NCBI GenBank assembly: GCA_002245135.1
Contig: NGBS01000025.1
Coordinates: 1-64,000, forward strand
Length of the DNA stretch: 64,000 nt
Source: Proteromonas lacertae
Taxonomy: Eukaryota
Reading direction: 5' to 3'
Both the position numbers and the translations under genes were made by a program. Below are positions 1 to 64,000 of the stretch, one piece after another. Position 1 is the first letter of the stretch; every line of letters begins with the position of its first letter. The notes beneath the pieces are model-generated. The model was not told the origin of the DNA, did not search any database, and saw only the letters and a list, made by a program, of their open reading frames with translations.

Positions 1-1482
1 TATAATTATATAGGATTGATGACCAAGCAATTAAACTTACTACATCTCAGCGTTACAATAATACCTGTTACAAAGAAGTAAATGAAAAAATGAAAAGAAA
101 AGCTGATGAATTATATGAATTATAAAGTTTATTATTATTATTTAATAGATGAATCCTCAATCAAAGAAAAGACTATTAGATCCTGATTATAAGTAACAAT
201 TACATGAAATAGTTCATAGGCCAAAGTTAAATGCAGTCTATGGAACTATAGCTATAGGAGCAATTGATATTAAATTAGATTCATCATCACCATTAGAAGA
301 AAGTCGATTAGAATATGTTAAATCTGTTAGAAATAAAATTGGAACAATGCAGTTGGATATTATAGATGTAAGATTTATATTGGATTTATATACTTATGGA
401 AGTCAATTTGATCTATTATTAGAGAATGATGAAGGTTGAGGTACTATATATAACAACTAAAAATAGGGATATTTATATAATTAAGTCGGATAGTAGGTAT
501 TATACAACGTATCAGACATTAGTAAAAGGTATAAAGTATATTCATGTCATTGACTCATCTAGCAAAGGTAATTATAAAACAGATTTAGAGAAACTCAGAA
601 TTAAAGTTGGTAAATATAAAGATCAATTCAGGTTATTAGGAGATTTGTTTAAAGAATATATAGATACATTAATCAATACCAATTCATGTTTATTGAACTT
701 GGCATTTTTAAATCATATTGTTCAAAAATATCAACATCATCAATTACTTATGAAGAAGAACAAGAAAGCCATGGTTTAAGCTTTGTAAAAAAGATAAGAA
801 AGTATTTCAGTATGATGATAAGATTGTTTGTTACAAAGGTAAAGAAAGGGCTGGAAACATCAGTAAATGTGAAAAATTAATATGTGATATGAATACTAAT
901 TATGAGTTAAATACAGACGAGTTCACACTTCTACTACATTTCATCAACAATGACAATAGTCATGTTATTGATCCATTGGTACTATATCAGAGTGAAGCTC
1001 CCAATCACCCCATTCATCATAGTGGCACTTATTTCATTCCAGTATGCAGAGAACATCATTGGACAGTATGGGAGGTGGAATATGTAAAGAATGAATCCAT
1101 TACATGTTATATCCATGATTCAATGAAAGAATATACTCACGACTCTCAAGATAGAAGGTATCTATACTCTGATATTACATCATTATTTGACACAGAAAAA
1201 ATCGATATCTCTTATAAATGTAGTAAAATAATACCATTAGATTATGAGTTAAAGAACTTAAAACAAAAAGGTGATAAGAGTTGCAGTTATTTTGCATTGT
1301 TCTTTTTAGGTATAAGAAAGATGAATATGGAAATAGAAGATGTGGAACATATAGAATCTTTCAATATATCGTACTTTATAATGGATTTAAAAATGGTTTT
1401 AGCATCATTGGATAATAATGATAAAGCAAAGTTATATTGGTATAAAAAGCATAAACCATCATTCTATAGATTCAAATGCTAA
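1..1482 (+). pseudogene. Decayed gene ending in an intact Ulp1/SENP-like (clan CE) cysteine protease domain (open frame 754-1482); probably transposon-associated
   Basis: ORF 889-1482 has IPVCREHHWTV..YIHDSM..LKQKGDKSCSYFALFF (His-Asp-Gln-Cys order of C48 proteases). The frame is open back to a TGA at 751-753. Upstream coding-like sequence has in-frame stops and frame changes. Confidence 0.6.
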
Positions 1483-2168
1483 CATCTATATTAATTCATT
1501 ATAATAATGGTTTATTGTAACTTGTTTGTTTGCAAATTTAACTTTTAAATAACAAATAATTAAAAGTATTTAAATTCATATTCATATTTCCTATTAAGCT
1601 TATAATATGTGTATGTAATACACATACTATAATTCATCTATCTATATATTAATATCAAAAATTACTCACAATTTATAACATTACCAAAGTGAATTACAAA
1701 AGAAAGAGTAGTTATTGTATAATATAGTTTTTTTTTTTTATTACGAAATAATTAAAAAAGATATACAAAAATATAAACAATTACTTATGAAATTAACGAT
1801 AAAAAAATAATTAAGGGGGTAAAAAAATTCAGGATTTACAACACATTTTTTTGTTTATCTCATCATCCAATTGAAATTATTTGAAAAAAATTTATATTAT
1901 TAATAAGCATAATATGTACATATATAATATGAAATAAAAGTGAACTAATTGGTGTAATAGTTGATATCGCGACATGTTGTATATGTTATATGACCACCTA
2001 TATATATCCCTTCATAACTCATTATGAGTAATAACATTATGTAATTAGTTTGTTTCTAAAGTCTCTAATTGCTCAACGGGGAGTTGTACTCAACGGGGAA
2101 CAACATGTATTATAAAGTATATTATTATTATATAATAGATGAATCCTCAATCAAAGTAAAGACTATTA
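121..2168 (+). repeat. 58-bp direct repeat, 121-178 and 2111-2168
   Basis: TATAAAGT(T/A)TATTATTATTAT(T/A)TAATAGATGAATCCTCAATCAAAG(A/T)AAAGACTATTA; 3 mismatches, offset 1990 bp. Confidence 0.9.
1975..2105. mobile_element. Short/truncated copy of repeat family A (terminus)
   Basis: Begins TGTTGT, contains GTTATATGACC, and ends TAGTTTGTTTCTAAAGT..CTCAACGGGG..CTCAACGGGGAACAACA, matching the right end of the 2169-2743 element. Confidence 0.55.
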
Positions 2169-2743
2169 TGTTGTTAAACAAACTAAATGTATATTCCTAC
2201 GTCTCTTGATGAAAAATTGCTACTTTCATACTTACTTTGTTATATGACCTACCTCTGCAGTTTACTTTTTGTTAATATAAATAGTTTGAATATTTGCGCC
2301 ATTTGTTTTCTAGAAATATTTGAAGCAAACTAAATGCATATTTAACTAATATAGACTAAAATAAGCTGAAATAATTAGAACAACTTAATGTTGATCATAA
2401 GACATTTAAAATAATAAAAGAAAATATTGAATCAACCTCTCTCAAGCCTACTTTTACATTTCTTTTTATATAATAATTATTATATTCAAATCATTTCAGC
2501 TAATGTATTTTAGTCTATATTAGCTAAATATGCATTTAGTTTGATTCAAAAATTTCTAGAAAACAAACTGCGCAAATATTCAAACTATTTATATTAACAA
2601 AAAGTAAACTGCAGAGGTAGGTCATATAACAAAGTTAGTATAAAAGCAACAATTTTTCATCAAGAGAAGTAAGAATATACATTTAGTTTGTTTTGAAAGT
2701 GTCTGGTAGACAAACGGCCAACTATGACAAACGGCGCACAACA
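2169..2743. mobile_element. Fold-back/MITE-like element, repeat family A (termini TGTTGT...ACAACA)
   Basis: About 190-bp imperfect inverted arms, ~2176-2370 vs ~2495-2693 (e.g. CAAACTAAATGTATATTCC..TCTTGATGAAAAATTG vs CAATTTTTCATCAAGA..GAATATACATTTAGTTTG). Related copies at ~41.9-42.4, ~54.9-55.2 and ~60.7-61.0 kb. No clear TSD. Confidence 0.8.
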
Positions 2744-3058
2744 GAAACAATTAGAGAGGAAGTGCAAGATGCTACAAAGAATGGTCTTATTAATTGGGAA
2801 AAAGATTAGATGATATTTTGGAATATGGAATACAAGTTAGGTTAATAGTTGGATTTTCTTGGAAACTTGGAAACTTGGTAAAATTATTAAAGATAATTAT
2901 ATGTTAGGAGAAAAATAATTTCCTATACAAGTAGATTTTTATAATAATTTTATTATGATAAAAGAAATTGCAAACAGGAAAATGATGTGAATTTACTAAT
3001 TTAGGATATATCAGATGAAATGATTTAACAGAATGATATAAGTAAATGAATTTGTAAA

Positions 3059-3779
3059 ATGAAAGATTACATAATAATATTTTCTATTATTTTCGTTACT
3101 ATCTAATAAGTATAACAGAATGATTTTAGTAATTTCTTCATGTAATAATAATAAAAAGCTAAATATTGATATTTCATTACTATTTTATAAAGTAGCTATT
3201 TTGTATTGTAATGAAAGTACAAAGCATATAGATTCATATGAAGGTGGCATGATGCTAGATTTTATAATAAACCAATATGACATTAATAGTAATAATAAAT
3301 ACATTTTTTTGCATGATCATGTTAAGTCATGGCATTACCCACAAAATATATATAATCGACTAAACTATCTTAAGAATACAAATTACTTAGAAGGAACAGC
3401 ATTTGGAGGTATCTATTGTGTATATATGCAATTTGGATGTAATAACTCATATGATAGAGATATATACATTAAACAAGCTTACGAAATTGATCAATATATG
3501 AGATACCATAACTATTTAAACTTATCAATCCAAATATTATCTCTAAATAAATATATATTTCCTTGTTGTACGACATTTGTAGTTGATAAAATGAAAATAA
3601 CAGCTTATCCAAGAGAATTATATATAAATATAAGGAAAGGATTAAAAAATTATGTTATTCAATATGGTAAAAATAAATTTTCAGCTATCTATATGGAATA
3701 TTTATGGGTTATTTTATTTGGAGTATTAGATGTATCTTATCCTCCTGATTGTAACATAAATACATTTATTCTTAAATAA
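3059..3779 (+). CDS. DUF3431-family protein (putative glycan-active enzyme); signal peptide appears frameshifted (ORF 3120-3779)
   Basis: Motifs YEGGMMLDFIINQYD, IFLHDHVKSWH, FPCCTTFVV, YPRELY and MEYLWVILFG match DUF3431. Removing one T in the run at 3080-3083 gives MKDYIIIFLLFSLLSNKYNR in frame with the ORF. Confidence 0.7.
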
Positions 3780-3847
3780 ATTGATAATAATAATAAAATA
3801 ATCTATAGATATAAGTAATTTCTAACATTATGATTATTAATAAAGTT

Positions 3848-5635
3848 CTATTTATGATCTATTTTTAACATAATATAATAGCTACATTTATCATTATACT
3901 TATATATACTATTATAATAAAAATATCGTGATATTATTTTTTCTATTCGTTTTTTGAGAATTATTAAATAGTTTATGCTAAAGTGATTATTGTCAGCATA
4001 AATTGGTTGATTATTATAATAAAAATAGCATTTCTTTTTATTTATAATTCTATCATCCCAAAACTTTACATTCTCTATTTTTTTGCAATTTAGTTTAACA
4101 TATGGCTTTGGTAATATACAAGTAGAATTTAACTGATTATAACAATCTTCTTTGTTTGGTTTTAAACAAGAATTAGGATCTGTTAAATGCCTGGGATTAT
4201 CATCACTAAGTAATACTTTGTTACACATTAAAGTGATATTATATATGGTATTATACATATTAGAAAGCTCAATTTGCTCATCAATATAATTTCCAATAAC
4301 ACAAAGACTAAAATTATGACTTTTTATAATAATTGATAAATCACTTGTTTTTATTATATTATTATATGCATGTCTATGAATATAAATATGAAGTAACTGA
4401 TATTGATATTTATATTTACCATGTAATAATGCAATTATATACTGTTGAATATGTGAATCACCAATAAACAACAAAGATGATTTATATATTTTTGAATTAT
4501 TATTCAAAAGGCAATAATTAAAAAGATGAAATCTAAGTTTGTTTAGTAGATCAGCTGTAGTAATATGTTTTACGCTCTTTAATTTTATTTTTGATTTATA
4601 ATCTAAAACAGTTATTAATTTAAATGATAATATTGTCGAACTTAGCGCTAATAAATATACTGATGAGGTATTAAGAATAAAATATCCTTTATAAAATTGT
4701 AATTCAATATAATTATGTAATAGAATAACAGTAAATGTCATTAAAATAATATAATTTGTGAATGAGTTAGTGACTATTTTTAATAGAGGATAATGAATAA
4801 GATAAATTGTATATGAGGTATTTCCAATAATGCACAGCATATAATTCACTAGTATACTGTTACTATTATTAGATATTATTATTATTAAACTTGAAAATAT
4901 AGGAAGACAAGCATTATAGCTAGGGTAAGATAATTTATCATTGTAAAAAAATGACATCAAAATCAATAAAATAATTGAAATATCAGGATTTATTATCACC
5001 TTATAAATATTCGTAATTGGAACAAATTTCATTAAAGCAGATAATAAAAATTCCCATGAACGACTTGATAGAAAGAAATATCCTTTATGTTTGTCTTTAA
5101 AGCCATAATTGACGCTTATTCCTATTGAAATAAATGACGATATAATATATAACATAAAAATGTAATTTTGTAATATCCAAATAATAAATGGTGAAATTAA
5201 ATAAAATTGTTCTTCTAATGACAATGACCAGTAATGTAAAAGAGGACTATCATTTAATCCATTATGAAAGTAATCTATTTTATTAAAATAGAAATAATAA
5301 TTCGCACATACAACAAGACAAGCTATAGCATCATATTTGTAATAACTAAAATTAGTTAAATCATATTTATATGAATAAAATGTAACTAGCAGAATTGTAA
5401 AAAATGAAGCTGGATATAATCTTTTTATTCGATCAGCATAGAATTTAATTAAAAAATTGGAACCTTTATCTTTAATCCTTTTTTCCACTGATTCACAGAC
5501 TAAATAGCCGGATATAGAAAAGAATATATCAACACCTATAAATCCTCCTGTGATTTTACTTGGAAACAAATGATAAAAAAGCACAAATAATACAGCAATT
5601 CCTCGCAATCCTTGAATATCATATCTATGTTTCAT
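3848..5635 (-). CDS. OafA/YrhL-type O-acyltransferase (Acyltransferase_3 membrane domain + SGNH domain), intronless
   Basis: RYDIQGLRGIAVL, GGFIGVDIFFSISGYL, RIKRLYP, PLLHYWSLSLEEQFYL; SGNH motifs IGDSH and DNNH; first ATG at 5635. Confidence 0.92.
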   Translation of the reverse strand: MKHRYDIQGLRGIAVLFVLFYHLFPSKITGGFIGVDIFFSISGYLVCESVEKRIKDKGSNFLIKFYADRIKRLYPASFFTILLVTFYSYKYDLTNFSYYKYDAIACLVVCANYYFYFNKIDYFHNGLNDSPLLHYWSLSLEEQFYLISPFIIWILQNYIFMLYIISSFISIGISVNYGFKDKHKGYFFLSSRSWEFLLSALMKFVPITNIYKVIINPDISIILLILMSFFYNDKLSYPSYNACLPIFSSLIIIISNNSNSILVNYMLCIIGNTSYTIYLIHYPLLKIVTNSFTNYIILMTFTVILLHNYIELQFYKGYFILNTSSVYLLALSSTILSFKLITVLDYKSKIKLKSVKHITTADLLNKLRFHLFNYCLLNNNSKIYKSSLLFIGDSHIQQYIIALLHGKYKYQYQLLHIYIHRHAYNNIIKTSDLSIIIKSHNFSLCVIGNYIDEQIELSNMYNTIYNITLMCNKVLLSDDNPRHLTDPNSCLKPNKEDCYNQLNSTCILPKPYVKLNCKKIENVKFWDDRIINKKKCYFYYNNQPIYADNNHFSINYLIILKKRIEKIISRYFYYNSIYKYNDKCSYYIMLKIDHK

Positions 5636-5853
5636 TCCTGAACTTAGATGTCTTCTCCTTCTATCAGAAGTGTTCGTTAACACAGAAGAATCTTAAAGTG
5701 ACTTTCAATTTTGAACTTCGCAAGGAATACTTTAATTTAAACTAAGCAATCTATAGTATAAAATCAAATTACAAGAACAGGTTTATATTTTGTTTATCTA
5801 CACGACTTTATGATTAGAAAGACATACTACAAAACAAGTCAGCTAATAGTTGC

Positions 5854-5914
5854 TAGGGTCACTATCGGTCAGTATAGTTTTCAAAACCTACAACAGATAG
5901 GTTTTACTGACCTA
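5854..5914. repeat. Possible tiny hAT-related relic
   Basis: TAGGGTCA...TGACCTA ends, with CGGTCA, AAAACCTA and TAGGTTTT motifs shared with the 6884-8044 element; no TSD. Confidence 0.3.
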
Positions 5915-5964
5915 AGATAATTATATATTTCAATCTCTTCCATTTATATTACTTTGAGATATTT

Positions 5965-6847
5965 TCAAGGAAGTTTTGATTTAACAATAATATTGTCTAC
6001 TTTATTTATTTTGCATTTTATTTTTTCGATAACATCATAACCTAGTATTGATAAATGTTTATACAGTTTTTCTATTTCAAACTTACCATTGTCATTTACA
6101 TTACCACATGATGCCTCTATATATATATACTCAGAACGATGAGATTTAAAGAAATTACCTCCTCCTTTTAATAAATCATATTCACCACCTTCTACATCTA
6201 TTTTGGTCATAGATATATTATATGGAATAATGTCAATAAAATCATCCAATTTCATTACACGAATTGTTTGATTATAATCAGGAAAGCTATAATACATAGA
6301 AGATGCTCCCCAATTATTCTTTAATATATATATATATAATTTGATTTTTTTCTTCTTTTCCTAATGCATAAGGATAAATTATTATGTGTTTATTAAAGAG
6401 TGGATTGGTAAAAGTTGTGACAGTAAATGGAAATAAATTATTTGGTAAAGGTTCAAATGCTATTACTTTCACTCCTACTTGAGCAAATAGAAAAGAACAT
6501 GATCCAATATTAGCTCCTAAATCAAGAAAGATACCTCTTCTTGTGCTAGAATTCCATAAATCAAATATTTTTTGACATTCATCCCATCTTCCATATTTCT
6601 TTATATGATTTGATATTATATCATTACTTCTTACATATTGAAGAAATGAAATATTTCGATATTTTGTTTTTGCAAAATAATAATATTGCTCATTTATTAT
6701 TGAAGGGGGAATTATTGATTTTAGTTTTTCTATTTTTAACTGTAATTTCTTTTTAAATCTGTAAATAAAATAGAAATATAATAAGCATGAAAGATATATT
6801 AAAAAGTTGAAGTACTGTATATTCTTAAACTTGAGTATAAAGAATGG
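5965..6847 (-). pseudogene. FkbM-family SAM methyltransferase with N-terminal signal anchor; frameshifted at an (AT)7 tract and lacking an in-frame ATG
   Basis: The upstream frame gives FLDLGANIGSCS, VIAFEPLP and YPYALG. The downstream frame gives NNWGASS, MKLDDF and KIDVEGGEYDLLKG. The frames differ by 1 nt across the A-run/(AT)7 at 6324-6351. Confidence 0.85.
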
Positions 6848-6883
6848 TTATTGTTGATAGGAGATATATTAGATATTATTAAA

Positions 6884-8044
6884 CAGGGTTGTATAAATAG
6901 GTAACCTATAGGTTTTAGGTAAAACCTATAATCTAGCTTTGACCGTTGGTCGGTCAAACCTCGAGTATTATTTTGTTAAAATCTATTTTAATTACATACT
7001 GAGTAACATTTGTTTTATACAAACTATCATACTATATAAAATATTATTTCTGCTTATTGTTTTACTTTAGTTACTATAGTTGTGACTAAGATTGGTTGAA
7101 TTTGTATAAATATCTATACTAATATATTAAAATTCATCTACAAACTACTCAATAGTGATATTTAACATATTTATAAACAACTTATTATTTTGATGATTAA
7201 TTTATATTGATTACTATCTCTAAAAAACAAATATTAATGTAATTATAATAATAAATCTCTATTTCTGAATATTAATGATTTGTCTTCAATTAGTCTCTTA
7301 CTTTCTCAGTTTCTGAAAATAAATAAGCATTATAAAAATCTCTTAGAGGTATAATATATCCTAGTTTGAAGCAAAACCTTCTAAATTCTGGCGAGTCTAA
7401 TATTGTGGTACTGACTGCCTTGAAGGTTATGAATTTACATAGATCTTTGTTGACAGAATCTGAATTCACTTTGGCTTTTACCATATGTAATAATCTGAAT
7501 ATATTATTTTAATCACGTTTTCCAATACATTTTGAAGTAGTTAAAATGTTACTTCTCTAACATACAGCAATTGAATAAAATCACAACTCTTTTGATGCGA
7601 TAGGGGGTAATGTGATATCCCTATAGTTTCATATATTATAAATTCTTATAAATATTGAGTAATTATACATTTAAATGATCTAAATCTTAAAAAATAAAGA
7701 TTAACTTAGTCAAACCATCAAGCTTGATGTTTTTTTCTTTTATTTTTTTTATTCTATAATTAATTTAATATTATGTTAATTATATGTTATTGTGATTCAT
7801 CATTGAGAAATAGATCAAAATAATAGTAATATAAAAAGTGCATCGACCGACGGTCAAATTTGATATTTGAAAGATGATGTATTAAAAATTAATTTTGTAT
7901 ATATGGTTAGATTATATGCTTGTTAACTCATGTTCAATAGGAGGTCAACTAATAGTTAGTATAAGGAAGGTAAAGGTCAAGCTAAAGATATAGGTTTTGA
8001 CCTATAGGTAAACCAATATTTTTTGACCGAAAAATACAACACTG
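6884..8044 (-). mobile_element. Non-autonomous hAT DNA transposon (1161 bp) with transposase relic
   Basis: TIRs CAGGGTTGTAT / ATACAACACTG (10/11 match). 8-bp TSD TTATTAAA at 6876-6883 and 8045-8052. Subterminal TGACCG and AAAACCTATA motifs. Relic ORF 7290-7484 (LCKFI..ILDSPEFRRFCFKLGYIIP) resembles hAT transposase. Confidence 0.92.
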
Positions 8045-8121
8045 TTATTAAAATAACTAAATTAATACTCTACTTTGTTATTATTTTTTATAGAAGTAAT
8101 GGTTATATATTAATTCTATAA

Positions 8122-8937
8122 TTATTTTATCCAGTAAATTGCTTCGTAATATTTGTCTTTCCCTGGATGTTCATATTCATATATAATATCGCTATGTATA
8201 TTTTTTTTAACTCTAAATTCATCTACTGCTTTCTTGCATCCAGAAAAATATCCGTAATCATCAAATTCTATAATTCCGTTTTTATTCAATCTATCATATA
8301 AGTTTTCTAATAAAAACTTAGTATTTATATAATTATCAGCATCTAATCTAATATATGATAATTTTGGTATAGTAGCTTTAGGAATTGTATTTTCGAATAA
8401 TCCTGCAATAAAATGTACTCCTGTGCTTAGATTATATACTTTAAATAGTTGTTTCACTTTTTCAACAGAATTTAATCTAAGTCTATCTGATTCTGTTCCT
8501 TTAATTAGTTTTATTTCTTTTTGATCAGTTATAATAGTATTATTTGGAAATCCTGAAAATGTATCAAAAAGCCATACATCTTTATCATTAATTCCATTTG
8601 CTTTTAATATGCCTTTTGCATATAACATACCTCCACCTCTCCAATTACCAGCCTCAAGTATATCTCCTTCTATGTTATTATTAATTATTCTTTCTGTAAT
8701 TGTTCTAATGTTTTTAAATCTTAAATAAGATAGTACAGTAAACTCATTATTCTTATAGAAATTATTAAAAGGAGAATTTTTTCCAACTATTGAAAACTCG
8801 AGATATAATACTTCTCGTTGAATTTTTTCAATATTCATTTCTTTTTTTATCTTTTGAATATTATTTTGCTTATAATAGGAAAGTAAAAATAAAAATAAAA
8901 TTATAATTAAAAGAAATTTAATGATAAAATAAAACAT
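8122..8937 (-). CDS. TylF/MycF/NovP-family sugar O-methyltransferase with N-terminal signal anchor, intronless
   Basis: GDILEAGNWRGGG, WLFDTFSGFP, GLFENTIP, IRLDADNY, GIIEFDDYG..GCKKAVDEFR; hydrophobic N-terminus. Confidence 0.9.
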   Translation of the reverse strand: MFYFIIKFLLIIILFLFLLSYYKQNNIQKIKKEMNIEKIQREVLYLEFSIVGKNSPFNNFYKNNEFTVLSYLRFKNIRTITERIINNNIEGDILEAGNWRGGGMLYAKGILKANGINDKDVWLFDTFSGFPNNTIITDQKEIKLIKGTESDRLRLNSVEKVKQLFKVYNLSTGVHFIAGLFENTIPKATIPKLSYIRLDADNYINTKFLLENLYDRLNKNGIIEFDDYGYFSGCKKAVDEFRVKKNIHSDIIYEYEHPGKDKYYEAIYWIK

Positions 8938-9142
8938 ATCATATATTTATTAATTTTACTATATGGAATGAAAATAAAATAAATATTTAGTCTTTTTCTT
9001 TTATTCTAACACCCTTAGATACTCTCTCTTCTATATCAGTAATATTAATTTTTGTCCCTGTCCCCGCCGAACTCAGTTTTATTTTGAATAAAAAAACAAA
9101 TATCTATAATAAGATTTAACTGTCTAAATTAATATCTTCTAT

Positions 9143-12100
9143 TTAAATCAAACTCATTATTATTATAACTGTCAATATCATGAATATATCACCAATTGTA
9201 TTAGATTTATCTTCCTTATGATCTTTCTCAGAATTTTCATTTCGATCTTTTTGACTTTGAGGAGAAGTAGAAGGAAGTGATTCTATCACTTTTTCATATT
9301 CATTTTCAATTTCAATGATTTTTCGAACTTCATATGTAAACTCAGAATCAATAATCTTGTCATCATTATTGACTTTATAGGCATTGATTCCTCCTTCATA
9401 TCTTAAAGCAACAGTTAATGATTGTTCGATTGAATTTCCACTTCCACAACTTCCACTACTTATTGAAGATCCACTTGTTAATGTTGTTCTTATTCCATTC
9501 TTACTTCGACTTAATCTATATTCTTTATAACAAATACCACTTTCAATATAAACTATTTTATCCTTTCCATAATATATTGTTATATTCAACTTAGATCTAT
9601 CAATTATACTATCTTCTTCATCTAATTCAATCACACTAATCATTTGATTATTTCGAACTGTTCCTATATCTTCTACATGCAAGAATTTATCTACATCAGC
9701 TATTCCATTCATCATTATATTTGCACCATCAGCACTATTCACTAATCGACCAATTTCCACTTTATTACCAACATATCGACTTGACATTTGATTTATTAAT
9801 TCAGTCATTTTATCTTCACAGTTTTGTTTCAACCATTTGAATGACATAAATTCAGGTAAATTGTTCAATTTACAGATATTTTCTATATAATTTCGATTAG
9901 CATTGTTATTCATATATCCACTGTAATCTTCATCTACACCAGCTGTATTGTAGATTGTATATCGAGATTCTTTATTCACACTTTCAACAAATTTTACTAT
10001 CTTCACTGTTAATGGTTTTCTTAATAAAGTATACTCATATACTAATGCTTCTTTTGTTGCAGATAAAGATTCTAAATCTACTTCAGTCATCCATTTACCT
10101 ATTGCTCCTTGACTATCTGGAATGGGTAAATAATCACCAGGTGTAAATCCAGCTTCTTCTAATAATGCTTTATTTGGTTTTATTGTATATACTTTATCAG
10201 TATTTACAAATATATAATCATCATAAATGGTTCTTTGGATAGTTGGTGTTGTATTATCATCTCCTTCTTTTGAAGATGTTGTAGTTGTAGTTGATTCTGG
10301 TATTGTTTTTGTATCATCTTCTTTGGTTATTTCTTTTCTACCTACTGGTAATGCAATATAACCACTTTCTTTTTGTCCTACTAACATTGATACTTTGGAA
10401 CATGTGTCAAATACTTCATTCTTTATTGATTTACAATTTGAATAAATCCATTCGAAATTTAATTCTTTTTCTTCACTTGAACAACCATATTTATTGAATA
10501 AGGATTTCACATAATCATTTACTACAATTTTACTTTCGACATAATTCTCTGTTCCACTTTCATAGATTGAATATTTTCCATCTATTGAGCTTTTCTTTGA
10601 AGTTGTACAGAATAATGTTGATTCTAATTTCACACTTCCATCTAAATTATAAACTACTCTCTTCTTTCCTACCATATAGTCAGTTAAATAACTTGTTAAA
10701 TCATATCTTTCACCTGTTTCTCTATCTTTCAAATTCTTTTCTTCTAATTTACAACCATTTCCTTCAGGTATTACACTTGATTCGATTAACATTGATTTTG
10801 TCACATTTAATACACTATCAACTATCATTGGATGAGTTTCACAACCTTCAATAATAGTATTATTTTCTTTACAATTTATATAAACAGTTCCATTATGAGG
10901 TTTAGCTAAGGATTTAGAATAATAGATTCCATTCATTTCACCTACAAATCTTGCTACAAATGGATCAACCATCTTTTCAATTGATTCTCTACAGTTAACT
11001 TGTAACCATCGGAATGAAGCAAATTCGGGTAATAATGGACAATTCTTATAGTTTTCTTTAAAGTAAATTCGATTTGCTTCTCCTTCATATCCACTATAAT
11101 CATAAATCATATTTATTAAATCATTTGCAGTTGGATTTTGAGTATCTTTCATCTTATACCATGCAAATTTACTACAACTTCCATCATAATTTTCATATCC
11201 ACATTTAACATCTTTATTTATTCTTTCAGATGGAATTAAGATCTTTACTGTTGTTGCTTGTCTTTTATTCAAGTATATATATTGAGTATAATCCTTTGTT
11301 ATATGTAATGTGATAATACTTCCTACATTCTGATTATCATTCCAACTACTACTACCTCCTTCATTTTCATCTAATGGAATTGGAGCATAATCACTTTCTT
11401 CATAATATTGAAGATCTTCTTTCATTTTGCTTTTATCTACCAATTTATAATCAATATCTGTTTCAATTAATTCATTTTCACCATATTTATGAGCTACAAC
11501 TGCATCATATGATCGAATTGATAATTTCTTTGGAATATTATTCAATATATTGTCATCTATATTTATCATTAATGAAGAGTGAGATTGGCAGTTTTCTTTT
11601 ATCCATTTATATGGTAATACAGTTTCATAGATTGGAGGAATTTCGGCACATTCTTTCAACATTTCCTTCAAATTTTTAGTTATAAAGACTCCTGAATCTA
11701 CATCATTCAATTTACCAATTCTATACTGAGTATAATCAATTAGATTATTTGTTTCTACATCATATTTTACTCTACTTCTTATTCCATCTTTCGTTTCAAC
11801 TACAAACAAACTTAAATCACCCAAATAACCATCTCTTTCACCAACTTTTACACTGATCACTTTATCTTCTCTTATAGAATGACTTTTCATATTCATTTTT
11901 ATATCAATATCTTTAATCAAACCCACTGTCATTATATAATCAGTATTTATGATTGGATTACCTTGTTCATCAAATGAAGATACTATATGATATGTTTCAT
12001 TCATTATATTCTTCGTTATATTAATTGATGTTTCAGGATGTAAAACTTTCATATCTTCTATTGATTCTTTTTTCACATCTTCAGAACAGTGAGTGTTTAT

Positions 12101-13843
12101 CCATTTAAACGAAATAAATTCACTTTCACATCGACATTCTGGTTTTGAGTCTTTCTTAAAGTAATTCACATTTGCATCACTACTACAATCATATCCACTG
12201 TAATCATCATCAATTGAATCTTCTAATATATAACAACTATGTTGTTTTTCATCATTTCGATTTAAAACTCTTCGAATTAATTTTGCTTCAAGTTTGGTTT
12301 TATTATTCTTTATTATATATTCATTAGCTGTATTAGATAAATACATTATTTCAGTCAAGTCTTTATTATCTTTCATTGGATATGGTTTTACACTAATTAC
12401 ACCATCTGTTGGTAAAATTGAGCTATAATCTTGATCTGCAAAACATGGCAATATTGATCCTTCTTTAACTGTATAATATACATCAGTATTGATTAATCCA
12501 ACTTGATAATATTTACCATCATAGCTACTAGATAAACTTAAATTCTTATCTTCGAATTGATGTGCTTGTAATGATGTAAATCTTCTAAAGGCAAAACTTG
12601 CTTCATATATATTATTATCACTTGTTTTTGTTAAATAACCTGGAATTTTAATATCATTATCATTTAATCTTAAGCTATAATGTGGACAATTTTTGCTAAA
12701 CCAAATGAATGAGATATATTCATCATTATTTTTACTAATATCACATTCACTACCACTTACATTATTCTTTAAGTATTCATCATTCAATATACCAGAATGC
12801 ATTAAACTAAAACCTGCAGTTGTATCAATAGTATAATTTGTATAATCATCTTTCGTATCACTATTTCCAACAGTTGTTGAACTTCCTTTATATATGTATC
12901 TATAAGTCAATTCACCTTCTTTTACAATATGAGCTGATGAACAGTTAGATAGTATAAAGTCATCTGTTACTATTGAAAAACTGGTTGTTGGATGAGTTTT
13001 TACATTTAATATTGGATATTGATCTTCAATTTTTCCTACTTTTACCAATTTTCTTTCTAAATAATACTCTACTTCTTCTTTAGTAGGAGCTTTACTTAAA
13101 ATATAAAAGTTATTAACATCACCACTTATTGAAGAAACTAATAATCCTGCTTCCATTAATTTCGCTGTTTCTGTGGCATTTATAGCTAGTAATACACTAT
13201 CATAACTGACATTACAGTGAGCATATAACCAGTTTAATGAGGCAAATTCAGGTAAATCAGAACAATTGTAATAATTCTTCATATAATTATTATTCAAATC
13301 ATTTCCTTCTAATCCTGTATAATCTGGATCATATTTGCCACCAACACTTTTACTTCTCCAATACTTTGAATCTACAGGTTTATGTGTAATACTACTATAG
13401 GAATTTGTTCCTTCAGACTCAGAAGTCTTTGTAATCCAATACACAATGGTCAATTCTAAACCTTGAGCTTTACTTACAGGTTTTGTAATTTCTTTGTGAG
13501 TATATTTCACTTTCAATGAATTACAACTAAGCCACACCTCTTCAGTTCTACCAGTTAATGTACAGTTCACTTCAGAAGCATCAATAAGACTACAGTTCTC
13601 ACCAGATTTCAGCAAATTCCAAATACCGTATACTACGGACTCTTCATTAACACTACCATATTTTGTTGAAGTTTCTACAGCTAAATTTCTTTCTTTGCTG
13701 GTTCTTTCAACATTATTCTTAATAACACCTTCCTTGAGTTTTTCATCTGCAGCTACATGACCATTACAAAGTGCAATGACTATAGAATATTACAAATTAT
13801 TTATTATACCCAACAGCAATGCAATAAATTCAAAACCTCTCAT
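9143..13843 (-). CDS. Large repeat-containing cell-surface protein (~1556 aa), signal peptide plus hydrophobic C-terminus (GPI/TM-like)
   Basis: Exon 1 13843-13810, 30-nt intron 13809-13780, giving MRGFEFIALLLVIALCNG. Seven copies of a C..(F/Y/L)xW...(N/H)C module. C-terminus IGDIFMILTVIIIMSLI. Confidence 0.85.
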
Positions 13844-13994
13844 GGCAGTTAATAAAATGCTAATTTGACCCGAAAACCGACAGTTAGAATATCCTTGTTT
13901 TTTAGCAATAGAACCATTTAAAATGAAAAACACACTGTAAACATAACTAAATTCAATAAAACAAATAGAATAAAAACAAAAAATTAATGTAAAC

Positions 13995-16900
13995 TTAAAC
14001 AATTAAACTCCAAACCATCAAAGCTCTATCATTACCTCCAGTCGAAATAACATATCTATCATCACAACTAAATCTAACCATCGGAACATGGCTAGAATGA
14101 CCAATTCCTTCAAAATACTGATGATCTTTTGTAAGTACTGGATATCTATACAGTCTGACTTTACCAAAATCATCGCCACTAACTAGCAATTCACCACTGT
14201 GACTTCTATCACAGTAATTAATATCTGTACCATCTGAAGTATTAGCCCAAATACCTTGCACAGGCCAGCCTAATACACACGATTGAGTATACCATTTCAC
14301 ATCTTTCAATGAACTTGGTGTATTGATATGTTTTCCTTTCATATCGTAGAATAACAACTCATAATCACCATAAGTAACTTGTAAATATTTACTATCCACT
14401 GAAAAATCAAAATGTGATATATAACTATGACCAGCTTTACAAGTAGCAACACATTTTTGATATGAGTCAGACTGATTGTATATATACACCCTAGTATCAT
14501 GTGTACCAACTGCTAAATATTGTCCATTCGGTGAAAACTTCACATCACTGACATGTGACTTAGATATTTCTAAATTTTGACTAATCACACAGGATTTAAT
14601 ATCACTCTCAATATTTGATTTATTAGTATCGATTTGACTTAATTTCTTAAAATCATAAATAATAAAGCCACCTAAATTCTCATTATCAGTTCCTTTGGTA
14701 CTACCACTCCTCGTTCCACCCATCCTTCCACCTAAACCAACACATAATAATTTACCATCTACAGAATAATCAACAGCTCTAGCCATTCGAGGTAATTTCA
14801 CAATTCCTGTCATTGCTCTCTTGCTAATACTCCACATTCTCAGTGAGTTATCATCACCTACACTGATGATTTTATTACTATCTTTAACAGCTACTGTACA
14901 ACCCCATAATTCATCTTTACAATGTCCAGCTGCTAATCTTTCAATTTTACCTGTTGTCTTATTATCAACATCTATTTCTAATTCTAATATATCACTACCC
15001 ATTGTACCAATTAGTAATTTAGATTCATCATCACTGAAACATAGTGAAGCCAAACCATAATTCAAACAGGTAATATGATTCTCACATATATCAGATAATG
15101 TAATGGAATAAATATCTTTCATATTTCCATCCCAAATAATTATTTTACCTGATTTATCACCTGTTATTACACCATTACTGTATTTATAGATTGCATGAGC
15201 ACCAGCTTTATGATTTTTAATCACTTTATTACATGAATTGCCACTGAATAAATAAAGTGGACCTTTAGAAGTACCACATACCATTGTTGTCTCATTCAAA
15301 GAAGCTGCACAAACTAAAGTTGTAATTGGAGCACTTTTGAACAAAGCTCTTTTCTTTGTAACGGATGAAGCATTCCAGAAATTTCCATGTTTTACACCAC
15401 CACTCATAAATGTTCCATCATTAATCCATTCTACAAATAGCGTATTATTACCATCACCTTTATCACTACCTATTAATTTCACTTTTGTCCAATTATCATT
15501 GGATTTACCATATAATGCAACAGAATGATTACCATCTTGACCAACGGTTGCTAATTTCTTACCATCTGGACTGAAGGATAGTGCTAAAATACCTTTCTTA
15601 TGATATCCTTTGATTGTTGTACATAATTCACCAGTTGAACTATCCCATATATTAATAAAAGGCTTAGGACCAAGCTCACCAGTAGCAACATAGGATAATG
15701 TTGGATCAATACATAGACAAGTAATATCATCTTGATGATCTAAATTGAAGATTTGTGGTGCTTTTGGTGGTTGAATTATACCAACTGCAGCTACATGATA
15801 GACTATATTGCCAGTATTAGTATATCTTAAATTATTACGACTATTCTGAGCTGCATATCCAAATGCAGTGTTTAACTCCAATCTTTCACGAGGTAATGCT
15901 GGATTAACTGGTGGTGGTTTACTGGGTGCAAAAATTGCACCTAACCATGGTTTAACTGCCATGAATTCATCTCCACTGGATGGTATTTGGAATGTTTCTT
16001 TACTACTTACTTCTTTTGTTCTTTCTACGAGTAAACCATTATCATCATCTTCATCTCCACCATCATCATCTAAACTCATTAACAATTGTTCACCTGTCAT
16101 TTGTTCAGTACCATTTCGTTCAAACGACCAAACGATTGTACATCGATCATTACCACCTGTTGTTACTAAATATCCATAATTCTCTCTTGATCGAGGATTA
16201 TTACTATCTCTAATTTGAAATGGATCAAATTTTACATTTTGTACAAAACTACTATGTCCTGTACCTTGTACAAAATTAGATTTCTTCGTTACACATGGAT
16301 AATTAAACAATTTAACCAATCCAAAATCATCAGATGTAGCTAACAAACCTGTTTGATTATCTCTATCTAAGCTATTCACATCAGTTCCATCACTACATTC
16401 TGGCCATATTCCTTGAACCGACCAACCTAATACACAAGTTTGGCTTGACCATTCTGTATTTTTCATTGAAGAACTAGCCGTTATCTGTTTACCACTTGAA
16501 ACATCCCAAAATAATAATTCATAAGCACCACAAGTTGATTGTAAATATTTACCATTTGTTGAGAAATCAAAATGAGTAATATAACTAGAATGTCCACTTA
16601 ATTTCTTAAACAATGTTGGATTATCTCTACTAAAATTATATATATAAATGAAATCATCATGCGAGCCAACAGCAAACTTATCTCCTTTTGGTGTAAATTT
16701 AATATCACTAATCCATGCCTTAGCATCTTGTCTTTTATTCTTATTCCATAACCATTTCTTCTTCTCTTTATTATAAGTAATTACAACTATCCCACCTTCT
16801 CCTCTTACACTTCCTTTACCTACTCTTCCACCTAAACCAGCTACTAATGCATCTCCATTTGGATGATAACAGATTGCTCTGGACATACAATCTAATTGAA

Positions 16901-19900
16901 CTAAATCTTTTTGTCTAAATATATCCAAGTTCCAGAATCTTAGTGTTTGATCATCACCTGCTGTACAGCATTCATCCCATTTCATTGGATTCATTGCTAA
17001 TCCCCATAATTCATCAGCACAATGACCAACAACTAGTGGACCTTCTACTTCATAATTCTTTGATTTTATACCTGTTAATTCTAATACTTCACTACCTTTT
17101 GTACCAATCAATATTTTATTTTCATCTGAATTGTAACAGATACTTCTAATATCACTACTTTGTAAAACAATATTCTTCTTTTTACATAATTCATCTAAGA
17201 TAATAACTTCTTTTTTATTGTTATTTGTATCATATCTTATAATTCTTCCACCAGGATTACTCTTATTTCCAGCAACACCACATAATAAATCATTTTTACC
17301 ACTATATAAACAGTAAACAGCACCCATTTTCAATGAAACAATCTTTGTCAAATTCCTACCAGTGAATATATATAAACTACCATCATTACATCCAACAACA
17401 TGATTGCCACTGTTACTGCAATATTCAATAGATATAAATGTCTGTTGTTTACCTTTACTACCTAATATACCTCTTCTGGATGATATATTTTGACCTTGAA
17501 ATTCCCAAAACTTTATATGTTTAACACCACATTGAGCTACTACATTATTATCATCCCAACATATATCTAACACTTTATTAACATCACCTTTACTTTGAGA
17601 TTTTATCTTTGCTTTTTGCCAATCATAGATAGCAATTGAATGATTATCATCTTGACCAATAGAAGCTAATAAATCACCTTTCTTATTGAATGCAATTAAT
17701 ATAACAGCTCTCTTATGATAATTGGTTAATTCTTTAATCATTTCACCATTTTCAGCATCCCATATCACTATCTTTGGTTTAGCACCTAATTGACCTGTTG
17801 CTACAACTTTTAATTCAGGATGAATAGCTAATGAAACTATATCATCATTATGATTTTGATTGTAATATTGTTTATTCTCTTTTACATGGAAACTTATTCC
17901 TAATGCAGCAGTATGATATATTAAACTCTCATCATAAGAATATCTCAAGTTATTTCTCACATCTTGAGCTTGATAACCAAATGCCCATCTAATATCAATA
18001 GATACATCAGGTGCTGATGGATTAACTGGTGCATGGTTATCTGGTTCATGAATTGCACCTAACCACGGTTTAACTGCCAAGAATTCATCTCCACCATCTA
18101 ATCTATCTTCAAATGGATGAGATAATTCAGTCATATGATCTAAACCATCATCTTCATTATCTTCCACTATATTATTAAATGCATTAGGATCTCGATCATC
18201 ACTCTCATATCTCCATTGAAATACACTTCTATCATTACCACCTGTTGACCATACATACTGTTTAGATTTGAAATATGGTGTAAATCTTACATTAGTGACA
18301 TGACTGGAATGACCAATAAAACTAGAAAATGGACTATTTTTATTTACACATGGATATCTAAATAGTTTAACTAATCCAAAATCATCAGCTGTTACTAATA
18401 CATCTCCTTTGGGTGATAAATCTAAGCTATTCACATCAGTTCCATCACTACATTTTGGCCAAATACCTTGAACTCCCCAACCTAATACACAAGTTTGGCT
18501 TGACCACTTTGTGTCCTTCATACTAGAGCTGGCAGTTATTTGTTTACCATTGTTGGTACTCCAAAATAATAATTCATAAGCACCACAATTTGATTGTAAA
18601 TAACGACTATCTTTAGAGAAATCAATATGAGTGATATAACTAGAATGACCTTTACATCTTGTATTATATTGTAAACCAGGCCATTTATAGAGATAAATAT
18701 AATTATCATGAGAACCAACAGCTATTATTGAACCACAGGGTGAAAATTTAACATCACTAATCCACTGTTTAGAATCATGTCGAGTCTTTGTAATTTTCAA
18801 TGATTTTTCATTAATTGCAATTACCATTCCTTCATATTTATCATTTGTTTTTTTACCTACTCTTCCACCTAATCCACAGATAATATTCTTACCATCTATT
18901 GAATAAGCGCATGCTCTAGACATGGAGGGTAATACTGCTCCTCTAATCTGACTGTAAGTTAAACAATCGAATATTCTAACAGTATGATCATCACCAACTG
19001 TACAACATTCATTTGGTTTGGTTGGATTGATTGCCAAACCCCACAATTCATCATTGTAATGACCTGAGACTATTTTATTTATATATTCAGATGGAATTTT
19101 ATCTCTTTCAGCATTATTATTTATTCTATTGTATTGTATAACATATATTTCACTAAAGATTGTACCAACCAATAATCTATCACCACTTATACACAAGCTT
19201 TTAACTTGAACTTTAGAAGGTGGTACAACAATATTATCTTTCTCAATTAGACAAGTACAGAATTGAGATGTATTTAAATCAATTTGTTTCTTCATTTTCA
19301 TATTCATATCCCAAATAATAATCAAACCATCTTTACCACCAGATAATATCTCAGAGTTATTATTACAATATAATGTATGAACTGTTCCAGTATGTTTTTT
19401 ATATGATTTCTGCGCTGATCGACCCATCCATTGGTATATTTCACCTTTCGCTGTTCCTGTTAAAAATGAATCACTGGATAGTGGTAAAATACACGAAATT
19501 GTTTGTAACTGACATTTACCAAATAAACCATTTTGATTTTTCAATACTTTACCATTTAATGTCCAATATTTTAAGTGTTTTACACCACAAGTGACGAGAG
19601 TTGTATCGCTTAAGAATTTACATTCTAAAGTCTTTTCTTTTGAACCAGTTGCTGTAGAAAACTTCGTAAATGTATTCTTTTGGAAATTCAACTTGTGGAT
19701 AGCGATTGAATGATTATCATCTTGTCCAACACTTGCTAAATAATCACCTGATGGACTAAATGCTACAAATAATATAGCTCTTTGATGAAATCCACCAATA
19801 TCCATTAATATTGTACCTGGATCATTAACATTCCATATTATCACCTTTGGATTCTTTCCAATTTGACCTGTTGCTACATATTCACCAGATGGATGGATTG

Positions 19901-21070
19901 CTAAACATAATACATCATCATCATGACCAAAGTTGAATGACTGCTTCTTTTCATTGATATTTAAACATATACCTACTCCAGCACTGTGATAGACTATCTT
20001 ATTAGGATCTTTGGTGAAATATGCATTTTGATGACTATTCTGAGCAGCATAACCATAAATCCACTCTAAATTCAAAGAAGCATCTGGTGGAGAATTGATA
20101 ATTGGAGGTGGTTTACTCGGTGCATGAATTGCACCTTTCCAAGGTTTAACTGCCATGAATTCATCTCCACCAACAAACTGATCATTAAATTCTGGTTTAC
20201 TCTCTGGAATTTCTTCATTTTCTATCTCTTCACTGATTTGAGAGTATTTGGTTGTACAATTCAAAAACTGTTTGAAGTACTTATTTCCAAATAAGAAATA
20301 ATTAGTAAAGTCCTTGTGACTGACACTCTTAATCCAATTAGGTTTTCCATGTAATGTTGGATCAGAAGCAATTTCACCAAGTAAGTGAAAACAACTATCT
20401 AAAATAGTAGCATCTGATGCTATATCACGCTTATTCAATGAATTCATGTCATCTACAGTGTTTTCATCTGATTGTCTATTGAATTAATATAATTATAATA
20501 ATTTATACTGTAAACTAAGCACATGATGGTACACTTTATCAATACCAGACAATAATGATTTCATTGATAATAAGAACTCTTCTCTTGATAATTGACGGCT
20601 TTCTGTAGTGTTTGAATTGACATTGAAGTGGAATGCATCAAATAAATCTTCAATCTTGATGGAATCATCTAAATCTGCAAATAAGATGAAGAAATAAAGT
20701 AATTCATAAGCATCAAATTTGTTGGGATCTTGTTGCTATAACAAAATGTATAAAATCAATAATAAAATACATAGGGTGTTGAAAATGCTGGTAAAAAGTT
20801 CTTTACTCTTTCTCTAATATCTTCTGGATCATAATTCAAGGCTTTATCAAACCACAATACAACATCATCCTCTGTTACGAAGGTAGCATCTTTGTCTTCG
20901 TTGTTCACTAAACTCTGGTAATAGTTTCTGAAGATGTAAGTCAATTGCTGTTGATTAAAACCAGTAAATGTTGTAATGTCTGAAGTGAGGAATGTCTGTC
21001 TACCATTATCACTGTTCGTACCATTTACATCTTTCTCGTTGTAAACTATGCTTTTTAAAATCTCGTCCAT
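13995..21070 (-). CDS. Echinoderm microtubule-associated protein-like (EML5/6-type, three HELP+WD40 TAPE units) with degenerate EF-hand-like N-terminus, ~2335 aa
   Basis: Three repeats of GDEF(M/L)AVKPW.GAI, WxSQ(T/S)CVLGW.VQGIW, DGTD(V/I)N and GHSS(H/F)V. Introns 20770-20736 and 20508-20476 join the upstream ORFs in frame. Confidence 0.9.
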
Positions 21071-21453
21071 AACCAAAAATTCAAAAAACGCTTTTTCAAA
21101 TTTCAAACTTGTTTGTTTGCAATTCAAACCTAAATCAAACTCACTCTATTTTTAATAATCGTTTTTATGTGAGATAATAGATATATTTCACGAATAATAT
21201 TTCTAAATGTTTCTTATGCTCATTGTCTTTAGTTTTCTGTAATTATATATTAGTGTTAAATAAATAATCAAAAAATTAACTATTTAGAATTTCTAAAACT
21301 ATAAATTCTCATAAAAATGCTTTCTTATAACATATAAAGTAGAAATATATCAATCACTCTTCTTTAAAAGGAAAAAAATCTTACAGTAAAATTCGAGCTT
21401 CAAACTTAAAGTAGTATTTTTCATAATACAATTTAATTTTCATTTTTCGGTTA

Positions 21454-22785
21454 ATGTCTTGCATTGATGTAGTTTTGGGAGCTCAATGGGGAGATGAAGG
21501 TAAAGGTAAGTTAGTTGATGTCTTAGCAACAAAGTATACTTTAGGTTTTAATTTTGTAGAGATTATGTCGCTTGTTGCAGAGTAGCAGGTGGAGCTAATG
21601 CTGGACATACCGTCATTGCAAAGGGAAAGAAATTACCTTTTCATCTTGTTCCTTCAGGAGTATTAAACGAAAAAGCCATGGTAATTATTGGAAACGGTGT
21701 AGTTATTCATTTCCCAAGTTTGATTACTGAGCTTGAATTACTTGACTCTGTTGGTATTGAATATAAAAGCAGATTCAAGATTTCAACCAGAGCTCAAATC
21801 ACTTTCGATTTCCATCAAATCTGTGATGGTTTATCTGAGAAAAAGTTAGGAGAAAAAAAGATTGGAACCACTGGTAAAGGTATTGGACCAACTTATTCAT
21901 CCAAGATAAACCGTTGTGGTGTAAGATGTGGTACATTATTACACTGGGATGTATTTGAAAAGAAAGTTAGAAATCTCTATGCAAAAGTATTATAATTAAT
22001 TAATTAATTATAAATTTAAATAGCTACAAAATGAGTTAGGACCATTCGATCATGATTTAGAAGAAGAATTAGGAAGATTCAAGAAGTATGCAGAAATGTT
22101 CAAACCTATGATTTGTGATACTGTCAGTTTAGTTCATAAGTTAATTAAAGAAGGTAAAGATATAATTATTGAAGGAGCTAATGCTATTATGTTAGATGTT
22201 GATTTTGGCACTTATCCCTATGTTACCTCTTCTAACCCTTCCATTGGTGGTTGTATTACTGGATTAGGAATTCCACCTCAAGCTATTCGTAATATTTATG
22301 GTATTGTTAAAGCTTATACTACCCGTGTTGGTGAAGGACCATTCCCTACTGAGTTATTAAACGAAGAAGGAGATAGATTGAGAAAGATCGGAGCTGAATA
22401 TGGAACTACCACTGGTAGACCAAGAAGATGTGGTTGGTTGGATTTAGTACAAGTTGCTTATGGTGCTCAGATTAACAATTACTCTGCTATTTGTTTAACA
22501 AAATTGGATTGTTTGAGTGATTTTGACGAAATTAAAATTGCTGTAAAGTACAAGCTTAATGGTAAAGAGATTGACTATTTCCCAAGTGAATTAGAAGAAT
22601 TATCAGCTGTTGAACCAGTATTTGAGACATTACCTGGTTGGAAATGTGACATTTCTAAATGTAGAAAGATTTCTGAATTACCAGAAAATGCTAAGAGTTA
22701 TATTAAGAGAATTGAAGCTATTCTTGAAATACCCATAAATTGGGTTGGTGTTGGTGCTGATAGAGATGCTACTGCCACAGTGTAA
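21454..22785 (+). CDS. purA: Adenylosuccinate synthetase
   Basis: [56 protein letters not shown]; introns 21534-21559 and 21987-22023. Confidence 0.97.
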
Positions 22786-22988
22786 ATGTGCTTATGACAA
22801 TTGATTGTTTATGATAAGAAATGACTTAAAATGCTCTATTTTTGAAATTAGAATATAGAGTGGTTTTGTGGGGTTTCTTTTCATAAAAAGAAAAATTGGG
22901 GTTTACAAGTTTTTTATATAGTGAAAAATTCTTTTCAAACATACTAAAGAGCAATTTTTTGTGTGTATTTTTGTTTTTAACTTAATAG

Positions 22989-25544
22989 ATGTATATAAAG
23001 CTTTTTATAATTCTTTTATTACCTTTAAACTACATATGAAAATTCGTATTATATAATTATAGGTTTAATCAACCACATCGTCCTTTTGATGATGATTATC
23101 CTTCAGATTATGTTCCTGGCATGGAAAATGATAATGAGTTTAATCAAATAGGTAGTCCGATTCTAGGTTCTAGAAAACAGTCTTTTTCATCTTCTGTCTT
23201 AAGTGATGTTATGAAAGGACCATCTTTTCCTAATACAAGCGAGTTAATTAATCATGTAGCCACTTGTTCCAACTATTTATGTCCTTATGAGCAATGTCAA
23301 GAGCTTAAATTGCAATGTTTTCATTACTCGCTGTGCGATAGAAGAGACTGTAAAATCTGTAGTCAGCTTTCTGAGATATTAATGGAGCATAAGCGTTCAT
23401 GCAATCCAAGCCAGTGTTTCTTCATATTGTGTAGAAATACATTATTACCCAAAATGAATGATATGGCACCTCCCAGAAATAATCCTAATGGTGGTGGTAG
23501 TTCAAAATCTCGTCATAATAACCATTCATCCTCATCTCACCATAATTCCCATTCCAAGCAAAATCAACATCATCAACAACAACAACAAGCCATGCTTCAA
23601 GCTCAACATTCACCATTATCAATGATGAACAATAACAACATCCAACCCTCAATATCACCACAAATCAATATCAATGTAAAAACTGAAAATAAGAAATATT
23701 CATCTATCAATAATAATAATAATAATAATAATAATTCATCACCATCTTCATTAATTATGATCCAACCATCCACTACCAGTCCTTCAAATAATAATATCAC
23801 TACTCCATCCTCTTTAATGCTAAATTCATTAACTATCAGTACTCCAGCCAATAGCAATAACAATAATTCAAATATACCTATATCAATACAACCAAATAAT
23901 AATAATAATAATAATAATAATTCAAATATACCTATATCATCTCCCACTCAAACAATAATCGTTAAACAACAACAACAACAACCTCCTCCTCCATCATCAT
24001 CTTCATCTTCATCTCAACAACCTATTATAATCAATAATAATAATAATAATAATATCAAAACAATCGGTAATGGAGGAGGTATATTATGGTCAACAATGTT
24101 AGTTCAACCTGATCCTACTAATAAGGGAAAGTTATGTAAACATACACCACGTAAGATGTTGAAAGGTCAAACACAACAACCACCGATCTATGTACAATGG
24201 GTTCATTGTTGTCTATGTAATAAACTAAGAAAATTACCAGGACATATGGAGATAGCAAGATTAAAGGAGTTTAAATGCAATATGAACATATGGGATCCTC
24301 CTTATGCTGATTGTATAGTACCAGAAGAAGAAGATAAAGAAAATACAACGATTGATTTACAAGGTAATTATTTAGAATATGAACAGGAGAAAGAAGCATT
24401 TATGGAGAAACTAAAGCAATTTCATCGTGAGAGTGGTAGTGGAGTTGTATTAAGAACACCTACTTTAGGTAGAAAAGAAGTTGATTTATATAGACTATTT
24501 AGAGAAGTGAGTAGTTATGGTGGTGCATGTTCAGTAGTCTCTAAAGAAGGTACTTGGGCAAGGATATATCGAGGAATGGATAATTTTTCACCAACTGAAA
24601 CAAGTGCTTCATTTAGATTGAAGAAGATGTATAATAAGTATTTATTATCATTTGAGAAATTTGTATTTAATTTTGATGATACTTTACCATCATCTTCTAC
24701 TACTACTACAACTACAACTACAACTCCTACTACTACAAGTAATCCAGCAGGTAATATGATAGATAATAATAATAATAATACATCAAAACAATGGGGAAAT
24801 AATGGTAATACAAAATATACATACTTCCCAGCAGCTTCTGATAATAATAATAATAAGACTATAATAATGAGCAATATAAAAAACAATTCCAATATATGGA
24901 TATGTAGTGATTGTGGTACTAGAAATACGACTAATCAGTTTTGCAGTAATTGTCAAACTACAAGAAAGAAGCGTAAAACATCGAATGAAAGTAAATATAA
25001 TAATGAAATGAAACCTCCACCATCACATTTATATCAAACACCAAACACCACCACCACAACAACAACATCATCATCTACATTTACAGCGACAGTATCATTA
25101 TCTCAACAACAACAACAATCATCATCTACCTTTATGAATCCATTATTACAACCACCATCAATACCTGAACCACAAATGACTCAATCATCATCTTCATCTT
25201 CCTTAACTTCATTACCATCATCATCAACAACTACTGCAACTGATAATAATCCCAATAATAATGGTAATAATAATCAATTACCAAGAAAAGAATCAATTGG
25301 TATTTTATTCACAAGAAAAGAATCATATTACACATTACCTGCTGATGGTTCTACTCCATTATTAAATACAAATAATACACCTCCATCACAGTCTATTTCT
25401 CCTACTTCTTCATTTATTAATAGTAATACTTTTACTGCTATAAGAAGAGATTCTTTTAATTTACCTGAATTGACTCTTGGTCCATCTGCTGCTACTGATA
25501 TGGATATGTATTTGAGAAATACAGATTTACATAATGAACATTAA
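22989..25544 (+). CDS. Chromatin protein with TAZ zinc finger, CW zinc finger, ARID domain and RanBP2-type zinc finger; N/Q/S/T low-complexity linkers
   Basis: HVATC..C..C..H..C..C..C..H..C..C (TAZ); QWVHCCLCNKLRKLP..FKCNMNIWD..C.VPEE (CW); VDLYRLFREVSSYGG..WARI..LKKMYNKYLLSFE (ARID); WICSDCGTRN..CSNC. Start uncertain: AT|G split by intron 22991-23062, or ATG at 23121. Confidence 0.85.
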
Positions 25545-25835
25545 ATAGTAATTAAAATAGATTCTTTAAATTATATTATATATATTTGTTTTGTTTTGTT
25601 TTATATAATTATTAATTGTTTTGTTGTGTGTTTTGAGGTGAAAATAAAATGAAAGAGTAAATAATAATTGTTAAAAGAAATGAAAATAATAGTTGATATG
25701 TCAAAAGAAAAATTTTTCTATTGGATTAATTAAATAGAAAATATGATGTAGAAATATTACATTTTTTATTATATAACATTTATCTCACCATAATATAACA
25801 TTTCAATAATAAGGAATTTTAATAAAACATATTAG

Positions 25836-26486
25836 TTATATCTGATCATACTTCAATACAGGTTTCATTATCTTTTCATTCATATTCTTTCTTTTATTAA
25901 TACTTCGAAAGTGAATTGTCATTCCAATTATCAATCCAACTACTGCAACAGATGCTACAACAGCATATATAATTAAAATCACATTATCATTACTCTTTAT
26001 TCTTTCATTTCTTGATTCATCACCATCTGCTAAGACACTAATTCGAATCTGTTGATTATTTGTAATATTTCCACTGATAGAAGTAATAGTGTATATCCTA
26101 TTACTTCTTTCTTTTGGAGAACCAGAGATCTTACCATTAATTACGTTAATTGACATTCCATATGGTAATTCTGGAGTTACTGTAATAGTATCAATATTGT
26201 CATGGATAATTGGAATTATTTCTCCCATTCTACCATTAATTAACACATTCTCATTATAGTCATAAAGTAATGGAATTCTATCACAATCATGAACTTCCAT
26301 CCATAATGCTATTCCATTCTTTTCAATACATGTTCTATATTTATACATATGATCACCACAGTATATTACTGTTGTATGATTGACATGCGTTGCAGGGTAT
26401 TCAGCTTCAGCATTACAGAATAATTGTTGAACATTATCAGCAGTTGATAATGTTAAAAAGATGAAGAATAAGAAAATATATTTCAT
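25836..26486 (-). CDS. Type I membrane protein with He_PIG-like Ig domain (copy 1, 216 aa)
   Basis: Signal peptide MKYIFLFFIFLTLSTA; TVTPELPYGMSINVINGKISGSP..YTITS (He_PIG pattern); TM helix VILIIYAVVASVAVVGLIIGM. Confidence 0.85.
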   Translation of the reverse strand: MKYIFLFFIFLTLSTADNVQQLFCNAEAEYPATHVNHTTVIYCGDHMYKYRTCIEKNGIALWMEVHDCDRIPLLYDYNENVLINGRMGEIIPIIHDNIDTITVTPELPYGMSINVINGKISGSPKERSNRIYTITSISGNITNNQQIRISVLADGDESRNERIKSNDNVILIIYAVVASVAVVGLIIGMTIHFRSINKRKNMNEKIMKPVLKYDQI

Positions 26487-27260
26487 TTGTATTTTGTGGG
26501 ACAATGTTTGTGAATAAAATATCTATTTGGTGCTTTTGTGTTGTAAAAATGTCTCTCACATATGTTTAACTTTATATTATATTAATTAACACATCTATCT
26601 ATCACATATAAAACTGAATTACAGAAAGGACAGATATTTTCATTGAATGTAGTTTTTCATAATTTTAACACTGATTATTTACACTGTTACTATTATAAGG
26701 ATATTAAACTGTTATATGACAAAACTACCTATTTATAATTACACAGGTTTACAAAAAAATAATGTTAACTATATACAAGCATACAAAAAATATCAATATT
26801 ATATATATATAGAATGAAATTGCTTACTACAGCATGAAATATATAACTTTAAAATATATTTAAGCTTGATTTCTATTCAAGCTTTTCATTTGAAATTCAA
26901 ATAAAAGGAGTAAGGATGAAGTTTACTCTTATTACAACCATGAAAAAGTAAGTTTTATAGAGAATGGATTTATCAATAGCTTAAATGAACTAGGATATTA
27001 AAAGCTAAAAATATATGTGTGGTTTTGTTATATAACAGTTTAATATCCTTATAATAGTAACAGTGTAAATAATCAGTGTTAAAATTATGAAAAACTACAT
27101 TCAATGAAAATATCTGTCCTTTCTGTAATTCAGTTTTATATGTGATAGATAGATGTGTTAATTAATATAATATAAAGTTAAACATATGTGAGAGACATTT
27201 TTACAACACAAAAGCACCAAATAGATATTTTATTCACAAACATTGTCCCACAAAATACAA

Positions 27261-27911
27261 ATGAAATATATTTTCTTATTCTTCATCTTTTTAACATTAT
27301 CAACTGCTGATAATGTTCAACAATTATTCTGTAATGCTGAAGCTGAATACCCTGCAACGCATGTCAATCATACAACAGTAATATACTGTGGTGATCATAT
27401 GTATAAATATAGAACATGTATTGAAAAGAATGGAATAGCATTATGGATGGAAGTTCATGATTGTGATAGAATTCCATTACTTTATGACTATAATGAGAAT
27501 GTGTTAATTAATGGTAGAATGGGAGAAATAATTCCAATTATCCATGACAATATTGATACTATTACAGTAACTCCAGAATTACCATATGGAATGTCAATTA
27601 ACGTAATTAATGGTAAGATCTCTGGTTCTCCAAAAGAAAGAAGTAATAGGATATACACTATTACTTCTATCAGTGGAAATATTACAAATAATCAACAGAT
27701 TCGAATTAGTGTCTTAGCAGATGGTGATGAATCAAGAAATGAAAGAATAAAGAGTAATGATAATGTGATTTTAATTATATATGCTGTTGTAGCATCTGTT
27801 GCAGTAGTTGGATTGATAATTGGAATGACAATTCACTTTCGAAGTATTAATAAAAGAAAGAATATGAATGAAAAGATAATGAAACCTGTATTGAAGTATG
27901 ATCAGATATAA
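27261..27911 (+). CDS. Type I membrane protein with He_PIG-like Ig domain (copy 2, identical)
   Basis: Reverse-complement copy of 25836-26486 with identical translation. Confidence 0.85.
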   Translation: MKYIFLFFIFLTLSTADNVQQLFCNAEAEYPATHVNHTTVIYCGDHMYKYRTCIEKNGIALWMEVHDCDRIPLLYDYNENVLINGRMGEIIPIIHDNIDTITVTPELPYGMSINVINGKISGSPKERSNRIYTITSISGNITNNQQIRISVLADGDESRNERIKSNDNVILIIYAVVASVAVVGLIIGMTIHFRSINKRKNMNEKIMKPVLKYDQI

Positions 27912-28209
27912 CTAATATGTTTTATTAAAATTCCTTATTATTGAAATGTTATATTATGGTGAGATAAATGTTATATAATAAAAAATGTAATATTTCTACA
28001 TCATATTTTCTATTTAATTAATCCAATAGAAAAATTTTTCTTTTGACATATCAACTTTAATAGATGTTGTAGCGAAATGGTTAATAAAATCAACTGAACA
28101 ATCTAGAATTCCATTTTTCGCATGTGGTTTATATTTTGTGTTTATTTTAATAAACAAAAATATATTCGTTTCATTTAAAACGAACATATTTTTTCAATAT
28201 ATTTTTAAA

Positions 28210-28966
28210 ATGCAATATCCTGCTTGTCCAGGTGATTTTGCAAGTGGATATTCACCATTTTCTGTGCCTTCACCACTTTTTCAACCAATTGTACCTGTTA
28301 CAGATTCAAATTCAGGTATTTTAATGATTGTGTATATTTTTTATAGGCTTTATACTTAATGGTAATTTTCCTTATAAAGAAGGTGATAGAATTTATTTTA
28401 TTCAACAAAGAAACGGTGTTTCAGCTGTTACACCCACCACTTATATTCCTTTAAAAGTGGTTTCTAAGCATCAAATACTATCCACAGGTGGTGTTAGCGA
28501 AAGTAGACATGATGAAGAAGTAGAAAATAAACACTCAGAATCATCGTCTGTAGAAGATTTAAAAATTTCTACTCCAACTCCAGATGTGCTTCCAGAATTA
28601 GGAGATAAATCTTCTGAGCCAATCAGATTAAAATTACCAAAATGTAGTCGTTGTCATACAGAATTTGTGAATATAAAGAATGGAAGAAGAATGAAAACAT
28701 GTAAAGAATGTTTAAAAAGATCAAAATACAGTCAAAGAAGAAGTTTAAAACTAAAAGAATTTTTCACCAATAGCGTAATATGTAGTACATGTAACAGAAA
28801 TGTAGCTATGATGAAAGATGGAAAACAACTTCATACATGTGAAGCTTGTATTATGAAAAAGAAAGTAAAATATGAAAAACAAAAATTAAAACAACCTCCA
28901 AAACAACGTAGTGATAGTGACTTTGAATATGATTACGTTAATAGCATAGGAGTTCATAAAGTATGA
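28210..28966 (+). CDS. Hypothetical protein with two CxxC...CxxC zinc-ribbon motifs
   Basis: Intron 28316-28346 joins MQYPAC.. in frame; KCSRCH..KTCKEC and CSTCN..HTCEAC, basic flanks. Confidence 0.7.
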
Positions 28967-29313
28967 TGATGATGTTGATAATGATGATTTTGTTTGTTGT
29001 AGTTTAATTAGTCTTTTTTTAATTTTATTATACATATATATATCATAATTATTTACTTTTTTTAAAATATTGTTGTTGTTTATACATTAGAAGCAATACA
29101 ATTATTAAATTCATATAATTTATAATAATTGTGTATATCATTACTGTATAAGGTATAGCATACATACTATACACACATTTATATTATTAAATATAATACA
29201 TATTTGTTATTGTTTGATATTTATTTAATTTTGTAATCAAGTATTAGTAATCAAACTGAGCTATATATTACAGAAAACTATTTATAATAGAATTATTTTA
29301 AAGGATTTATACA

Positions 29314-31988
29314 ATGAATAAGTTCCATTTTGGATCTAATTCTGCAACATCAAACACCGATGCTGTATAAGTATGTATCTTATTACATAGAAGAATAATA
29401 TAATTAATGTGCAAGAATTAAATCCAGAAAACGCTAAAATGAACAAATCGATAGATAACCCTCTATTTGTTGATCTAAGTCAAAAAAGTGATGATTCTGA
29501 TGGTTCTTCAACCACAGAGTTGGTTACACCAATACAGCAAAGTCCTTTAGATTCTAATTCTGGTGACTCATCAGCAACAGAGCTTGTAACACCACCAACA
29601 CAATCTTTATCACCTGAATTATCAGATAAACAAGTAATATCTGCAACTCAATTAGATACCAATTCCTCACCATTAAGAAGATTAAATGCACAACAAATGA
29701 AATTAAACCAACAAAACACATTTTCATTCCTGAATGAGAAAGAATCACCTTCCTCCTCAGTATTTGAGTCAATTTCAACTGATGATTCTGAGTTATCCGA
29801 TGCTGTTGTAGTTCCAGAAAATGCTCAAAGAATAAACAAACTAAAAAAGAAAGAAAGAAAGAGTGATATTAAACCAACATCACTTAAATTAATATATAGA
29901 ACTCCCAATTCAAAATCACCTTCATTTATTCAAAAGAAAGAAGAAGAAGAAAAAAGAAAGAAAAAATTGCATTCATTATATCATACATCTACAACGACTA
30001 CTACAAATTCAGATTCTTCTAGTTCTCTAATGGAAACCATATCAGTAGATACAACACCATTAAAAACAATCATTTCACCTCCTCCAAATCCTAAAAGATA
30101 TCCATTTATACCTATTGAAGAAGAAGAAGAAGAACAGGAAGAAAAAAGAGGAAAAAGGAAAACAAGTGAAGAAAAAGCAGAAGAAGAAGATAATAAATAT
30201 CAAATAACTGTTATATTACAACCTCTTGTTTCTGATAGTGGGAATGAAAATGATTCAAATAATAGTCATTCTTATAGTATTGAATCATCAGCAAATTTAC
30301 CATCGAAGTTTTCTTTTCCACCTTCTTTAGAGAATTTAATTACTAATTTGTTTTATACTGAATATTATAAAGATTTTCACGAAAAAGAGATGTTTAGAGA
30401 AATACAGAATCTATCAATTAAAACATTTGATAAGATTAATTTAACTATTTCAAATAATAGAAACAATAAAAGAAAGTATGAAGAATGTGGATATTGTACT
30501 GATGATGAAAATAGTGAGAAAACAACAGTTAAAAGATTTAGACCAAATAATTATCAAAATGAATTATTAGAATCACCATTATCAAATACTATAAACAATG
30601 TAATTCAACCAAGCAAAGAGTTTGTTGATATATTACATTGTAATGATGAAATTGAATTAAAAGAGTTTGACAGTAACTTGACATTTTATCAAACAAATAG
30701 TAAAATAGCTAATATCAATAAGTCTCACATTGCTACTACTATTTCACTAAGAAAGATGAGAAGTGAAAGTAAATTATTTGATGGAATATATTTCATGTTT
30801 ACAGGATTTAAGAAACAGTATAGTTATTATATTATTATTATATATATATACTATATAGTGATTTATATAATTCATTAATTAGTAAAATTGAGAATAATAA
30901 TGGAAGAGTAATAAAATCATTAAGTGATTTAAAAGAAGATGATAATTGTGTTGTCATTGTTATAGCTTCAGGTATTAAACAATGTAGAACTGCAAAATTT
31001 ATGTATAAATATAAATAATTATATATTTCTATAGTTATTCACTTGCATGTGGTTTACCTCCATTACATTATTTATGGATTGAAGATTCAATCAAAGAAAT
31101 GAAATTACAAAATTATGATAATTATTCATTAGCTGTTCAATATGAAGAAACTAAAACAATATTTTGGAATATTAATTTTAACTTTAAGGATTTAACAGAT
31201 CTTTATTTTTTGTTATTTAATGATTACACATTCACTTTATTAGGAAATGAAAAAGATATTAATAATTGGAAAATGATTATAATGGTATATATTCATTATA
31301 TATATATTATTGAGTAGAAATTAGGTGGAAAAATATATCCACTAAATAAATCACCTAGAACAAATCATCATTTTATTTTATGTAATAATATTAGCAATGG
31401 TGAAAATTATAATCATTATAAATATCCTGTAGTATTATATGATTGGATAATTGATTGTATTGTTAATCAGAATGTTGTTGATTATTATGACTATTTGTAT
31501 AAAGAAATACACATATTTAAAGGGATTAAGTATATTACTACTATTGATAATGATAATGGTAATGAAAATAGCGATATTTTTATTAATATAAATAGTAGTG
31601 ATAGTGATTTTGAAGGGATTGATAATACAAGAAAAGAAAAAAAGAAAGAAAATATAATATCAATATATTATAACAATTACAGATATAAAATAGGTGATTC
31701 AATTCAAATTAGGTTTAATAATGATAAAGTTTATTGGGTGTATATTAGTGAAATTAAGATAGTGAATGATCATATGAAGATAAATGGCTTAATTTATGAT
31801 AGAATATGTGAATCACCTGCAACATTGAAACTAACCACTAAATATATAACATTTACTGAAGAAAATGTATATTTTATATCTTATTTATATATTTTTAGAT
31901 TACTGAGATGATTTATGTGTTGAATAAAGGAGATTATGAAATGAAGAATTATACAAAGTGCGATGATGTTTTCCTTTTATCTGTTTAA
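29314..31988 (+). CDS. Tandem-BRCT protein (53BP1/Crb2/Rad9-like C-terminus) with disordered N-terminus and possible BAH-like tail; multi-exon
   Basis: LFDGIYFMFTG, CRTAKF..SLACGLPPLHYLWIEDS, second BRCT ending YDWIIDCIVNQ; short GT-AG introns (e.g. 29365-29390). Confidence 0.75.
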
Positions 31989-32093
31989 TTAATTTATGAT
32001 ATTTTTGTGTGATTTAAATCATTCTATTATCATTTTCTTTTTTCAAAATATATCAAGCCTAGCTTGGTTCTATTTTTGTCGTTTTTTGATATT

Positions 32094-35000
32094 ATGATTG
32101 TTTCACTGCCTTTTCCAGAGCACGGGTATTTCCATTTGTTTTATTTCATAGTTTTCTTGGGAAAAAGAGTGAAGTTTTAGAATATGATACAGAATTGACT
32201 GTTGGTAATGATGTAGTATTAGGTTTTAGAGAAGTTTTATGTTTAAATAGCGATTTTTTCAAAAAGAAGTTGGATCAACCTGTTGATGGTTTTTTTCGTT
32301 ATTCATTTAAATGTTTAGATCCAGTTTATTTCAGATTATACATCAATTATCTTCATTTTGACGAAGTATATTTTGAATAATATATTAATAAATAATAGTT
32401 GGTTATAACTCCAGCAAATATGACAAAACTGTATTGCATTGGCTGCAGTTGTAATGATGTAGATTTACAAGAGAATTGTTTAAAGTATAATCATTTATTT
32501 ATTAATATATATAGATTCTTACAAAATCTAACAGATGGTACAGCTTCGCTCAACAATGATCCACGAACAGCAATGGATATACAAATTCCAATTCATTTCA
32601 AAGATTTTGAACAAATAGTAATGAAGAAAACTATTCCATATTTAGGATTATACACAATTTCAATAGATAGACATTTAAATACAACTGCATTTCGTGTTGA
32701 TAAATCTACAATTTATACATATACATTTCCAATGATGTATTTAAACGAATATTTTCACGATTTAATAAATGCTCATAAAACTCAATTAGGTGCGATACAG
32801 ATGAAAGGTGAAATGGAATTATTCAAATTAATCATCATATATTTGAGTTATGGAAACGTATAATTTAGTTATTATAAATTTATTTTCAATAGATTGAATT
32901 AACCAATGAGAATGTAGTAAGAATCGCATTATTAGCAGAAGAATATGAAATTGCTACATTAGACATACACTGTAGAGAATATATAGTTAAAAATATCGAT
33001 TTACAAATGTGTTGGGAGATATACCCTTATTTAGATAGAGATTGTTTTGCTTCAATTATTATACAAGTTAAGAATGCGATTGTTAAGAACAGTAGTGCAT
33101 TATTCTCTGAAGAATATGTTACACAAGCTCCCTATGAATTATTAGAGTTTCTAATACAACAAGAGAATCTTACAGTTCCAAGAGAAGAGAGTATTTGTGA
33201 TGGTATAATTAAATATTATTTCTATAAGAAAAGAGATATTTCAAAAGATGAATCTGAGAGTATAATTATATTTTTTATATTCTTTTTAATAGAATTATAT
33301 CTGTTATCTGAGCAAATTCGTCGATTATTATATCACGTTCAATATCACAATTTAGCAATGGCTTATGTAGTAGAAAATCTCAAACCTTTACATATATTCA
33401 AGAATGATATATTTCAGTATATTTATGAAGAATGTGTGGATATAAAACACGGTGAAGTTGGATTTGTAAGGCATAGTAGGAATTATACTGGATATGTAAT
33501 TACATGGTGCAGAGAATTGGATAACTTTTTAGATGAGAAAGTATTATCAAGGCAAATACATTTTGATTTAGATAGTATATATATATATATATATAATATA
33601 ATAATAATTATTATTTTATTCAATAGAACCAACAATTGAATTATTATATAAGAATGATGCTGTTGCTCACTTATGTAAATTACTTGAAACATCAGTAGAC
33701 TTACCATTACAAGTAGTTATTGAATTAGTTCAAAATTTCTCAAAATTTCCAGAGTATAGAAATGATATATACAAAACATGTTATAAAGTGATTGTAAGAT
33801 TATATAAATATCATAGAAGTGCAACATTTGATGAATTATTAAAGACAATATTGCATTTAACATCCAAGTATGAAATCATGGAAGAAGCTTATAATGATAT
33901 TGGTCCAGAAATATTAGTTGATATTTACAACAATGGTAATGATCAACATAGATTGAATTTATTGAAATTTTTAAATTCAAACAATATATTAACATGTATA
34001 TATATATATTCAATTTTAATTATATTTTTATTGAAATAGATCAATTATTAACTGATTTAGGTGCTTATGGTGGTACAAATATATTAATTCACTTATTTAC
34101 CTCCAGTAATGAAGAGAGAAAGCATCAAATAATTACGGTTATTGCGAATATTCCAATAGATTATTATTCTTATCATGATATGTTAGAAACAGGGGGTGTA
34201 AGTATGTTATCTTTACTTTGGTACGAATTAAAAGATATTAATAAAAGAAATATTATATTTAAGATATTGCTGAATAGTAGGATGGGAAGTATAAATAATA
34301 TTTTTTTATTTGAATAGTTAATGATCTTGAAGCAATTGCAAATATTGGTGCAATTCCATTATTAGCTCAGTTTTATGTTTCTGGAAAAATCGATTTGAAT
34401 TTAAGAAAGAAAATAATGGAAACAATAATCAAATCAAATCCAAATGTTGTTCAATTAAGAGAAATAGGCCAATTATGTGGAATGGATATATTATTAGAAT
34501 TATTACAAAGCCGATTTACAGAGATAATAAATAATACATATTCTGTATTAAAAGAGCTGAATTGGTCACCAACTGGAGTTGCTTCAATAGATGAAATTAT
34601 AAAAGGATTAGATGTGATGAAGAGTGAAACAATTGATTTAACTAATAATGGTATTACATTTACTATGATTAAAGTGATTATGAAATATTTATTGTATTAT
34701 CCAAAAATTAATACTTTGATTTTATCTGATAATATTTTATTAAATGATGGATTGGAAGTTATTACAGTTGCTTTGAATAAATCATTAGGAAAACAGTTAA
34801 TTTCGTTGTATTTAAGACATAATTATATTAGTGAGTATGGAATGTATTTATTATGTTATTCATTACAATCTGGTGAATGTCCAATGTTGAAAGAACTTGA
34901 TATTTCAAGTATATATATTTATACATTAATACATCTGTATTTTTTGTATTTTCTATCTTTCTCTTTTTTAATGTAATTATATATTTATATATATTCATTT

Positions 35001-38000
35001 AGATAATAATATAAGTGATAAAGGTATTAGTTATCTAGCTTCAGCACTTCAATTCTCACTACAGACATTAGAAGTGATAAATATAAGTGGATGTAATATC
35101 ACTGATAATGGTTTAGAAGTATTTTGTGATAGTATCATAGATTCAGATCATAAAAATATAATTTCAATATATTTATCACATAATAAGATCCAATCATTAA
35201 GCTCCATTTCAAAAATCTTCAAAATGAATGGCTGTCCAAATTTGAGTTTATTGGATTTGTCTTATAATTATATTTCTTCAGATTCTTTCAATATTTTGTT
35301 AAAGACTTTGCTAGATGTTCATTATACTGATATTCAGTATTTATATTATGAAGGAAATAAAGAATTGAATGATAACTATTTGTTCTTATTAATTGATTTG
35401 TTTCAAGCTGGATGTTTGAAGAAATTGAGATATATGGGATTTGAAAGTATTCTTGTTATTTAATTATTTAATTATCGAATAGATACTTCAATTGGTGAAA
35501 CAGGAATAAACTCAATAATACCAAAATTCAAACAACAATATTGTAACAATTTAGAAACAATCACATTGTCAGGAATATTATTAAAAGAAAGAACATTCAA
35601 AATCCTTGCAGATGTTATTAGTTCAGGTAGTTTATCAACATTAAAGAATTTGAATTTATCTCGTTGTCAATTATCTAAAGAAAGTTTGAGAATTTTATGT
35701 GATGCAATAAAGTTGAAGAAAACACCAAACATAAAATCACTTCATTTATCATGTATATATATATATATATATATTCTTATAATAATTATTAAATAGATAA
35801 TGCTTTATCATTATATGGATTTGCATTATTAGAAATGTTACTATCCAGTGAATCACTGCCAAAATTAGAAGCACTTCATGTTGCAGTATGTAATGCAAAA
35901 GAAGAAGGAATAAAACATATTTGTACAGCTTTAAAAGATCATCCGTTATATTCATTAAAAGAATTAAATGTTGCTGGAAATGATATAAGAGATGGTGGGA
36001 TGAGAGTATTAAAAGAAACATTATTATCAAATTCATATCAACAACAAATGGAGTATTTAGATGTGTCTGTTAATAATTATACTGCCAATGGAATGAATCA
36101 TTTGTTATATATAATCACAAAATGTGATAATTTAAAGACAGTAAGAGCGTATGGTAATGAATCAACAGAAACAGGACTTAGAGAATTTCCACAAATTGTA
36201 TCTCAAAAAGTATCACATTCATCTATTGAGAATTTTTATTTCCACTGGATTACAATGGGAAATAATGGATGTATGTCTGTATGTAGAAGTATTGATACTG
36301 GATTCTTTTCAAATATAAAGATTTTGGATTTAGCTGATAATTATTTAGATGATTCTGGAATAACATATTTAGCTGAACCAATAGAACAAAAGCATTTGTA
36401 TAGACTTCAAACCTTAGATTTGAGTCGTATATTTATGCTTTTATAATTTATTATATAGATAATCATGTTACTGTAGAAGGTATTCAATTGGTTTTTAGTG
36501 TTATTACATGTGATACTTGTCCATATTTCCAAAATATATTATTAAGAGATAATTTACTTCATGATAAAGGATTTGAAAAGTTAATTGATTATTTGTCAAT
36601 AAATAATAATCATTTGGTACAGAATATTGATGTTGCATGTAATCAAATCACTTTATTATCAAGAACGATTGAATTATTCAAAGATAATGAATTACCAAAT
36701 CTTTTGCATATTGATTTTAGTGAAAATGAATTTACATTTGAAGAATTGGATAAATTCAGAAAGAATTTTATTAATTTATATAAACAGAAGAAAATATTAG
36801 TTCAATCAATCAAATTTATTAGTATATATATAATTCTTTTATTTTTTTAATAATTATTTCTATAGATATTGGTATTTCTCAAGACAAAATCTACGAATTT
36901 CAAGTTTCTCTTTCACTATATGGTCATCCAATATGTGATATAATTCAATGTAATTCTGAATACAGTGATATGTCAATATATATACCAATTTACAATGAGA
37001 TTCAAAAGGATTTAATTCCAATATTTCAAGCTATTCATGTTACATGTAAATTGTATAGCAACAAAACTATGATGCCATTTGTATTGTTATTCTTATATCA
37101 GTATCTACCAACAATTGCTAATAATCCAGAATTTACAAGTATATTATAATATTATAAATATTAATTCTATTATAGAACCATTATTAAAGGAATTAGGAAG
37201 AATTAAAGATTCAGATATTCAATGCAATTTATACTGCTCTTTAAAGAATTCTGCTTTACAACGAACATTATTAACGACATTAGATTATGATGAAGGTATT
37301 GCAGCAACAGTAAGAAGTTGTTTATGTTATGGCGGTTTCCCACTATTAATAACAGTGTATAATTTAGTGGATGATAAGATCAAGCCTTATTTGTTCAAAG
37401 GTTTAGAATCATGGGATCCAGACAAGAGAACGTTAAACCAATTGCATGATATTACCAATATAACAATAATGATCAGATTATCATTATCAAGAAATGAAAA
37501 AATATCAAAATTAGCTTTAGATATAATAGGTGAATGGGAATTAAAGAGTGAAAATGTGAGTGAAATAATTGAATTAGGAAGAAATCAGTTGATGTTTCAA
37601 ATATTTATTGTTTCAAATTCAAAGAATAAACAGACAATAATGCCATTTATATTACAAATAAGAAAGTTTACAAGAGATGAAGAGCAATTGGATATGACAG
37701 TGAAGAAATATGGTTTAGAATTGATATTAGAGTTTTGGTATTATACATTAGATGAAACAATGAAAAATGATTTGTTTAAATATTTGAATAAGAATCTGAA
37801 TAGTATAAATATATCTCATATTATTCATCTTATTTTTTGTAGATCAAACCATATCTCAATTGGCTGAAATAACAAATTATGAATTATTATTATCATTAAT
37901 AAACACAAATCATAACTTATTAGTTCCATTTTGTAATAAGAAATTAAGAGAATTGAATTGTATAAGTATGTTATTATACTTGAATAGATCATTTGACTGG

Positions 38001-40577
38001 ATATTCTGTTTTGGATGATGAATTAGTTGATGATGATGTAGAAACATTAGATTATGAACGTATAATAATTCCTATTATAATAATCATTCCAATAGATAAG
38101 TATATTAATGATGATATGTTTGAAAAGTTTTGTTCTGCAATAATATTATATAAGAAAATCAAATCGATAAATTTTTCAGATAATATGTTTGACTGTCAAG
38201 CTTTAAGTTATTTTAATATTGCATTAAAAAGAGATATGTTTCATTTACAGTCCTTAGATTTATCATGTATTTATAAATATTTAATTTTATATATTATATA
38301 TATAGATAATAATATTGGTACAGAAGGTTTACAATATCTAGCAAATGGTTTATCAATTGAAAATGGAAATGATTTGACATATTTGAATCTAAGAGCATCA
38401 AATCTAGAAGCTTCATCAATGATGTTTTTATATCAATTATTGAACAATTACACTCCAAATATTGAGTATTTAGATTTATCATGTATTTGTTATTATACTA
38501 TATGTATTTATATTTAATGAAATAGATAATAATATTCAAAGTAATGGAATGAAATGCTTTTCTGTAGAAGAGGAAGATAAGAGTAATAATAAAATTTACA
38601 AATTAAAAACATTAAAAATGATATGTATATAATATTTATATTTATATTTTATTAGTTTGTTTAATAAAAGAAGAAGGTTGTGAATATTTATCAAATCTCT
38701 TATTAAAATGCCCAGATATTATTGAATTAGATTTATATGGTAACTTCATTGAAATAAAAGGTATTGAGTCACTAACAAAATCATTTGGTCAAATAACTGA
38801 GTCAAAATTAGAAATTATTAATTTTGGTAGAAATTTTATTACAGGACAAGGATTAGAATGTTTGAGTGATATTTTTAATAAGAAAATATTAAGAAATTTA
38901 ATAAAGTTAGATTTTTCTAGAAATCCATTAAGAAGTGGTGGTTTGAGCTTATTATTATCGTTTTTAACATATGAAAATTGTCCAAATTTGGTTGATATTA
39001 TGATTGATGGTATTGAAATAGATAGTGATGGTTTAGAAAGCTTGTCAAACTATATGAAAACTGATATTAGAGACAATATAACAAGATTATCATTAAATAA
39101 TTGTATTCTTTTAATATATTAAAATACTATGTAAATAGATCATGATGATTGTTCAATTTGTAAGATATATTGGCGTATATATATAACATTAATATATTAT
39201 TTCTTTAGAATTTCAATTTGGTGATGAAACTCCAATTTACTTCAGGAAATTATTAATGAGAAATCAAACTTCATATTTATGCACAACATTTGTTCAAGCT
39301 AAAAGAAATCAAAGATTGTTGTTATTGGATATAATAAAGACATTTTCCAGTAAGTATTCACATAGTGGAAATAATCAATATTTGCAGCAAATAGAATATC
39401 CACTAAAATCCAATGAAATATTTAAAAGTGAAAGTTTCAATATGTTTAGTGATAGTCTTATTGGTGATATAAATAATAATAACATATGTGAGTGGAAAAA
39501 TCTTAACGAATTGGTGTTAAGTGGAAATATAATTAGTGAATCATCATTTTATATACTATGTGATTCTCTATCCAGAATGAAATCACCAAATTTAAAGAAA
39601 TTATTCCTTAATCGTATAATAAATTAATATAATAAATAAATATGTATAGATTGTGGATTGTCCAGTATTTGTGGAACATTCTTATCTCAATTTATTATTG
39701 GCAAATCGTTTGACAATATGGAAATATTAGAATTAACAGGAAATAATCTAGAAAGTGATGGAATTGAGATTATTGGAGCTTCATTTTTAGTGAGAGAAAA
39801 GTGTAATTTAATTTCATTTGATGTGAATAGTATAATTATATATTATTGTTTTATTAAAATAGATAACAATAATCATGGAAATGGAATAATTCCATTCTTA
39901 ACAGCATTATCACAAAGCAAATTCCCAAATATAAAAACATTGAATATTTCTGGTTCATTAAATGAAATAAAATGTTGGGAAATTTTAGATTTAATACTTC
40001 AAAGTAATACTGATAGAAAGATAGAAACATTAAATATGTCAAGTATAATAATGATTAACAATTATATATTTTAGATAATCCAATTAATCCATTAACAATT
40101 GTTTATACAAGAAATTCAATTCATACCACATCATTTCAATATTTAATAAATTTAGATGTTTCTGGTTGTAATGTAACAAAGAGATATTTAGAAATAATAT
40201 TAAGACAGAGTGATATAGAAAAGAAAACTGCCAATGTATCACAAAGAAAATCAAGACCATCAAGTTCAGTTACTGAGATAAGACCAGTTTTATATCATTT
40301 AGAATTATTGAATATGGGTAATAATCCAATTGAAGATGATGGATTTATGATGTTGATTGGATATATTAACAGACATTTGAGAAATACAGTGAAATACATG
40401 TATTTGTATAACTGTGGAATAAGTGATGTAAGTGATTCAAAAGTGATTAATTATTTATTAGATAGTGCAATTATGGAAGTTGATTTGTATGGTAATAAAT
40501 TAGATACTACTTCAACAAAGGAAATTCAGAATGTAGTAGTAGAAAAGAAGAAAGATTTTAGATTAATTTATATATGA
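32094..40577 (+). CDS. Giant multi-exon BTB/BACK + helical + ribonuclease-inhibitor-type LRR protein
   Basis: REVLCLNSDFFKK..FRLYINYLH (BTB); LIQQENLTVPREESICDGIIKY (BACK); many LxxLxLSxNxI LRRs. At the junctions I checked, ORF fragments are joined in frame by short GT-AG introns. Confidence 0.85.
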
Positions 40578-40759
40578 TTATTGTTTTTAAATATTTACTA
40601 TTTTAATGTAGTTTTTTTTAAGAAAAATGAAAATCAATCAAATCAAGGCTTGATCATTTTCATTCTTCATTTCATTTTTTTATATCAATGACAAAAAATT
40701 AAAATTAAATAATATTCACATAAAGTAAATTATAACTATATAATCTAATTAGATTATAC

Positions 40760-41872
40760 TCAATTAATTAATTGATATAACTTTGCATTATCAAACACAC
40801 AGATGTTATTCATTTTGCATTTATTACCATATCTGTCTAGATAATACATATCATTATATCTAGATATGAAGCTGGGAATACTATCACCAACAAACGATAA
40901 TTCTTCTCTTTCAGCTGATACATTTATATCACTAACATGTCTCATATTCATATTTATTGCATCATATTGTCTATAAGTCTGTTCCGGTTTTGAATTGAAA
41001 AAATCCACAATTTCTTCTATACAACTCTTTAATGGAACTATTTTTCTGATTTCTCTATTATCATCTTTATATTTTATTACTATATTATCATCAGATTTAT
41101 AATTTGGCAGTTTAGATAAATAATTGGGTAAATCTTTATCAATTTTGTTTATTATGTCTTCAATTCCTCTTTTTGTAAATGGAAAGTATTTGGCTAGTAA
41201 GGGAGATAGGATAATTGAACTATTTGATGTGATTTTTAAGGATAATGGTGGAGGTATAGTCAGAAGTTTCATTGAAGATTTATTTTCTTTTTCTTTATTC
41301 TTTCTTTGCTGATTTCGAGATGAAGTAAGAGCAAATGGAGGTGAACTTATTCTACATACACATTTATAACAATTTATATTTGAATCATAGATCATTCCAA
41401 AAACATTAAAACAATATTGAGATTCTTTCTTTGGCCATTTTAAATTAAACATCCATGCTTTATATCTTTCATTTAATACGAATTCATTTCGACTATCCTA
41501 TTATATGATTAAATAACAACATTAATTATACATTGGACTTTCCAAAATAAAATGGTGCTTCCATTCTGTCATTCTCATCAAAATAAGTAATAGGCATTAT
41601 TGTACCTACATCAATTTCATTTGGACTTAAATAATATGAAAAATGACCACAAACAAATAATGTATCGTTGCAATTATTATATACTTTTATTCTAATACTT
41701 TGTCCACAAAATCCCGTGCTCTAAAAATCATATTAACGAATTATACTCTATGTTTGAAATTTATATGGTCTGGAAAGCATAAAATATGCTTATTTTGTGT
41801 AGTTTTATTATTTCTTCTATAAGAGCTCTTCCAATTAATGCTTGGGTCAAAGAATAAACTGACGTAGCTCAT
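40760..41872 (-). CDS. Hypothetical protein, paralog A (3 exons)
   Basis: Mirror of 42949-44166 with the same two introns; C-terminal region diverged and 35 aa shorter. Confidence 0.8.
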
Positions 41873-41898
41873 TTTAGCAGTGTTTTTTGATTATCAAC

Positions 41899-42357
41899 CT
41901 TCATTACTCTCAATATTAAACTAATTTTCTTAAATTCTCTATTTTAATATTTCAATTACTACTACTGTCTAAAATACATTATTTGATATGAATATATTAT
42001 AATAAATTTTACAACAGCTTATTTAAAAAGGAAATAAAAAAGTAGGCTTGAATGAGGTTTGCATTCATTTTTCGTTTTTCGTTTTTCGCTACCTTAACAT
42101 CAAAATTAGTGTATTCTATTCATATCAAATAATGTATTTTAGACTGCAGTAGTGATTGAAATATTAAAATAGAGAATATAAGAAAATTAGTTTAATATTT
42201 GAGAATAATGAAGTTCATAAAAAAGTGTATCACAGATGCAGGTCATATGACAAACTAATTGTATATTTGTTAATAACTCGTTATAACTAAGATAAAAATG
42301 ATATTAGTTTGTTTTAAAAGTAATTGTATGATGAGAGCGGCTCAACGGCGTATAATA
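41899..42357. mobile_element. Repeat family A copy (fold-back) in the spacer of the second inverted duplication
   Basis: ~95-bp inverted arms, 41899-41994 vs 42117-42213. Ends TTAGTTTGTTTTAAAAG..CTCAACGGCGTATAATA. 42003-42310 aligns with 60685-60954. Confidence 0.8.
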
Positions 42358-42948
42358 GAAATGAATAATCATATAATGAAGTTTCTTAAAAATAAAAGTT
42401 TTTTGACATCTAATTTACGTGCTGCACCTTCTGGTTAGAGTCTTATTGCTTTTATCCTAGATAGTTCAGAAAGATTACTACAACTATTCACTATAAAAAT
42501 ATAAACAAATAAAATATAAAATTATGATTTTGTTTATTTACTATTTTGCTCATACCCTCATAAGTGTTATAATTAGCTAATAAACAATATTTTCCTATAA
42601 TACACTCTATCACATAACTACATATATAGCTTAGAAATTCAGGAAGAATAAATTATAAATATGCAAAGTACAATATATTTAATCCATTTTTGGTTTTCAA
42701 TCTCAACTCCATGGTTATAATAAACAATTCAAATTGCTATATTTACATATCAATTATTTATAATAAATACATATGTAATACCTCAACAAATATAGTAGCA
42801 AATGGAAATTCCAATAGTATGTATTTATAGAAATAATATATATTTAACGAATATGTATATCGAATTTTATTCTTTGTTTTTTTCAAAGATTTTAAAAAGG
42901 TTGATAGTTGAAAATATATTCGTTTTGTAATCAAAAAACACTGCTAAA

Positions 42949-44166
42949 ATGAGCTACGTCAGTTTATTCTTTGACCCAAGCATTAATTGGAAGAGCTCTT
43001 ATAGAAGAAATAATAAAACTACACAAAATAAGCATATTTTATGCTTTCCAGACCATATAAATTTCAAACATAGAGTATAATTCGTTAATATGATTTTTAG
43101 AGCACGGGATTTTGTGGACAAAGTATTAGAATAAAAGTATATAATAATTGCAACGATACATTATTTGTTTGTGGTCATTTTTCATATTATTTAAGTCCAA
43201 ATGAAATTGATGTAGGTACAATAATTCCTATTACTTATTTTGATGAGAATGACAGAATGGAAGCACCATTTTATTTTGGAAAGTCCAATGTATAATTAAT
43301 GTTGTTATTTAATCATATAATAGGATAGTCGAAATGAATTCGTATTAAATGAAAGATATAAAGCATGGATGTTTAATTTAAAATGGCCAAAGAAAGAATC
43401 TCAATATTGTTTTAATGTTTTTGGAATGATCTATGATTCAAATATAAATTGTTATAAATGTGTATGTAGAATAAGTTCACCTCCATTTGCTCTTACTTCA
43501 TCTCGAAATCAGCAAAGAAAGAATAAAGAAAAAGAAAATAAATCTTCAATGAAACTTCTGACTATACCTCCACCATTATCCTTAAAAATCACATCAAATA
43601 GTTCAATTATCCTATCTCCCTTACTAGCCAAATACTTTCCATTTATAAAAAGAGGAATTGAAGACATAATAAACAAAATTGATAAAGATTTACCCAATTA
43701 TTTATCTAAACTGCCAAATTATAAATCTGATGATAATATAGTAATAAAATATAAAGATGATAATAGGAAAGTAGAAAAAATAATGAAATGTGAAAATTGT
43801 ATGCAAGCTTTACTAGAATTCCTAGAATCAAAACCAGAACAGACTTATAGACAGTATGATTTATATAAATTCATATGTTCAAGTCCAGAAGAAAAATACA
43901 ATTATTACAAGACAATGATAAGTATGGATATTAAGTCAGAAAAGTATTTTAGAAAATATGATGGAGTTAGTTGGAATATGAGACATGTTAGTGATATAAA
44001 TGTATCAGCTGAAAGAGAAGAATTATCGTTTGTTGGTGATAGTATTCCTAGTTTTATATCCAAATATAATAATAATATGTACTATTTAGATAAATATGGT
44101 AATAAATGCAAAATGCCACAAATATGCCTGTTAGAGTATTTACAAGTACATCAATTAATTAATTAA
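42949..44166 (+). CDS. Hypothetical protein, paralog B (385 aa, 3 exons); beta-rich N-terminal domain followed by a basic NLS-like stretch
   Basis: Exons 42949-43074, 43101-43289 and 43324-44166 splice in frame; ISSPPFALTSSRNQQRKNKEK. Confidence 0.8.
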
Positions 44167-44287
44167 ATGTAATTTAATTTTATGAAATAATATTTTACAT
44201 TTATATATCTGTAGTATAACAATTGGTTTACTTTTTGATGTGATAAAATGAAATGAAGAATGAAAAATTCAAGCTCTGGTTTGAATT

Positions 44288-47200
44288 ATGTTGATTTTAT
44301 TTTTCATTTTTCTTAGTGTCTCAGCTGATCCCAAGATTAGTGCTGAGGCCCTTAGTTCCAGTGAGTTAGCAGTATATGTAGATATGACTAAACAAGAAAA
44401 GAATGAGATTAAATCAATTAAACTAGAAATAGACACAGGCACATTTACAGAAGAGACTCAGATATTTAGATTAACAAATAACCCAGACTCTATGGCTTTT
44501 TTGCATGTAAAAACAGTAATTGACAATCCCATTAATGAAGCTCAATCCATTGTTTTATATCATGGTTTAATACCAAAGAAGATTGCTTTTTCGATTGTTA
44601 ACCCATCTGGAGATCGCTTATCAGGTACTTTTACATTTGATTGTTATAAAAATGGAGTATTTGTAGGTGAAACAACTGATTTAACTCCATTAATGCATCC
44701 ACATAATGTTCAGCTGTCCATAAATGAAGCATGCAAAGAAGAAATAGAATCTGTTACTATAGATAAGTATAATTTTATTAATTACTATGTTTTATTTTAT
44801 AGTGGAGTATATTATGTAACATTTAAACAAATTAGTGCAAATACATTGGATTTATTACTTCATAAGAACAATTTATCTCCAAATTCAGCAACTCTGTTAA
44901 TTCAACCAATTCAAAAGACTCCCTCCATAACTGGATTTTACTATATATTAGATCAAGGTCATCGAACCCCAGCAATACCATGGAATGCCACATTAGATCA
45001 ACTATATGCTGCTTTACACACTTTACCCACAATCGAAGGTATTAATGTGACTTTGACAAATCATCCAATATATACAAATGGTGGTAGAATAATTTCAATT
45101 ACTTTCTTGCCATTTAACAAGTATATTTTATATAAATGATTGCTCATTTTCTACTAATAGATATAATACACATGAGAAATTGATTATTCAAAGTGAATTA
45201 CATGGAGAAGGTGTTAATATAGTTGTTTGTGAAGGAAATGTAATTATTGATAATATATGTAAAGATATTCCATCTCATAAAGGATCAATGGTAAGTGGAC
45301 ACTTCAGTATAATTAATCCAACAAGTATATATATAAATATATTAAATATCAATTAATAGTTGTTCCAAAAGGAAGAAGAAGAAGAAGACAAGTTGTACAT
45401 AATTCAATAACAGTAGAAAATGGAATGGATATAACTGAATTACAAAATCAACTAAAGACAATAGAATACAACTGTATTATATCTCGTAGTGGACCAGATA
45501 TTTATAACGGATATATTTTCAGTTTATCATTTCCTTCATTAGATTTTTTACCCCCAATGTTAGTGAATAGTGATGGTTTAATAGGAAATGTAATAATAAT
45601 AAATGATACAGGTTATCCACAAGAAATCCAACAAATTGTAGATGCAAAATTACGTCAATTTTATTTACAATTGAAAGGAGAACATAAATACATATCAGAA
45701 GCTGTATTTTTGAATTATAAACAAAAAGATAATGAATGTGATGAAAAGATCAAAAATGCTCTTGAAAAAATGCCAAATATTGGAAGTGTAAGAGTGAATT
45801 GTATTGATGATGGTGAAACAATGAATAGTTTTATAACTTTCCGAGAAAAGAGTGGAGATATTACACCATTATTTATACCTGATATTGTAGTAAAAACAAT
45901 AATTCATAGTAACAATTTACCATTAAGTGGAGAATTTCGAATTGGATATGATGGAGAATATACAAAATATTTACCAATTAATGTGAATAGTGAAATATTA
46001 GAAAAAGCATTAAGTGATTTACCAACAGTTGGTAAAGTTTCCGTTGAAGATAAAGGATGTAGACCATTGGTGAATAATGGTTGTGAATGGGAAATTACAT
46101 TTATCCATAAGATTGGAGATTTACACAAATTATCCTTTGATAACAGTCGAATAAAAGGTACAAAACCTTATGGATGGTTATATGAATTATCTGATGGTGA
46201 ATTACCACCGTTTAATAGTTATCGAGGTGGTGCAAGATATAATAAAATGATTAATATTGAAAATAATAATGACAATACAATGAATATAATATTTGATAAA
46301 TTGAATAATGGTGTTATTTATTATATAAGAGGAGTTGTCACTTATCGAAATCAAAAGAGAAAGAGAAAAGCGATTTATAGTGTTCCTTTGATGATTAGAC
46401 CATCATTTATTGTACCAAAAACACCCAAAATGACAGTTGAATTAGAAAATGATAATACATTGAAATGTATATGGCAAAATCCAATATATTATAACGATAG
46501 TTTGATTATTTCACATTATGAATTATGTTGGAGTTATGATGATTTATATAATAGAAATTCAAAGTGTAATTCAATAGTAATATCATATAATAATGAAAAT
46601 TATAATCAAAAAATCGAGAATATTGATAAAAGTAAAATTATTTATTTGAAATTATCAATTTATTATATTTGTAATGATAAAACATATTGTTCAAATACAT
46701 TACCATATTATACATCCTATATACCTGTTGAAATAAAACCAACTAATGATTATAACAATTATTATCGATTATTAGATATTTCACCAACAGTTAGTGATGT
46801 AACGGATAGTTCATTAAAATTAACTTGGGATAATATTCCAACTGATGTAATTACAAAAGAGAATATATTAAAATATAAAGTGTATTATTGTCATTTAAGT
46901 AATGATGATAATTATAATATAAGAAGAAGAAGTCATGATTTACCTGTTTTACTATTCAAAAAGAAATGTAATTTATTGAAAGAATTAAACAATGAAAATA
47001 CATTTTTGAATGTAATAAAGTTGAATAGTGAATTATATCATTTATTCTTCGTTGAAATCTATGAAAAAGAAGAAAATAAAATATCATTAATGCAATCAAC
47101 AAACTCAATATCTTTAAAGTCAAAATATGATATATCTTATACAATAGTATTAACCAATAATTATACATATGATTTGAATAAAGAACAACAAATATTATTA

Positions 47201-50200
47201 TTACCATCATATTATAGTGGAAAAATATTATTTAGATTTGATAATAATGAAAATAATGATAATTATAAAGAATTTGAATATAATCAATCAGTTTCAATCA
47301 ATGAATTTAGTAAATTTTTAAGTGATTTATATATTAATAAAGAAAGAATTGGTTCAATTATCTTATCACATGATAGTTATTATGATAAAACAAGATGGTG
47401 GCTGAAATATCAAAAATATGGAAATATACCAATACTAATAGCTAGAATAATGATAGATGAGAATAATTATGTTGAATATAATAGTTATGAGATAGTAAAA
47501 GGAGAAATAAATACAATAGATTTTGATTTATATAAAAGTATTAATCAGAAAACAAATGAGAAAATAGAAAATTTGAATTATTTTATTGAAATTTATAAAC
47601 TGTTAGAGAATGGAACATTTGAATGGGTTGAAGATACACCTCAACCACAATTACAAAAACCAATTTATTATTCAAAATATTACACTATAATCAATAATAA
47701 TAAGTGTAATTGTGATATATCATTTATATATGAGAATAAACAGAGTGAAAAGAGTGTTAAAATCAATGAATTAAAAAGTGAAGATATAATTTCAATGTTA
47801 AATTCAATCGGAATAAATGAAGATCAATATAAATACATATATCACAACAATCCAATAGAATTTGAAATATTCTTTTATATATCAACAATCAATATCAACC
47901 AATTCAATATGATATTATTAAATAATGAAGAATGTGAATTATCACATTCATCGCAAAGTTATCAATTATTAAATGATGATAATTTCTATTATTCCACCAC
48001 ATTTTTACCTTATGAAGATATTCCTTATTATATAAATATATTAGAATTACATCAAGGTGGTCTAATTGGTTATTATTATGATAATATGTTTTTATATAGA
48101 AATCCATATAAAGTAGAAATCAACAGTGAAATTAATTATTTGAATTATCCAATCGTTAAATCATATTCTTCAATTAAATGGATTGGAAAATTAAAAGTTG
48201 AAGTTAGTGATGTTTATAGTTTATATGTAGAAGGTGAAAAAGGTATTCGATTATATATAAACCATAAACTATTCTCAGATCATTGGATTTACCCACAATC
48301 TGAATATGGAAGAGAAATATACTTGGATAAATCAATTTATTATGATATAGTAATAGAATATTATAAAATGAACAGTAATTCATCATTTGCATTCTATTAT
48401 AGTTCGAGTACAATTCCAAAGACAATAGTTCCATCAACATGTTTATATTATACAATTGAAATGAGTGAAAAACCACAATTAATATCGAATATCTCAAATC
48501 AAGCTTCTTATACAACATCATTCACATATGGTTCAGGAATTGATTCACCAAAAAGTGAAAAAGAAAATATATTCTTTATCCAATCAAAATATATTGATGG
48601 TAAAATTAAATTAACAGATGGTGATAATTATGAAGTATATATAATTGATAGTGAGAATAAGAAAGAATATTTGAATGTAGAATATGTAGAAAATGGTTTA
48701 TATTCAGTGAAATATCGATTAAATGAAAGTGGTAATTATGTAATTTATGTGAAATTGAATGGTCATAATCTATGGTGTGGTTATAATCAATTATTACCTT
48801 GTTCTCCTCATTATATTAATGCAGTTCCAGAAAATGTAAAATATACAAAAATAGAGGTAAATTTACCGTCATATGGTAATGTAGAAGATTTTATTCAATT
48901 TAATGCAATTCCCAAAGATGATCATGGAAATATAGCTGTTACAAATGAAGATAAAGATAAAGAAAATGAATTTGAATTATATATGATTTTACAATCAAAT
49001 GATTCTTATAGAATCAAATGTAAAGTGAATGATTTATTAGATGGAAGATATTTAATCGATTTTATACCTTTATTAAGTGGTTATTATTATCCTGAAGCTA
49101 GTAATGTGAATGGATCAATTAGAGTAATAAATGAAGAAGAAAAATTACCAATTATAAAGATTAAAACATTACCATTTTCATCAGCAAATACTCAATTTTT
49201 GAATGTTGAAGAGAATAATTATAATGATAATAATAATAATGGAATTGGCTATATTGATATATTATTAAATGATAAATACAATAATCCAATTACAACAGAT
49301 TTAAATGATATTATATTAACAATGAAGATATATAATGAAGAAAATATAATTTATACTTCATCAATATCATATAAAATGATATTTAGTAATAATAATATGG
49401 ATGGAAAAGAAAGTAGAAATACATTTTCATTGAAATATAACTCAATATCATTGGATAATTTACCTTTAAATATCACTAGTTCAGCTTTAACATCATTATT
49501 ATTATTATCAATTGATGAAAATGTGAAAGTAAATATTATTGAAGATTATAATGGTGATAAAAATGAGAAAATATTCATCATTATAATAATCTCACCAAAT
49601 TATGTGAATTTAGAAATAGAAAATGATAATGTTATAAAGTTAATACCATTAAATACAGATAATTACTATCGATTGTATTACCAAACAACTGTAAGTGGAA
49701 AATATACAATTGATTTGAAAGTAAAAGATGTTGATATTGATAAACATCCCCAAATTGAAATAAATAATAATAATCAAAAGATTGATTATTTACAAACAAG
49801 AATAAAATATGAAAATTCAGTAGAAGCTGGTAAAGAAGGTAATATTGAAATGTCATTTTATACATCCTGTCAAGTTGATAAATATGTATTAAAAGTAGAT
49901 ACAAAGAAATTATCACCAAATGAAGGAGATAATAATAAGATTGAAAGTCAAAAATATCAATATTATAGAATAATAATGAATGATAAGAAAAGAGGATATT
50001 TTCAATTGAAATATAAAGACAATTATAGTAAAAGAATATCAAATTTAGATGAAATAGAGAATGAAATAATGTCATTTAATCTTAGTAATATTGAGATATA
50101 TAGTAATAATAATGATGATGATGATGAATATATGTTAATGACAATTTATAATGAAGAAAATGAAAATGAAAATGAAAATACAATTGAAATAGTGAATAAT

Positions 50201-52333
50201 ACAAAAAATGGATTGGTATTTGAATTATTAGAAAAAGGTGAAATGATGAAAAAGAATTATTATCAATTAAAAATAAATAACTATACATCAATACCTAAAC
50301 AGATTTCCAATATAAATATCAATGAAATAACATCATTATTGAATAATTCAAATGAGATTGAATCATTTGATATTTATGAAAATAAAATAGAAGAAACAGT
50401 CTATTTATATACAATAATAATAAACAAATATAAAAATATAAATCAAAATGAATCAATAGAATTGATAAGTGATTCAAAATTAAATGGTGCAATTCAATTG
50501 GTTCATATTCAAAATTATCTTCCACCAAAACCAATAATATTTAACCATGAAATTCATTCAAATATAAACATTAGTTTATCACTTACTCCAACAGTTAATA
50601 ATGATAATGATTATAATATTACAGATAGAAATATAGTGAAATTGAAATGTAATAGTAATGAAAATGTAAATATCACAATAATATTTGATGAAATAATGTT
50701 TAGAAATTTTACATTTCCTTCAAATATCACTATTGAAGAATTAAAGAAAGAAATGGAAGAAAATGGAATAATATTGAATATTATAAAAGAAAATAATGAA
50801 AATGATTTACTATGTGATAATAATAGCGAAGTTACAATTACAAATACAAATTCATCGTTTAATATGCTTTATTCAAATAATAACAACAACAACAATTTAG
50901 AATTTAGAATAATTAGTTTAGGAAAGATTAAGTCAAATTTGTATGAATTAGTTGATTCAAATCCTTTTACAATCAAATTTACATTTTCTGCTTATAAAGC
51001 AAAAGAATATGAAATTAATTGGAGAATAAATGAAGAAAATGATAATTACTTCACATCTTTTAGATTAAGAAATATTTATATTTATCCAAGCAAACCATTT
51101 GGATTAAAATCAGTTCATAATTCTCCCAATTTTGGTTTTGTTGGAATTTCAATAGAATTTAATGTTTATTTATATGATAAATACTCCAATCCAATAACAA
51201 CAATAGAAAATGAAACAAATATAATAATGGAAATAACAAATAGAATTAATAATTATACAACAGATAGAATCATTCCAGAAATAGAAAAAATTAGATCAGA
51301 TAATAACCAAAATGATTATTTTAAAGTGAAATTTGTATATAGCAAAAGAGGTCATTTAGTAGTGAAATTATTACTTGAAGATAAAGGATTAAATGTATTA
51401 TACTATCAGGATCAATTCACTGAATATCCAATTTTAGGAAATTCATATCATTGTCCAATAGAATTTGTGAATTGTAAAAGTACAGATGTAATAACACATT
51501 TGAATGAAACAAAATATGGAAATACTATTAATAGAAAGAGAATATTAGATAATAATGAAATAGTTGAAGATTTAGTTTATAGTGTTAGTTATTATGGATA
51601 TATAATAATTCCTGAAGATGGAAAATATTTATTTTTATTTCCATCTAATAATGGAGTAAGAATAACAATAGATAGAGAAATAATATATAACAAATGGATA
51701 AGATATAATAATGAAGTTGTTATTGATAATAAAATCTTGACAAAAGGAAAACATGAAATATTTATTGAAACTAGACCATATGATGTGAATAATAAATTGG
51801 AATTATATTTCTATTGGCAATATAATGATGATAATAATAGAGAAATAATACCAGAAAGTTCATTTAGATATATAAAGCCAATTCAAAATGGTAATTTTAT
51901 TGTTGAAATATTACCAAATGAATTGATTTATAATTACTTTATGGAATATTTATTGTCAAATTCATCATCATTACAATTGAATGAAATGAATAGTTTATCA
52001 ATGAATTATACTAACAATGATTTATTGAATATAATAATGAACAATTGTGAATTAAGTAAAGAGAATGAATTGTTTAATTCATTGTTATTTGATTCAATAT
52101 ATAAAAGTAAATGTGAAAATGTGAAATATAGTTTTAACTCAACAATCACAGATGAATTGATTAATGTTGATTTAGTAAAACACTATACAGAGAAAAGAAA
52201 TGAAAATGAAAATAGAGGAAGAAATAGTAATGATGATAATGAGATTGTTGATTTATCATATAGTGAATGTTGTGAATTGATTGGAGTTCAAAATAAGAAT
52301 GAAAATATTGGAAGAAGAAGAAGAAGGCATTAA
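44288..52333 (+). CDS. Giant secreted/surface protein with FN3, two PA14 and filamin-type Ig domains (~2650 aa)
   Basis: Signal peptide MLILFFIFLSVSA; VSDVTDSSLKLTW (FN3); GGLIGYYYDN..SIKWIGKL..GIRLYIN and KGLNVLYY..GVRITID (PA14); YGSGI..NGLYSVKY..GNYVIYVKLNG (filamin); introns 45121-45160 and ~45325-45359. Confidence 0.85.
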
Positions 52334-52509
52334 TTTAGATATTTCATTTCTCTTTTTTGTTTTAATTATTCCTTGAAATTAAATCAAAACTATAATAATG
52401 AAAAACAGGGATGTATGCTAATATTTTCTACATTACAATGTATTTACAATTATATATTTAATTAGATTTATATAAAAAATTTGAATCTTTATATATCACT
52501 GTTTGACAT

Positions 52510-53472
52510 TTATTCAATTTTTAATATAGAAATAATACATTTCTTTATGTTCAATGCGTTTTCAATATTTATTCCATGAATAGCTAAAGATAAATAATAA
52601 TCACTACATTGGTTAAAATTCCTTTTTCTTTTATAATAACTATTTAGTTTTATTATTGATATGTTATAATTTTTGAAATAAATACCCATTTGAATATCTT
52701 CTCTATATATTAGTTTATTACTTTTTATATCTATATTGTTTATAAATCTAATCCATGAAGGAAATATAGGAAGTATATAAAAATTACCAGCAACAAATTC
52801 AGGCAGTTTATTATAAGAATATATTGAGAAAGGTATATAGTTTGTATCATTTATATTTCTTTTTGTATGCATGGATGGGTAATAAAATCCATATATTACA
52901 TTTTTATAATAATTATTTATATTTATGTATAGGTTTATTAATTGAATATTAGGATAAACATCACTATCTACTCTTAATATATAATCAAAAAATCTAAAAT
53001 TGATTAATGTCCAATTATAAAATAGAATTGTTATTAATGTCAAATTGAAGTAGCTATCAAAAATAGAAAACTGAATAACATCCTCTTCTATTTTATTAAT
53101 ATTATTACTATATCCTGCAATAAAGATGATTTTATAATGCAATATAATCATATCTTTTCCCCATGTATATCTAATTATTTTTCTTCTGAATGTATCTTTG
53201 ATACATATAGGTATAACTACAAGATATTTATAGAAATCATATAATTCTATATTATGTAATGTAAAGAATATATGTGGACTGTTTAAGTGAATATTATTAC
53301 TCTTGCTTTTATATTTTTGACATTCTTCTGAATTTATATCTTTACATGCTAAATAATGTAAAAGAATAATAATAATTAATAATGAAATATTTAGATTAAA
53401 TATTTTAAATCACACAAATATAAAATAAAAATATATAACATAATATTCTATTTGAAAAGTAAGCTTAAACAT
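52510..53472 (-). pseudogene. GT31 (beta-1,3-galactosyltransferase-like) glycosyltransferase; 5' end interrupted by an in-frame TGA
   Basis: RRKIIRYTWG, DSYFNLTL, RVDSDVY, PEFVAGNFY, EDIQMG. The frame is open from 53409 and includes signal anchor ISLLIIIILLHYLA. The in-frame ATG at 53472 is separated from it by TGA at 53412-53410. Confidence 0.75.
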
Positions 53473-53602
53473 TCATCAAGAGTTAGTGTTAAAGAAACCC
53501 ATTTGTTTAATTTCTACACAAGATTTATGAAAAAAAAATAGCATACATAAAGCTGATATAGTATAAAACATCTGTAATATAATAAACATATAGTATAAAA
53601 AG

Positions 53603-53906
53603 CAGGGCTGTAATATAAGTAAAACCTATAATCTAGCCTCGAGCATTATTTTGTTAAAATCAATTTTAATTACTTACTGAGTAACATTTGTTCTATACAA
53701 ACTATCATACTATATAAAATATTATTCCTACTTCCTGCTTTACTTTAATTACCATAGTTAGAATAAGATTGGTTGAAATTGTATAGATATTTATACTAAT
53801 ATATTAAAATTCATCTACAAACTACTCAATAGTGATATTTAACATATTTATAAACAACTTGTTATTTTGATAATTAATTTATATTGATTACTTCTAAAAA
53901 CCAAAT
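53603..53906. mobile_element. Truncated second copy of the hAT element end
   Basis: Starts CAGGGCTGTA; ~300 bp closely matching 6884-7233. Confidence 0.88.
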
Positions 53907-54021
53907 ACATAATAACCATAATATAAAAAAGACTTGTTGTACTTAATTACTAAATTAATTTCATGTTTCGGAATAAAGTAATATCCTAAAGCTTAGGGTA
54001 TTACTTTGATCTCTTTGATTA

Positions 54022-54650
54022 ATGGAAAAATCAGGTGCTGATACCTCTGTTCCAGGTCATTCCAGAGCATATGGTGATGCTGTTCATAGATATTTAAATG
54101 AAAATGAAAATGATAATGCCAAAACAATCCTAGATTCCTACAATGGCAGAATTTACCAGACAGATATGGTAGATATTTTAGATATGTTCCAGACTTTTTA
54201 AAAAAGACGTTGGACTTATGACAGATATCCTAATACTCCTCGTAGAGCTCTATATAAGTTTATGAGATTACAATATATTCCACAGATCATCCAATATTTA
54301 AAATAAAACCTGATATACAGAATGACCTTATATATGGAGAAAATGATTAGGAGTAAATAGAATGTATTTATAATCTCCAGGATGGCTAATGAGGTTTTTT
54401 AACGTAAGTATAAAAATGTGAATACACAAAAAAGGCAGGAATGGGATAATTATATAGAAAAAACTCCTCCACCTCCAGTACAAGAAGAGGATGATGACAA
54501 AAAAGAAAACGAAGTGAAGCTGTTTTTGATGAGGATGATGTAAATTATGAAGTTTGCATCAGATGTCAAGAAGATGAATGATCTCATGGAATTATTGGAT
54601 GCTAAGATTCCTTATTTTAGGAAGATTGAAGAGCAAGGATCTCATTAATT
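54022..54650 (+). pseudogene. Unidentified decayed coding sequence
   Basis: Less AT-rich, codon-like stretch (MEKSGADTSVPGHSRAYGDAV.., EWDNYIEKTPPPPVQEEDDD) broken by stops and frameshifts. Confidence 0.35.
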
Positions 54651-54919
54651 AAATGATAATGATAATCCCCTCATTGTTAGTGTTATAGTTACTTCGAATC
54701 CTTTTCTATAACATTCCCTTCTTTTCTAGTCTATACTATAGTCTAGTCCCCACACAGTAGCGGCTGGTCACATAGACTGATAATCACTCATAACATGGAC
54801 TGAATTTTTTACTATAATGATATATAAGGAAAGGAATTTGAATTTCATCATCAAAGACTTTTCCTCAAGTCAATATCGAGGAAAGGATTTGAATTTCATG
54901 CATTTATATTATACACTGG

Positions 54920-55158
54920 GATGATTAAAATACATTAATTCTAATTAGAACACCCTTAAAAAACAAATAATAAAATTAAATTCAAGCCTCTTTCAAGCCA
55001 ACAATTTACATTCTTTTAGACAGGGATAAGTAAATATTCTTTAATTCTAAACATCTCAGTTAATATATTTTAGTTTCTAGTAGTGAATGAAACACTTAAT
55101 CGAAATTTCATTAGTAAGAATATGCATTTTGTTTGTTTTAAAAGTATCTGGTAAACAA
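54920..55158 (+). mobile_element. Degenerate repeat family A copy
   Basis: TTCAAGCC..TTTACATTC, TAATATATTTTAGT and AAGAATATGCATTTTGTTTGTTTTAAAAGTATCTGGTAAACAA match 2430-2713. Confidence 0.7.
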
Positions 55159-55241
55159 TAACTATATTAGACATAATAGTAAAAGATGCTGTTATTGATT
55201 AACCATCTTAACTTGGTACTTACCAACTGAAAATTTAAATA

Positions 55242-57077
55242 ATGAATTTTAGAAATGATTTACAGTGTGTTAGATTTTTTGCTATGCTTTTTGTTTTCTA
55301 TTTTCATAAAAAGAATAAATATTTTAAAGGAGGATTTATAGGTGTTGATATATTCTTTACTTTATCAGGATATTTTATAACAGGAAGTTTAATAAGAAAA
55401 ATAAAAGAAAGAAAGTATTATGCACTATTCTATCGAGGTAGAATACTTCGTTTACAACCTATGTCAAACTTAATGTTGTTTTTAATATATATTATATCTA
55501 TATCAAATCCATATATTTCTTATAAAAGAGCAAAAGAGATATTATCTTGTTTGTATTCATATGCTAATTATTACTATTATTACATATCAGTTAATTATTT
55601 AGAACAATCAATTTCGCTTAATTCTACTCCTTTATTACATTATTGGTCCTTATCTATTGAGAATCAGTTTTATTTAATATGGCCAATTGTGATTAGATTA
55701 TTATCTAATAAATATTTAAATTATTCTCTGCTTATACTGTTCAGTATTGCTTTCATGTTTTCTTTGTTAATAAGCCATAAAAGAATAAGTTATTCATATT
55801 ATTCATTTGAAGTTAGATTTTGTGAATTGGTATTTGGATCATATTTAACTATAGCACATAAAATAAATATAGTAGAGCGTCATTTTTTATATGATTTTTT
55901 TATAATCACCATGTGGATAATAAGTAGTTATATATGTTCGCTTGGTAATTATCCTAACTACAGAATGATTTTTCCTTTAGCAACCTCTTTCTTAATGTTA
56001 TATCAAGATCCTAAGAGTTATTCGTTATTTTCAGTAAGATTATTCCAATATTTAGGGTCTATATCTTATTCATTTTATATAATACATTATCCAATAATTA
56101 GTAAATACCCACAAGTCACTCTATACATTGTAATAATAATGAGTATTTCCTGCTTTTATTTAATTGAAGATAATTTTGTGAATTTAAAGATATCTTTGTA
56201 TAAAACATTTTCCTTTAGCTTATTGAGTATTATTTTTATTACATTTCTTCAATATAAATCTATTAAATATTTTCAAAAAAGAAATTATAATTCCGTTAAC
56301 TGTACTAATGCTTTTCCAGCAGATGATAAATTCATTTCAGAATGTATATTTATTAATACTAAACATAAAATACAAAGAATGGATAGAACGTATATTCTTT
56401 TGGTAGGAGATTCACATTTGAGACAGTGGAATGAAATATTGTTACCTATATATAAATCTACAGGTTTGTTTGTTGTATTTATTATATTTTGGATTAATTA
56501 TTTTTTAAATGACAACTATTTGATAATGAAAAGAGTTGTAAGTATATTAGGAAATCCATATTATACTTATGAATCTTTTTATTCAAACCCCAAATATAGG
56601 AATATTGTTTTTCTAAAGAATTACATATTATTTAATTATTATCTAGCTAATATCTCAATAAAAGTGATTATAATAGTTGATAATCCTTCATTAAATTATA
56701 ATCCTCACATATATTATACAACAAATGAAAACAATTCAAACTTATTTTGTATAATAAATATAAATTGCACAACAGATATACAACCAATTATTAATGTAAA
56801 TAATATAGCGTATATAAATCTTACATCTCATTATTGTTCAAACAATAAATGTTATATGTTTAAAGATGGATATAGAATATATTCTGATTCTCATCATTTA
56901 ACTAATTGTTTTGTAAATATACTTAAACAAAATCTATATAAACAACTAATGTTTTTAGACAAAAGCATTTATATTACTAAGATTGATAACATTTCTTATT
57001 GCTACATACAATATGATTCATTATATAAAAAGTTTTCACATTCCATAAATGAAAAATTGTCATATGTGAAAGTATAA
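55242..57077 (+). CDS. OafA/YrhL-type O-acyltransferase (Acyltransferase_3 + SGNH), second paralog, intronless
   Basis: RNDLQCVRFFAML, GGFIGVDIFFTLSGYFIT, PLLHYWSLSIENQFYLIWP, VGDSH, DSHHLT. Confidence 0.92.
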   Translation: MNFRNDLQCVRFFAMLFVFYFHKKNKYFKGGFIGVDIFFTLSGYFITGSLIRKIKERKYYALFYRGRILRLQPMSNLMLFLIYIISISNPYISYKRAKEILSCLYSYANYYYYYISVNYLEQSISLNSTPLLHYWSLSIENQFYLIWPIVIRLLSNKYLNYSLLILFSIAFMFSLLISHKRISYSYYSFEVRFCELVFGSYLTIAHKINIVERHFLYDFFIITMWIISSYICSLGNYPNYRMIFPLATSFLMLYQDPKSYSLFSVRLFQYLGSISYSFYIIHYPIISKYPQVTLYIVIIMSISCFYLIEDNFVNLKISLYKTFSFSLLSIIFITFLQYKSIKYFQKRNYNSVNCTNAFPADDKFISECIFINTKHKIQRMDRTYILLVGDSHLRQWNEILLPIYKSTGLFVVFIIFWINYFLNDNYLIMKRVVSILGNPYYTYESFYSNPKYRNIVFLKNYILFNYYLANISIKVIIIVDNPSLNYNPHIYYTTNENNSNLFCIININCTTDIQPIINVNNIAYINLTSHYCSNNKCYMFKDGYRIYSDSHHLTNCFVNILKQNLYKQLMFLDKSIYITKIDNISYCYIQYDSLYKKFSHSINEKLSYVKV

Positions 57078-57096
57078 TCAACAATAGAAATTATTA

Positions 57097-57312
57097 TTGT
57101 ATATGTAATAATTCTTTTGATATACTAATATCATATTTTAAATATTTACAAGAAGATGAAATATCAAGTTGTGTAACTCTTGTAAACCAAACATAACTAT
57201 CCTTTTTATCATTGTTTATTATTTCATCAATATCACTATTAATTATGTGTCTGCTATTGTTATAACTTCTGTATATACAATCATTAATTTTTAAAATCTT
57301 TCCAAAATATTC
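57097..57312 (-). pseudogene. GT92/DUF23-like glycosyltransferase relic
   Basis: The minus frame reads EYFGKILKINDCIYRSYNNSRHIINSDIDEII, the NDC.YR...DxDE pattern of GT92; stops immediately upstream. Confidence 0.5.
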
Positions 57313-57585
57313 TTATCACATATTGCAATGTAACTAATAATCTTATTTGAAAAAGTGTGTCTGCTGAGTATGGAATGAAATATTATCTTAATCTATGCAA
57401 TAAATTTTTGTTTAATAAAACTTTTGAATTGTTTCTTTTTGTTACACAGAATAATCAATTATTTCGTGATTAGTCACATAATATCTATAATGTAGTGCTA
57501 TATAAAAACAAAATAATAGTATATTAAAAATATATAAATTCATTATATTGTAAATATAAAGGTAAAAAATCTTTAAGAAATTCAA

Positions 57586-58395
57586 ATGACTAATGAATTA
57601 ATGTTATATTCAATTATTTTTATTATTATGATACATATATATATAAAGTCTAATACTTATTATACAAAAGATTGTATATCATTAATATTACCTTCAACTG
57701 AAAATGACTTTTTAAAATGTTATAAACAATTCTTTTATTTTCGTAAAAGTTTACTCATAGCAAAAGAAGTTATAATTGTAGTTAGTTCTGTTACAAATTC
57801 TACTAAAATAAAAGAAATTATAAAAAATATATCTTATAAAGGTAAGATAGTTCTAGGTATTAGAAAAAATAATCATAATGCAGCTTCAAATAGAAATTAT
57901 GGATTTGAACTGAGCAAGTGTGAAATTATTTCTTTTTTTGACATGGATGATATAATGTCAATAAATAGATTGTCTATATTGCAAAATGTATTCATAACTG
58001 ATGAAAGAACAGAATTTATTTTACACAAATATACATACATATGTAATAATATTAATAATAATATAAACCCTAAATATTCTATACATTACAGATATAATTT
58101 CTCTTTTCAATATATACATAATTCTTATAAATATAGTAAATTTAATGGAAAACATGGAGTTTGGTGTTGTTACTATATAAAAGAAATAAGTCAAGAACTA
58201 ATTCATAATGGATGGCCTACAATGCGAAGGTATGTTATGGAAAGAATAAAGTATAATGAGAAGGAAAATGTTGGTGAAGATTCTAATTTTAATGCAAGAG
58301 TAATATTAAGTGGTTATAATGTATCTATTCTGAATATTAATTTGGGATATTATATTAAGAGAAATTTATGCTTATTCTATCAGAAATGTTACTAG
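57586..58395 (+). CDS. GT2/GT-A glycosyltransferase with signal anchor, intronless
   Basis: EVIIVVS, NAASNRNYG..SKCEIISFFDMDDIM, GEDSNF. Confidence 0.8.
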   Translation: MTNELMLYSIIFIIMIHIYIKSNTYYTKDCISLILPSTENDFLKCYKQFFYFRKSLLIAKEVIIVVSSVTNSTKIKEIIKNISYKGKIVLGIRKNNHNAASNRNYGFELSKCEIISFFDMDDIMSINRLSILQNVFITDERTEFILHKYTYICNNINNNINPKYSIHYRYNFSFQYIHNSYKYSKFNGKHGVWCCYYIKEISQELIHNGWPTMRRYVMERIKYNEKENVGEDSNFNARVILSGYNVSILNINLGYYIKRNLCLFYQKCY

Positions 58396-58430
58396 ATTTA
58401 GTTTTTGAATAAATTAAAGAATACTAAATA

Positions 58431-59453
58431 TTATAAATGCTTTAGCATATTGGATAAAGAAAATCTACAGTTTGAGTAATTCATTACCTTTTCTGATAAT
58501 ATAAGAGGATTGAATGTAATGTTCAGTATGTAATTTAAAATATCAAAAGAACCTGATATATTTGTATCTAGTTCTTTTAAAAAACTTCCATAACCTTCAT
58601 CTATAAATTCTATCTGATGAGATATAGGCCAAACGCCCATCAGTTTCATTTCAACCAATGATAGCGCACCAGTATCATAAAAAGAAAAATATATGACAAA
58701 TTTTGACTTATTAGCTAAATTCATTAGCTTTTGTTTTGAATGACTTCCATATCTTAAAATTTCTATTTTGTAATTCTTTTCCCTTAAGTAATTTACTAAT
58801 ACTCTTTCATCATTTACTTTGGATTGATCTGCGTATTTTATATATATTAATACATCTATAGATCTTTGATTATAACCATTTATTTTAAGTATTTCTTTAT
58901 TTATTTCAATACATGGCTTTAATAGTAGATATTTAAAGTTGTAGAATTTACATTTTGTGTAATGTTTTATATGATTTTTAACTCTGTTTGAATGAACAAT
59001 ATATGCTTTTATTCTTTTCATTATAATACACCAATACATTTCATAAGTATTATTTATAGGACTATTAAACCATTTTATAGGAGTAACAATTGGTCCATAT
59101 AATATTCTCCTAAACATCTTTCGATAAGAATTATTATTAATTTGAGTAATAAAGTAAGGTAATTCTAGCCATATAAATGTATTTTTATTATTTATCAATT
59201 TTAGGATTACATCTATAGATATTGTTTCTTTATGAAATAAAATGGCTATCTGAGTTAAAATTTTGTCTTTATTCCATTTATATATTGCATATTTTATATA
59301 TCTTGATAGAGAAGAAGGACCTCCTCTTCCTTTACTTGGAAATACGACATATAAATATATTTTATTTCTCTTTCTTTTATATAAAATATATAGCATAAGA
59401 GATATAAACAGAAATTTATTTAAATTCCAACTTCTATTATAAATATCTTTCAT
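58431..59453 (-). CDS. Putative GT-B fold (GT4-like) glycosyltransferase with signal anchor, intronless
   Basis: GRGGPSS, ILYGP, LANKSKFVIYFSFYDTGALSLVEMKLMGV (variant of the EX7E motif). Confidence 0.65.
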   Translation of the reverse strand: MKDIYNRSWNLNKFLFISLMLYILYKRKRNKIYLYVVFPSKGRGGPSSLSRYIKYAIYKWNKDKILTQIAILFHKETISIDVILKLINNKNTFIWLELPYFITQINNNSYRKMFRRILYGPIVTPIKWFNSPINNTYEMYWCIIMKRIKAYIVHSNRVKNHIKHYTKCKFYNFKYLLLKPCIEINKEILKINGYNQRSIDVLIYIKYADQSKVNDERVLVNYLREKNYKIEILRYGSHSKQKLMNLANKSKFVIYFSFYDTGALSLVEMKLMGVWPISHQIEFIDEGYGSFLKELDTNISGSFDILNYILNITFNPLILSEKVMNYSNCRFSLSNMLKHL

Positions 59454-59586
59454 TTATTAATATTTATAATTAACAGATTGTAAGATTGACATTAATCTAA
59501 GATAAAAACTATTCTATATTAATACTAAAATGATCTACAAAAATGATATTAATATAGAATAATTTCTTTATATATCAAACTCTAAA

Positions 59587-59811
59587 TTGGAAATCATATA
59601 TAAAGATTTATTATCTTCATTTTGTGGTTATTCTAATATTCATTTTTATCAAAAGTCAATAGATTACTTTGGAGATCCATTAAATCAATCATTAAATCTT
59701 CATTACTGGTATTATTGCTTACAAGAACAATATTATCTTTTGTTTGCAGTATTTATATTACAAAGAAATAATAATGTACAATATATTGTAGAATTTACAT
59801 TATTTCTATAA
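59587..59811 (+). pseudogene. Third OafA-type acyltransferase, internal fragment
   Basis: DLLSSFCGYSNIHFYQKSIDYF..LNLHYWYYCLQEQYYLL aligns with DAIACL..ANYYFYFNKIDYF..PLLHYWSLSLEEQFYLI of 3848-5635. Confidence 0.75.
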
Positions 59812-59905
59812 TCAATGTTGTTTATATTTAAATAAAAGAATTCAAGATTAATTCCTTCATCTTAATTATATTTGTCTTTTATAATGTAAAGGTAGTATAT
59901 AATTT

Positions 59906-60616
59906 ATGTTTGCTAAAAATCTATTAATTCTTTTAGTTATTCTATTATTTTTAAGTATTTGTAGTAGAAATGAATTTAAGATATTAAAAAGGTCATATAT
60001 AAAAAATGTATCTGAAAAAATAAAAAGGAGAGAAGATTTAGGAAGTTGGCTTGAAGAAGAAAAATTTGAAAGTGGAATAGAAATAGGTGTACAGAATGGA
60101 TATTTTTCTAATGTTTTAATTAGAAAATGGAAATCATGTAAATTATTCATAATGGTAGATCCATGGTCGAAACAGAATTTCTATGATGATGCAGCAAATG
60201 TTGATGATTCTCAACAAAATCATTCTTTTCAAAATGCAATAGATGTAGTTAAAAAATATTCAAAAAATGTAGAATTTGTAATTCTCAAAACTACCAGTGA
60301 AAAAGCAGTAATTTATTTAAACAATCAGCAATACGATTTCATTTATTTAGATGGAAGACATGATTATAATAGTGTAAAGAATGATATAAAATATTACTAT
60401 CCTTTAGTTAGACCAGGTGGAATATTAGCAGGACATGATTATCAAGATGAAAATGGAAATGAGTGGAAAATGGATAAATATGGTAATGTTAATAATAATA
60501 AAAAAGCAGTAAAAGCAGCAGTTGATGATTTTGCATCTGATAATAAATTAAATATAATTACAACAAATGAAAGGAATTACAAAACGTGGATGATTAGAAA
60601 ACCTATATATATTTAA
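59906..60616 (+). CDS. Class I SAM methyltransferase (Methyltransf_24-like) with signal anchor, intronless
   Basis: GIEIGVQNGYFS, MVDPW, DFIYLDGRHDY..VKNDI..LVRPGGILAGHDY, VKAAVDDF. Confidence 0.88.
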   Translation: MFAKNLLILLVILLFLSICSRNEFKILKRSYIKNVSEKIKRREDLGSWLEEEKFESGIEIGVQNGYFSNVLIRKWKSCKLFIMVDPWSKQNFYDDAANVDDSQQNHSFQNAIDVVKKYSKNVEFVILKTTSEKAVIYLNNQQYDFIYLDGRHDYNSVKNDIKYYYPLVRPGGILAGHDYQDENGNEWKMDKYGNVNNNKKAVKAAVDDFASDNKLNIITTNERNYKTWMIRKPIYI

Positions 60617-60684
60617 AATAAATTACATAATCAGATATCTTATTATTGGGTGATTCATATAATATGACGTGAATAAAATACATA

Positions 60685-60954
60685 TAAATTTAATAACAGC
60701 TTATTTAAAAAGGAAATAAAAAAGTAGGCTTGAGTGAAGTTTGAATTCATTTTTTCATATATTCATATCAAATAATGTATTTTAGACTGTAGTAGTGACT
60801 GATACATTAAAATAGAAAAAATAAGAAAATTAGTTTAATATTGATAATAATGAAGTTCATAAAAAAGTATATCACAGATGTAGGTCATATGACAATCTAA
60901 CTATATATTTGTTAATAACTAACTCGGAACATCATAAATATCATATTAGTTTTG
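60685..60954 (+). mobile_element. Repeat family A partial copy
   Basis: Direct, closely matching copy of 42003-42310 (AACAGCTTATTTAAAAAGGAAATAAAAAAGTAGGCTTGA..CACAGATG.AGGTCATATGACAA). Confidence 0.85.
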
Positions 60955-61660
60955 ATTGAATCATTCTGCAATGTAGAGTTCAGACATACGGGGATTTCCG
61001 CTATAGGGGAAGAACAATTTCATCCAACAAAGATGATTATCACTTTTACCATCACTTTTAAACAAAAAACAAATTTTTTGACTCAAAGAACTAATACGAA
61101 CGTCAAGCTCAAATTTGTAGTTTTATATATTCTCATATAATTTCATCTAATAAATACACATTTAAAGAGAATTTTATATACATAATTTTTATTACAGTAT
61201 ATAATTATACATTAATAAAATATTACTATCTTATCTTTTTACTTCTTTATATATATGCATAATGTTTATATATTTAAATAAACCATTTTCGTTGTTTAGA
61301 TAATCCTATAATATCAATTAATAATAATAGATTAACCCATAAGATGATTTTTATGTTTAATATGCAATTATGCTTTGTATGTGCTTGTTGAAAGACCTTT
61401 TGTTATAGTATTAATCTTTACATAATATCCTAATTTAATAAAATATATTTGTTATGTTATGATGCTATAATTAATTCAAATAGAATCAATAATATTCTCA
61501 ATTCAAGAATATGCTAAGAAGTATAAATAGTGTATAATAATAGTGAATTTGTATGTCTGAAAAAGATTTACATTATCAACAATGTAAAAACTGTAAATAA
61601 TGTATTGAGTTCGAAATTGGTAGTTATTACTTTATAATTTGAATATTTATAATTAAATAA

Positions 61661-62488
61661 ATGAAAAAATTTAAAAGTATATATGATTTAATAGGATGTG
61701 TAGTATTTATTATAATTATATTAAGTTATATAACTTCAACTTTTAAATATCTATCAGTTATATTATTTAGAGTATCATTACCTACTTATAATCAATTATG
61801 TAGAATTGTAATATATAAAAGACAATTGCCAATTACTTATAAAGTTGTAATTTTAACTGATTCAATTATAAATAATAGTATTTCTATTGATACTTTCTTT
61901 GTTGATCGAAAAGAAGTTATAAATAAATACCCAGAAATAAAAAGAATGGGTGGTGGTTGTAAAAATAAATCTGATTCTTTTTATATGTGGTTGTTGCATT
62001 CTGAACATTATTTATTGTGGGATAATATATATCATTTAAAATACAAATATTTATGGGTATTTGATCAGGATGTAATTTATACAGGAAATATCTATAACTT
62101 CTTTAAAAAATATGATAAATATAATGATGATTTAATAACATATCATTACACTCCATATTATTCAAAAGGATGGCATGATTGTGTCACAGAAGAATATAGA
62201 AAAAGCAGATCAAATATGACATATTATGTCGCTACTCATTTTCATAGACTATCCAAAAACTTGATAAATGCATTAAAAATGGAATTTAAACTTAAAAGAC
62301 ATGCTCAAGTTGAACAAATGATAATAGAAACTGCTTTATATTATAATTTAAGTATTAAAAAAATGGATAAAATAGATTATGATAAAAAAAGAGGTTTTGG
62401 AAAATGTATATATACTAAAAAAGAGTATGATAATCTAATAAATGAAAATTCTACAAAAAATATAATATATCATCCTGTGAGATACTAA
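61661..62488 (+). CDS. DUF3405-like putative glycosyltransferase (DxD) with signal anchor, intronless
   Basis: YKYLWVFDQDVIYTGN, HRLSKNLI, HAQVEQ, IYHPVRY. Confidence 0.55.
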   Translation: MKKFKSIYDLIGCVVFIIIILSYITSTFKYLSVILFRVSLPTYNQLCRIVIYKRQLPITYKVVILTDSIINNSISIDTFFVDRKEVINKYPEIKRMGGGCKNKSDSFYMWLLHSEHYLLWDNIYHLKYKYLWVFDQDVIYTGNIYNFFKKYDKYNDDLITYHYTPYYSKGWHDCVTEEYRKSRSNMTYYVATHFHRLSKNLINALKMEFKLKRHAQVEQMIIETALYYNLSIKKMDKIDYDKKRGFGKCIYTKKEYDNLINENSTKNIIYHPVRY

Positions 62489-64000
62489 TGCTATTCTCCG
62501 ATTTTGTTTTATATTATTATGGTTACTATTTACTATTATGCTGCAATCAGAAAAGAATAATTGATGAGGCAAAAACTAACAATAGTATTAATAATTAATA
62601 TATTCTAGATTTAAAAGCTATATGTTTTTCAATTATATATTATAATCAGCTATTAGAAGATGGAATAAAAGAATATATAAAAAGATCTAAAAGAACATTA
62701 CACAAATATAAAACCTTAAACTGTTTTAAGATAAATCACATATCACATCCTCAAAGTATTAACATATCTTATTTGGATAATTCATTTATAAAGAATGAAA
62801 AAATTGGCGTGGATAACATACAAAAATGTGGATTTGTCCTAGTTGCAGGTGGATTAGGTGAGAGACTGAATTTAGATTCAATTAAAGTACATATTTATAT
62901 AATATATTTTTAGTTATCTTTAAATGTAGATCAAATCAGTGGATTATCGTATTTGAACCTATATTTTAATTATATAAAATCATATCAAACAAGTAAAAAA
63001 TTTTCAGCACATGTATGTATAATGACTTCACAGTCTACTGATAAAAGTATTAAACATTATCTTGAAGAAAATAAATACTTTGGTTTAAATAAAAATGACA
63101 TAATTACAATTCAACAAATAAATGTCCCTTCATTTCGTGATGAAGATTGTAACTTACTATATGATAATTACAAAATTGTTACTAAACCTCATGGACATGG
63201 TGATATTCATTATCTATTGTACTCTGTATATAAATATTTATATTGTAGAAAGGAGTGTTAGATATATGGAAAGCAAAAAGTTTAGATTATATAGTCATTT
63301 TTCAAGACACAAATTCACTAGCATTTGAAGCAATTCCTGTTTTAATAGGAAGTACTATAGATAATGGTGTAGATGTTAACTATTTAACTACAGAAAGATT
63401 TAAAGGAGAAAAAGCATCAATTCTATGTTCTTGTAAAGAAGAAGGTAAATATTATAATGTAAGAGCAATAGATTATTCTCTTTTACCAAAACTATTTGGA
63501 GAAGATATAAATAATTGTAATAAATCAGAATCTCAATATCCAGCTGTAACAAATATAATATGCTTTAAATTAAGCTTATATTATGATACATTAAAAAATC
63601 GAAAGATATCACTTCCAGAATACATATTATCTAAAGATTTTAAATCATTCAGACTTGAAACAATTCTGCAAGATTATATATTACTTACTGATAATAATTC
63701 GAAAAATATTAGTCTAAGTCTACCAAGATGGTTATGTTTCAATCCAGTAAAAGAAATGTCTAACTATTCTGATTTTTATACACCAGATAGCGGAGAGAAT
63801 AATATATATATTAAAAATTGTAAGAAATTATCTCAATTAGGATGGAAAATAGGAGAAGAATGTGCTATTATTATAGATCCTTTAATTAGTAATACAACAG
63901 ATAGAATTGTTGAGCATTTTAAAGGAAATATAGTAATTGGAAATAATTCTAAGCTTGTTATAAGCGGAAATGTTTATATAAACAATTTGCGCTTACAAGG
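62488..64000 (+). CDS. UDP-sugar pyrophosphorylase (USP-like), divergent; runs off the window end
   Basis: GFVLVAGGLGERL, IMTS, LEENKYFGL, QQINVP, TKPHGHGDIHYLL, FQDTN, RLETILQD, FNPVK; introns 62585-62608, 62887-62913 and 63226-63248. Confidence 0.88.

Follow-up and report, generated by a model that had tools for sequence, protein, structure and literature searches.

The question raised by this locus is whether a group of glycan-decoration genes near one end of a contig from Proteromonas lacertae was assembled as a movable cassette, and how it is related to a second such group on the same DNA. We analyzed a stretch of 64,000 nucleotides (contig NGBS01000025.1; hereafter the window) that contains both groups, island 1 (3059..8937) and island 2, with ~43 kb of core-type genes (EML, adenylosuccinate synthetase, ARID) between them. 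The reading that we favor, and hold to be reasonably probable, is that the genes belong to old, domesticated families of secretory-pathway glycan-tailoring enzymes that cluster in transposon-rich patches and undergo birth-and-death turnover. The two islands are likely parts of an old, fast-turning-over toolkit for surface-sugar variation.

Gene content and condition of island 1

The original prediction described four consecutive intronless genes between transposon relics. The four families were confirmed by Pfam, with the SGNH match just under its cut-off, and the features of this part of the window are as follows.

197..1482, + strand: degraded ORF fragments, likely DNA-transposon relic (ORFs, sub-cut-off Pfam)
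2176..2693, no strand: foldback (MITE-like) element with 188-nt arms (self-BLAST, arm pairing)
3059..3779, + strand: DUF3431 gene, predicted GT-A-fold glycosyltransferase (Pfam match 3078-3779)
3848..5635, - strand: intact AT3-SGNH (OafA/OafB-type) acyltransferase, 595 aa (Pfam, motifs)
5965..6820, - strand: FkbM-family methyltransferase, pseudogene as assembled, 5' end approximate (two Pfam halves)
6884..8044, no strand: non-autonomous hAT-like element, 1,161 nt (short terminal inverted repeats and 8-bp target-site duplication)
8122..8937, - strand: intact TylF/NovP-type sugar O-methyltransferase, 271 aa, N-terminal hydrophobic anchor (Pfam)

None of the four genes contains an intron, as predicted, and the neighboring core genes have candidate GT..AG introns, mostly of 22-44 nt (20 of 23 junctions with a candidate, three without). 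The genes are not consecutive: the hAT-like element separates FkbM from TylF. Nor are they a complete working set. Two (the OafA-like gene and TylF) are intact and retain their catalytic motifs, FkbM is broken, and DUF3431 is probably damaged at its start.

Bacterial TylF, NovP and MycF enzymes are soluble and tailor antibiotics. The TylF gene of island 1 matched PF05711 with 157.4 bits and the solved members NovP and MycF with E values of 7.4e-34 and 1.4e-30. Acidic DxD and DD motifs, whose aspartates we take to be the metal-binding and catalytic residues, were present in all seven members of its clade and aligned to those of NovP and MycF, as did the SAM-binding motif (PDB 2wk1, 4x7u). Unlike distant homologs, the product has an N-terminal hydrophobic anchor (hydropathy 3.05) and a conserved sequon at N169. 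The anchor was found in 6/6 close clusters compared to 0/114 distant and 0/78 viral homologs, and the sequon in six of the seven clade members compared to 0/114 distant homologs. Because basic residues are more numerous after the anchor than before it, the sequence does not settle the topology. The clade of seven branches from a long stem (SH-aLRT 100) and includes no viral or bacterial row.

The FkbM gene was recovered as two halves, of which the C-terminal half matched PF05050 with 37.8 bits (cut-off 22.7) and the N-terminal half with 18.8 bits; TIGR01444 matched the halves at E values of 7.7e-9 and 2.2e-6, both under its cut-off. The halves are separated by a frameshift of four extra bases in an (AT)7 run (6324-6337). 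The spacing between the flanking motifs was 13 residues (39 nt) in 9/9 full-length relatives and 43 nt in the window copy. There is no in-frame ATG, the sole ATG between 6700 and 6890 being out of frame, and the hAT-like element lies ~60 nt upstream. As assembled, FkbM is a pseudogene. Ten relatives were matched in all (55-67% identical), all AT-rich and found only in Logan. Eight of the ten have an N-terminal hydrophobic anchor; the anchor of the window copy has a hydropathy of 1.67, below the threshold of 2.0 that we used. The best match among GTDB genomes was 25% identical, and no relative was found among the viral contigs searched. Judged from composition and anchors, the close relatives would be eukaryotic.

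DUF3431 matched PF11913 with 52.5 bits (cut-off 25; Atlas 0.97). Its first ATG (3059), near a short T run, is offset by one base from the reading frame of the domain. If translation began at the in-frame ATG at 3120, the protein would have 219 aa and lack a short hydrophobic leader, whose hydropathy (1.09) is under the same threshold of 2.0. The original prediction included a glycosyltransferase, and island 1 contains no annotated one. The DUF3431 structure model (pLDDT 67, pTM 0.72) points to this gene: nearly all of the 50 matches listed were enzymes of the GT-A type or nucleotidyltransferases related to them, with Z from 5.7 to 7.8 and rmsd from 3.6 to 5.6 (about 4 for the best GT-A matches), and none reached Z 8. 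A Foldseek search of the model against the PDB gave nothing at E 0.001 (best E 0.32). A His-Asp-His sequence following a strand, at residues 60-65, may be equivalent to the GT-A DxD metal-binding motif; in viral relatives this position is occupied by HGH or QG. We predict, at Z below 8, that DUF3431 is a GT-A-fold glycosyltransferase, which would supply the glycosyltransferase of the set and a first functional lead for this domain.

The island-1 acyltransferase matched the AT3 domain (Acyl_transf_3, PF01757) with 78.4 bits (cut-off 31) and the SGNH domain with 26.1 bits (E 8.4e-6, cut-off 27). It has the AT3 motifs R11-X10-H22, GGFIGVD (30-36), FFxISG (38-43) and R69xxR72, and the SGNH motifs GDS at 392 and DxxH at 548, with motif roles taken from PMC7448272. 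Judged by sequence, the product is predicted to O-acylate an extracytoplasmic glycan.

Island 2 and its relationship to island 1

Island 2 has the following features.

52510..53409, - strand: GT31 galactosyltransferase-family ORF (Pfam, 65.5 bits)
55242..57077, + strand: intact AT3-SGNH paralog, 611 aa (Pfam, motifs, alignment)
57586..58395, + strand: GT2-family gene with N-terminal anchor (Pfam, 36.8 bits; hydropathy 2.09)
58431..59453, - strand: possible GT-B-like gene (sub-threshold Pfam only, Glycos_transf_1 E 0.11)
59593..59826, + strand: decayed remnant of a third AT3 acyltransferase gene (match to a profile built on the 17-member clade)
59906..60616, + strand: Methyltransf_24 gene with N-terminal anchor (Pfam, 59.8 bits; hydropathy 2.56)
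61661..62488, + strand: anchored product with weak similarity to DUF3405 (Pfam E 0.003, under the cut-off)

The GT31 ORF has no in-frame ATG ahead of its hydrophobic N-terminus, its first in-frame Met being residue 87. Atlas look-alikes of the 61661-62488 product scored 0.97, one of them with DUF3405 on 14% of its members.

AT3-SGNH is the only family common to both islands; gene sets and order otherwise differ. The two paralogs share 29% identity across an alignment of 417 columns, in agreement with the predicted strong divergence. Both fall in one 17-member AT-rich clade (support 100), in separate subclades, and the clade kept 100/100 support after Dayhoff-6 recoding. In the loop expected to hold the counterpart of OafA S112, both window copies have Ala before a conserved Asn, as does bacterial P0003. 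The fragment at 59593-59826 scored 42.7 bits against the clade profile (best of 300 shuffles of a neighboring intergenic stretch, 5.3 bits). Over short stretches, it is 43.6% identical to the island-1 copy and 29.3% to its island-2 neighbor. The methyltransferases were also said to belong to different families, and we found no significant pairwise similarity among FkbM, TylF and the Methyltransf_24 gene (best E 1.2); they are unrelated at the sequence level.

Transposon-type elements, clustering and decay

A transposon setting was found on the left of island 1 (the foldback element and degraded ORFs) and not on the right, where 205 nt separate TylF from a long gene that is intact and no repeat was found. 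The fragment at 754-1482 has a His/Asp/Gln/Cys pattern like that of Ulp1/C48 proteases, which we assume to carry its usual association with transposons; the match to ElaD-SseL-like_C (E 0.0056) was below the Pfam cut-off, and no PDB match was under E 0.08. The arms of the foldback element are 94% complementary, self-BLAST found related copies at 41891-42310, 54921-55158 and 60659-60952, and no target duplication was identified at 2176-2693.

Elements of the hAT type are recognized by an 8-bp target-site duplication and short terminal inverted repeats. The ends of the hAT-like element match at 10/11 nt, and the same 8-mer is present on both flanks; identical 8-mers at this spacing occur at 7 of 62,792 positions. 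Pfam detected no transposase in it, and a 72-aa fragment (7290-7508) matched nothing at E 5. A truncated second copy (53603-53907) is 91.6% identical over 275 nt. The target duplication is intact, indicating that the element entered an already existing island 1. Self-BLAST placed both the hAT-like and foldback families in both islands, and no element brackets any island gene.

These results bear on the proposal of modular assembly. As proposed, the two islands are not one recent block duplication, given the divergence of the AT3 paralogs, their separate subclades in one old clade and the unrelated methyltransferases. Movement or function as cassettes gained no support, given the absence of a bracketing element, the hAT insertion into an existing island and the damage to half of island 1.

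Each island could still represent a co-regulated pathway for one glycan epitope, selected as a whole and swapped or switched like a bacterial serotype locus, with the (AT) run of FkbM as an on/off switch. The islands each combine predicted glycosyltransferase, acyltransferase and methyltransferase activities from unrelated families. Among 25 hand-listed loci, the 11 with glycan labels fell into four runs (p=8.5e-5), and a stricter labeling (nine loci) gave p=0.0037; both values are from 200,000 shuffles within the window, and are flattering because the window was chosen for this pattern. The FkbM break is inside a dinucleotide run, two of the seven (AT) runs of at least six units in the window are in this gene, and phase-variable oafA genes occur in bacteria (PMC9558356). 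However, a reversible switch would not account for the missing FkbM ATG and the upstream transposon, and Tyr-Ile codons readily create (AT) runs in a 75% AT genome. The islands also differ in gene set and order, and orientation is mixed (in island 1, DUF3431 on the + strand and the other three on the - strand). We consider this explanation unlikely. Still less probable is a broader version, a serotype system of bacterial style operating in the secretory pathway of a gut-type stramenopile. It would consist of numerous small islands that each combine a glycosyltransferase (DUF3431 as an unrecognized GT-A family) with AT3-SGNH and anchored O-methyltransferases; surface epitopes would be switched by transposon insertion and coding (AT)n slippage, making the islands eukaryotic contingency loci for glycan variation.

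It is similarly doubtful that the islands are old, stable syntenic loci in which the apparent lesions stem from errors of long-read assembly at simple repeats and the transposons are bystanders in an AT-rich genome. Both frameshifts (DUF3431 and FkbM) do fall in simple repeats, the relatives of TylF and FkbM (52-67% identical) are intact in 6 and 9 full-length clusters, respectively, and the island-2 acyltransferase has a database relative that is 56% identical. In contrast, four long core ORFs (20,622 nt) have no break (p=0.028 for both frameshifts being in island 1, with ORFs picked for length), and no relative of the island-1 acyltransferase exceeds about 36% identity. Decay is found in both islands (the DUF3431 start, FkbM, the GT31 ORF without ATG and the AT3 fragment); a lost ATG and a clearly decayed fragment are atypical of repeat errors.

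Possible origin of the gene families and comparison with known systems

By sequence comparison, the OafA-like, FkbM and TylF genes are each members of lineage-restricted AT-rich clades, and the sequences searched included no close donor, whether bacterial or viral. That island 1 is a bacterial operon transferred recently, or the relic of a glycosylation cluster from an integrated giant virus or phage, is very improbable. In favor of this origin, the genes are intronless, their named homologs are bacterial, the Atlas look-alikes of DUF3431 are mostly viral (not in itself a sign of transfer), and in one viral record a weak DUF3431 match is part of a fusion with a capsule glycosyltransferase, next to a sugar epimerase. 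Against it, the best bacterial or viral identities are ≤40% (TylF), ≤38% (acyltransferase) and 25% (FkbM), the stems are long, anchors have been gained, GC3 (0.12-0.17) is within the core-gene range (0.10-0.22), TylF, FkbM and AT3 occurred together in 0/240 bacterial and viral loci (only 30 of the 80 metagenome loci among them reach 8 kb), DUF3431 was in just 2/49 TylF-bearing viral records, and no viral hallmark gene was found among the window ORFs scanned with Pfam. With no close donor, foreign composition or donor gene order found among the sequences and loci searched, we disfavor a recent event; single genes may have had an ancient bacterial or viral source.

In the explanation that we favor, turnover of old families in transposon-rich patches, the families were likely gained long ago, and then acquired membrane anchors and expanded. 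DUF3431 would be the enzyme that adds a sugar. An acyl group, probably acetyl taken from acetyl-CoA, would be moved through the membrane by the AT3 domain and passed on by the SGNH domain, on the luminal side, to a hydroxyl of a sugar. TylF and FkbM, both held by membrane anchors, would use SAM for the O-methylation of sugar hydroxyls. Family members would now gather where transposons are tolerated, with copies arising and being lost there, so that each island would be a different, partly decayed sample of a genome-wide toolkit rather than a fixed operon. Viruses, predators or host lectins are the likely, putative selective pressure.

Among eukaryotes, groups of unrelated glycan-tailoring genes have been described mainly on the small outlier chromosomes of Mamiellales algae. 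On chromosome 19 of Ostreococcus tauri, glycosyltransferases lie together with genes for sugar modification, among them one for an FkbM methyltransferase; introns are few, transposon-related genes are nearby, paralogs are described as relocated "in this modular fashion", and the proposed function is surface-glycan change (PMC5082852, PMC3491373). The window likewise has clustered glycosyltransferase and methyltransferase genes, transposon relics and few introns. Unlike the whole outlier chromosome, its islands are 6-10 kb patches among intron-bearing core genes, they include AT3-SGNH and TylF, and their paralogs are 29% identical (up to 97% in Mamiellales). For the expression switch linked to virus resistance in Mamiellales, the comparison is of gene content. 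If our explanation is correct, this dispersed, small-island version indicates that bacterial-type surface decoration moved into a eukaryotic secretory pathway and turns over quickly.

The islands do not represent a new biochemical principle, and island 1 is half decayed. The acyltransferases share with Salmonella OafA/OafB and with OatA the fused AT3-SGNH architecture, R-X10-H, GG-F-x-GVD, FFxISG and RxxR motifs and a Ser/Asp/His triad (PMC7448272, PMC9558356), but are in a eukaryotic host and an AT-rich clade. Eukaryotic AT3 proteins are described as barely characterized (C. elegans, Drosophila), with unknown targets (PMC9558356), and the window offers tractable examples.

An InterPro table (PMC10690189, supplement file 7), which gives counts and does not discuss clustering, anchors or origin, lists FkbM 70, TylF 12, DUF3431 7, AT3 6 and GT31 59 for Proteromonas lacertae, an expansion. 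In the same table, free-living Cafeteria has FkbM 4, AT3 2 and TylF 1, which speaks against treating a bacterial origin as established. All eight annotated strains of Blastocystis have 0 for FkbM, AT3, TylF, DUF3431, SGNH and HELP; by these counts, the Proteromonas-type opalinate toolkit is missing from them. In Proteromonas lacertae, all four island families are listed in several to many copies, along with the HELP-domain EML gene type found in the window.

Composition and clustering of island 1

Judged from its sequence, island 1 is a real and non-random cluster of genes predicted to tailor glycans, and part of it has decayed. Pfam searches bore out the four families first assigned to it:

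3059..3779, plus strand, DUF3431
3848..5635, minus strand, AT3-SGNH (OafA-like) acyltransferase, here copy A
5965..6820, minus strand, FkbM
8122..8937, minus strand, TylF

Two transposon-derived elements lie in or beside this series:

6884-8044, hAT-like element of 1,161 nt, with 10 of 11 nt agreeing between its ends and the same 8-mer on each flank
2176-2693, foldback element, with relatives at 41891-42310, 54921-55158 and 60659-60952

The original prediction had called the genes consecutive and placed them between transposon relics. The hAT-like element interrupts the series. The second description stands on the left, where the foldback element lies, and not to the right of TylF, where no repeat was detected and the next gene ends at a distance of 205 nt. 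We take the hAT-like element, which fits the usual criteria of this class, to be non-autonomous; a Pfam search detected no transposase domain in it. Its intact target duplication shows that it inserted into a pre-existing island; it delivered no gene. Between the acyltransferase and FkbM, at 5845-5915, its subterminal motif occurs on both strands, possibly as an older relic.

Eleven of the 25 hand-listed loci in the window were labeled glycan-related and fell in four runs (p = 8.5e-5; p = 0.0037 for the nine so labeled under stricter rules), in a count that treated the intron-rich 32-40.6 kb as one locus and in a window itself selected for this pattern. GC3 of the island genes (0.12-0.17) was inside the range of the core genes, the ordinary eukaryotic genes between the islands (0.10-0.22).

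Predicted enzymes and their relatives

From what is known of these families, DUF3431 would attach a sugar, the AT3-SGNH protein would move an acyl group through the membrane and onto a luminal sugar, and the anchored enzymes TylF and FkbM would act as sugar O-methyltransferases. A model of cross-membrane acyl transfer by AT3-SGNH proteins is described in part of PMC9558356. PDB sequence searches gave no match for the acyltransferase or for the DUF3431 and FkbM profiles.

A GT-A glycosyltransferase identity for DUF3431 is consistent with structure prediction, and is a middling lead. The model was built with 28 viral relatives from a motif scan (pLDDT 67, pTM 0.72; pLDDT 33 for the single-sequence model). 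Nearly all of the 50 structural matches listed were GT-A enzymes or related nucleotidyltransferases, at Z scores of 5.7-7.8, with none reaching 8. Foldseek found the same GT-A class in the PDB, but with E above 0.3, and a viral GT-A-annotated protein with E of 0.0047. In one viral record (L242:1002-2453), a capsule-type glycosyltransferase is fused to a weak DUF3431 match, and an NAD-dependent sugar epimerase adjoins.

Copy A retains R11-X10-H22, GGFIGVD, FFxISG, R69xxR72, GDS392 and DxxH548, and the corresponding motifs are reported as conserved or essential in OafA in the relevant part of PMC7448272. It had been described as strongly diverged from the acyltransferase of island 2 (copy B, 55242..57077, plus strand), and the alignment agreed, with 29% identity over 417 columns. 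A tree was built from 54 rows, chosen among 267 retrieved proteins plus copies A and B. In it, 17 AT-rich rows, both copies among them, were split from the rest by a branch supported at 100, and support remained 100/100 after Dayhoff-6 recoding. The copies fell in different subclades, whose branching order the tree did not settle. The nearest relative of copy B was 56% identical; copy A had none above ~36%. The claim that the methyltransferases belong to different families also held, as FkbM, TylF and the island-2 Methyltransf_24 had no significant pairwise similarity.

TylF matched NovP (E 7.4e-34) and also MycF, and its acidic motifs are retained. Its relatives included six clusters that were 57-65% identical, the next being at most 42%. 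Quick trees of 121 and 142 rows, the latter taking in 57 of 114 distant and 78 of 80 viral rows, placed these clusters and the window protein together in a single clade, on a long stem with SH-aLRT 100. An N-terminal hydrophobic stretch of 17 residues was present in TylF of all six close clusters, in contrast to 0/114 distant and 0/78 viral proteins. Sequon N169 was found in 6/7 versus 0/114, although Asn-rich composition inflates such counts. The FkbM search gave ten matches, all Logan-only, eight of them with a hydrophobic anchor; the window FkbM itself scored 1.67, below the threshold of 2.0, and the best GTDB match was 25% identical. In island 2, four of the five single-domain genes also had an N-terminal hydrophobic stretch above threshold.

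Decay and probable turnover

Lesions were found in both islands. The FkbM reading frame is broken into two frames at an (AT)7 run (6324-6337). Thirteen residues separate two FkbM motifs in all nine full-length relatives, and the window has 43 nt there, or four extra nucleotides; no in-frame ATG was found upstream. We rejected an intron at the break, as the coding strand has no GT there and the relatives have no extra segment. Reading from the ATG at 3059 ends after 14 codons, in a frame shifted by one base from that of the DUF3431 domain; a start at the in-frame ATG at 3120 could yield the domain without its leader. In island 2, the GT31 gene has no in-frame ATG ahead of residue 87, and a truncated copy of the hAT-like element, 91.6% identical, lies 194 nt from its ORF. 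A decayed third AT3 fragment is present at 59593-59826 (42.7 bits, versus 5.3 for the best of 300 shuffles), and over ~50 residues it is closer to copy A than to its island-2 neighbor. Continuation of this fragment at 61.1-61.5 kb, split by insertion of Methyltransf_24, was rejected: 66 of 200 shuffles scored equally, and profile scores were negative.

Birth-and-death turnover of genes in insertion-tolerant patches is the reading we consider probable. It fits the old paralogs, the differing gene sets, the decay in both islands and the transposon families that they share. That the loci are stable and the apparent lesions are assembly errors seems unlikely to us. The 20,622 nt that make up four long core ORFs contain no break, but these ORFs were chosen for length, and both frameshifts lie within simple repeats, so assembly error keeps some weight. 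We give similarly little credence to co-regulated cassettes with slippage switching, and somewhat less to the islands being eukaryotic contingency loci for surface-glycan switching. Recent transfer of an operon or insertion of a virus is the most improbable origin, given the identity levels of the relatives, the long stems, the anchors, the host-like GC3 and the lack of a donor locus with the gene set (TylF, FkbM and AT3 together in 0/240 bacterial and viral loci; DUF3431 in 2/49 viral records with TylF). No close TylF, DUF3431 or FkbM relatives were found in viral contigs, no close DUF3431 relative in annotated phages, and no relative above 40% identity in metagenome contigs (best 80 of 536).

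Ancient transfer of the island families may be regarded as plausible. We put it no higher because the free-living Cafeteria also has FkbM, AT3 and TylF domains (PMC10690189, in its supplement file 7), and because our trees took in no named eukaryotic homologs.

Genomic setting and comparison with other systems

According to the same supplement file, Proteromonas lacertae has 70 FkbM, 6 AT3, 12 TylF, 7 DUF3431, 1 SGNH and 5 HELP domains, and all six counts are 0 in the eight annotated Blastocystis strains; HELP is also present in Cafeteria. All six domains occur in the window, where an intact EML5/6-like gene with HELP motifs lies at 13995-20447, so a Proteromonas-like opalinate is the best-fitting candidate host. 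Tiny introns, low GC and a duplicated putative Ig-domain gene had first pointed to Blastocystis kin, and to a low-GC Blastocystis of tortoises in particular, a guess weakened by the HELP motifs and by the zero counts in the annotated strains.

Among described systems, the small outlier chromosome of Mamiellales comes nearest. It carries glycosyltransferases in clusters, along with an FkbM gene, genes related to transposons, and paralogs moved in modular fashion, and it is tied to virus resistance (parts of PMC5082852 and PMC3491373). On those accounts the window works in a similar way but is not a member, its patches being small and surrounded by core genes. Coat carbohydrate is treated in a section of PMC5608401. 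None of the papers listed by our literature search described islands of this kind from Blastocystis or Proteromonas; outside its scope were the Proteromonas genome paper, Eme et al. 2017 and the Lind preprint in its version 1, any of which may bear on novelty.

The window has 25.4% GC and contains no N. Its eukaryotic core genes include adenylosuccinate synthetase, an ARID/zf-CW/TAZ protein and a 2,150-aa EML protein, and several have candidate GT..AG introns, mostly of 22-44 nt (a candidate at 20 of 23 junctions). An intronless ORF of ~1,550 codons adjoins TylF (9143-13789); it has internal repeats and a C-terminal hydrophobic stretch, gave no match in a Pfam search, and encodes a candidate surface protein. 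Island 2 is adjoined on the left by an ORF of 2,338 codons with PA14 and filamin domains (45317-52333), possibly encoding a carbohydrate-binding surface protein, and on the right by an intron-bearing UDP-sugar pyrophosphorylase-like gene (62599-64000). Two diverged copies of an ORF from no recognized family sit in the ~1.3-kb arms of a large foldback at 40624-44298, which has a MITE-like element in the middle.

Putative Ig-domain proteins, known from Blastocystis (in part of PMC3129679), are encoded in the window with sub-threshold Pfam scores. An inverted duplication at 25686-28061 (1,056 nt, 99.5% identical) holds a 228-codon single-pass gene twice, in identical copies placed head to head, and this gene weakly matches putative Ig (He_PIG). 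The duplication is either a palindrome formed very recently or an artefact of assembly.

Follow-up and report, generated by a model that had tools for sequence, protein, structure and literature searches.

Bacteria and giant viruses have well-known clusters of surface-glycan genes, and so do Mamiellales algae and, for one pathway, fungi. As far as the published accounts describe it, the small outlier chromosome (SOC) of Mamiellales, chromosome 19 of O. tauri (Yau 2016, PMC5082852; Moreau 2012, PMC3491373), is a whole low-GC chromosome of 100-290 kb, rich in glycosyltransferases (including GT92 and beta-3-galactosyltransferases), methyltransferases (including FkbM) and sugar-metabolism genes, with few introns, no synteny and modular shuffling of paralogues into different contexts; a role in surface-glycan variation has been proposed, and the SOC is co-regulated in virus resistance. 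The AT3-SGNH acetyltransferases of bacterial O-antigen and capsule (OafA, OafB, OatA) are treated in a review whose relevant sections report that serotypes are altered by on/off loss of acetyltransferases (Pearson 2022, PMC9558356). The fungal galactosaminogalactan (GAG) cluster is presented as five co-regulated, conserved genes with a synthase and a deacetylase (Lee 2016, PMC4817252), and the Megavirinae fibril glycosylation clusters, in the account of Notaro 2022 (PMC10117803), mix nucleotide-sugar, glycosyltransferase (GT) and decorating genes and differ by clade. For eukaryotic AT3 proteins, a 2022 review knew of no acceptor. AT3 genes are present in C. elegans. Nematode surface-coat families comprise large expansions of AT3 acyltransferases, GT92, GT31 and FkbM-type methyltransferases that are tied to the cuticle coat; these genes are rich in introns and either lie scattered or form tandem arrays of one family, unlike the mixed-family islands described below. 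No glycan-gene clusters of opalinatan gut protists were found described in the literature searched.

Here we describe a locus of P. lacertae, likely a gut stramenopile, at 52510-64000 of the window, which is the whole 64,000-nt stretch of DNA analysed. Seven neighbouring glycan-related genes and two relics (GT92 and AT3-SGNH) place nucleotide-sugar, GT and decorating genes side by side; five of the gene identities are firm and two (GT-B and DUF3405-like) are probable. The cluster is probably just one among many short accessory islands that are marked by repeats, with products that likely build and decorate a surface glycan in the secretory pathway, "many" being extrapolated from two islands, published family counts and unplaced Logan proteins. 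The SOC is a precedent for this reading and, as its descriptions have it, is likewise eukaryotic and similar in gene content, paucity of introns and mixing of paralogues. The islands of the window differ in being 6-12 kb long, in lying between core blocks, in having host-like third-position GC (GC3) and in containing AT3-SGNH acyltransferases.

The preliminary description had taken every identifiable gene or relic of the span to be glycan related. This holds for the seven genes and two relics, with Pfam confirming GT31, AT3-SGNH, GT2, Methyltransf_24, UDPGP and the GT92 relic; it fails for a decayed ORF and three interspersed-repeat copies. The GT31 galactosyltransferase-family ORF (52510..53409, - strand; PF01762, E 7e-18) has a DxD at 148 and an N-terminal hydrophobic stretch. 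Its frame has no in-frame ATG ahead of this anchor, the first Met being codon 87, and its start is doubtful, whether through damage, an unusual 5' intron or sequence error. The decayed ORF (54019..54720, +), of unknown family and not recognisably glycan-related, has 7 stops in 234 codons and no Pfam match at E<=1; GC is 31% in 54001-55000 around it versus 20-25% in the surroundings. The GT92 relic (57097..57312, -) is a 72-codon fragment between stops (PF01697, E 1.7e-5, 25 bits against a cut-off of 23), and the GT2 (GT-A) glycosyltransferase (57586..58395, +; 269 aa; PF00535, E 5e-9) carries an N-terminal anchor and a DxD.

Convergent with the GT2 gene, and 35 nt from it, is the gene at 58431..59453 (-; 340 aa), which probably encodes a GT-B (GT4-like) glycosyltransferase. 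Its Pfam profile falls under the cut-off (PF00534, Glycos_transf_1, E 0.11), its language-model look-alikes in the atlas score 0.96-0.97, some in clusters with PF00534, and a D-X7-E stands at what we take to be the usual place. Searches of PDB sequences, phages, plasmids, three genomes and 401 genomes of one phylum returned no match to it. The DUF3405-like protein (61661..62488, +; 275 aa), with an N-terminal anchor and a DxD, is probably a GT-A-type enzyme, given a PF11885 match below the cut-off (E 0.003) and atlas look-alikes at 0.97 from clusters that are 14% DUF3405. Single-sequence folds of both came out at low confidence (pLDDT 39 for GT-B and 32 for DUF3405-like). Both calls of the preliminary description are kept as probable only.

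The Methyltransf_24 SAM-dependent methyltransferase (59906..60616, +; 236 aa; PF13578, E 5e-16) has an N-terminal anchor and matches rhamnosyl O-methyltransferase/CmcI at E 5e-5. The nearest annotated relatives found are 30%-identical phage genes that lie in a non-glycan neighbourhood, an observation that sits awkwardly with accessory glycan islands. The last gene, a divergent UDP-sugar pyrophosphorylase (USP; 62488..64000, +; UDPGP, E 2.5e-10), runs off the window end with a spliced frame of 479 open codons and three introns at 62585-62608 (24 nt), 62887-62913 (27 nt) and 63226-63248 (23 nt). Its identity is borne out by solved USPs, matched at E 4e-11 and 6e-13; it matches USP better than UGP/UAP, and the nucleotide-binding loop and core motifs are present. 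Several residues of the aligned sugar-binding loops differ from those of solved USPs, and given these changes the enzyme may be altered or inactive, which also counts somewhat against the accessory-island reading. A signal-anchored USP was considered and rejected (hydropathy 1.12), and a search for the USP C-terminus among longer proteins gave none at E<=0.001, which is weak evidence. The USP ATG overlaps the stop of the DUF3405-like gene by one base, a hint of tighter coupling than accessory islands need.

An intact AT3-SGNH (OafA-type) O-acyltransferase lies at 55242..57077 (+; 611 aa; PF01757, 1e-18; PF19040, 2e-7), with R11-X10-H22, RxxR at 67-70, GDSH at 389-392 and DxxH at 549-552 (motifs as defined in PMC9558356). 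A second intact copy (3848..5635, -), 25% identical to it, belongs to another island. Both fuse an AT3 domain to a C-terminal SGNH domain, the latter just below the cut-off in the second copy, and both keep R/K-X10-H, RxxR and the SGNH Ser, Asp and His. The AT3-SGNH (OafA) relic claimed earlier was confirmed at 59563..59811 (+) by tblastn to the relative P0008 (56% over 79 aa, E 2e-23); it belongs to another sub-branch than its intact neighbour, so that the three copies of the window represent three sub-branches. The window genes fall in an AT-rich radiation of 29 rows with a median identity of 27% and catalytic residues kept, which from these sequences is an old and diverse clade. Its intronless members with intact catalytic residues, at least 27 further sequences, are ready test enzymes. 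The island could probably add both O-acyl and O-methyl groups to a glycan. Of the 11 transmembrane helices expected, a simple hydropathy scan picked up 5 and 3 in the two intact AT3-SGNH proteins, which are rich in Tyr, Asn and Ile; this is a point against the accessory-island reading.

The other island, at 3078-8946, lies 44 kb from the first, and the two flank a 43-kb core block. It holds different members of the same families: besides the AT3-SGNH gene, a DUF3431 protein (3078..3779, +; PF11913, E 7e-14), an FkbM methyltransferase (5965..6847, -) whose reading frame breaks in two at a (TA)7 tract (6325-6338), and a TylF sugar O-methyltransferase (8122..8937, -; PF05711, E 6e-46) with an N-terminal anchor. 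Two repeats recur in the window. R1 is common to the islands, at 53637..53907 and 6959..7233 (91.6% over 275 nt), and an exact scan of metagenome contigs for it gave 0 matches. R2, a fold-back family, occurs at 60659..60952 (+), 41978-42310 and 2345-2693 (77% identity across 334 nt, including blocks of 93%), and as a fragment at 55025..55158 (89% over 46 nt to 2668-2713). No Rfam match was obtained. Coding density is 55% and 66% in the islands versus 88% in the core block, introns being counted as coding in the core figure.

Six of the seven genes at 52510-64000 are intronless, and intron lengths are 23-37 nt. The preliminary description had contrasted this state, in all but USP, with the intron-containing housekeeping block; among the core genes of the window, too, several run as one long open frame (EML-like, 2162 aa; a 1548-aa ORF; a 2338-aa PA14 ORF), so that being intronless is in itself no mark of the island. 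Of the N-terminal anchors claimed, those in GT31, GT2, Methyltransf_24 and DUF3405-like are clear (four of the five non-polytopic enzymes), that of GT-B is weak, and USP has none.

Published counts for P. lacertae are 70 FkbM, 59 GT31, 48 GT92, 14 USP, 12 TylF, 7 DUF3431 and 6 AT3, and all island families but two are published multi-copy expansions. Taking 249 of 23,189 genes to belong to such families, a tally drawn from the published counts that may fall short, one expects 4e-10 runs of seven per genome, and 4e-3 at tenfold abundance. Seven in a row is far beyond chance despite the expansion; the clustering claimed in the preliminary description is thus non-random, and its density is most unlikely to be the product of abundance. 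Two islands in 64 kb with differing members of the same families, strongly diverged acyltransferase copies, common repeats, low coding density with relics and broken frames, and clustering of expanded, host-like genes beyond chance are why we favour accessory islands.

USP forms UDP-sugars in the cytosol, and glycans are lengthened in the Golgi lumen by anchored enzymes of the GT31, GT2 and GT92 types. With cytosolic acyl-CoA as the donor, AT3 moves acyl groups to the opposite face of the membrane, where SGNH attaches them to a sugar. For the AT3-SGNH proteins of the window the Golgi lumen would take the place of the periplasm, and the anchored methyltransferases would O-methylate the same class of glycan. 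Instead of a fixed pathway to one product, each island would bring together assorted members of expanded families that come and go, and are reshuffled, between blocks of core genes. Such turnover could make the coat variable in the face of host lectins and antibodies, viruses or gut bacteria. Should isolates turn out to differ in their islands, the variation of coats among gut protists would become directly testable. A bolder proposal, which we hold to be rather improbable, is a eukaryotic serotype system of repeat-flanked, exchangeable glyco-cassettes that combine the old radiation of bacterial-type AT3-SGNH acyltransferases with anchored O-methyltransferases and are switched by gene loss and dinucleotide-tract slippage, with isolates differing in the O-acyl/O-methyl pattern of the coat.

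The preliminary description had proposed a capsule/O-antigen-like, serotype-like locus, which we read as a dedicated, co-regulated set of biosynthetic genes for a single coat glycan that strains exchange as a block. We consider this unlikely. Activation, transfer, acylation and methylation do fall within one span, its seven different families speak against tandem duplication, with chance excluded, and the stop/start overlap and the 35-nt gap are suggestive. As they are described, the GAG cluster, a eukaryotic cluster that makes and modifies surface polysaccharide with other gene families than here, and the co-regulated blocks of the O. tauri outlier chromosome offer precedents. The AT3-SGNH architecture and catalytic motifs are those reported for the bacterial enzymes, and in the bacterial loci so described GTs, O-methyltransferases and a nucleotidyltransferase are adjacent as well. 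The window island differs from them in having no operon orientation (five genes on the + strand, two on the -), in its eukaryote-type GT31, GT92, USP and N-terminal anchors, and in a best bacterial identity of about 30%. Gaps of up to 1.8 kb hold relics and repeats, the GT31 start is doubtful, a second island lies nearby and most families are multi-copy. Among the ORFs of 52.5-64 kb there is no flippase or polymerase (Wzx/Wzy), ABC exporter or other transporter, initiating transferase, processive synthase or epimerase, and the locus may extend beyond 64000; in the InterPro table of P. lacertae and Blastocystis, no row bears the name of O-antigen, capsule or polysaccharide biosynthesis. What stands of the proposal is a likely secretory-pathway glycan cluster of a protist.

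Less likely still is that the island came in recently as one block, from a giant virus, a phage or a bacterium, and is now in decay and largely silent. The intronless genes would fit it, as would the 6-33-gene glycosylation clusters reported for giant viruses; the latter, as described, are viral, serve capsid fibrils and centre on rare amino-sugar pathways, whereas the island is nuclear, with an intron-bearing USP. Atlas look-alikes of GT-B and DUF3405-like include viral clusters, which the tool warns are no sign of transfer. The motif TTGTTT, chosen after inspection as one of four tried, occurs within 70 nt past the stop in 1 of 10 island genes versus 7 of 11 core genes (Fisher p 0.024). Against an insertion, GC3 is 0.10-0.16 in island genes and 0.12-0.19 in core genes, the USP introns are host-type, the AT3-SGNH clade is old with catalytic residues kept, and no viral hallmark gene was recognised in the window. 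Close viral relatives are lacking: across 59 viral, 80 metagenome and 80 GTDB loci, AT3-SGNH identity is no higher than 22-36% at best, in distant loci that are apparently prokaryotic or phage; 11 other island queries had no match in these 219 loci, viral scans with GT-B and Methyltransf_24 gave none, and neither did tblastn against phages with GT-B, DUF3405-like and GT2. The sole AT-rich AT3-SGNH locus of these scans, L061, adjoins an ABC transporter, falls outside the clade and was discarded. A chance neighbourhood of very abundant families, which possibly low counts would favour, or a contaminant or mis-joined contig is highly improbable, given the expected run frequencies above, the continuous base composition, the repeats that recur in other parts of the window and the direct contact of an intron-bearing USP with an intronless gene.

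Blastocystis was considered as the source and rejected: HELP, FkbM, TylF, AT3, SGNH and DUF3431, all present in the window, number 0 in all 8 Blastocystis genomes. Base composition, the short introns and the set of genes agree instead with a Proteromonas-like opalinatan. The window's purA shows 57% identity to a tortoise isolate, and a purA tree built on 41 of 121 rows (76, long branches, few non-fungal rows) is uninformative on the lineage. The lack of AT3, SGNH, FkbM, TylF and DUF3431 rows in Blastocystis suggests that coat chemistry changed sharply within this group.

The cluster of glycan-related genes at 52510-64000 (the island) is real and non-random. Seven open frames span 7620 of its 11,491 bases, and Pfam matches to GT31, AT3 with SGNH, GT2, Methyltransf_24 and UDPGP bear out the corresponding assignments of the preliminary description; the UDPGP gene was also identified as a UDP-sugar pyrophosphorylase (USP) by comparison with sequences of solved structure. 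Three GT-AG introns (24, 27 and 23 nt) give USP a 479-codon open frame that runs up to the window end. Both relics were confirmed, GT92 by a match above the Pfam cut-off and AT3-SGNH (OafA-type O-acyltransferase) by 56% identity to the relative P0008. The GT-B and DUF3405-like assignments are probable, drawing on language-model look-alikes and on Pfam matches that are sub-threshold. The statement that every identifiable gene or relic here is glycan related overlooked three repeat copies and a decayed ORF (54019-54720, +; 234 codons, GC 31%) that matched no Pfam family. The GT31 frame has no in-frame ATG ahead of its N-terminal anchor. At 62486-62490, the stop codon of the DUF3405-like gene shares one base with the start codon of USP, as is more typical of prokaryotes than of a nuclear genome.

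Chance expectation was calculated from nine published P. lacertae family counts, together 249 of 23,189 genes in a different annotation where Methyltransf_24 and DUF3405 have no row. On these counts, 4e-10 runs of seven such genes are expected per genome (4e-3 with families ten times commoner). Eleven such genes within 64 kb have a probability of 4e-14 (3e-4 at tenfold abundance), and hand arithmetic at the same rates for the five firm genes only gives 3e-6 (~0.3 at tenfold). The cluster is beyond chance unless family abundance is far above the published figures.

A second island at 3078-8946 holds DUF3431, a second AT3-SGNH, a split FkbM and TylF. The frame break in FkbM (5965-6847, -) coincides precisely with a (TA)7 tract (6325-6338) and reflects either an error in sequencing or slippage that turns the gene on and off. 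The 43 kb core block between the islands carries an EML-like WD40 gene, purA, an ARID/zf-CW/zf-TAZ gene, a PA14/filamin gene and LRR genes. Coding sequence makes up 55% and 66% of the islands versus 88% of the core, with core introns counted as coding. One island is adjoined by the very large PA14/filamin protein (2338 aa; 45317-52333, +) and the other by a 1548-aa Cys-containing repeat protein with a C-terminal membrane segment (9143-13789, -); both are likely surface proteins and could be glycan carriers.

Island genes have a GC3 of 0.10-0.16, in line with the core (0.12-0.19), and no viral hallmark genes were recognised in the window. One sign that distinguishes island from core is the scarcity of TTGTTT, which occurs within 70 nt past the stop in 7 of 11 core genes but in a single one of the 10 island genes, against a background of 8% (p 0.024, for a motif picked after inspection and with some core gene ends uncertain). 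Examples at core 3' ends lie at 13995, 25544 and 52333. The scarcity may reflect different 3' processing or weak expression. The core element resembles the Blastocystis downstream element, for which Lind 2025 (PMC12129017) found no enrichment in P. lacertae.

GC per kilobase in the window is 20-33% and the introns identified are 23-37 nt, with 17 candidates of 22-44 nt from a pattern scan of 31-40.6 kb; Lind 2025 (PMC12129017) gives P. lacertae 27.0% GC and 23,189 genes, and the first part of its GFF has introns mostly of 24-46 nt. The window purA is 92-96% identical to seven proteins of the Logan sequence collection and 57% identical to that of tortoise Blastocystis. In Table S5 of that paper (PMC12129017), P. 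lacertae has HELP 5, FkbM 70, TylF 12, DUF3431 7, AT3 6 and SGNH 1, each being 0 in 8/8 Blastocystis genomes; GT31 (59 vs 7-26), GT92 (48 vs 1-17) and USP (14 vs 2-7) are also more numerous. Taken together, these features make a Proteromonas-like opalinatan a good match for the window.

A single-sequence search with AT3-SGNH gave 593 matches, the best four being Logan proteins at 38-55% identity, and in a profile search 23 of the best 150 representatives fell within the AT-rich composition cut. A FastTree phylogeny was built from 65 rows: the two window copies (55242-57077, +; 3848-5635, -), 29 AT-rich sequences and 34 others picked from matches <760 aa. One branch (support 100) separates 29 rows, including both window copies, and leaves two AT-rich rows on its other side. 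When the AT3 part was analysed under a mixture model, with 20 rows from the clade and 17 controls, support was 88, to be read with caution as the tree is unrooted and has long branches. Median pairwise identity within the clade is 27% (19-71%), its rows being sequences rather than genomes; each catalytic position is covered by 26-28 rows, of which 23-28 retain it. All 18 representatives checked are Logan records, one cluster also having a 50-aa ENA member. Since identity to the best-matching loci from metagenomes, viruses and GTDB is 22-36%, the genes probably came from bacteria, but long ago, with no nameable donor.

USP enzymes provide UDP-sugars, and anchored GT31, GT92 and GT2 enzymes act in the Golgi. 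The AT3-SGNH membrane domain draws acyl groups from cytosolic acetyl-CoA, and SGNH passes them to sugar outside the cytoplasm (PMC9558356). Here, the Golgi lumen would take the periplasm's role, anchored methyltransferases would methylate lumenal sugars, and the product may be a surface or cyst coat glycan. The span 52510-64000 holds no nucleotide-sugar or SAM transporter gene, so the island relies on genes elsewhere; the published P. lacertae gene-family table lists 8 nucleotide-sugar transporter genes.

Likeness to a bacterial capsule or O-antigen locus failed on two defining features, export or polymerase genes and an operon, although the decorating enzymes likely act as theirs do. The serotype reading, in which exchangeable cassettes would vary the coat's O-acyl/O-methyl pattern between isolates, is unlikely. 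Genes run in both directions, relics lie among them, the AT3-SGNH copies in these 64 kb come from three unrelated sub-branches, and the islands have repeats in common, including a 275-nt repeat with 92% identity between both. All this suggests accessory intervals that undergo birth-and-death turnover, not a fixed pathway. The different families may be held together by selection for co-inherited or co-silenced sets or by shared insertion sites; both fit.

Closest in kind is the Mamiellales small outlier chromosome (PMC5082852, PMC3491373), which carries GTs, FkbM and genes of sugar metabolism, is poor in introns and has its paralogues shuffled, whereas here there are small islands of host-like composition. 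Clustered glycan genes outside bacteria are already known from the fungal GAG cluster (PMC4817252) and Megavirinae (PMC10117803). No such islands were described in the Proteromonas and Blastocystis literature covered, which took in parts of Lind 2025 (PMC12129017) and of Gentekaki 2017 (PMC5608401).

Other repeats occur across the window. A family of fold-back repeats with hairpin arms of 98-188 nt (2176-2693, 41912-42199, 55025-55158 and 60659-60952) possibly represents non-autonomous transposon ends. A short palindromic motif family (AAAACCTA / GACCG) is found throughout the island at 3078-8946 (5850-5915, 6900-6960, 7835-8030) and at 53621 and 60598. A near-perfect inverted duplication at 25686-28061 (1056-nt arms, 99%, 264-nt spacer) carries two identical, outward-pointing 228-aa secreted He_PIG membrane proteins. 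Another at 40737-44189 (933-nt arms, 96%) surrounds a central fold-back repeat of the above family and duplicates a 245/280-aa gene with no match in Pfam or PHROG. Two ORFs at 423-1482 (+) likely belong to a mobile element; one of them weakly matches Ulp1/SseL-like proteases (E 0.006) and has a higher GC3 of 0.27. Genes with an Ulp1 domain number 79 in P. lacertae.
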